Source of the DNA: Chrysomallon squamiferum
Lineage: Eukaryota > Animalia > Mollusca
Length of the DNA: 64,000 nt
Assembly: GCA_012295275.1 (NCBI GenBank)
Contig: CM022670.1
Span: 24,986,001 to 25,050,000, forward strand
Reading direction: 5' to 3'
The position numbers and the translations under genes were made by a program. The stretch's first letter is position 1, and every line of letters starts with the position of its first letter. Under the pieces are notes generated by a model. That model did not search any database. It had not been told where the DNA came from and saw nothing but the letters and a program-made list of their open reading frames with translations. This document shows, piece after piece, positions 1 through 64,000 of this stretch.

Positions 1-842
1 TATAGTTCTTACTGGATGCGACAAGTGTACGTGAATGTTGTGTGATAAAGTGCGACTTGTACTAACGACTCGTAAAGTTATTCACAGCAACTTATAAATT
101 GTGTATGGGAGGGGTCTTCACCTCTGAGGTGATTCATGTTCAGCTTTACATGACGTATTATTTGTTACCGTGTGTGTCGTTCTTTCTGTGGAGGTCTGTG
201 TGCACATGCGCGTATGTTTTAAATCCAATTTCAAGGTTTCTTACAGTAAGTCGCAAAGAAACTGTTATCGCAAGTCGACCATTGGTAACGCGCCTTTAGC
301 GTGCTAGACGACGCAATGTACGTACAGCTTGGCGAGTAAATCTTGTTTAACGGCTAACAAGTAATTTGAGATGATTTGTTTGAAGTGATCATCATATCTC
401 GTTGATTGCCCATCGATCTGAGAGTGAAACCAATGTCCATTGTTTACACTTGACCGCCATGGGTGCGCTGGATCAACAATCAGTGAAACGTTTATTGAAA
501 TTAAACCTTTTCTTTCACTCCTATTTGATTACCGCAAGACACGTTTCTTCGGTTTCTGGTAGTTTGTTTTAGATATACAGCCCCGCAGTTACAGTCGGCT
601 TGACACTGCACCTCGGCTAATGTAGACCACAGAACAATGTTGTTACCACTCTGTCTGTCTGTCTGTCTCTCTCTGTCTCATTTTCTCTTTCTTTCAAACA
701 AATAGTTACATCCATATCTTGTAGAACTGCATAACGATATAAAGAACGGGCTAATTAAAAGGAATATTGTTTTATTTTATTTTCTTTCTATCTCCTTCGC
801 TCATTTCGTCGCTAACTCTTTCTCTCTCTGTATGTCGCTATC

Positions 843-846
<4 letters not shown>

Positions 847-916
<70 letters not shown>
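847..916. repeat. (TC)n microsatellite
   Basis: Perfect dinucleotide run. Confidence 0.98.
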
Positions 917-919
<3 letters not shown>

Positions 920-1418
920 CTCTCTCTCTCATGTTTGCCTGGACGTACAAGACTACAATTATATGCTTGTCTCTGAATCTAATTTTACGCTACTTTTCCC
1001 GTGTTTTTATGATGAAATACGGAGCAAAAAAATTTAATCTAATCTCTCTTTTGAAAAAGGAAGATGAAAACGTAACTTTTTGTCTTGAGGGCACAACCGT
1101 TGTACGCTATCGAGTTCTGCACGACCGTGATTTTGAAAATCAGATTTAACGGTAAACTGTTGCCTGGTGATTCAGTGCAATCTGAGAGGTTTGTACTATG
1201 ACAAAACACTTTGTCAGGTTTCTCATTTCATTATTCATTTGAAGAGTAAATACATGCATGTTCTGTTACAAGATATTCTGTCTCTTACATGAATATATGT
1301 CATTCTATCTTGTTCTAATGTAATTTACTTTTATATACAAGTGTTTATTAGTATATGTTTTTTTGTTTTTGTTTTACATATACATACATTACTATGTACG
1401 TGTATGTGGTTGTGGAGA

Positions 1419-1434
1419 AGAGAGAGAGAGAGAG

Positions 1435-1481
<47 letters not shown>

Positions 1482-1486
1482 TGTGT
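1419..1486. repeat. (GA)n(TG)n compound microsatellite
   Basis: Seen directly. Confidence 0.95.
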
Positions 1487-2260
1487 ATAAAGATAGTCTA
1501 ATAACAGCTGAGCTACAAGTAGCTTTAAAATAATTATATATGTTTTAACATATTGTACTTAAAAGAAATTTAATTTAAAATATCATTCACATAAACAAAA
1601 CCTTTGGCAATGTAATAAAATGATCATGAGTTTTAGTTTTTAATATAATTTTAATAACATGAATTCATCAAAGTGAGTTCAAAACATTTTGAGTAAAATA
1701 AAAAAATAAAATTTAAAAATTTAAAAATTTACAAGAAAGAACAAAAGTGTTTATAACATAATCTCTTGGTACCTTTTCTCCACAACCATCATTTAACACT
1801 TGTACATTATTTAACTAAACGGTGGCATTCTTCTTTTTTTTTTTTTTTTTTTTTTGTCTGTCTATGTCACCGATCGTGTGCTGAATATTTTTATGCCTAA
1901 GACGCTAATGTCTAAATGATTCTGCGTATTTCGAGTTCTGACAAGTTCTTCAGAACCAAAGCACAAGAGACCGTCATCAGGATCATGTTTCTAATTAGAT
2001 TTACAGCAGGCTGACGTTGCATGACACGGCAAACAAACACTTAGGAGTGGATGCGTCAAAAACAATCAGCAAATTCTCTTACCAGTTCGCCCTGTCTAAA
2101 AGCATGTCATTGCTCTAGCATTGTAGCGAGTAATTTGCTAATGTGTTACGTTTTAGGCTTTCCTTTTCGCTCTGTATCCCGCGCTATTCAGTTAAATGTT
2201 TAGCTTTAGAAACGGTTAATCAGCGTATAGTTTGTAATAATTGTAGAAGTTAGACATTAA

Positions 2261-2261
<1 letters not shown>

Positions 2262-2303
<42 letters not shown>

Positions 2304-2340
2304 AATAATAATAAAAAAGAAGAAGAAGAAGAAGAAGAAG
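2262..2340. repeat. (AAC)n(AAT)n(GAA)n compound microsatellite
   Basis: Seen directly; similar tracts at about 3000-3110, 4282-4390 and 6824-6879. Confidence 0.95.
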
Positions 2341-3483
2341 TAAAAGAAAAGAGGAGGAAAAGGAGGAAAATGACAGCAGCAACACCCACAGCAACCCCGT
2401 AACAACAGAGGCACTTAAGTAAATATATATCCATTACAAACCATCCTTAAATACATACCAGACAATCCAAGAGATCCCCGTCGACTACAGCATAAGAATT
2501 GCTCATTTGCGTCTTCGCATCATTAGTGCGGATAAATAACTACATTTTGAATGCGCCTGGCTGTCAAAATAAACACCTAGTTGACGAGAAATTCTGACCA
2601 GAGGGTGAGCATTAATTAATTCATAGGTTTCAGTATGCAGAATGAATCGACAGTGGGGAAAAAGAAGACACAGAGATGAACAGAATGCTCTGTAATGTTA
2701 ATGGTTCCCATCGGCTTGTGGATGTTTGCCGATGGTTTGTCGCGAGATGGGATAATCCTGTAGAGGGGTCAAAGAGTGCCTTGCCTTTCAGAAAGACGTC
2801 TTACTGCGTCGATTTCCAGTCTGTGTCATTGATACGTACAACATGGTTATTACTTCTCACTCCGAGTCGGGTCAAGTGTGGTCCATCAATCTCTGTTCCA
2901 ATTACAGGCGAATCTCGGTCTTCTCTTAATTATTACGCGTCATAGAAAAAAATGCAGACATGTATGTGCTGTGTGTTGTGGCAACATTAGGAATATAAGC
3001 AATAACAACAGCAGCAGCAGCTGCAGCAGCAACAACAACAAAACAACAGTAATAATAATAAAAAGAAGAAGAAGAAGAAGAAGAAGAAGAAGAAGAAAGA
3101 AAGAAAGAAGTAGTAGGAGTAGTAGAACAACAAAAAAGCAACAAAATATTTGTTTTATTTTATTTTATATTATTTATTTATTTATTAGGCTTTAAGTTCA
3201 ATTTTTTGTTTTGAATTCTTGTGTTGCTCTTACTTGCACTTTTCTTTTCTGGTTAGACGTTTTCTTTAGATTAAAGAGTTAATGAAACATTCTCATTAAT
3301 TGTATATGCACACGTTTCTGTCTGACTTCGAAAAACAGTTCTGAAGGTAACACATACACAGACACATAACAAACACAGACACAAACATAAAAACACACAC
3401 TCAAATCCAGACATAAACATAGACTCAGATACAATAATAATTTAGAAACAAGGAAGTGATTGTTATGAATTTCATTAATGATT

Positions 3484-3489
3484 TTTATT
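3484..3489 (-). terminator. Candidate polyadenylation signal (AATAAA) of the GABA-R-like gene
   Basis: tttatt on the plus strand, followed on the minus strand by a GT-rich tract (about 3350-3430). Other AATAAA copies lie nearby. Confidence 0.3.
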
Positions 3490-3962
3490 TATGTGTACAA
3501 ATCATTCCAAAATAAACAAATTTAACAAAGTAGGTCATTCTAAGTCATTAAGTTATAATTTTAAACTATTTTTCTCTATTTTATTATAATAAAAGAAGTA
3601 ATGGCGAAATGTGATATGAAATTAGAATTTAATAGAAAATAAACTATTTGTAAACGATGAAAGTAATAAAAATGTAAACTATATATAGGTTTTATTAAAA
3701 CAGGTTCTCAGTGTGTGTTTTTTTTACTTATTTATTTTCCTGTACCGGTTAGAAAAATAAATGTCGACGATTACCTAAAGAAGTATTTATTCATCCATTT
3801 ATTTCACATAGCAAATGTTATTTTTATTTATTTATTGATTTTATCAGTTTTCAACTTATCGTCCACATACGGCATACAATCCTTGAATGATTTACTCTCA
3901 CTGTGAACAGATCGTCCATACAAGCAGAATCCGGGCAACAACCAAAGAACAACCAAGGCTTG

Positions 3963-23495
<19,533 letters not shown>

Positions 23496-26321
23496 TTGAA
23501 ATCTGAAAATAATAATAAAAAAAGACTTAAGCAGAACATTTATTTTGTTTCTTAATACACCAAGTCCACTGACGAACTGTATATAAATAACATTAAAGAG
23601 TCCAGTTACAACAAATAAAATTTAAGATCCAGGACTGTGTCTACAATATATATTTGTTCTTTTATTAAATTTATAAGACCAGAAATTACTTTCTTTCAAA
23701 TACTCGTTGTTTTGTTGAGAAACCAAAATATGAGTGGACAGACATCGCGTGCAAAAAACTGTTTCGTCTTCTTTTCTTTCTCTCACCGTTTTTTTATTTT
23801 AAACTTCTTATTTTCGTGTTAGTACGGCTAAGAGCACAGCTGGTGAAATAAATAATTGGACCTAAAGTTAGGATTATAACTGAGTGCGACATTAACAGCA
23901 GGAGAGTTGTAAAGTGGGTCTCATCCCACAGTTCATTCAGTGGATGAAAAGCATAATGGTTCAGGAAAAAATATAACAGTTTCGAAAAAAATAATAATAA
24001 AAAAAATGTCTTTAATTTAAAAATACTGTGAATGAGCTTTTTGTCACACAAGCTAAATTAAATAAAATGGACAGCTGTTGACTGGTTACTGTATAACTCT
24101 GTATTTTTAGAACTGAATTTATTAAACTGAAGACATTTAAAATATATAGGAAGAAGAGAAATTAATTTAATGTACTTTTCAGTAATTTTTGTTTATCTGT
24201 TATTAAGCATCATCACCACTATTTAAAATTATATGAATGGTTTTAAATTTCTGAATTTCCATTTGTTTGAAATTATTTTAGATATTTTGTTAGATAGGTT
24301 TTGAAAAAGATTGCTAATTTCTCAAAACTCTAAAAGGTATTATATATATAATACATATTAAACATTTTTCATAATTTATAAGAAGAAGATGAAGAAGAAA
24401 AAAAAAAAAAGAAAGTAATGGTAATAAAATAAATAAATAAAGAAAGAGTAATAATAGTAGTAGAAAATAAAAGAAAAGATTGAAAAAAAATCGCTAAAGG
24501 ATATGTATATATTACTACTTCCACAAAGTGTTGACATTTCCCCATTTAACGGTATTTCTTCAACTTTGACAGTAATGAAATGACATAACAATAATCGTGT
24601 CATTAAAAGCGACATCTTCAGTCTAAAAATATGCTTCATCTAGATCAGCCGCTGTAGCTAATGAATGCACGTCAAATACACGGATCTGATCATTTAGATT
24701 TAAACCGATTGGCAAGCATGTCTTAGCCGAATGGCAAGCATGTATTTAGCATCTACATTTTTTTAAGAGATGTCTGAAAGATTGATGACTTCGCACAAAA
24801 TAGATATCAGGTCTTTTTTCCAATGTATGGGAATTTAATTGATGTTTGCCTCGCGTTATTACACGCTGTTAAGTCAGTGGCAGATTATAAAAGCCTTCGT
24901 TGCACCGTTCGTACAGTAATGGTGGAAGGAGAAATTCAAATGAAGCCAGACTATTGCTAACTTATGTCTGCCCTCCAGATTCAGATGATAATTAAAACAC
25001 ACACATCCTGTGTGATCTTCAGATGAGATCGTGCTATTTTTTTTTTTAAATTATATTAAATAAAATTGCATTCGTAATCCAATTTTCAGTCTCGGGTTCC
25101 TAAATTTTTAAAAGTGAGAAAGTAAAAAGTATCGCATGGATATTTTCTATAATGTTTTAAAACATTCGAAACATTAATATTTTTCTTTCTTCTTCATCTT
25201 TTTTTTCGTTTTTAATTTCTTTTCTTACTTTTTTTTAACCTCTTTTTTTCATCGTCTTTTTTTTTTTTTCTTTCTTTTTTTTTTTTTTTTTTCATTTTAG
25301 TATATGATAATTTACAGATATCAGTTTGAAGAACACATAGTAAAATCCTTTTAAAGGCTTCAGGGTTATCAGAGGGAGGCAGGAACCAATGTCACTGAAC
25401 TTGATATAGCCAAACTTCCTCCCTGTCAGAAAAACATAATTACTGCGACAAAAATAAGGTGTACTTTGGAAATTAAAAAAAAAAAAAAAAAAAAAAAATT
25501 AGAAGTTAAAGAAAAGCAGAACATAATGAAACGAAATGAAAAAAAAAAAAAAAAAAAAGAAGAAAAAAAAGAAAAAGAAGAAGATAGAGAAAGGAAAAGA
25601 CAATAAATAGGTAAGGTGCCTCATTTGTATTTATACAAGTTTATAACGTATTACAAATAGAAGATCATCTACTACTACTGCTACTGTTACTGCTACAACC
25701 ACAACTGCTGCTGCTGTTAATATTACTATTACTACAACTATTTCTATTACTGTGCTACTGCTACTATTTCTACTAATATTACTGCTATTACTGTAGCAAC
25801 TTTTGAAGCTGCTACCACTGCTACTGCTACTACTGCCACTATTAGTAGTATTATTGTTTTTGTTGCTGTTGCTGTGGCTGTTGTTGCCATTACTCTACTA
25901 CAACTAAAAAATAAATACAATCGTCATAACTACGAGTACAGCTACTGTTGCTGCTCCTATTACAATAGCAGCTGCTGCTATTGCTGTTGCTTCTTTTACT
26001 ATTTCTAAAGTTGATTCTTCTCTTACTATTGCTATTACAGCAAAAAATAAGGACAGTGTTGTTGCTACTACTATTACATATGCTGCTATCACTATTACTA
26101 TTGAAACTAAAGTAATAAGTCTTCAGGTATAATGCTATGCAATAAATATTTCATTTCTAACATTTGTATGCTACAACCACTCTTATTAATACCACATTAC
26201 CATTTCTTTGTAACCATTATTAGATTTATACAACACAATTAATTTATCATATGATTTGAAAACATATTTTCATATATTTTAGATATTTAATTTTATTATT
26301 CTGCTGTGTGGAAACTATCTA

Positions 26322-26436
<115 letters not shown>

Positions 26437-26680
26437 CAATGTGCGTTTGTGATAATGTGATATAATGCATTACTCTGTTGTGCTTTTTCTCTCAAAACTG
26501 TATAGCTGGGGGTTTTCTTCTAATACAAGAAAACAATAACTACAGCTGCAACAAGTCTTAATTTTTTTATATGACAGTATTATTATTATTATACTGTTTA
26601 CAAAACTAAGCTGTTATTAATGCTGCAACCGTTATTGATATTGTTAGAAGTACTGTTATAACAATCCAACATTCGGGTCT

Positions 26681-26685
26681 TATAT

Positions 26686-26720
<35 letters not shown>

Positions 26721-26903
26721 AAATAAAAATAAAAAAAAACAAAAAACGAAAAGAAATGAGAAACGCCACTTGTGTGTATATATATATATGTATGTATGTA
26801 TGTATGTATATATATATATATATATACACAGACATATATATATACACACACATACACACACACATACATATATATATATACACACACACACACACATACA
26901 TAC

Positions 26904-26966
<63 letters not shown>

Positions 26967-26981
26967 CACATACACACACAC

Positions 26982-27018
<37 letters not shown>
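26681..27018. repeat. (TA)n/(CA)n alternating low-complexity tract
   Basis: Seen directly; source of several spurious ORFs. Confidence 0.93.
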
Positions 27019-27023
<5 letters not shown>

Positions 27024-27422
27024 TTGCTTTGTTTTTAAAAGTGACGTTTCTCATTTCTTTTCGTTATTTGTATTTTACAATTTTATTTTATTTTATTTTA
27101 TTTTATTTTGTCTGTCTCTCTGTATATTCCATTTTTTATATCCGTACTTAGATCGTTTACTTTTCTTATAGTGAAAGGTAACTGCTGGTTATGCTGTCGC
27201 TAGATTTTAATTCACTATCAACAATCTAAATAATTCTGATAAACTTCTAACAAACATTTTATAAAACACAAAACAGATTTTTAAATAAAATTTCTTTAAA
27301 AAATGTTTTTTTTTTAAATTAAATGTTAAAATTAAAAATAAATAATAATAAATAATAATAATAACAACAACAATAATAATAATAATAATAACAATAATTA
27401 TAAAAGTTTTTAAATGACTCAC

Positions 27423-27860
27423 CAATTATTCCTTAACTTGAAATATTCATATAAATAGTACAACATTGATCAAAACGTGAATCCTCGCTAGTGACAAGAC
27501 TTTCTGTCAAAAACAACATTTCTCGCGATTGGCCCTATCCATTATTTCCATGTAAGGAATCGCTTTCATAGACTGGAGCCATCTTCAAGTTGCGCCACAT
27601 AGTTATGGCGGCTTCCAGTTGCGATCGATTAGCCCCCAGTCCTTTTGAAGGGTGAAGCCACATCATTTTAAAGAGGCAGGAACAAGGTTGCTGTCTTTTG
27701 GTTCGCGCGGCTGGAAATTAATTACTGGCGCTTAGCGATAGTTAGGTTTGCAATCAAAGCTTCAGATAAATGTTGAGTCAATTTTCCTTTGCGATTTATC
27801 TTTCACTCGAGTCTTCATCGATGACGGTAAAACACCAATCTGTTTCTCACAGATGTAAAC
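27423..27860 (-). promoter_or_regulatory. Candidate 5'-UTR exon and promoter region of the GABA-R-like gene
   Basis: Strong donor TTG|gtgagt at 27422. Locally GC/CpG-richer island with ATTGG (CCAAT), GCCAT/ATGGCGG (YY1-like) and TCTCGCGA words. Splicing to 23502 places an in-frame TGA before the ATG. Upstream edge is approximate. Confidence 0.4.
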
Positions 27861-29142
27861 TCTGAAGAATACACAAAAATTAAATTATTACTGTCAGATT
27901 TGAATTTTTTTTTTCTTCTCGTTTTTATTCATTTACATGGATAAACGATTTGAAATAAATATTAGTAATAGTAGTAGCAGTAGTAGTGGCAGTAGTAATA
28001 GTAGTAGTAGTTTTTGTTTTGTTTTATTTTAATCTTATTTATTTAAGTGGAATACTTGATGGGCAGGTTAAATCTGAATTTTTTTGTAATATGGCGATCG
28101 TTAAAATTGTGTGTGTGTGTGGTATTTAAATAAAATTATATATTAAGAGCTATTTTTAAAACTATATATTTGCATGCACTGAAAGGCTAGAACAAAATGG
28201 TTTAATATTTCTAAAATTCTAGGGGGTTGTAAGTTATGATTATGTTTATGTAAATTCATTACAAACAATTGAAAAATTATATTATTTAAATAAATGTTTT
28301 TTAAAAATGCAATAATTTAAAATAATGTTAAAAAAATGTATTTATTTATTTATTTTTTCATTTACTTATTTATTTATTTTATTTTATTTTATTTTATTTT
28401 ATTTTTTATTTTATTTTATTTTAAAATGATTTGCTCTTTAGCATTTAGCTGGAAATAAATACATTTAAAAATATAATGTAAATAAATATATTGACATATA
28501 ATATATAGAATCATGCATACATACATACATACATAGTGCATTTGATAGATAATATTAAAAACTGATAGAGTTATAAGAACATCTTTGCTAATTATTTATT
28601 TATTTATTTATGCATACAAAAGTCCATTAATCGTAGGAAATACAGACGTTACTGAGAAAAGGAGTTAAAAAATATGCTATAAGTAAGATGAAATAAACTT
28701 TGGGATAATATAATCCTCAATTATCTCTATACAATCAATTAGTATCGATGTATATCTGATGTTTTGCAACTACAATAAACACTATTCTTGCTAACAATGT
28801 GTCTGTAGACTTGAGATAACTCTGCGAGTCTAACACGTAGTCTATTCGTAGTGGTGTCTCTGCTGGAAGAATGAACACATTTTCTCCTTTAACGTCGCGT
28901 GGGAGAAATGTGACTCGGTCACTCGAGTTTCTCATTCAAATTAATTTCCGGTAAATTTGAAATGCTTGCCTCTTCTGGCCCACTCAGTTTGTTACTCGTA
29001 ATCAAGGAGCAATTATCTACGTTTGAAATTAAAGCTTTATCTGTTACCATCAGCACTGAACGTGCACTCTCAACTTGTACTGAACTACGGGTTCAGGAAA
29101 TTTGGAAAGGTGTTGCAGCAAAAGTCCAGTGATTGGATGAAT

Positions 29143-29144
<2 letters not shown>

Positions 29145-29191
<47 letters not shown>

Positions 29192-29260
29192 TTGTGTTCA
29201 TTTAGATATACAGAAAGTTGAAGACTGATACAGAGAAACGCAATACTGATGAAGCCACGG

Positions 29261-29296
<36 letters not shown>

Positions 29297-29390
29297 AGCA
29301 CACAAACACACACACATCTGTGTTCATATACATATACAGAAAGACGAAGTCTGACACAGAGAAACGCAATACTGATCAAGCCCACGGCCC
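29145..29390. repeat. Tandem duplication of a (CA)n tract plus about 72 nt of unique sequence, 2 copies
   Basis: tgtgttcat...acagagaaacgcaatactgat.aagcc at about 29191-29262 and 29317-29390. Confidence 0.9.
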
Positions 29391-30310
29391 AATTTTGAAA
29401 TCCAGGAACCGCTTCAATTTAAAGTCTGTGAGAAATAATTGTATATATCGGCGCACGGCTCTCGTTTCACTTGCTGTGTCGATTTAGTCTATTCTCTTTT
29501 TTTTTTTTTTTTTTTCATTAGTCCGGTGCAAACGTTCCACAACGACAGGAATTAACAGGGCAGAAGCAGCAGCTTATTTCACTACTCTGAAACCATTATG
29601 TTACGTCTCGGTCCAAGTGTCAGAAAACTAGTCCTTTCCTCTCACTGATGCTCCGAGAAAAGTGATATCGATCCTAAAATTGTAGTCGTCGTTGTAAAGG
29701 CATTGCACATTAATATTTGACAGTAAATTTAAAGAAAAAGCTCACTAATTTTAGCGAGCTGTTGTAGAGTACAGTGTGTACTGACTGACTCAGTAAAAGA
29801 AATACCTGCCCTTTTTGGGATATATTTGTAAATAGGCGTGTTGAGGACGAGACTGATGATTGCTAATTTAAGTATTAACAGATAATAGTTTGTAGAGACA
29901 AACAGAACTAAAAATATCACACAGGCATGTATCTTTCATACTTGTATATATCTATACATATATACATAGATATATACACAGACATTCGTTCGTAGTACAT
30001 TCGTACATACATACGTACACACACATTCATACATACATACATTACATACATACGTACATATATACATTTATACAAAAAAGACATACATACACATACAGAT
30101 GATAATGGCGATGGTTATGATGATGATAATTATACTAAATATAATATCTCGGACTAAATTTATAAAACTTACTTTAATTTATCCATATTGTAATATTTAT
30201 TAGACAGACCAGTGGATACTCCAGACATAAGCATTATATTAAATTTATTTTGGGTGATATAATATTACCGAAATTTAACGGGAATACAAACAACAACAAC
30301 AACAGAATAG

Positions 30311-30341
<31 letters not shown>

Positions 30342-30343
30342 AG

Positions 30344-30376
<33 letters not shown>

Positions 30377-32017
30377 AAGAAAAAATAAAAATAGGACAAG
30401 AAAAACGTTTAACATTTAGCCTTTAACTGCATTAAAATCTAAATGGTGCTATGTAAAGGCATGTTATTGTTAATATCACATAAATTTGAATATCCACAAT
30501 GGCGACAGTTTATTTCGACCATTGCTGAGTCTGTTAATCGTTAGCCTTTATTTATGACGTAAAAGTGTTGTTGACGTCATTATTTTATTTTAGGTTTCAT
30601 TTTGCAGCAAAATACGGGAAATGATGAAATATATTTAGAAGTGGATTTGAAACAATGGTATGAATAAATATATTATTATTGTTATTATTAGTAGTAATAG
30701 TATTAATATTAGTATTAGTATTAGTATTATTACTAGGTTTTTTTCTCTTGTTGTTTTTTGTTATTGTTGTTATTACTAAAATACACGTTGTCTCTAATCA
30801 TGTCCTTATTTATTTTATATTTTTAGTCACACAGAATGAATTACATTGCAAACATATATATAAACACACATACACATGGACACATACATACTCGTTCATG
30901 TTCATATATATACAGATCTACACATAAAAAACCATACATACACACATACCTATACTCACACACACATACATACTTACATAAAAAAACCACACACAAAATG
31001 TACTACTCTCCAAAAGTAGTTTCACAATATTCTGAAATATATTTTTCCTTTCCAAGTCCTTCTTAAAACCTGTTTTAAACTATTTATAGCAAAATTAAAT
31101 GTGTAAATAAAAAACAAGTCTGGTCCGCGTTGTAAAAGAAAATTATCTAAGTATATATTCTGGATGGAGTATCAGTGATACGATAATGGAATTGTAAGTG
31201 TCAGTGCTTTTATCGTTACTACGTTGAAAGACGAAATGATTAAGTTATGCGTTTTAAGCTCATCTCCATCGACACGATGTTGACGCAACAGGACGTTGCT
31301 ATGCACGTGAATGATGGGTTTATGTATTTACAGATATACCAGCATGTTATTCAACGCGTATATGCGCATGCATACGTATTGCTTATTACAGAAATATAAT
31401 CAGAAGGAATTAATAAAAGAAATAAAATTCAGTATGAAAAAAATTTGAAATCAGCTTACAGTTGTTTTGTAATTAACAATTCTTTTCGCATTCTTTAAAA
31501 TAAACTACAAAGTTGAATGTTCAAATACTAAAAACATTAAAATAATTAAATACAGCTTTACCTATATATTGTGTGCAAACAAAAATACATATAATCATAC
31601 ACACATAGACTCTGCGCTCACAAATTCATGTAAATGTAAAAGACTTCCCTTTTATAAATTACTTTGCACTAAATTCCCTTAATAATGCATGTCGATATAA
31701 AAGCATGTAACTTATATTCAATAAGATATGGAAGTTTCGGTTGCTTCCTTCACTTTTATGTTTGTTTTATGAATTTGTACACAGTGTCAATACGGATGTA
31801 TTCGATTACATGCATCCACCGTTTGACGAAAGAATATGACATCAATGCTTAATCTACAGGTTTTTTTAAGTATCGAATGTCTTTATGCCAAAGTGTGTGT
31901 CTTCCATCAGAAAATTAAGATATATTGATCTTAAAGTCGTCAGACGATATGAAGAAAATAAGCTAGAAGCTTTATAAAGATTTGCAAAATTGTTTGATCG
32001 CCTATGCTTTTATGAAA

Positions 32018-32021
<4 letters not shown>

Positions 32022-32086
<65 letters not shown>
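32022..32086. repeat. (TC)n microsatellite
   Basis: Seen directly. Confidence 0.97.
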
Positions 32087-32091
<5 letters not shown>

Positions 32092-33650
32092 CTTTATTAT
32101 AACTGCCCGTCTGACGTTTGAGTAATAACTATTGCGTCTTGAACTATTATTTGATACTTGGAACATTTAAAAAAACATGTTGATAATTTTTCTCAACAAC
32201 AAATAATTATTATATTATACTAATTGTATCGGTGGTACAATAATCCGTGCATATTTCATCAAGATCACGGTATTAAACACAGTCTGTCTCATAAAAAATA
32301 ATTAACAATACAAAAACAAAAAACAAAATCCAACCAAACAAAACAACAACAACAACAATAATAAAATGATAATGGTAATGATAATGCTTTCATATTACAT
32401 AATTCCGCTAATCTTATTTCTAGAGAAATATGGTAGCCTCGTAGACTAAATGAAAAGTGCTTCACGACTTTTGCCCTTTTCATATTATTATCAAACAGTT
32501 TGCATTCAGATGTATTATGTTTCACAGTTCCTTCAGTTTTTAATAGAATAACGATTTATACAATTAGAACAAATGGGGTTCAGTTTAGATTTCAAAGATA
32601 TTGATGGAGAACTTTGTTTTCGTCGCAAACTGTAGCCTTTTCAGTAGTAACCTAACCGTTGGGTATGGGTCAGACTCATTCTTCAGTTAGTTTTTCCCTG
32701 CTTGGATTAGCCGCCAACAAATGCAAAATTCCTTTTATTTTAATCAGAAAATGAATGATTTAGGTATTAGTTATAAAATTATCGGTGAACTAATGATAAT
32801 ATATCCAATTACAAGTTTTTACAAATCAACAAGATAAAATAAAAATCATTGATGCAATAATTATAAATACCTTTTAATATTAATGTGATGATACCTGTAT
32901 AAAATTTGAAGTTTAATATCGACAAGCTGTTTACATTTTTTTTTTTCACCCTACATCTCCTGTAAAAAGCAAATCGACCTCTCTTATGACGTAAAAGTAT
33001 TGTTAGAGTCATAAGTCTATTATTAACTTGTCGTAAATATACGCAAAAATGACTACCAATGTTCAAGTGAGGATTTCACAGTAACGTTCAACATTATAAA
33101 TTAAATCATTCAATTTATTAAAAAAATGTAATGTTAAAAAAAATCTTTGTTACATGAGATTATTACGTCATTAATTTATTTTGTTTCTACTCTGAAACTC
33201 CTAATGCATAGGACGGGTTTTAATTACAGTATTAATATTATTTGTAATAATGTTACAACAATCGTAATTTTTTGGTAACGAATAAAAACAACAACAACAA
33301 AAACACAATCGTTTTGACCAGGTTTCTGTTACCTGAACTTGATACATGTACATGTTTGCATTATTACGATTGTGGAATTGTTTCTCTAAAATCTGACAAT
33401 ACGATATGAATAAAATCACGTTGAAGTTGCTTTTAGAGCTGGCTGGAACGTAATTGATTTATAAGACTATAAGACTGCATTATTTTGTTTGACTTCGACA
33501 TGGCAAAGATTTTTCTATTTTATTTTATATGAATAATACGATATACTGTTAGTATTAATACTGCTAGTAACACTACTGTTGCTGCTGCTTCTGCCACTGC
33601 TATTTAAATAAAACTTAAATTATTTTTCAGAAAGAAGATAAATAATCAAA

Positions 33651-33890
33651 ATGTCCTCAGCACTCAGTGACCCTGTCACAATGTCCGATGACCACAGTGC
33701 TTTCACCAGGTCCGAAGAGTCAGGATATACACGTGTTAATGAGACAAGAAACAGACATTCAAGGACTCACTCGTCAGAGGAATCTCCACACCAGTATGAA
33801 CAGAATGAGAGCAGCTTTGAAAACAGCTGGGTCATGCTTCATTTATCGAAAAATCATATCGAGACTCATAGAATTTCAAATAACTACATG
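33651..33890 (+). CDS. Putative coding exon of an unidentified small gene (exon 33631-33890; 80 aa, Ser/Glu/His-rich)
   Basis: tttttcag| acceptor at 33630, caaaATG at 33651, ATG|gtaaat donor at 33891; non-repetitive, GC-richer than flanks. Downstream exons unresolved. Confidence 0.45.
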
Positions 33891-33970
33891 GTAAATTTAC
33901 TTCTCTATTTTCCTTCATTATTTATTTCATTTATTTATTTCACTTATCTCTTTCTTGTTTATATATAATT

Positions 33971-34005
<35 letters not shown>

Positions 34006-34112
34006 TTTCATGTATCTCTTTCTTGTTTATATATAATTTTATTTATTTATTTATTTATTTGGTTCTAAAAGGGAATAAATATAATTAAAAAAGATAATTA
34101 TTCTCATACCAT

Positions 34113-34147
<35 letters not shown>

Positions 34148-36413
34148 CATTCATAAAACATTCATATTAATATCATAATAATATTTAAGAAAATAAATGA
34201 AAGACTTAATTTTAAAACAAATAAACTGAAGTTTAACAAAAAACCACAAAGAATAACACAGGCTATTTTACAATAAAATGAGAGTGTATCAATAAACTTT
34301 ATTATTAACAATGTATTTCAGTTATAAAAGGAGATTAAGATATTGTAAAATCAGAGCTTGAATTAAAAGTATACTTGAGGTATTCAAATAAAGGGTCTAA
34401 TACAATTCTTATTATTTACAAGTTTTGGATAACCTGTTTGTCACTCATTACACAGTGACAACTGGAGTAATGATGTCATTGCATACATTGTGAACTCATA
34501 CCTGTATTTTTGATAACTACAATAAACTTGAGTGAATTGGCTCCTCACCTGTATACAGTGACATGACAGTTTCAGAAAAATAGAGTTCCCAGATGTTTTT
34601 CTGTTGTTATAATTCATTATTAATAAAGCATGAAGAAGAAAAAAAAAAAAAAATCATAGAAATATAAAATAATAAAATATAACAGAAGCAAACAGGATAT
34701 AATTGAAAAACTATTTCTTTATATCACAAAAATTATTTGCAATGCAAAATTTTTCTATCATATGCTGTTATCATGTTTCTGACTTTTCAACAGGAATAGA
34801 GGGATTTTGTAACAATGTTTCAGTCAGTTTAATTTTAGTTTGAGTTCAAGAGATGGAAAAGGCATCTGTCCTCCTGTCTTCCAGCAATGAGGTCAGAAGT
34901 AGTTCATGATTTATATGACGGATATTAACAAGATGAAATCTGTCAAAGGTACAAATCAAATTTTTTTTTTTTTAATCAAGTTTTTACAGATAATTTCCTG
35001 TTTTTCATCAGTTAAATTTCTTTGTTACCAATATTTTAGACAAGTTTACATTTTTTTGGCATTTACTAATCAAAATAAATTAACTGATTTTTGCTAAAGT
35101 TTAAACAAAGACAAAAAATAAAATGGAAAATGTCAAAGAAGTGATAATGAAAAGATTTCAGAAGATTACAGTGTTTTCAAACTTATCCTTGTGGCTTGCT
35201 TATTCATCAGTAGAAACCATTTTACCAAATAATAAACACAACATAAAACCACAATGGATACAGTATTCACATTTACTAAAGACAAAGCTTGACACAGAAA
35301 CAAACAGAGAAGAAAACTGAATACATGGATGGAAGACAAAGAAAAACAGATAAGCTTATCTTCTTGTGACTACCATACAATTATTATTTAAAATATTGGA
35401 TGACTAATTAATTTTTGATTTTTCTGCTTCATTTAATTAATTTGTATTATATTATATTAATTTATTTATCATCTTTTTCTTTCAATGACTGCACTGAGGC
35501 CCAGTAAATTGTTTACATGTTGACATTTGGCTGGTGTTTGTTTGTAATTTACCTGATGGTAGCTGGTTTAATGTTTCTAACATACTTTGGTAGAGGCTAT
35601 GGTGAGATATTCAGAGTTTAAAATACAGCCATTGTTTGTATATTCTAATAAAATAATGACTGAAACACAATATTTTACTGATGATAATAGTAACTGTGAT
35701 ATTTATTTATCAAATGAGACATTGTCCAGTGTGTACAATCTGTAAAATTAATGTTTAGGCTTTATCATACCCATAGATATTTCTCCATAGAAATTGTAAC
35801 TGATCACCTAAAGACTCATTTTTTAACATATTTTTTGATTATATGCTGAACACTTGCTTCAGTAAACTGAGTAACAGTATTTGATTTTCCTCATAAAAAA
35901 TGGTAAATTTCTAGAAACCATTATAATGCTAATTATTTTAATATTGCAGATAAATAGTTAAATTATAATTTTTATTTAGAATTTTAGCTATATTATTATA
36001 TCTTTGCATTCTGTTTTAGGAAAAAATTGTTGGAAAATGGCAAAATATTTTCTATGGTCATTTTACAAGTTTGTTCATCAAGTATGTTCTAATTTAGTTA
36101 TTTCCTACTTAATATTAACTAATGTTACTTTTTTTCATAGTAAAATTCATCTTAAATGGTGTAATTAGGATAAATATATTTTGTATGCTTCCATGTAATT
36201 ATTTTATTGGGCTAGACATTTACAGTTGACAATAATACAAAATATTTTTGATAGTATTAAGCTTTTTGTTTTTAACATCAATAATAAATTTCAATTTCAT
36301 ATTACTTTATGAAAATTAAATAACTCAAATTTAATAGAAAAACAGAAAGCATTTTAAAAATATTTTCACATTCTATATTAGTAAACAAAAAAAAAATATT
36401 TTCATTAACTTAT

Positions 36414-36464
<51 letters not shown>

Positions 36465-39334
36465 TTTTTTTACACTTTATATTTTTGTTTTTAAATTTTT
36501 GTCAGAATTAAATATAAATCATTTTTATAGTTATACCAATTTTAATTTTTTAAACCTTTAAGAATTCAGACTGTACTTAACATTTTTTTTCAATCCACAA
36601 TTTGATTGATAATGACTTTTCTTTTCATAACAGATTCATTCAGTGCCATTACTGTCTGTGGCTAAGAGCTGTGAAAATGTAACTTTCTCCTGCAAAAATA
36701 ATCAAAAATGACTTTGATGAATAGACATCTCTAATTAATTTTCTGTGTTGTGTTGATAGCTCAGAGTTTTGACAACACTGAACAACTGATGGAGACAACA
36801 GGCAGTGTCGGAGGTTTGAAATATTATCAGATATATTTATTTGTTTTATAATCAAATAATTTATTCGATTAACAAAACAGTATAATAAAAATTAAAATAA
36901 ATAAAAAGATTTTTTGTAATAAAAAATAAAATAAAATTATACTCAAGCAGTGTTCATGTTGTTTTTTTAATTTATTTATTTTTTTTTATTTTAGTGTTAT
37001 CTTTTGTTATTCTTTTCTATATGCAGTTATTTATTGGGATGTCTATACTGTCTGTGATCCCTGAGTTACTAGAAATTGTGAATGGAATACAATTTGCTCT
37101 AAAAAATCAGTGTTAATCTAAATAAACTAAATAAAAAAATAACAGGAGAAGAAGAACAAAAAAAAAAAAATTGAAGTTAAAGTTATAAGATAAGTATTAA
37201 TATTTTCTTTTGTTTTTATGTTTTCAAGTAATGTATAAGAAATAAGTTTTACAAACATAATTTTTTTATCCATTATACCTGAAATGAACTGCAATAAGAA
37301 CTGTTTCAAAATCAAAACAGTAATAATTTATGCAATTAATTAATAATTGTTGATATATTATGTATTATTACATTTACATAATTCTGAATTTAAACATACA
37401 TAATACCGAACTGCACATAAAGAAAGGTGTCACATTTTATTAAAAGATTAAAAGTAAATATGTGTGACATAGGTTGAATTAAAATATGAAATTGCTTTTC
37501 CTTCAGTATTAAATTGTCAGTTCAACAGCAATACATGTGTGCCAATACATGCAGATTCCTCTTCTCATTCTAATTAACCTTATATATGTATATATCCTTT
37601 TCTTATGAATTGATAATTAACATCTCACTGCATTTTACTGTAAATGGTTATTTTACTTACAACTGTTGTTACTATGGTGCCATGAATGAGGAAACTACTT
37701 CTTTTTCTACACAGGTCTATGCTTTTTATTAATCAGTAGAAATTTTTACCTGTACCTTCATAAAATAATGATGATGATGAAAACAGTAATAACAATAGGC
37801 ACATGCAAGTGGATAACATGTGCTGTATCTTATTTGTTGGAAAAAAATGTATTTCAAATAAGGTAGATTAGGTTAATTAAACGTGTTAAAAATACATTTT
37901 TATTCAGAGTAAAATAATAATTATTTATGTTGCTGTAAGAAAAATTATTTAAAATATTTCAGTTGGGAACCAGGGGTAAACACCATGAACACTAGCCAAC
38001 TGCTTGATTTGAGAGAATACTGAAGTGTATAAAATTGCTTATAGTCTGTGCTTCAAGCACATCAGTTATGACTGCAAATTCAAGATAACATGTTAATCAG
38101 TGCTCTTATCTCTCATTACACATTAGATGCAAAACAGTTTAATCTCTTGAAGCTGATTAGGAATACACTGAAGTTTAGAGGTTTTCTTTTTGGTTTACAA
38201 ATTTACCAGTCACCATCACCTTCAGATGCTGGACAGTTTTATGACCAAAAAAAAAAAAAAAAAAAAAAAAGTAAAAATCTAAAGATTGTTTTGTGCTGAA
38301 CTATTGTGATTTGTTGCATATAATAAGAAAACAAACTTTCTTTGAACAACAAAGCTTTAATTAAATAATTGTTATCACAGGTAATAAAATAGCATATTCA
38401 GATCAAGATCAAGAGAACATAAACATGTCATATTAAATGTAAAACATGGAACAACAACAACTGGAAACATTTGTAAACATGCTGTGAATTACAATCAATA
38501 TTAGATATTGAAAATATTTAGATATCACATCATCTAATTAACCAAATTCAGTATCTTAAATATTTTATAAATATTATGTTTTGATTTATAATTAAAACAT
38601 TTGAATGCATTTTTGGTACTGGACGGAATAGATATCAGTATTTCCTGAATTCACAAAACAAACTATAATATTTATTATCTGATGGGAAATAACTAGTTAA
38701 TATAAAACACAAAATCAATAAATGAAGCAACATTACTAAATAAATCTGTCAAATAAATACATTTTTATAATTATGGCCTATAGAACAAATGTTTTAATAA
38801 TAAGATTTTGTTTTAGATTTGATCTTTCTGTCATTATTTAACTTTAATCTGACACAAATCTGTTCCACAAAATATTTGCTATGAATACTCAAAACACTTT
38901 TTAATTTTAATAAAAGTTAATGAAATTAATCATGAAATATCTGTTGCTTCAACAACATTTAACAATATATTTTAAACTGATAATAAATGAGAAAATGTGC
39001 TGAAAATCATTATCAAGTGAACAAACTCTAATTAACAGTGAACATTAAACATCAGTATCAAAATGAATTTAACATGTAAAACAAGTAACTACAGTTTATG
39101 CCAACAACTTGGTCTTCAGTCCAATCAGTGCTTTTGTGTTCCAAAAACATGAATATAATAATTATTTTTATTTTATACTAATTACATTAAAGTTAATCCC
39201 TCATGTTATTACTTCTGTTACTGTCCATTATGCACACTATTTAGAGTTTAAAATGTTCGTATCACATATTAAACAGCACTGAAGAGATGAGATCTGGTGA
39301 TATTGGAAACTGTAACAGTCGAGTGAGGAAAGAG

Positions 39335-39493
39335 TTAAACATTTTTGAGGAACAGTGCAGCACCACACAGAAGCCAGATGTTCTGGTTTCCACCACACGG
39401 CATGTTGAGACGGGCAATGATGTGGTCTCGAGCACTGCTGTAGTAGATGGGCAGAGAAATAACCTCATCCATTCCATACGGTTCTGGTGCATC
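39335..39493 (-). CDS. DYNC2H1: DYNC2H1 last coding exon
   Basis: atccag|GAT GCA; [17 protein letters not shown]...[21 protein letters not shown]; TAA 39335-39337. Confidence 0.95.
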   Translation of the reverse strand, partial: DAPEPYGMDEVISLPIYYSSARDHIIARLNMPCGGNQNIWLLCGAALFLKNV

Positions 39494-42400
39494 CTGGATT
39501 TAAAAATAAGAATAATAATAATAATAATAAAACAAGAAATTTATGATAAATTAAATTAACATGTAATTACAAATATGTTAAAAAACAATAAATAACAAAA
39601 AAAAAAAAAAGAAGCAAATGTAAACTAATAATTTTAAGGAAATATTTATTTGAAAGAAACTCAAAATTATTTTTAACAGTGATAGTCTTCTTCTTTCTCT
39701 TTTTTTAACATATAACTTAACATTATGCGACAAAATGAATATAAATAAATAAATAAACAAATAAATTAAGTGGTATTTGTGATAAAAAATCACTATAAAA
39801 CCCCTTTCTGTAGTACCAAAAACATAATAATGGCAGTCACATGTCTTATCACTTATAAAATTTAAATCACCTTTGGTATCCAGGCAACACTGCAGGGTGG
39901 GATGGCTGATATGCTGGGTGAGTCACGCTGGTTTTCTGACAGTCTTGTTCCATCAAAGCTGCAGCCCTCCAGCTGAAGTCCACCGATTCTAATTGTGGTT
40001 TGAGCTCCCTTTATAGAAGAACCTCTCCACGTGCAGGCAAACTTGAGACTATCCATCGAACACTGGATCTCTCTGAAAAATAGCCACAATATTGTCATTT
40101 TTTTATTTTCCTTTCTGTTTTGATGCTAATACTCAGTTTCCCAATTGCAGTTGTATATGCAACAGATGTCTTGCTGGTTAGAAGCACTAAATAATGGAGA
40201 TGTTCATTCCAACGTAATGTTTTATACAGATGAATTAGCCATTTATAATTAGACATTCTATTAAAAAACAACTTTTAAGTTTAATCCACACATTATTTCA
40301 TTTTTTAAACTGATGTCTATTATAGTGATTAAAAGCAAAATTATTATGTAAAAAAATATTTCCAAAAAATAATAAAAAAAATTACCTTGCAGTCTGCTGT
40401 CTGAATGCATTAAGGAAGGTGTCTGGGTGGAAGAGTTCTGACAGGTCAAGTGTTTGTGTGAGCAGACTGCCTGTCTCAGCTTTCTCCACCCAGCTCTGGA
40501 TAGCAATAGCTCGTGTGACTAGACCCCGCAAATAGTGAAGTGGATCTTCTGGTCCATCCCAGCGATCTTGCCAGAGTATTGGTGTCTGAAAGCATAAATT
40601 ATATAAATATACTTTTTAATAAAAGATACATTCCTCAACTTCAGCTGAAATAAATTTCAGAACTAGAAGATACTTTAACCAGTAAAAAAAAAAAAATAAA
40701 ATAAAAAAAAAAAAAATTCCCAACTCTTAAAAACCGAAAAAAAAACAACAGCAACCCAACAACATCAGTTAGAATAATATTATTTTTTTTTTTATAATGT
40801 AGTATTTTCTCTATTTTGATAATGTTAGAAATCTAATTATAACAAAATAAATTTTTATTAATCATAAATATATAACACAGTAAGAATACTCTGAGGGATA
40901 TTTAACATGTACTAGTGTGTGTCCAGTATGTTTTTTTACCTCTTGATTAAGAAGAGCTGCTGCCAGGTTTTGGACTTCGTTGGTGAGAAGCTGAGTTCCT
41001 CTAATGACTTTACTTAGAGCTGCAAGCGAGGCATGGACACTCTGGACAAGCTTCACAGCATTGAAACGCTCAAGCAGAATGAATGAAACAATTGGAGATG
41101 ATTTGCTTCCCTTCTCAGTAGGTGGCGACACTTTCATCTGAATCAACTGTGAGCCCTGGAGTAAATAACAAAACAAAAAAATAAAATTTATAGTTTAACA
41201 TTAAATCTGAGATAAAGATAATAAACTCAGAAAATACTCAAAAATAAGTTTTTTTTCTTCAAAAATGATATGCAAAAAATGAATACAGTCTATGAAAACT
41301 GAAATGAAACATACTTTTATCCCTATATAATAATAATAATGTACACTTGATATATATATTCAGATAGCCTTACTTCCAAAATTTATTTTCTATTGTTACT
41401 TAATTAGATTTTAAATAACAGTTAAAACACCACTACTGTATTCTTCATCTATCTTATACTACTATCCAGTAATAAAAATAACAAGCATCCATTATATAAA
41501 CAAACAATAAGGAACAAGACAATAAATTGATTTTAATTATATATATGAATTTCTGTATATGAAATAAACACAGTACCTGGTTCAGTTTTTTCCACAGGTT
41601 AAGAACAGGTCCAAGCTCATTAGCCCAGACCTCCTTGTCAAACTTGCTGGCCTTGAAATCAGATCTCTGTAGAATCCTGAGCTGGGAGATAACCTGTGAA
41701 CTGATGATTCTCTGTGTTGATCTCTCTATGTTCTCAGGCAAGCCAAAAAATGACGGCTTATCAAATTCTGGTAGAGACTCAATTGCATCAATGAAATCCT
41801 GTAAAATTATGAAATAGTCTATATATATATTAACATTTTGTTTTTATATAATAAATAAAAAAAATAGTTATGTAGCATCTATTCTATTTAATTTTTATCA
41901 AGAACATATTTTTAAAATGAGTCAGAAAATATGCTGCAAGGTTAGACATAGTAAATACAAGACATTACCCTGTAGTTGGTGCTTGTAGGCAGGTGGATGG
42001 GGCCAAGTCTCTTGTTTCTGCCCTGTGAAGACAACACACTGGCATCAAAGAACTGTTTCAGATACGACACCAAGACTCTGACATCAAATGGGTTGTCCAC
42101 CCGTCCACCATAAATAGCATTTTCAAAAAGTCCATGAATAAAGAGCCACTGAACATCCTGACCTACAAAAACAACACAAAATATGTTGTAAAAGAATAAA
42201 CATATCAGTTTTGAAAAATAGTATTTATGTAAGATGACTGATGGTAGATAAGAGAGGCAGCTAATGTTTTAAATTGTTAAGCCTGGTATCACAATGGCTA
42301 AGCTATGAGCCCAATGTGGCCAGAGACAGTGCTACTACTATATAACTGGACGTTTCTATAATAAGACAAAACTCCTCTTTTTTTTCCCTTCAACTCTCAT

Positions 42401-45262
42401 TGTTGTGTGCAGACAATACATGTCTGTGGTTGACAGTTTTAGTAATAATAATAAAAAAAAGAAATGAATGATTAATTTCTGAACTGCTTTTCGTAAGTTT
42501 ACATATACAAAGCTGTTTAATGAATGTTTATAAAGTGTTACATTATAAAGTGTTACATTTCAAAAGAACTACAAACCTGTTCCTTGGCACAGTCTGTCAA
42601 TGATATTAGCTCCAGCTCTCAAATCACCAAGAGAGAATTCATAGAACTTTGTCCAACCCTTAATAAAAAATTAAAAAAATAAAACAATAAATATTATCTA
42701 CAGATAAATAGGATATCAGAACAAGTATAAATTTTCTTTTCTTTAAATGTAAATTGAAACATGCATTAATAATAATTCCATTAAAATCTTCATTAGCTGA
42801 TATCTAGATACCTCCATATATTACTAATAATATATGATAATGCTGAGATTACCATAGAAATATCAGTACCCCATCAATTTAAAACCTGAAATTCAATGAA
42901 TACTTTCTTTTATGTTTAAGTGTTTAATGCAGGTAATAACCTTTTCACTTAAGCTCAGTGATATGATATTTAAAATCCTAAATATAATCTTGTCACTACC
43001 ATTTGGAATATATACAGTTATATATTTTTATTTATTTAAGTAATGAAAGTAAATATATATTTGATGTATTGTACCTGTGGAATGTACATTCGACGTTCCT
43101 GTACTACAGCATGGAACCAGGCCAAAGCAAACAAAGCTTGGCTCCTAACAACACTGCCACCACGACTGATGTATTCAGGACTCCATGACTCATAGGTACG
43201 CATCAGGTTTCTCTTCACACCAGGAGGGGCCTAACAATTTTATAAAATATTTAGTAAGATGTAGAGTAATTTTCAACAATGAAAAATCCTTCTAGACATT
43301 AATAAATTAATGCAATTACATAATAATAATAATAATATTAAATTTTAAAAAAATAGATAAAAACAGTAAGAAAATGATAGTAACATTATAAAAAGTTAAT
43401 TTATTATTAACATATTTCATCTTAATGAACAAAAAATAATATTCAGTTCCCAAAGTAAATTTATTTGATGAAATCTAATAAAGTTACAGAAAATTAATAT
43501 AAAGATATTTGAAGTCTTTGATAACTGGTAACTGAAAAACATATGAATTTACTCACTTCATATGTAATTTTCAAACTGGACTGCAGTAAAATGGTTGGAA
43601 ACTTGTGGTGGACTTCTGCTGTCAACCAAAGTCTAAAATCTTCATGTGGTTTCATGTTGTTAATTTCCTACAAAATGTACAGAACAAAAATGAATGAAAT
43701 GACAAACATTTGACCCACCTTAACACATTTTAATATTAATGATAACTAGGAAACGTAAGAATTGCATATAATTAAGATACTCCTTGGAGTATTCTTACTG
43801 ATAGAAGTAAAGGATCATTCATACATATGCTATCATAATGAAGAAAGCACACAAAATATGGCCTTTGAAACAGAGGCTAAACTATTTAAACAAACAGAAC
43901 TGAAAATAGTTAAATTTTAGTTTCATTATGAATAACTGAAATTAACAGATCATAAAATGAATAAAATGTTAAAATAAAACTTCCACAAGCAAATAATTGT
44001 TATTAAAACTGAGAAATGCACCTTCTCAAGCAGTGGGAGCCATGCTGTAACAAGGTGGAGATTCTTCAGACAAAGCCACTCTCCATTCTGTGAACACTCG
44101 TGAAGAAGCTGCATTGCCAGGTCAGCCTGACCTTGACCCATTGCCACCTGAAAGAAAATAACAGAACCACACATAATAGCTTCTAAACATTCATTAAATT
44201 TTGTTCAGTTAAAATAAAATAAATCAACATTATAGTCATAAAAGCATCATGCTACAAGTAATATATTTACTTAAACAAAATAAATATACTGTCATTAAAG
44301 TATTGCTACAAGATGTACATTAAAGCGACATGATGTTTTTCTTTAATGCACAAAATATTTAATGTGAAATATTAAAATCTGAAAGGATTAAATCAAAATA
44401 AAGACAAAACAATAAAACCTAAACCGCTTTTGCATATCAAAGCTGATTATTTTAAATGCATGATTTATAAAATGTTGTTTTTCAAGCATTAAAATCTATA
44501 ACAAGTTTATGAAGTTAAATAAAAAAATAAAAATAAATATACAGAATAAAATGATAATAATGCAAATTGTTTTCATGTCAATGCTAACTGTTTAAAATGG
44601 ATGACAACTGAAATACCTGGTGATATTTTTCCATGCCAATCTCTTCCTGGGCCATTTCCTGAAGTTCTTGAGATGGGTCAGCTCCAGGTGAGATGACAAT
44701 TAGAACAGGCTCAGTGGGCAAAGTTTCTGCATACAGCTTCTTCAGACTCACACTTGGTGGTGACAACTCTTTCAGTGCTGTCAAATGTATACAAAGAAAT
44801 ATTTTATCTCCTAAATCATTATTTCATGTTATGCTTTATCTGATCTTTATTTTACATTAAAAATGATTTAAAAAAATTAAAAATTAAAAATTTAAAAATT
44901 TAAAAAATGTCGACATGAGCCTATAATAATTATTTGAGATTGCAAATTCTTTTTAATATTGTCATAAAATATTTTTCATAAGAACAGTTCTGATATGACT
45001 GTTTATCAGTCAGAATTTATTAAGAATATGACTAAATATATAATTATCTTGATTATTTTCTAAACAAATAATCTCTTTCACAGCATAAGGAGAAACAAAA
45101 TGTTCTTGCTTTATGATATATTTACATTACATTTTAATAAGCAAAGATAATATACAACAACAGCTGAACATTAACATTTCATTATTTTCTGAACAGATAC
45201 TTTTTATTTTATCTGCTTCAAACTATTCTTGCAACTTAGCCTATTACTTTCCATTGTAAGTG

Positions 45263-45300
<38 letters not shown>

Positions 45301-48300
45301 AATATTTATATATGGATAGACAGATACATATGCCAGTACTAATCTACACTAACATTGGTTTTAAAATGTAACTCACACAGTGCTCTGCTGGCAAACTGAC
45401 TCATGGCACTCTGAAGTCTGTCAGGTCTGACAGCCTGGACTATCAGGACTTGTTGAAATGGTGTTGTTTTCTTCTGTATGACGGATGGAAAGTCCTGCTC
45501 ACACTGGCTGCTGCGGGCAAAGTTTGACCACAAATTGGTATCCTCCATGTCCAGTTGTTGGTACAGAGATGGAAAATTTGCCTGTGTAAAAGAAATGATA
45601 ATAATAACAAATGCATCTAAACACAAGTCTGTAATATCTATAATGCTTGAAATTTAACCAAAGTAGAGGATTTAAATTGTAACGTACATGTTATAAAAAT
45701 GGAAGATAACAATGAATGAATTATGTCAGTTAATTTTTACACAATTTTATCATCTTTCTATTTAATTATATTAATTTTTAATTAAAGGTGAAATATTTGT
45801 TAGAAATAGTGATCATTTCTAAGCTAATCAAATTTCTAATGATATGTAAATTAGATGGAAATTGTTTTAAAAATATGCACAAATGGGTTCAAAATGCAAC
45901 TGACAGAATTGGTTTGTGTCAAAATTTACCTTCAACATGCTCACTGCCTGGGCTCGCTCTTGGTCAACCCAGGGTGGACAGTGATGATCTCCCTTGATGT
46001 CTGCTACCAGTATACCACTGAATGCATCCCATTCCTTTACAAAACAAAATTATAAAAACAATGAACAAGATTACCTCAGTCTTTTTCTCAATATGTCAAT
46101 ATTTCCACTCAAAATGTTTTGCTATCTTGTAAATGATCAGGTATGAAGAAAAAGAAATATTTATTTGTCAGAGTGTACTGAGCAGCATGTTAAAACAACT
46201 TAATACTTTAAAGAGTTCACATTTACAAGGTAAAAACAGATAAAATGACAGAAAAAAAAAAAAAAAACAAAAGGAAAACTTGTATTTAAATGATTTTAAC
46301 AGTTATAATACAGGTCATATTTTTCACTGGTTCAATCAGTTTGAGATTTTATTTTTTAATTTCTGTTATTCCACAGATCTTATTTTCATTCTTATCTGAA
46401 ACTTACATTTTCTTTGAACATTTCTGGCTTTGTTCCGTACACCATGTGCATGGCAAACATGAGACGATCTGCCTTGAACAGTGAGCGACACACATACTCA
46501 AACACCAAACACTGCAGTTTGTTTATCAGTGTTCTAATCCTTGTTTCTGTACCGCTGCCATCCTGCCACATACATTAAAAAAATTAAATGTTTTACCATT
46601 TAAGAAAAAATAAAACAAAATCCATTAATTAATTTAACAAATCTTCAAAGTTAAAAGCTAATATTTTCCAAAACTAGCCAGGACCTCACATCTGATTTAC
46701 CAAAGGTCATTGCATGGGTCTTCTTTGTTACTGGAAAACTGCACATAAAAGATTACTTACTGCTAACAGTTTCGTAAGGTGTAGATTCAGTGAGTTCCTT
46801 CTAACATCATAAATATACAAAAATTGTGTGTTTTTTAAATCCACCAAGACTTAACAATAATGTGTTGTGTAAGTAATAGTCTACACTTACATGTTTGGTG
46901 AGAAGTGATCTCTGGAAGAGTCTGAGGAAGGCAGCCAGACTGAAGCGGTACATGTTGTTGATTTTAGCCAAGTCACATATAACAAAATACAAACAGCTTC
47001 CACTCTCAGCTAAAGGTAAGTAAGTATTTCTCTCCTGGAAATTAAAACAAAAAGGTGTATTTAAGAAAAAGCTAAATTAAATATTTTATTCAAAAACTTA
47101 CTGGTACTGGAATTAATAATCTTGGTTACAACATAACAAATTAAAATATCTGATGTCCAGCTAAACTGACTAGAGCTTTAAACAAAAATGAAAATGACAG
47201 ATTGTATTTAAGCAATGACTTCAGATTGCTTCACAAAACTACAATCTGACACCCATGTATTAAATCCAGGTATCTTTCCAGTTTTAAATGAAATGATCAT
47301 CTGTCTTGTAACTTTGTCCTATTTTCCATTAAACTAGGCTTTTATTAGGTTATATGAATGATACTGTATTGATCATTTACTTTGCCAGTATTTTATGATG
47401 TGAACAAACCTGGTCAAGAGACGCCTGCAGACGAACAGACTCAGTTAGTGAGTCACTGATTGTGATACTACTGGCCTTTGTCTTGTTGAGGGAATCCAAC
47501 AACTCCTTGTTCTCCAGAATACTTCCTTTGGCATTTGCTAGCTCCTGTAAAAAATACACAGTGGGTGATTTTTTAAAAAAAATGTTTTAAATCTCTGCCT
47601 GAACCCTTCTTTCAGTTCAAAACTTTAAATATTTTTTTTTTTGTTGTTTAAATATGGTTTTGGAGTTTTTGCAACAAAATGTTTTAAAACATGCTGTAAT
47701 TAACATTTCAAGTGGTTTTAGAAATCAGAGAAAAAGAAAAGCAGATTTAATAACTCTTGCAAAGTTAAATGAAACAATGATCCCATTTATTACTTTAGTT
47801 ACATCAACAAATTAATCTGCTTCTTTAGATAATTAATTTTGATGAAACTAAAATATTTCAGGCAAGAAAGTTATTTACACAGTCTGATGACACTGCTTAC
47901 CTCTAGCAATGATTCTTCTAGTTTGGCCAGCTGAATCTTCAGATCTTCCTCCTGTCTCAGCAAATCTGTTTTTCTCACTTCCAGCTCTGGCTTCTCATTT
48001 TGGATGGTGTTTGCAAGTAACTGTAAAAATAAATATAAACTTTCTATAAACCTGTCATAATATCTTCTTAGATAAAAATTAAAAAAGAAAGACCCTCCCC
48101 TCAAAATACCACAGTATATTGTTATTTTATTTAAATATATCCGAAGTTTCTGTTTTTACTATCTCTGTGATGGAAAGCAGTGTTTTCTCTTCAGTTTCAA
48201 TGTTTTACCATCCTTTTACAAGTATGAAGACCTTGGTAAATACTCTTTGAATTTACCAATGTTGTAATAATTCATAACTGTCACTATTTATTATTAATTA

Positions 48301-50682
48301 TGCTAAAAATGTCTGATTAAAACAAGTAATAGTCTACAAATACTTAATGATAATATTTACCTGTCCTGTCAGGCCAGCTCTGGTTGTGGTAAAATTAATT
48401 TCAGTTATGACAGAAGCAGCGTCTGGTGGGATTTCTGGGTTTGGGTTTCTGGTGGTAAGAAACATTCGAAATTCTTCATTGTAATCTATTGTTTTCTCTC
48501 CAATCTGCACAACGTATCGAGGTCCTGTATGAAAAAGAGAGAATTTAATTAATATTTGCATCAAATACTGATATTGTCAAATAGATTTTTATTCTAAACT
48601 GCAAATATTTCTTGGCAGTGGATTTACCCAAATATTTTGAAATATGTTTTCATTATTTATTTAGAATTGAAAATATATTGAATAAAATTGGATTGGAAAA
48701 TAAATGATCATTTTTCTATGGCATTTGAATCATTGTAAATACATATATATATTACAGCACCTAATTCCAGTCACTGAAAAAAATCACCCAAACTGTCCTT
48801 CTTCCGCTGTCCTCTCTGGATCTTTATAAATAGCTGACACAGATTTGTTTGTGAAGGAGTGAATGTCTACCACAACAAAGAAATGGTGAACTATTTTTAA
48901 ACCATTATTAGCCAAACCAAAATGGGGAAATCCACAAACAGGCAGAGAACTCTCATCATTGGTGGTATTGTCTTGTCAGGCCAGAAAATATCTTATTAAT
49001 TTAGCATATTTATTAACATACCTTGTGCAGTGAGATCTCCTCTCAACAGTGGATAGAGAATGGGTTCTATTCCATCCAACTCCTGAATGATCAAAGTCTT
49101 CCCAAATCTAACAGCCAGTTCAAGAGCAGTGGTGAAATTTGCATCCTGCCGTTTAAAGATTTAAGTAGCTTTTTATTCAGAAAAACATGTTCTCAAAAAA
49201 TATAAAATAGAAATACACAACCAAAAGAAACAGAAACAAAAAACAAACAAAAAACCCTGTAATATTTAGAATAAAGATGAAAAAAAAGAGAAAGGATCAA
49301 ATTACCAGTATCATATATTACCTAGAGTATAAATATTAGTCTAAATTATTAAAGATATGCTTCAAGCAAGTTTTCTTATGCTGGCTGAAATAAAATAAAG
49401 AATTTTATCTGCTGATTTCACATACTAGTGTAAATAAGATATTTACTTGCTGATTTCATACACAGGTGTAAATAAGATATTTACCTGCTGGTTAACAACT
49501 TCAAGGCGACTTTCTTTTAAATGAGTCTTTAGCCACTCAGTTGCTCTTGATGAAGGATCCACTAAAAATGGTCTGAGTGAACTCTACACAGATAAAAAAC
49601 AACAATAAATACAACCATAAACATTTACTACTGATTAGATTAAAAACAATTAAATATGTAAATTCTTTTTTATAAAATTGGTACAAAGTAAGTGGAAGCA
49701 TACACACATCACACACAAACACATATAAAAAATTTGCAGTCTAAAGTTACTGTTAAAAACCTTTTACAAACATTGGATATAGGTTACATATTATTATAAA
49801 AACATATTAAATAAAATAATTCTTCCAGACAAATGACTTGAATCAGATTATATGAATTATTAAATGTTATTACACAAAGAAGTGCTAGGATCAGAACAAA
49901 ACATGAAATACAAATGAGCTACCAATTGAAAAAAAAAAAAAAACTTTTAATACATTTAGAAAAAGATTCTTGAAAAAAAGAATTTAGTGAAAAAGGAAAA
50001 AACATTATAGTTACTGTTTCTATTTTCTATAAATTTTACTGACACAGTGAGACAACACATACCAAAGGAGAATAAATTAATAAAACAGAAACATTTTGTT
50101 GCTATTTTGATGTGTTCTGAATATTAAAGAAATTTATCAGGTTTAAAAATTCAGAACTCTTTTATGAAATGACAGTTTAGTGAGAGAACATCCACAAAAC
50201 AGGCAGAAATTTAAATGCATTTTTTATGAAGAAAAAACAGTGATATTTTTATGTTATATAATATTATGAACATTTTGAAAACTTGATTTATTTTTTCTTC
50301 TAAGCATCCACTGAAAACCAGGTGAAACAGTAGTAAAGTGTTAATACATTAATTAAAACTATTGCAGAAAGCTTTCTGAACACATTTGAAAATGTCTATA
50401 TTTAAAGAAAATGATTTCCTATGTTACTAAAAGATTATTCTTAACATGACTGAATTTTGGTTTAATATAATAATAAAGTGTCTCTTCCATTTGGAATAAA
50501 ACATACCAGTGTTATGTAGAAGATTGTTATTAATGTTATTAAGATATTTTTAAGCTGGTTAAAAAAAATCAATGAATTCTCCACTTTATAAAAAGCATAT
50601 TCACTAATACTTTAGGTAGATCTGAGGTATCAAAATGAAAGGTGTGCCAGAAAAAAAATAAAATAATAAAAAACAAAAATAA

Positions 50683-50725
<43 letters not shown>

Positions 50726-53700
50726 GACTAATTTTTTGAGTGACAGAAAAAAAGCTCAGCAGTTTTGTCAAACTCTATTTATACCATAAAAGAGCCTGGT
50801 CATCCTGATTATAAAAACATAATTTTTTGTTTTTAAAAAACATCCAAAATGCACACAACAACCAAGTGTAGGATTTCAAAAGCACAAGACTGAAGCAGTG
50901 TGGAAAACTTAAAACGATACAAAAATAATTTAACCAAATTATCTCAAATACCCATCATTATCTTCAGTTAATTTTTAACACAAAATCGTTTTAATGAATA
51001 TTCAATTATTATTATTATTATTGTTTTTAAAACACTGAATTTTTTAAATAATTTATTTATTAATGGATTTATTTTTTTTTTTCAAATCACTCATTCCCTA
51101 TACTAATGATGTTTAATGGTAACAATTCCAAGTGGATGAAAAATATTTAAAAAACAATCTCATAGAACCTGAAGCCTTTCATTTTTTGACAGTAAAACTG
51201 AAGTGATATCTATGACTTTAATTTTCCATACTACTTCATAACCTGCTGAACAAAAATCAGTGCATGTGATTTAAAAACATGTGCTGCAGATTCCAGTATG
51301 CATGAAATAAAAAAATTCATGTTAGGGTGCAACCTGAAAACAACATTTTGTTCAGAGCAACATAATTTACTGTTACCAAGCAAAAACCTTATTTTCTTTA
51401 TCCAAGTAATAAATCTTACCCCAACTCGTATGTTATTGATCTAGGATGCAAATGTATTAAAAATAAAAAAATATAAACAATAAAGATAATAATGTATACA
51501 GAAAAAACACACAAACACAGATATATAATTAAAACTAATACATAATTATGACAAAATTAATACAGAAAATAATAATATTACTTTACATATCATTACAGTT
51601 TAAAATGAATTAGTTCCATTAGGAAAAGTCTGGTTAGTTTTATTTATTCATGCAACTAATGGTAATGAAGGTCAGTAATACTAAATAACAAACTATTTCA
51701 GTTATCTAATTATATAGTCATGTTGATCTCTCGAATGCAAATCCAGCCTGTTGTATGTAAAGAATGACAGAATGTGTTTCATCACGAATCTGCCAATGCA
51801 CGAATCACAGAAACAATATGTACATGCATTTCAATATACAAAACAATGATTTTAGAAATGACATGCAAAGATATTTCAATATATAAAACATAAAATAGTT
51901 TTACTGTTATTACAACATCACCTAGATAAGCATTATAACTACTCCCTTTACAGCATATAACAAATTTGATAATTAATTAAAACTGAAATTCACGAATGTT
52001 CTGATGTTTCTAAGACCATCACAAGAAAACAAATACTATATCAGAATATTTTTTCTTTCATGTCAGATTTCACTTACAAATGAAATCTCTTAGAAAACAA
52101 ATATTGTATTAAAAAAAAAAGAGAAAAATATCTATTCCCATCAAGTTGAAAATTAAATCAAATAAAGAGATTATTATTTATTAATATGAGTGCCACTCAC
52201 ATACATATATATGTATATTCTTCAACCAGTGATTAAGTCAAATATGCATAAAGTGCCATGTTACCAATTCTGGATAAATAACAATATATATAGTTGTTAA
52301 AAAAAACCTTATATGATATTAATCTGAAAACTAGATGACTGATGACTAATTTTCACAGAAAAAGAAAACTGTATAAACATTACATTTGACCTAAAAATAA
52401 AGTCACAACAAAACAATGACATTCATACACTGTTAAAACATGAGGCCTATGAATGGCCAGGACATATTAAAAGGACAATGTTAAACAGTGAGAACATTCT
52501 CCTAGTTTACCTTTGAGTAAGGATATCCCTGTAAATCAAACAATTTACCATAAGAATACATTCCTTAATAACATCAGAACATGTTATTTACAATCTGCGA
52601 CCTTGAAAACTGCCGAAAGACTGGTCAGATATTAAAACAACAAATATCCCAGATCAGAATCTGAAAATTTTACATGAAATTTTTCAATTTGTTCTTAGTT
52701 ATGAAATTTTAAATACATCTTCCTGACCATGATTCAAATTAACTCATTTTTAAAAAGTAAATAAGATAAAACAAAATAAGTAAAAAGAAACTTAGATAAT
52801 CTAAGCATGTCAGCATACCTGTAGAATAACCAGAGCATTTTCCATAGACAGATCATCAGAAGGCAGCCCCTCGGCTTTCCACATGAGCTGTTCACTCTCT
52901 GTGCTGAGAAAACGCCGCAGGTCAAATCCTTGGACTCCAATCAAATCCATCCAGTTGTTTAGTGATTTCTTACGAATATCTTCTGGTGCACTGGACAAGT
53001 AGGTCACAAATGCTGCAGCTAGAAGTGCTTTTTTTGGTAGTTCTCCTAATTCTGTTGTTAATTCTCCAACCTGAATGTAATTAAGTGACAGACCATTATT
53101 ATATAAATCCAAATTGGAAAATTAAAATGAAATGAAAAAAGAAAAGAAAAAAATGAAGGAAATTAAATAACACAAAAACACAAAGATATTACAAATTAAT
53201 AAATAATTTAAAAATATCTGATGTACTGTTTTGTCAATTAATTTTATATGAATAACATTTGTAAATAAATATATTTTTTTTATTTTTTTCTCACCAATAA
53301 TTTTATTGAGTTAAAGGAAAAGAATCAAGCAGAGTCACATAGCCAAAACAACAAGATAGTAAAAATAATTAATTTTAATTTATTTTTAAAAATCACAAAG
53401 TATTCCATAGTAAGTAATAAAGAATTAAAATATTTATTATATTAACAAGCAATATATTCAGGTTAAAAAAAGAAAAAGCCAAGATAAGGTCACACAGTTT
53501 TTCTTCTTTTGTAGCTGTCCAGCAAATTTTATTTTAAAATACAAATGGCCTTCATTTCATTATGAAGTGGTTAGATCTCATGTAATAACAAAGTATTTTA
53601 TGTCTTTAACTAGTTGTTAAGTTTTGTTCATACCTGTGTGTTCCATCGTTGATATTCACCATCAAGTTTAGAAACAAGAAGTTCTGCTGCTTCTATAGTC

Positions 53701-56700
53701 TCTTTCTCCTTGTCCAGTTTAATCTTCAAAACTGCTGCTTCTTTCGTCAGTGTTTCAAATCGGGTACGTAAATCAGCAACTTTGGTGTCTACTTCACTCA
53801 AAGCTCGGCTCAGCTTGGCCATTCTTGATTCAGCCTTCTCAAGATTTCTTTAAAAAAAAAATATATATATATATAAAAAATTAAATAGTTCCATGCACAG
53901 TTAAAAAAAAAGAAATGACAGAATAATAGAAATAAATAATAACTACAGTATTATATTGCAAGTGTATTTACCATGATGACAAAAATTGTTCCAGTTATTG
54001 CTTTCAGTTAACTTTAGAAAATAACTTACTTTCTCAGCTCTGCTTGTTCCCTTTCCAAAGGTTCTATTTTCTCCAGAACATAAGAATACTTCACATTGGC
54101 ATGTACCCAAGTGGCCAAAGGTTCAGCTATAACAGATGCTCGTCTAGCATTCTTGAAAAATATAAAAACTAGTTAAAAATAATATTAACATATCTTTTAT
54201 GACTTTTTTATTACACTACTTCTCCCCAAACAAAAACATTTTTAAATTTTGTTTTATTAAACTATTTACCATTGATAAATTCTTTCAAAAACAGAAAAAT
54301 GTTGACATAAAGTACCTTTGGCTCAAATGAAGCTTTGTTCTTTTTCAGCAGTTCTTCCACACTTTTTCTGATTTCTGGACTAATTTTTCTTGCATCGAAT
54401 GTCTGAATCTCATCTTTGACACCTCTTTTTGCCAGGAAACTGTAAAATAAAATTTATTTTTTGAAATTATCTTTTAAAAGCATTATTATAAAAGATAAAA
54501 TCTTCCAAAAGATACAAATAATTTAAACATTTTTTGTATTATGTTTATGTTTATATTAAAAAATAGCCCTAAATATATATAATTATAATTTTATTTTTTT
54601 TTTATTTATAAATAACATATTTAATTATATAAGCCAGCAATCTCTAGATATAAAATCAAATTAAACGTTGCATCCGATCATAAAATTATGAAGTTAAAAC
54701 ATTTCCACAAATGGAAATTTGATAATAACAGATTAAAGGAACAGCAAACAAACCTTTTCATGCTGACCCAGGATGTATCAAATATGCCCATGAGTCTGAG
54801 GACACCCTCGAGAATGTCTCTGATGACGTCAGGAGGAGCTCGGAGGGCTCGTATTTCAGACAGAGATTCTGTTTTGATGCTGCCCACAGCCCGGCGAGCC
54901 TCCTGTACAAGTGGCTCTATGTCAGCCATCTCCAAGTCAATGGCTTTCTTCCTCTTCTCCAACTTTGCATTCTCCTCGGCTGCCTGCTGCTTCAGCACTT
55001 CCATCTCATTCCTCTGATCTGTGGCATCCTGTAAATATATATCAACAACAGATTGAAATCTGACGATAAAATTTGATTGGCCTTCATTCCTTTAACTATA
55101 TATTTAATTACATTAAACAACATTCAGAAGCAAAACTTTTTTTTTTCTTGTGTTTTGTTATTTGTTACCTATTTATTAAAAATAAATGAAAATAAATGAA
55201 AATAAAACAAACAAATAAAGAAATATTTTCTGCTACAGTGCAATTGTTTTCTCTCAATAATATCATTGTTACACCAAAAAGAGAACAAATTATTTTATCA
55301 TCTAATTTAAAAGGCTTATGGATAAAACCAAATGTGTTTTACTGTTTAAGTCAAGATAACTCACCTGCATGCTGACTGTGATTTCTCTAAGGGCACTGTC
55401 AGCCTCTGCTTGTTTATCAGCTAACAGCTGGCTCTGTTCTGCAGCCTTACTTTTCAGTTCATCGACCAGGTGTTTTGCATCATTCAGTTTTGACACTCCA
55501 GCCTGAAATAGAGTCAAACAAAATAAGTATTACTCAAATGAAATCACTGTTAAAATGGTTTCCTAAAAATTTAATTTTGCCAGTTGTATACATGCCAACG
55601 CAAAGTATTCTTATGTGCTAGAGAAATTATAACCTCTGGAATGCGAACATGCAGAATTCAAAAGTTAAGTTAGTTATTTATTCATATTTAAAATGTTATT
55701 TTGTAGATTTTATAATTGATATCAAGAATAAACAATATCTATTTTCATGAATAAATATTTATTAAGTTAAATAAATTGGTTCATGAGGAATAAATCCCTG
55801 ATTTAAGAAAAGGGAGGGATTTTCACAAAAGCTGTGGATTTGATACCAAAATAAACTTTAACTGACCAACCCAAAAAATGTATATATATGTATGTATGTG
55901 TATATGTTATATATCTAAATAAATGATATAAGCACCAGCACTAAAACATCAGAATATATTTTGTGAAATATATTAAAAAATCTTTGTCAACATTAGTGTA
56001 TTGTTGTCCAAACTTTGCAGTTATAATTAAAAGCTTAACTACTTTAACTTGCATTGCTGACACCACAAAGAACTTATATAAATATAAAAGGAGTGGGTTT
56101 GCATGATGCATGATCACACAAATATTATTAACCTTCATCTTAATCAATTTGTTTGCTTCACTGACCTGTAAATGATTCTGTCTCTTCTCAATGCTCTCCT
56201 TTTTCAAGTTGTACAGCTGTAGGTAGGTGTGTAGAAACACCATGTATCGCCGGGGAGTTGCATGAACCGGAGAACAAGTTTCATGAACTTGAAGAAAACA
56301 TTTCAGTAGTTCGTCACCACCAGACAGTTTTTTCTTGTGTTTTCTCTCACCTATTGATCCACCCTCAACTCTAGGTGCTCTTGTCAGTAGCATGTGTGGC
56401 ACCTTTGTAAGGAAAATATTTCTGGTAACTAATGCATCAAAACCACAACATTTGAAAGATAAAAAAATTAATTTCAAATGCAAGAGATAAGTTATTCAGT
56501 TAAAATAAAAAAATGAACACATGTCTTCCAATTCAACAAGTTCAAAAAAGAACAAAAAACAGAAAGCCAAATTATAATAACAATAATAAACAATGGAAAA
56601 GCAAACATCACTATTTTCTTCTGATACATCCAGTAAACTTTTTTAAAATGTAAATGTACATCAATACATATCTGTCTTTTGAAGTTGTCATTTGAACAAT

Positions 56701-56905
56701 ATCAATGGTACTGTGTTTACTAATATGATACTTGAGAAGAAAATAACTTACTCGAACCATGCTTTCACGACTCCAGCTATCCAACCACTGGAAAGCACAC
56801 AGTTTGTAGAAAGCTGGATTGCTCTCACAGTTGAGTGTGAAACTTGAATTGGTTGAATCCATTATCAACACAATGTGAAGATTACACTGAATTCCTAAAA
56901 AAAAA

Positions 56906-56941
<36 letters not shown>

Positions 56942-59900
56942 TAAAATAAAATAAACTATGATCAAAACAAATTATATTAGCTCATTAAGTAAATTAAGTT
57001 ATAAATATTACCACCATAATTCAAAATACAAATACCATCAGTTAAATAATCTAAAAAACAAAATTATGATTACTCTACATATCAGTACTAATTTATTAGT
57101 GTTAATTACTTGAAGCAAAATAGTTGGCAAGGGTGCCTCTGAACCCAGCTTCTGACATAGAATCTCTAAGAGGAGTCAAGAGGGGTTCTATTTCCTCTGG
57201 TGAGTAGAGCCCAGGAACCTCTCCAGCAGACAGCAGACTGTTGATTAACTCAAGGAACTGTGGTTCAACCATCTGATGATCCTCCAACAGCAAAACAACC
57301 TGATCACCTTCCACACCTGCCAGCTGCATTACCTGTAACACAGCAGTAACAACTTGTTACAATACATGTTTTAATACTGTAATATAAACATGAATGATAT
57401 CAAGAAACCTGTAGATAAAATTTTCATTTAAAGTAACTTTGCACATCAAGGTAATCGAAATATATGCACTTTTGATCAAAGAATATCTGAAAACTTTATT
57501 TCAAACATTAATGAGATCAAGAAATATGCATAAAAAGTAAATCTGCATATTTTCATATCAAATGTTTAAACTTTTGTAAGCAATTTTCTTTTTTTTTCAT
57601 TAAACATTAACAAATCTCTCATCTTCATATAAATATTCTGTTATTTTCATAAGTCAATTAAAATATTGTAAGAATCATACAATTATTATGAAAAAAAAAC
57701 CTGAAGTTAAATAACAAGGCCTTCTTTTTATCATTATTATTTTTCCCTTACAATCAGTGTTTAATATACTGTGATTTTTCAAATCATTCAAGTGATTCCC
57801 TAAAATGAACTAACAAACCCTTGCTTTAAGATATTAACTTTTTTTTATATCAATTACATTGTTTAATGTACTGACATTTTTCAAATCATTCTTTATTCCT
57901 TGAAGGTTCAACTAACAAGCCCTTGCTTTTAGACATTAACTTTTTATCCTTTTTTTATAACAATCACAAATGCTTAATGTACTGACATTTTTCAGATCAT
58001 TCTTGAACTGCTTCAAGCCATATCCTCGTGACACTTTTGGAGAAAAGGTTTGCATCTGGTGCATGTGTGCCACTATTGTAGCCGCTGTGCGCCGTCCGAC
58101 CCCACTGACGGCCAGCCAGTAACAGCGACCCCCCGGGTCTCGTAAGAACTCTGTCCACTCGGGCCATGTGATCAAGCACCTCTTTGAAAATCAGGATATC
58201 TACATCTCGGTTCTCTCGACCTGAAAAATACACAGACTTCAATTTAACCGCAGTTTCTCTTAAATCACACTGGATTCATCAAACCAATCAGCCTGGCAAT
58301 GTGAGACTTATTTATTTTTAACAATGACCTGAAATTATGTATTTAGATAACCATAAATAAACTGTCGAAAAGCAACTTGTAATAGCAATCCCTACTAATT
58401 CAGTTTTAATTTTCATATGTATATTATTTAAAAATACATGTTTTAAAAAAAAAAAAGAAATCATGTTTATTGACATTAGTTATATGGTTTAGTGAACACA
58501 ACTTCAGCAAATAAATCCATAGTGGATTAATACAATTTTAAACAATACTTTGTCATTATTATCAATTTCTGCTGCTTTATGTTCATTTAATTTTACCATA
58601 AACTGGAATTTGTACTTAAAGCATGTACTGGAATAACTTAATAAGAAATACTTACAGTAGATTTTGATTCCTCTCTCAATGACTGCCTTCAGGTCCTCAG
58701 GGACAAGTTTTCCTAGAGGTTTTCCAAAGAGAGGCAGAGGAGCGCCTGCTGCTGATGATGGTGCTCCTGTTTCTGAACGAGCACCCCACGTCACGAAGTA
58801 CGTGTCTTTAAAAATACAGATAGTTAACAGAGTCACTAACAAGAATTCAGTACTCGTACAGTATCTCTAAATAATAACAGTAATAATTTAAATTAAAAAG
58901 GAAGTATGATTCTAATAAGAATTAAAAAATAATTTAAATTAATAAAAATAAAAGAATAACAACAATTTAAATATTTAATTCTTTAAATAAAAAACAATTA
59001 GTACAAAACTTGTTTGTAATAAAAACAGATAGAAAGCTTTGTTAAGTCAAAAAAATATGTTAAAAATATAAAATAAAGATTATATGTTAGTTTCACACTG
59101 CATTACTTTATCAACTCTCGAATGTCTAAGTATATATATAAAAAAAATAACTCACAGTCAATTTTATCGAAGATGTTGCATGACCAGTCAGCTCGAATGA
59201 CAGACATGAGGAGGTTATCAAACTTGTTTTGTCCATCAGTACCAACAATTCGGTCACGGAAAAGACGTCTTGCTTCATAAGCCCAGATTTCCAGAAGATG
59301 GTCGCTGGTGTTTTCATTCTGCCCTGCATTCAAGTCATATCTCAACAGACCCATAACCCACTTTGTCAGGTCTCGTGGCGTGAACAGGTAGTGACTGTAG
59401 TCGTCAATGGTGAATCGCTGTCTCAACTATAAAATAACACAAACTTTCAGTTTCTGTATCCAGAACATTTAACGAAAAGGTTTTATCTTACATTTCAAGT
59501 TATTTCAGAAAATCCACTGTAAATATATTAAAATGTTTGTGAAAAATCAGACTACATATGAATTACGATGAAATGGTGATTTATTTATTATCTAAGTACA
59601 CATGTGGAATCACACATTCACTCAGAACTTATTATGAATTCCAAAATCTGCTTTCTGATATAACTATCTGTATAGTTTGTCATCAAAATAATAATAATAA
59701 TAATAATAATAATATAAACCCAACAAATTTAAGAATTATGTTCACCTGCTCATAGAAATCAACCATTGAGCTGGCCAGTGCATGCACTTTTGCCAGATTT
59801 CCCCACACTGGGTGATGTGAAAGCTGTCGATGCAGAATTGGCTTCAGATAGGCACCATAAATTGTCTGAAGTTGGTCTTGGTCAGGGTATCTACAACAAT

Positions 59901-61025
59901 TATAAAATACTATTTTACAATACACACAGCAATTCACAATAATTTTATAAACAAAATATTTATAAACAAAGATTTTTGAACATATTATTTTGTGTACAAT
60001 ACTGACATGCATTTAAATACATTTAAAAATTAGGGTATAAGTCAATATTATCTAATTTCAACAATACTAGCACATATTTAAATGTATTTATAAATCTGCA
60101 TATCAGCTAATATTCTTAATGTTCTTTATTGTATCAGCTTATAATTGTAACTGCATTGATTCACAACAGTATACTAAGTGAAATATGATCTACTTTCAAC
60201 AATGATTTCAGATTTATTACAATAAATTCTAATGTTTTTAGCACTGGTTCTTATTTAGACATAAAACATATTCAAAAAAGACTTTATTATAAATGGTCAG
60301 TATATATTAAGCAAACTGATCAAGAAAAAAAAAAAAAAAAAGCAAATCCACACACCTGTAAATTTATTAGGACAGATACAAAATTTCTGCAACTGACATA
60401 GTAATTACTAAATTATATAAGATTTATATTTGCTAATGTTTCAAAAGAGAATAGGATAACAGAAATATATATATTATCATCACTAACACTACAACAGATT
60501 ACTAACATTTGTTAAATTTACACAAGAGAATGTTGGAAGAGGACTAGGAAAACAGAAATATATTTATTATCATCACTAACACTACTTATATTTGTTAAAT
60601 TTACACAAGAGAATGTTGGAAGAGGACTAGGAAAACAGAAATATATTTATTATCATCACTAACACTACTTATATTTGTTAAATTTACACAAGAGAATGTT
60701 GGAAGAGGACTAGGAAAAGAGAAATATTTACTAATGTCACTAACCCTACAACACAGATTCTGACCACTGATGTGAACCGTGTGGTCAGTTCATGTCTCCC
60801 TAGTGTTGTACCACTGTTCATACTGGCAACAATCTGAACATTCTCCAGTCCTACCCACTCCAGATTTGTGTCATAAAATCCTTTGTAGGTCACCACCTGA
60901 AAATAATAAAAATATCCTTTAAAATAATGTTTTAAAAGAGTCTTACAGTTGATTTAATGTCTAGTTTTTTTTAAATCCAACTCAACTTTGCAAAAAAGAC
61001 AAATTGATTTATAATTCACATTTAT

Positions 61026-61092
<67 letters not shown>

Positions 61093-63872
61093 CATGCACA
61101 GACACATAGTAACACACACACACTCACATAGATATCTGTATCTATCTAACTATATCTATCTTTCTTTGATTATATATATAAAAATAAAAAAAAATAACTA
61201 GTTAACTATGCATCATATTAAATTTAAAAAAACCCTAGTTTTTATTAAATTTCAGTTTAAGTAAGAATACATCAAATATACTGTACACACAGATACAGCT
61301 GTATAATATGACATTCTAGAACAACTGTGAAATCTTCTCTGACCTGCTGTAAGAAAGCAATCATCTGGCAGGTTCCCCACTTGTCAGGTTTTGGCAGGTT
61401 GATGTCTTTGAGGTACAGGACAAGTCGTTCACAGTCTTTGGGTCTGTACACTCGTCCAGTGTTGGTGTTGATCACCATGCAGGACTGGTTCAGCTTCTGT
61501 AACAGGTGGCTGGGGTTGGTCTGGGCACTGCAGTGCACCACAGCCACATTGGTGGAGCGCAGATTCTCAAAGCTGTGATGCAGAAGCAACCTGAAAAAAA
61601 TATCCATAAATAAATAAAATAAAAAATAAATCCATTAAAGAAACAAAATGAACAGCTCAAATTAACTAATTTTGTAGCTAAAAGAAATTTATTAAAAGAA
61701 ACAGAAATCTTTTTCTTTTTTTTGATAGGATGATTTTTTTGTACAGGAAAGCATATTCAAACAATTATCAATCTGAAAAGTCACTTTTATAACTGACAGT
61801 GTAATCATTCTGGGTTTATTTCCTTTCATATTTGTACTATTTTTAATACTGAATAATTAAAATCTCAGTTGAAATCATGATTTTTAATGCAGAAAAAACA
61901 GATTCAAACAACTACTGTCCAAAAATTCATAACCAATTCAAAGTCACTTTTATAACTAAATTATTCTGGGTTTATTTCATTTTTCACATTTCACTATTTT
62001 TAATTACTGAAGAAATCAAATCTCAGTTTTACTGTACCCTTTGCCACAGCCTTCTGGTCCAACCAGTATAAATGGCTGCTTGTTATCTGCTTGTAGCCAG
62101 GGAGTGAAGTAGTCCAGACTTCTCTGTATGGCTCGAGTCTGGATAACAGGTAAAGATGATGATGACATGAAACTCTCCACAGTGGGAATTTCTGGAACCT
62201 ACAAACAAAAAGTAATAAGGAAACAGATGTTTTAAAGTTATTATGTTTGAAATTATTTTAATAACTATAACTGAAGATAAAACAACAACAACAACAACAA
62301 CAACAAAATCCCCTATCAAGAAATTTGTAACAAAACAATATCTAATAAATATAATAACAGAAAATCAGAAAATTCACCTACATTAATTAGTGAAAACAAA
62401 TTTACATGAATATTCAAATAAAGCCACTGATTTGAAAAAGAAATTTATTACATTTTTATTATTTCAAACAATCAAATCTTAAGTAAGTCTTACACAGCTT
62501 TACTGGAATTTTTTTTGGAAATAATGAATAGTCTCCTGGTTAACTGAAGTTTGGTCTCAGCTTAGACATTAAATGAACTTATTATTATTTTTTATTATTA
62601 TTATTATTATTATTTCAACATAAATCTATCTTTGTTCCCTGAATTAAAAATAAAAATTCAATGCAATAAATAACCAAAACTAAAGCAAAAAAAACAAAAC
62701 AATAAAAAAAACAAAAAGTAATATGATAAAAATATATATAAAATACAATAAAATAAAAAGTAATAAAAATGAAACAAAAACAGAAGATAATAAAAAACAG
62801 CTTGAAAAAAAAAAATCATAAAACCCCACCCAAAAAATCCAGTCCTTACTAAACATGAATAACAAGTAACAATTCCAAATTACAGAACAAACAAATCTTG
62901 AAATATATTTTCTAAAAAGCATACCCCATTAATATATGCCAAAACCTGAAATGAACCATAATAATAATACTAATAAACTGATAAATCTCCTCAATAAAAA
63001 AAAAATAACAATAATAAAAAAAACATACTCATTCTATAAACTTTAGTCATCATACCAATAAAAAAAGCAAAAGAAAACAAAAGAAAAATAAGAATTATTT
63101 TTAAAATTATATCAAATATATTTTTTATGTAAATAAAACAATTAGTTTATTAAACAAAACAATTATTATCGGATGTCTAACGTAATTATGCTTCTAGCAA
63201 GATTCAGAATAGTTGAAATTCAGAAAGTGTTTAGTGATTTCAAATGGCTTACCTCCATGCTGTAAGTCTGTAAACGGTCCAAGTCTGTGTCATAGTATGT
63301 GTCCAGTGGTCGACGTGAATCAGATGGCAGTTCATTAGTCCAGGAAAACACCTCAAATAACAAATAAGAAAAATATAAGCATCTAAGAATATAAACAAGC
63401 TTGTTTTTAAGTGCAATATAAAATAAATAACTATGCCTGCATAACAAAACAACAACAAATACATTTAGAATTGTTTTAATAAATATTATTATTTAATCCT
63501 CTACATTTCAGTTTGATTAAAAAGAAAAAGAAAATAGTAGAAATGTAGAGAGTTGTAATATATATCTCATTCAGAAATATATATACACATACAAACACAC
63601 ATTTAAATAACAATTTATAAATTAGGCTCAGATATTACTTGTTCTGTTTTTTTTCTTTTTTAAGAATGGACTGGCTAATAAAAATACATATCACAAGTAT
63701 ATAAAAATTAATTTACCTCCTTTGCAAACACTTCTCTTGTTCCTTCTCTCAGATTTGCTCCTAGACCATGTATGAGGCAGACAGCAAAATGTGCTTTGCT
63801 CTTCACATTGTGAAGATGTGACAAACCATTCAGTACCACACCAACCAGACTGGTCTCAATAACAAAGTCATT
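39335..63872 (-). CDS. DYNC2H1: Cytoplasmic dynein 2 heavy chain 1 (IFT dynein), 3' portion, 38 constitutive exons; gene continues beyond the window end
   Basis: AAA3 P-loop [30 protein letters not shown]4 [74 protein letters not shown]-terminus [10 protein letters not shown]. Splice phases are consistent except for one extra base at about 58107. Confidence 0.98.
39871..40072 (-). CDS. DYNC2H1: DYNC2H1 exon
   Basis: [11 protein letters not shown]...[11 protein letters not shown]...AWIPK; AG/GT boundaries. Confidence 0.95.
40386..40585 (-). CDS. DYNC2H1: DYNC2H1 exon
   Basis: [15 protein letters not shown]...[20 protein letters not shown]. Confidence 0.95.
40940..41155 (-). CDS. DYNC2H1: DYNC2H1 exon
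   Basis: GSQLIQ...[19 protein letters not shown]...LLNQE. Confidence 0.95.
41577..41798 (-). CDS. DYNC2H1: DYNC2H1 exon
   Basis: DFIDAI...[10 protein letters not shown]...[11 protein letters not shown]. Confidence 0.95.
41969..42162 (-). CDS. DYNC2H1: DYNC2H1 exon
   Basis: [26 protein letters not shown]...; phase 1 in, phase 0 out. Confidence 0.95.
42577..42658 (-). CDS. DYNC2H1: DYNC2H1 exon
   Basis: [16 protein letters not shown]... Confidence 0.95.
43075..43230 (-). CDS. DYNC2H1: DYNC2H1 exon
   Basis: [16 protein letters not shown]...[17 protein letters not shown]. Confidence 0.95.
43557..43667 (-). CDS. DYNC2H1: DYNC2H1 exon
   Basis: [37 protein letters not shown]. Confidence 0.95.
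44022..44147 (-). CDS. DYNC2H1: DYNC2H1 exon (AAA6)
   Basis: VAMGQGQAD...[21 protein letters not shown]. Confidence 0.95.
44617..44777 (-). CDS. DYNC2H1: DYNC2H1 exon (AAA6)
   Basis: LKELSPP...[17 protein letters not shown]...YHQ. Confidence 0.95.
45377..45581 (-). CDS. DYNC2H1: DYNC2H1 exon
   Basis: ANFPSLYQ...[19 protein letters not shown]. Confidence 0.95.
45930..46034 (-). CDS. DYNC2H1: DYNC2H1 exon
   Basis: EWDAFSG...[15 protein letters not shown]. Confidence 0.93.
46407..46562 (-). CDS. DYNC2H1: DYNC2H1 exon
   Basis: DGSGTETRI...[22 protein letters not shown]...FKEN. Confidence 0.95.
46891..47034 (-). CDS. DYNC2H1: DYNC2H1 exon
   Basis: [13 protein letters not shown]...[21 protein letters not shown]. 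Confidence 0.95.
47410..47544 (-). CDS. DYNC2H1: DYNC2H1 exon (buttress region)
   Basis: [26 protein letters not shown]...SLDQ. Confidence 0.95.
47901..48020 (-). CDS. DYNC2H1: DYNC2H1 exon (buttress region)
   Basis: [14 protein letters not shown]...[13 protein letters not shown]. Confidence 0.95.
48361..48524 (-). CDS. DYNC2H1: DYNC2H1 exon (AAA5)
   Basis: [19 protein letters not shown]...[13 protein letters not shown]. Confidence 0.95.
49022..49145 (-). CDS. DYNC2H1: DYNC2H1 exon (AAA5)
   Basis: [35 protein letters not shown]. Confidence 0.95.
49485..49583 (-). CDS. DYNC2H1: DYNC2H1 exon (AAA5)
   Basis: [33 protein letters not shown]. Confidence 0.95.
51420..51440 (-). CDS. DYNC2H1: Candidate alternatively spliced 21-nt DYNC2H1 microexon (INNIRVG)
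   Basis: tttgcatcctag|ATC AAT AAC ATA CGA GTT GGG|gtaaga; phase 0/0, no stop, TGC 8-10 nt upstream of the exon. Confidence 0.65.
52511..52528 (-). CDS. DYNC2H1: Candidate alternatively spliced 18-nt DYNC2H1 microexon (GYPYSK)
   Basis: ttgtttgatttacag|GGA TAT CCT TAC TCA AAG|gtaaac; phase 0/0, no stop. Confidence 0.45.
52819..53070 (-). CDS. DYNC2H1: DYNC2H1 exon
   Basis: VGELT...[36 protein letters not shown]. Confidence 0.95.
53634..53847 (-). CDS. DYNC2H1: DYNC2H1 exon (stalk CC2)
   Basis: [12 protein letters not shown]...[12 protein letters not shown]. Confidence 0.95.
54030..54151 (-). CDS. DYNC2H1: DYNC2H1 exon (MTBD/CC2)
   Basis: [33 protein letters not shown]. Confidence 0.95.
54316..54439 (-). 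CDS. DYNC2H1: DYNC2H1 exon (MTBD)
   Basis: [19 protein letters not shown]...SFEPK. Confidence 0.95.
54754..55028 (-). CDS. DYNC2H1: DYNC2H1 exon (stalk CC1/MTBD)
   Basis: DATDQRNEM...[37 protein letters not shown]. Confidence 0.96.
55365..55502 (-). CDS. DYNC2H1: DYNC2H1 exon (stalk CC1)
   Basis: [16 protein letters not shown]...ITVSMQ. Confidence 0.95.
56166..56402 (-). CDS. DYNC2H1: DYNC2H1 exon
   Basis: VPHMLL...[13 protein letters not shown]...RQNHLQ. Confidence 0.94.
56752..56894 (-). CDS. DYNC2H1: DYNC2H1 exon (AAA4)
   Basis: [12 protein letters not shown]...NCESNPA...WSRESMVR. Confidence 0.95.
57110..57332 (-). CDS. DYNC2H1: DYNC2H1 exon (AAA4)
   Basis: VMQLAGVEG...LLLEDHQ...[18 protein letters not shown]. 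Confidence 0.95.
57987..58220 (-). CDS. DYNC2H1: DYNC2H1 exon (AAA4 P-loop), with an apparent +1 frameshift at 58107-58108
   Basis: [11 protein letters not shown]...[10 protein letters not shown] in one frame, SGVGRRT...[13 protein letters not shown] in the next; exon is 1 nt too long for its splice phases. Confidence 0.93.
58656..58805 (-). CDS. DYNC2H1: DYNC2H1 exon
   Basis: TYFVTWGA...[12 protein letters not shown]...GIKIY. Confidence 0.94.
59156..59426 (-). CDS. DYNC2H1: DYNC2H1 exon
   Basis: [24 protein letters not shown]...[14 protein letters not shown]. Confidence 0.95.
59746..59890 (-). CDS. DYNC2H1: DYNC2H1 exon
   Basis: [15 protein letters not shown]...[11 protein letters not shown]. 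Confidence 0.95.
60459..60728. repeat. Intronic minisatellite, period 83 nt, about 3 near-identical copies
   Basis: atttgttaaatttacacaagagaatgttggaagaggactaggaaaa at 60507, 60590 and 60673. Confidence 0.95.
60745..60896 (-). CDS. DYNC2H1: DYNC2H1 exon (AAA3)
   Basis: [26 protein letters not shown]...[14 protein letters not shown]. Confidence 0.95.
61031..61089. repeat. (CA)n microsatellite
   Basis: Seen directly. Confidence 0.97.
61344..61590 (-). CDS. DYNC2H1: DYNC2H1 exon (AAA3)
   Basis: VHCSAQT...[29 protein letters not shown]...FLQQ. Confidence 0.96.
61755..62030. repeat. Diverged intronic tandem duplication, period about 163 nt
   Basis: aagtcacttttataact...ttctgggtttattt...actatttttaat...aaatctcagtt at 61778 and 61941. 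Confidence 0.8.
62038..62198 (-). CDS. DYNC2H1: DYNC2H1 exon (AAA3 Walker A)
   Basis: LPVIQT...LDYFTPWL...[14 protein letters not shown]. Confidence 0.95.
63253..63351 (-). CDS. DYNC2H1: DYNC2H1 exon
   Basis: tttgag|[21 protein letters not shown]...YSME|gtaagc (uncommon GAG acceptor). Confidence 0.92.
63717..63872 (-). CDS. DYNC2H1: DYNC2H1 exon
   Basis: [20 protein letters not shown]...GLGANL...FAKE. Confidence 0.94.
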
Positions 63873-64000
63873 CTGAAATAAATTATACAGGGATGTCAGT
63901 TAGATTAAAAATAATAATAATATTAATAAAATAAAATAAATAAAAAATAAAAATAAATATATGAATAAAGATTAAAAAAATATAAACAAAAGATATAAAA

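What the first reader, a model, noticed from the sequence alone, without database searches (positions are those of the whole stretch)
51420..51440. Hidden 21-nt frame-preserving microexon in DYNC2H1 AAA5 with a UGC (SRRM3/4-type) enhancer
Seen: intron 49584-52818 is 3235 nt, about three times the next-longest DYNC2H1 intron in the window. It contains tttgcatcctag|ATCAATAACATACGAGTTGGG|gtaaga, a 21-nt phase-0 stop-free exon that would insert INNIRVG between ENALVILQ and [14 protein letters not shown] sits 8-10 nt upstream of the exon. Established: UGC just upstream of the 3' splice site is the hallmark of neural microexons driven by the eMIC domain (SRRM3/4 in vertebrates, Srrm234 in invertebrates). 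From memory, human DYNC2H1 has a 7-aa alternative exon at this same junction (4307 vs 4314 aa isoforms). Inference: this could be an ancient bilaterian neural/photoreceptor switch that tunes the IFT dynein motor, conserved in position and length but not in sequence.
Basis: partly seen in the sequence, partly recalled or inferred. Interest (0 to 1): 0.85.

Follow-up and report, generated by a model that had tools for sequence, protein, structure and literature searches.

The report
Bilaterian-wide microexon in ciliary dynein-2
A 21-base optional exon sits in this snail's gene for the motor that carries cargo back down cilia, at the same spot and length as the human exon whose mutation causes retinal degeneration; related seven-residue inserts occur from worms and insects to starfish and fish, so it is likely an ancient exon that is likely switched on in nerve or sensory cells generally, not only in light-sensing cells.

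Summary
Confirmed and extended. The minus-strand block 51440-51420 (INNIRVG) lies in the longest DYNC2H1 intron of the window (3235 nt; next 1054). The closest named protein, from the vent snail Gigantopelta aegis, has two RefSeq isoforms differing only by INNIPVG at this junction (6 of 7 identical). A 7-aa insert there was seen in 25 of 50 invertebrate bilaterian genera held and in vertebrates, but in 0 of 17 cnidarian and sponge sequences. The junction is the human one (after Q3273). The acceptor has eMIC-type anatomy: weakest of the 38 scored, UGC at -10, 92-nt AG-free zone. Not shown: inclusion in this species (contigs of 4 of 4 RNA runs skip it), tissue, regulator, or effect on the motor. 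'Photoreceptor' is doubtful here: G. aegis is reported to lack opsins. All 15 scorable insect sequences carry the insert, and flies use IFT only in sensory cilia. A second, mollusc-type 21-nt exon lies at 62945-62925. This scan noted the same exon before in another genome (e1-7513308). My searches found its age nowhere in print, but key supplements were unseen.

The parts
51420..51440 (-). 21-nt phase-0 cassette microexon of DYNC2H1, encoding INNIRVG in AAA5
   Evidence: 6 of 7 identical to the only difference between G. aegis isoforms X1 and X2; rank 1 of 1968 7-mers; two RNA-library contigs read the same letters across the block
51441..51460 (-). weak 3' splice site: AG at 51442-51441, TGC (UGC) at 51450-51448, branch-point-like TTAAT at 51460-51456
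   Evidence: score -2.1, below all 37 constitutive acceptors (-1.2 to 14.4, leave-one-out); TGC at -15..-3 in 2 of 37 constitutive acceptors; branch point inferred from consensus only
51443..51534 (-). 92-nt AG-exclusion zone with a T-rich tract set back from the AG
   Evidence: longer than 34 of 37 constitutive acceptors; T fraction 0.65 at -60..-15, above 35 of 37
51414..51419 (-). 5' splice site GTAAGA of ordinary strength
   Evidence: score 8.8; constitutive range 2.0-13.5
49584..52818 (-). host intron, 3235 nt, removed whole in the skipping isoform
   Evidence: joint 49583-52819 in 4 of 4 RNA runs
52819..53070 (-). upstream constitutive exon ending ...ENALVILQ (human Q3273)
   Evidence: PDB 6rla chain 3397-3479, E 2.7e-31; numbering offset 206
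49485..49583 (-). downstream constitutive exon starting [10 protein letters not shown]
   Evidence: Pfam AAA_9, below the curated cut-off alone
62925..62945 (-). second 21-nt phase-0 microexon candidate (VLAYING) in the second-longest intron; no UGC near its acceptor
   Evidence: rank 1 of 674 7-mers against 7-aa inserts of 5 other molluscs at the same junction; no RNA laid on it
39335..64000 (-). 3' half of the DYNC2H1 (dynein-2 heavy chain) gene, 38 exons in the window

Best explanation
The block is a 21-nt alternative exon of dynein-2 heavy chain at the same junction as the human retina microexon, likely inherited from the bilaterian ancestor and likely included in neurons or ciliated sensory cells through the eMIC domain of Srrm234. 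Shown here: position, length, splice-site anatomy, the skipped transcript, and a near-identical insert that distinguishes two annotated isoforms in the closest named relative. Inferred: most cells skip it because the acceptor is weak; where eMIC is made it would act near the UGC and help early 3' splice-site recognition (mechanism from PMC8797185 and bioRxiv 2024.09.17.613571). Predicted: the seven residues add about one turn to the first helix of AAA5L and lengthen the surface loop before its first strand. They would adjust motor mechanics or partner contacts in sensory cilia without breaking the fold; that last step is untested in any species that I could find.
For: (1) G. aegis X1 (4305 aa) and X2 (4298 aa) differ only by INNIPVG. 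(2) Pairs differing only by this insert also occur in Liolophura, two Asterias species, Ptychodera, Solea, Carassius and Camelus; both forms are held for 8 of 50 invertebrate genera. (3) 7-aa insert in 25 of 50 genera after dropping one likely read-through; 5-7 aa in 29 of 50. (4) No insert in 17 cnidarian and sponge sequences, although coral-like genomic fragments run out at the same junction, so the intron seems older than the exon. (5) Column-permutation p = 0.002 for Spiralia against Ambulacraria, amphioxus, insects and vertebrates; amphioxus against vertebrates 0.004. (6) At 35 of the other 36 junctions no insert recurs across distant groups. (7) Human exon HsaEX0021304: 21 nt, nearest residues 3270-3273, PSI 83 in retina, 24 neural, 1.6 elsewhere, SRRM4 response +11 to +81; the mouse exon is listed as eMIC-dependent. 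(8) Acceptor anatomy matches the published eMIC profile. (9) AlphaFold2 model of the Biomphalaria form: helix 278-292 takes in the first three inserted residues, then loop to strand 300-304; pLDDT about 70 there.
Against: No inclusion junction in contigs of the 4 RNA runs, all from one study with unknown tissues; contigs drop rare forms, so this is weak. No tissue data for any invertebrate. Srrm234 could not be looked for: no genome is held. Similarity to vertebrate inserts is modest: about 2% of random dynein 7-mers do as well. A shared helix-and-loop constraint could produce a similar pattern, which the permutation control does not exclude. Invertebrate evidence is from protein models; I did not see their exon structure or read support. 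UGC is neither necessary nor sufficient, and 9 of the 71 chance blocks also have one. No insert in Octopus (0 of 4) or Nymphon (0 of 6). Many invertebrate models give the insert as their only or main form (Lottia, Owenia, Tubulanus; 9 of 11 Branchiostoma), which could mean broad inclusion.
Confidence: 0.7

Rival explanations
1. The exon is real and ancient, but in invertebrates it is not neuron-restricted or not eMIC-driven; it follows ciliated epithelia, testis or a developmental stage under another splicing factor.
For: No invertebrate tissue data here. Many invertebrate models carry the insert as the main form. eMIC programmes are reported as almost fully rewired between flies and mammals (PMC8797185).
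Against: The dominant transcript in 4 of 4 runs skips it. Weak acceptor, UGC and long AG-free zone are kept. The human and mouse orthologues respond to SRRM3/4.
Confidence: 0.17
2. The intron is a hotspot: vertebrates and invertebrates gained 21-nt exons there independently, and structure forced similar length and pattern.
For: Recurrent gains in the same gene or intron are described. Vertebrate inserts end in R, Q, S or W, not G, and carry K at position 5 where most molluscs have P. The second junction (reference position 2244) shows unlike 7-aa inserts in chiton against snails and clams.
Against: Same length in nearly all cases. Amphioxus LNNMKAG bridges Lingula INNIAAG and shark INKLKIR. 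I-N and a hydrophobic fourth residue are shared from fish to snails. Presence in every deuterostome subgroup sampled leaves little gap for a loss and regain.
Confidence: 0.09
3. The exon is a decaying remnant in this species: no longer included, and the P-to-R difference from Gigantopelta reflects relaxed selection in a blind animal.
For: No inclusion seen. Position 5 is R where the six other gastropods scored have P.
Against: Six of seven residues, both splice sites and the UGC are intact, while the exons overall are about 86% identical to Gigantopelta. K, R, Q, E, A and S all occur at position 5 elsewhere.
Confidence: 0.04

Closest known systems
Human DYNC2H1 retina-predominant microexon (exon 64; HsaEX0021304; p.Ser3279* in Vig et al. 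2020, PMC7708302) and mouse MmuEX0015987
   Same: Same gene, same junction (after Q3273), 21 nt, phase 0, 7 aa in AAA5, skipped in the bulk transcript.
   Different: Peptide INNIRVG against IIGLKSW in mouse and cats. It is found in a snail whose closest named relative is reported opsin-less. Tissue and regulator are unmeasured here.
Gigantopelta aegis RefSeq isoform X1 (XP_041357038.1) against X2 (XP_041357041.1)
   Same: The isoforms differ only by INNIPVG at this junction. So an automatic annotation already holds the orthologous exon.
   Different: One residue (P against R). The record names it only as an isoform; no link to the human exon is drawn in the name.
eMIC/SRRM3/4 (Srrm234)-dependent neural microexons; the bilaterian-ancestral cases in APBB1/2/3 and MADD (bioRxiv 10.64898/2026.09.05.749416)
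   Same: Short, frame-keeping, weak 3' site, UGC, long AG-free zone; bilaterian range.
   Different: That preprint infers only two ancestral neural exons and its main text does not mention DYNC2H1. Its rule needs tissue-specific exons in insects and in centipede or octopus; this exon looks constant in insects and absent in octopus, so the rule would likely miss it.

Membership tests
Orthologue of the vertebrate DYNC2H1 AAA5 microexon | Host gene is DYNC2H1 | tested here: met
Orthologue of the vertebrate DYNC2H1 AAA5 microexon | Same junction and phase | tested here: met
   ILQ ends at chain 3479 of 6rla; the GRRT threonine falls at chain 2869, read as T2663 of PMC7708302, so the offset is 206 and Q is 3273; the supplement gives residues 3270-3273
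Orthologue of the vertebrate DYNC2H1 AAA5 microexon | 21 nt, 7 aa, stop-free, AG/GT bounded | tested here: met
Orthologue of the vertebrate DYNC2H1 AAA5 microexon | Sequence continuity with vertebrate inserts | tested here: inconclusive
   strong to amphioxus and ambulacrarians (rank 1 of 1968); modest to vertebrates (rank 8; about 2% of random dynein 7-mers match as well)
Alternative cassette exon | Skipping transcript exists | tested here: met
   4 of 4 runs
Alternative cassette exon | Inclusion transcript exists in this species | tested here: inconclusive
   no inclusion joint in contigs; contigs drop rare forms; annotated in the closest named relative
eMIC/SRRM3/4-dependent neural microexon | Weak 3' splice site | tested here: met
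   lowest of 38 under the gene's own matrix
eMIC/SRRM3/4-dependent neural microexon | UGC close to the AG, downstream of the branch point | tested here: met
   TGC at -10..-8, TTAAT at -20; branch point by consensus only
eMIC/SRRM3/4-dependent neural microexon | Long AG-exclusion zone, pyrimidine tract set back | tested here: met
   92 nt; pyrimidine fraction 0.70 at -60..-15. The tract is T-rich; I did not score the UC-rich motif described
eMIC/SRRM3/4-dependent neural microexon | Neural-enriched inclusion | not testable with these tools
   only contigs of unlabelled tissue were offered
eMIC/SRRM3/4-dependent neural microexon | Inclusion depends on eMIC-bearing Srrm234 | not testable with these tools
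   needs an experiment; no genome held to look for the gene
Retina/photoreceptor-enriched microexon (RetMIC) | Highest inclusion in retina; downstream UAG (Musashi) enrichment | tested here: inconclusive
   2 TAG in 300 nt downstream; closest named relative reported without opsins, a congener without eyes; the window's own species was not examined

The most novel reading that the evidence does not exclude
This exon marks a sensory-neuron form of dynein-2 that already existed in the last common bilaterian ancestor. It stayed optional in animals that also use the motor in non-neural cilia, became permanent in insects where IFT serves only sensory neurons, survives in opsin-less vent snails, and was only later concentrated in the vertebrate retina. 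It would join APBB and MADD as one of very few bilaterian-ancestral neural microexons, and the first tied to cilia.
Probability: 0.45. Interest if true: 0.82.

Novelty: new member of a known kind. Interest (0 to 1): 0.66.

Why it matters
The human exon causes non-syndromic retinal degeneration when it carries a stop codon, and its discoverers left its function open (PMC7708302). If it is as old as Bilateria, it is not a retinal invention but an old feature of the retrograde ciliary motor. The comparison gives a conserved pattern to mutate (I-N-x-hydrophobic-P/K-x-G). It also gives natural test cases: flies that seem always to carry it, octopus that seems to lack it, and opsin-less snails that keep it. 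Deleting seven codons from fly btv would test its role in sensory cilia directly. Deeply conserved microexons are rare: a 2026 survey of 20 bilaterians accepted two.

Tried and rejected
RNA: only Logan contigs were offered. Two layings found no inclusion joint. Run X5 gave no cover of the block, only low-complexity pieces among those shown. One X2 contig starts at 51441, one base outside the exon; a branch from the spliced form should fall at 51442, so I do not count it. Intronic contigs may be nascent RNA or DNA. An 18-nt block at 52528-52511 has strong splice sites (4 of 300 shuffles as good), but no protein insert resembles it, so it was not accepted. TGCATG (Rbfox-type) occurs 3 times in the intron against 5 in 14.9 kb of other introns: too few to count. 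Rows set aside as likely annotation artefacts: Ciona savignyi VIPPFFF, Tegillarca 41 aa, Prochilodus 9 aa, Cricetulus VTSKI; the tunicate '7-aa' rows at position 2244 are alignment shifts (net +1 for Ciona). The search was built to favour insert-bearing proteins, so its counts are not frequencies. In the unbiased list (120 listed of 424), 15 had 7 aa, one each 5, 6 and 41 aa, and 102 none. Among 146 new unnamed 50%-identity representatives, 75 had no insert, 36 had 1-11 aa and 35 could not be scored: this loop varies by a few residues in distant lineages. A review (PMC10987577) says the exon weakens microtubule binding, citing Niekamp 2019. In that paper's main text I found no occurrence of 'isoform', and the passages seen concern yeast stalk mutants, so I did not use the claim. 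The last exon found no PDB match, so numbering was fixed with an AAA4 exon. Torres-Mendez 2019 is not held. The supplement of PMC7708302 could not be read. A look-up of earlier notes by the second exon's DNA gave one unrelated phage note.

Full report
Observation. The window holds the 3' half of a DYNC2H1 gene on the minus strand. Aligning to the closest named protein placed 37 introns; the one at 52818-49584 is 3235 nt and the next longest 1054 nt. Inside it the sequence reads tttgcatcctag|ATCAATAACATACGAGTTGGG|gtaaga at 51440-51420, which encodes INNIRVG in phase 0, with TGC at -10..-8.

Is it more than chance? By splice signals alone, not clearly. The intron has 71 stop-free, frame-keeping AG..GT blocks of 3-51 nt, five of 21 nt, and this block ranks 6th by summed score. 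Its anatomy is unusual, though. The acceptor scores below all 37 constitutive acceptors, the AG-free zone is 92 nt (longer than 34 of 37), TGC occurs at that place in 2 of 37 constitutive acceptors, and the donor is ordinary. A block with these features arose in 1 of 300 shuffles, with thresholds taken from the block itself. This matches the profile given for eMIC-dependent exons in PMC8797185 (passages) and bioRxiv 2024.09.17.613571 (passages); the latter also says that UGC is not strictly needed.

Organism. Among 24 named proteins tested, Gigantopelta aegis is closest: 86% identity over tblastn matches, against 61-76% for the rest. The window is therefore likely from a related deep-sea vent snail; I did not identify it further.

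The decisive evidence is homology. RefSeq isoforms X1 and X2 of G. aegis differ only by INNIPVG at this junction, six of seven residues identical to the window. Pairs that differ only by this insert also exist for the chiton Liolophura, two Asterias species, Ptychodera, Solea, Carassius and Camelus. Over 50 named invertebrate bilaterian genera for which I held a scorable sequence, 26 show a 7-aa insert (25 after dropping Ciona savignyi, which looks like intron read-through), 29 show 5-7 aa, and 8 have both forms. Examples: Lottia VNNLPVG, Haliotis INDLPVG, Mytilus INSIEAG, Owenia LNDVAAG, Lingula INNIAAG, Acanthaster INNLPVA, Glandiceps VNDLQVG, Branchiostoma LNNMKAG, the acoel Convolutriloba LAVIELG, shark INKLKIR, sole INALKLR, mouse IIGLKSW. 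One of the three searches was built to favour inserts; in the unbiased list 15 of 120 had 7 aa. As a control, the other 36 junctions were scored on 242 full-length proteins: only one (position 2244, below) shows an insert recurring across distant groups.

INNIRVG ranks 1 of 1968 intron 7-mers against spiralian, ambulacrarian and amphioxus inserts, and 8th, 20th and 26th against vertebrate, acoel and insect inserts. Column-permutation tests gave p = 0.002 for Spiralia against Ambulacraria, amphioxus, insects and vertebrates. The vertebrate link is weaker, since about 2% of random dynein 7-mers score as well, and the acoel link is marginal (p 0.04-0.20). These controls do not remove a shared structural constraint, and related species are not independent.

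Age. None of 17 cnidarian and sponge sequences has an insert, while four coral-like genomic fragments run out of similarity at exactly this junction, which suggests the intron is older than the exon. Absence from protein models is weak evidence. It agrees with the reported bilaterian origin of the eMIC domain (PMC8797185). No insert was seen in Octopus (0 of 4) or the sea spider Nymphon (0 of 6).

Same junction as human. The upstream exon ends at chain residue 3479 of PDB 6rla. The GRRT threonine of AAA4 falls at chain 2869; read as the T2663 of Vig et al. (PMC7708302, passages), the offset is 206 and the junction follows Q3273. The reported p.Ser3279* is then residue 6 of the insert, where mouse has S. 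Supplement rows of PMC9303857 give residues 3270-3273, a loop, PSI 83 in retina, 24 in neural tissue and 1.6 elsewhere, SRRM4 responses of +11 to +81 and none to MSI1 in HEK293 (files 13-18 not searched). The mouse exon is listed as eMIC-dependent (PMC8797185 supplement row).

RNA of this species. Contigs of four runs from one study all splice the whole intron out, at depths 8-31. No inclusion joint was seen. Contigs drop rare forms and the tissues are unknown, so inclusion here is neither shown nor excluded. Two intronic contigs read the block as in the window, so the arginine is not an assembly error.

Not a photoreceptor exon in this lineage. G. aegis is reported to have no opsin genes (PMC10733189, passages) and G. 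chessoia has no eyes (PMC5333402, passages), yet the G. aegis annotation includes the exon. I did not see the read support behind that model. In insects all 15 scorable sequences carry the insert: 7 aa in Drosophila (6 of 6), Glossina (2 of 2) and Gryllus (2 of 2), 6 aa in two butterflies (5 of 5). The D. melanogaster btv protein in the supplement of PMC10556659 has MLSLPYG there. That paper states that fly IFT acts only in sensory cilia (passages), and btv gave no hit in the fly eMIC table. The simplest reading, which is inference, is that the sensory form became the only form in insects.

Mechanism. Shown: anatomy, skipping, homology. Inferred: default skipping from the weak acceptor and rescue by eMIC in neurons. 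Predicted: in an AlphaFold2 model of the Biomphalaria fragment (51-sequence alignment, mean pLDDT 88.5, about 70 at the insert) the first three inserted residues extend a helix and the rest lengthen the loop before the first AAA5 strand. AAA5L contacts the linker and the AAA4/stalk side of the ring (PMC6600642, passages), so an effect on mechanics is plausible. I found no measurement of it; Vig et al. call it open.

Novelty. The vertebrate exon is known, and automatic annotations already hold the invertebrate inserts. I found no paper that links them: DYNC2H1 + microexon gave 8 papers, 7 listed, with no invertebrate case in titles, abstracts or the passages read of four of them; DYNC2H1 + alternative splicing + amphioxus + exon gave none; searches gave no listing on it. 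A 2026 preprint accepts only APBB and MADD as bilaterian-ancestral neural exons and does not name DYNC2H1 in its main text (passages). Its supplements, VastDB and Torres-Mendez 2019 were not seen and may list this exon. This scan noted the same exon earlier in another genome; that note agrees but is not independent evidence.

A second exon. The second-longest intron (63252-62199) holds cag|21 nt|gtatgc at 62945-62925, encoding VLAYING. Littorina, Babylonia, Crassostrea, Mercenaria and Mya have similar 7-aa inserts at that junction, and the block ranks 1 of 674 against them. It has no UGC near its acceptor and was not seen outside molluscs. So both long introns of this gene half hide a 21-nt exon.

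Verdict. A real microexon, very likely orthologous to the human disease exon, probably bilaterian-ancestral and probably eMIC-driven. It is a new member of a known kind; the interest lies in its age, its survival without opsins and its apparent fixation in insects.

Noticed in passing
window 62925-62945 (-): Second 21-nt microexon candidate (VLAYING) in the 1054-nt intron, matching 7-aa inserts of five other snails and clams; no UGC. Chiton has an unlike optional 7-aa piece at the same junction.
   Followed up: partly
window 52511-52528 (-): 18-nt in-frame block (GYPYSK) with strong splice sites and no UGC in the same long intron; 4 of 300 shuffles gave one as good; no protein insert resembles it.
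   Followed up: partly
window about 58105-58115 (-): A frame shift in the AAA4 nucleotide-binding exon of DYNC2H1; likely an assembly error, since the gene is spliced and otherwise intact, but no RNA was laid on it.
   Followed up: no
window about 3960-17470 (-): A pentameric ligand-gated ion channel gene (Pfam Neur_chan_LBD and Neur_chan_memb); GABA-receptor-like by my recall of the motifs.
   Followed up: no
P0367, P0363, P0434, P0398, P0428 and cluster members: All 15 scorable insect dynein-2 sequences carry a 6-7 aa insert at the junction; whether it is still a separate exon was not seen.
   Followed up: partly
P0131, P0307-P0309 (Octopus): No insert in 4 of 4 octopus sequences, and the flanks are diverged; possibly lost in a lineage with large eyes.
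   Followed up: no
window 51096-52746: RNA-library contigs cover much of the 5' half of the long intron, and one starts one base outside the microexon; nascent RNA, retention or DNA cannot be told apart.
   Followed up: partly
PMC10987577 against PMC6600642: A review credits a motor effect to the DYNC2H1 microexon, but the passages seen of the cited paper concern yeast stalk mutants.
   Followed up: partly
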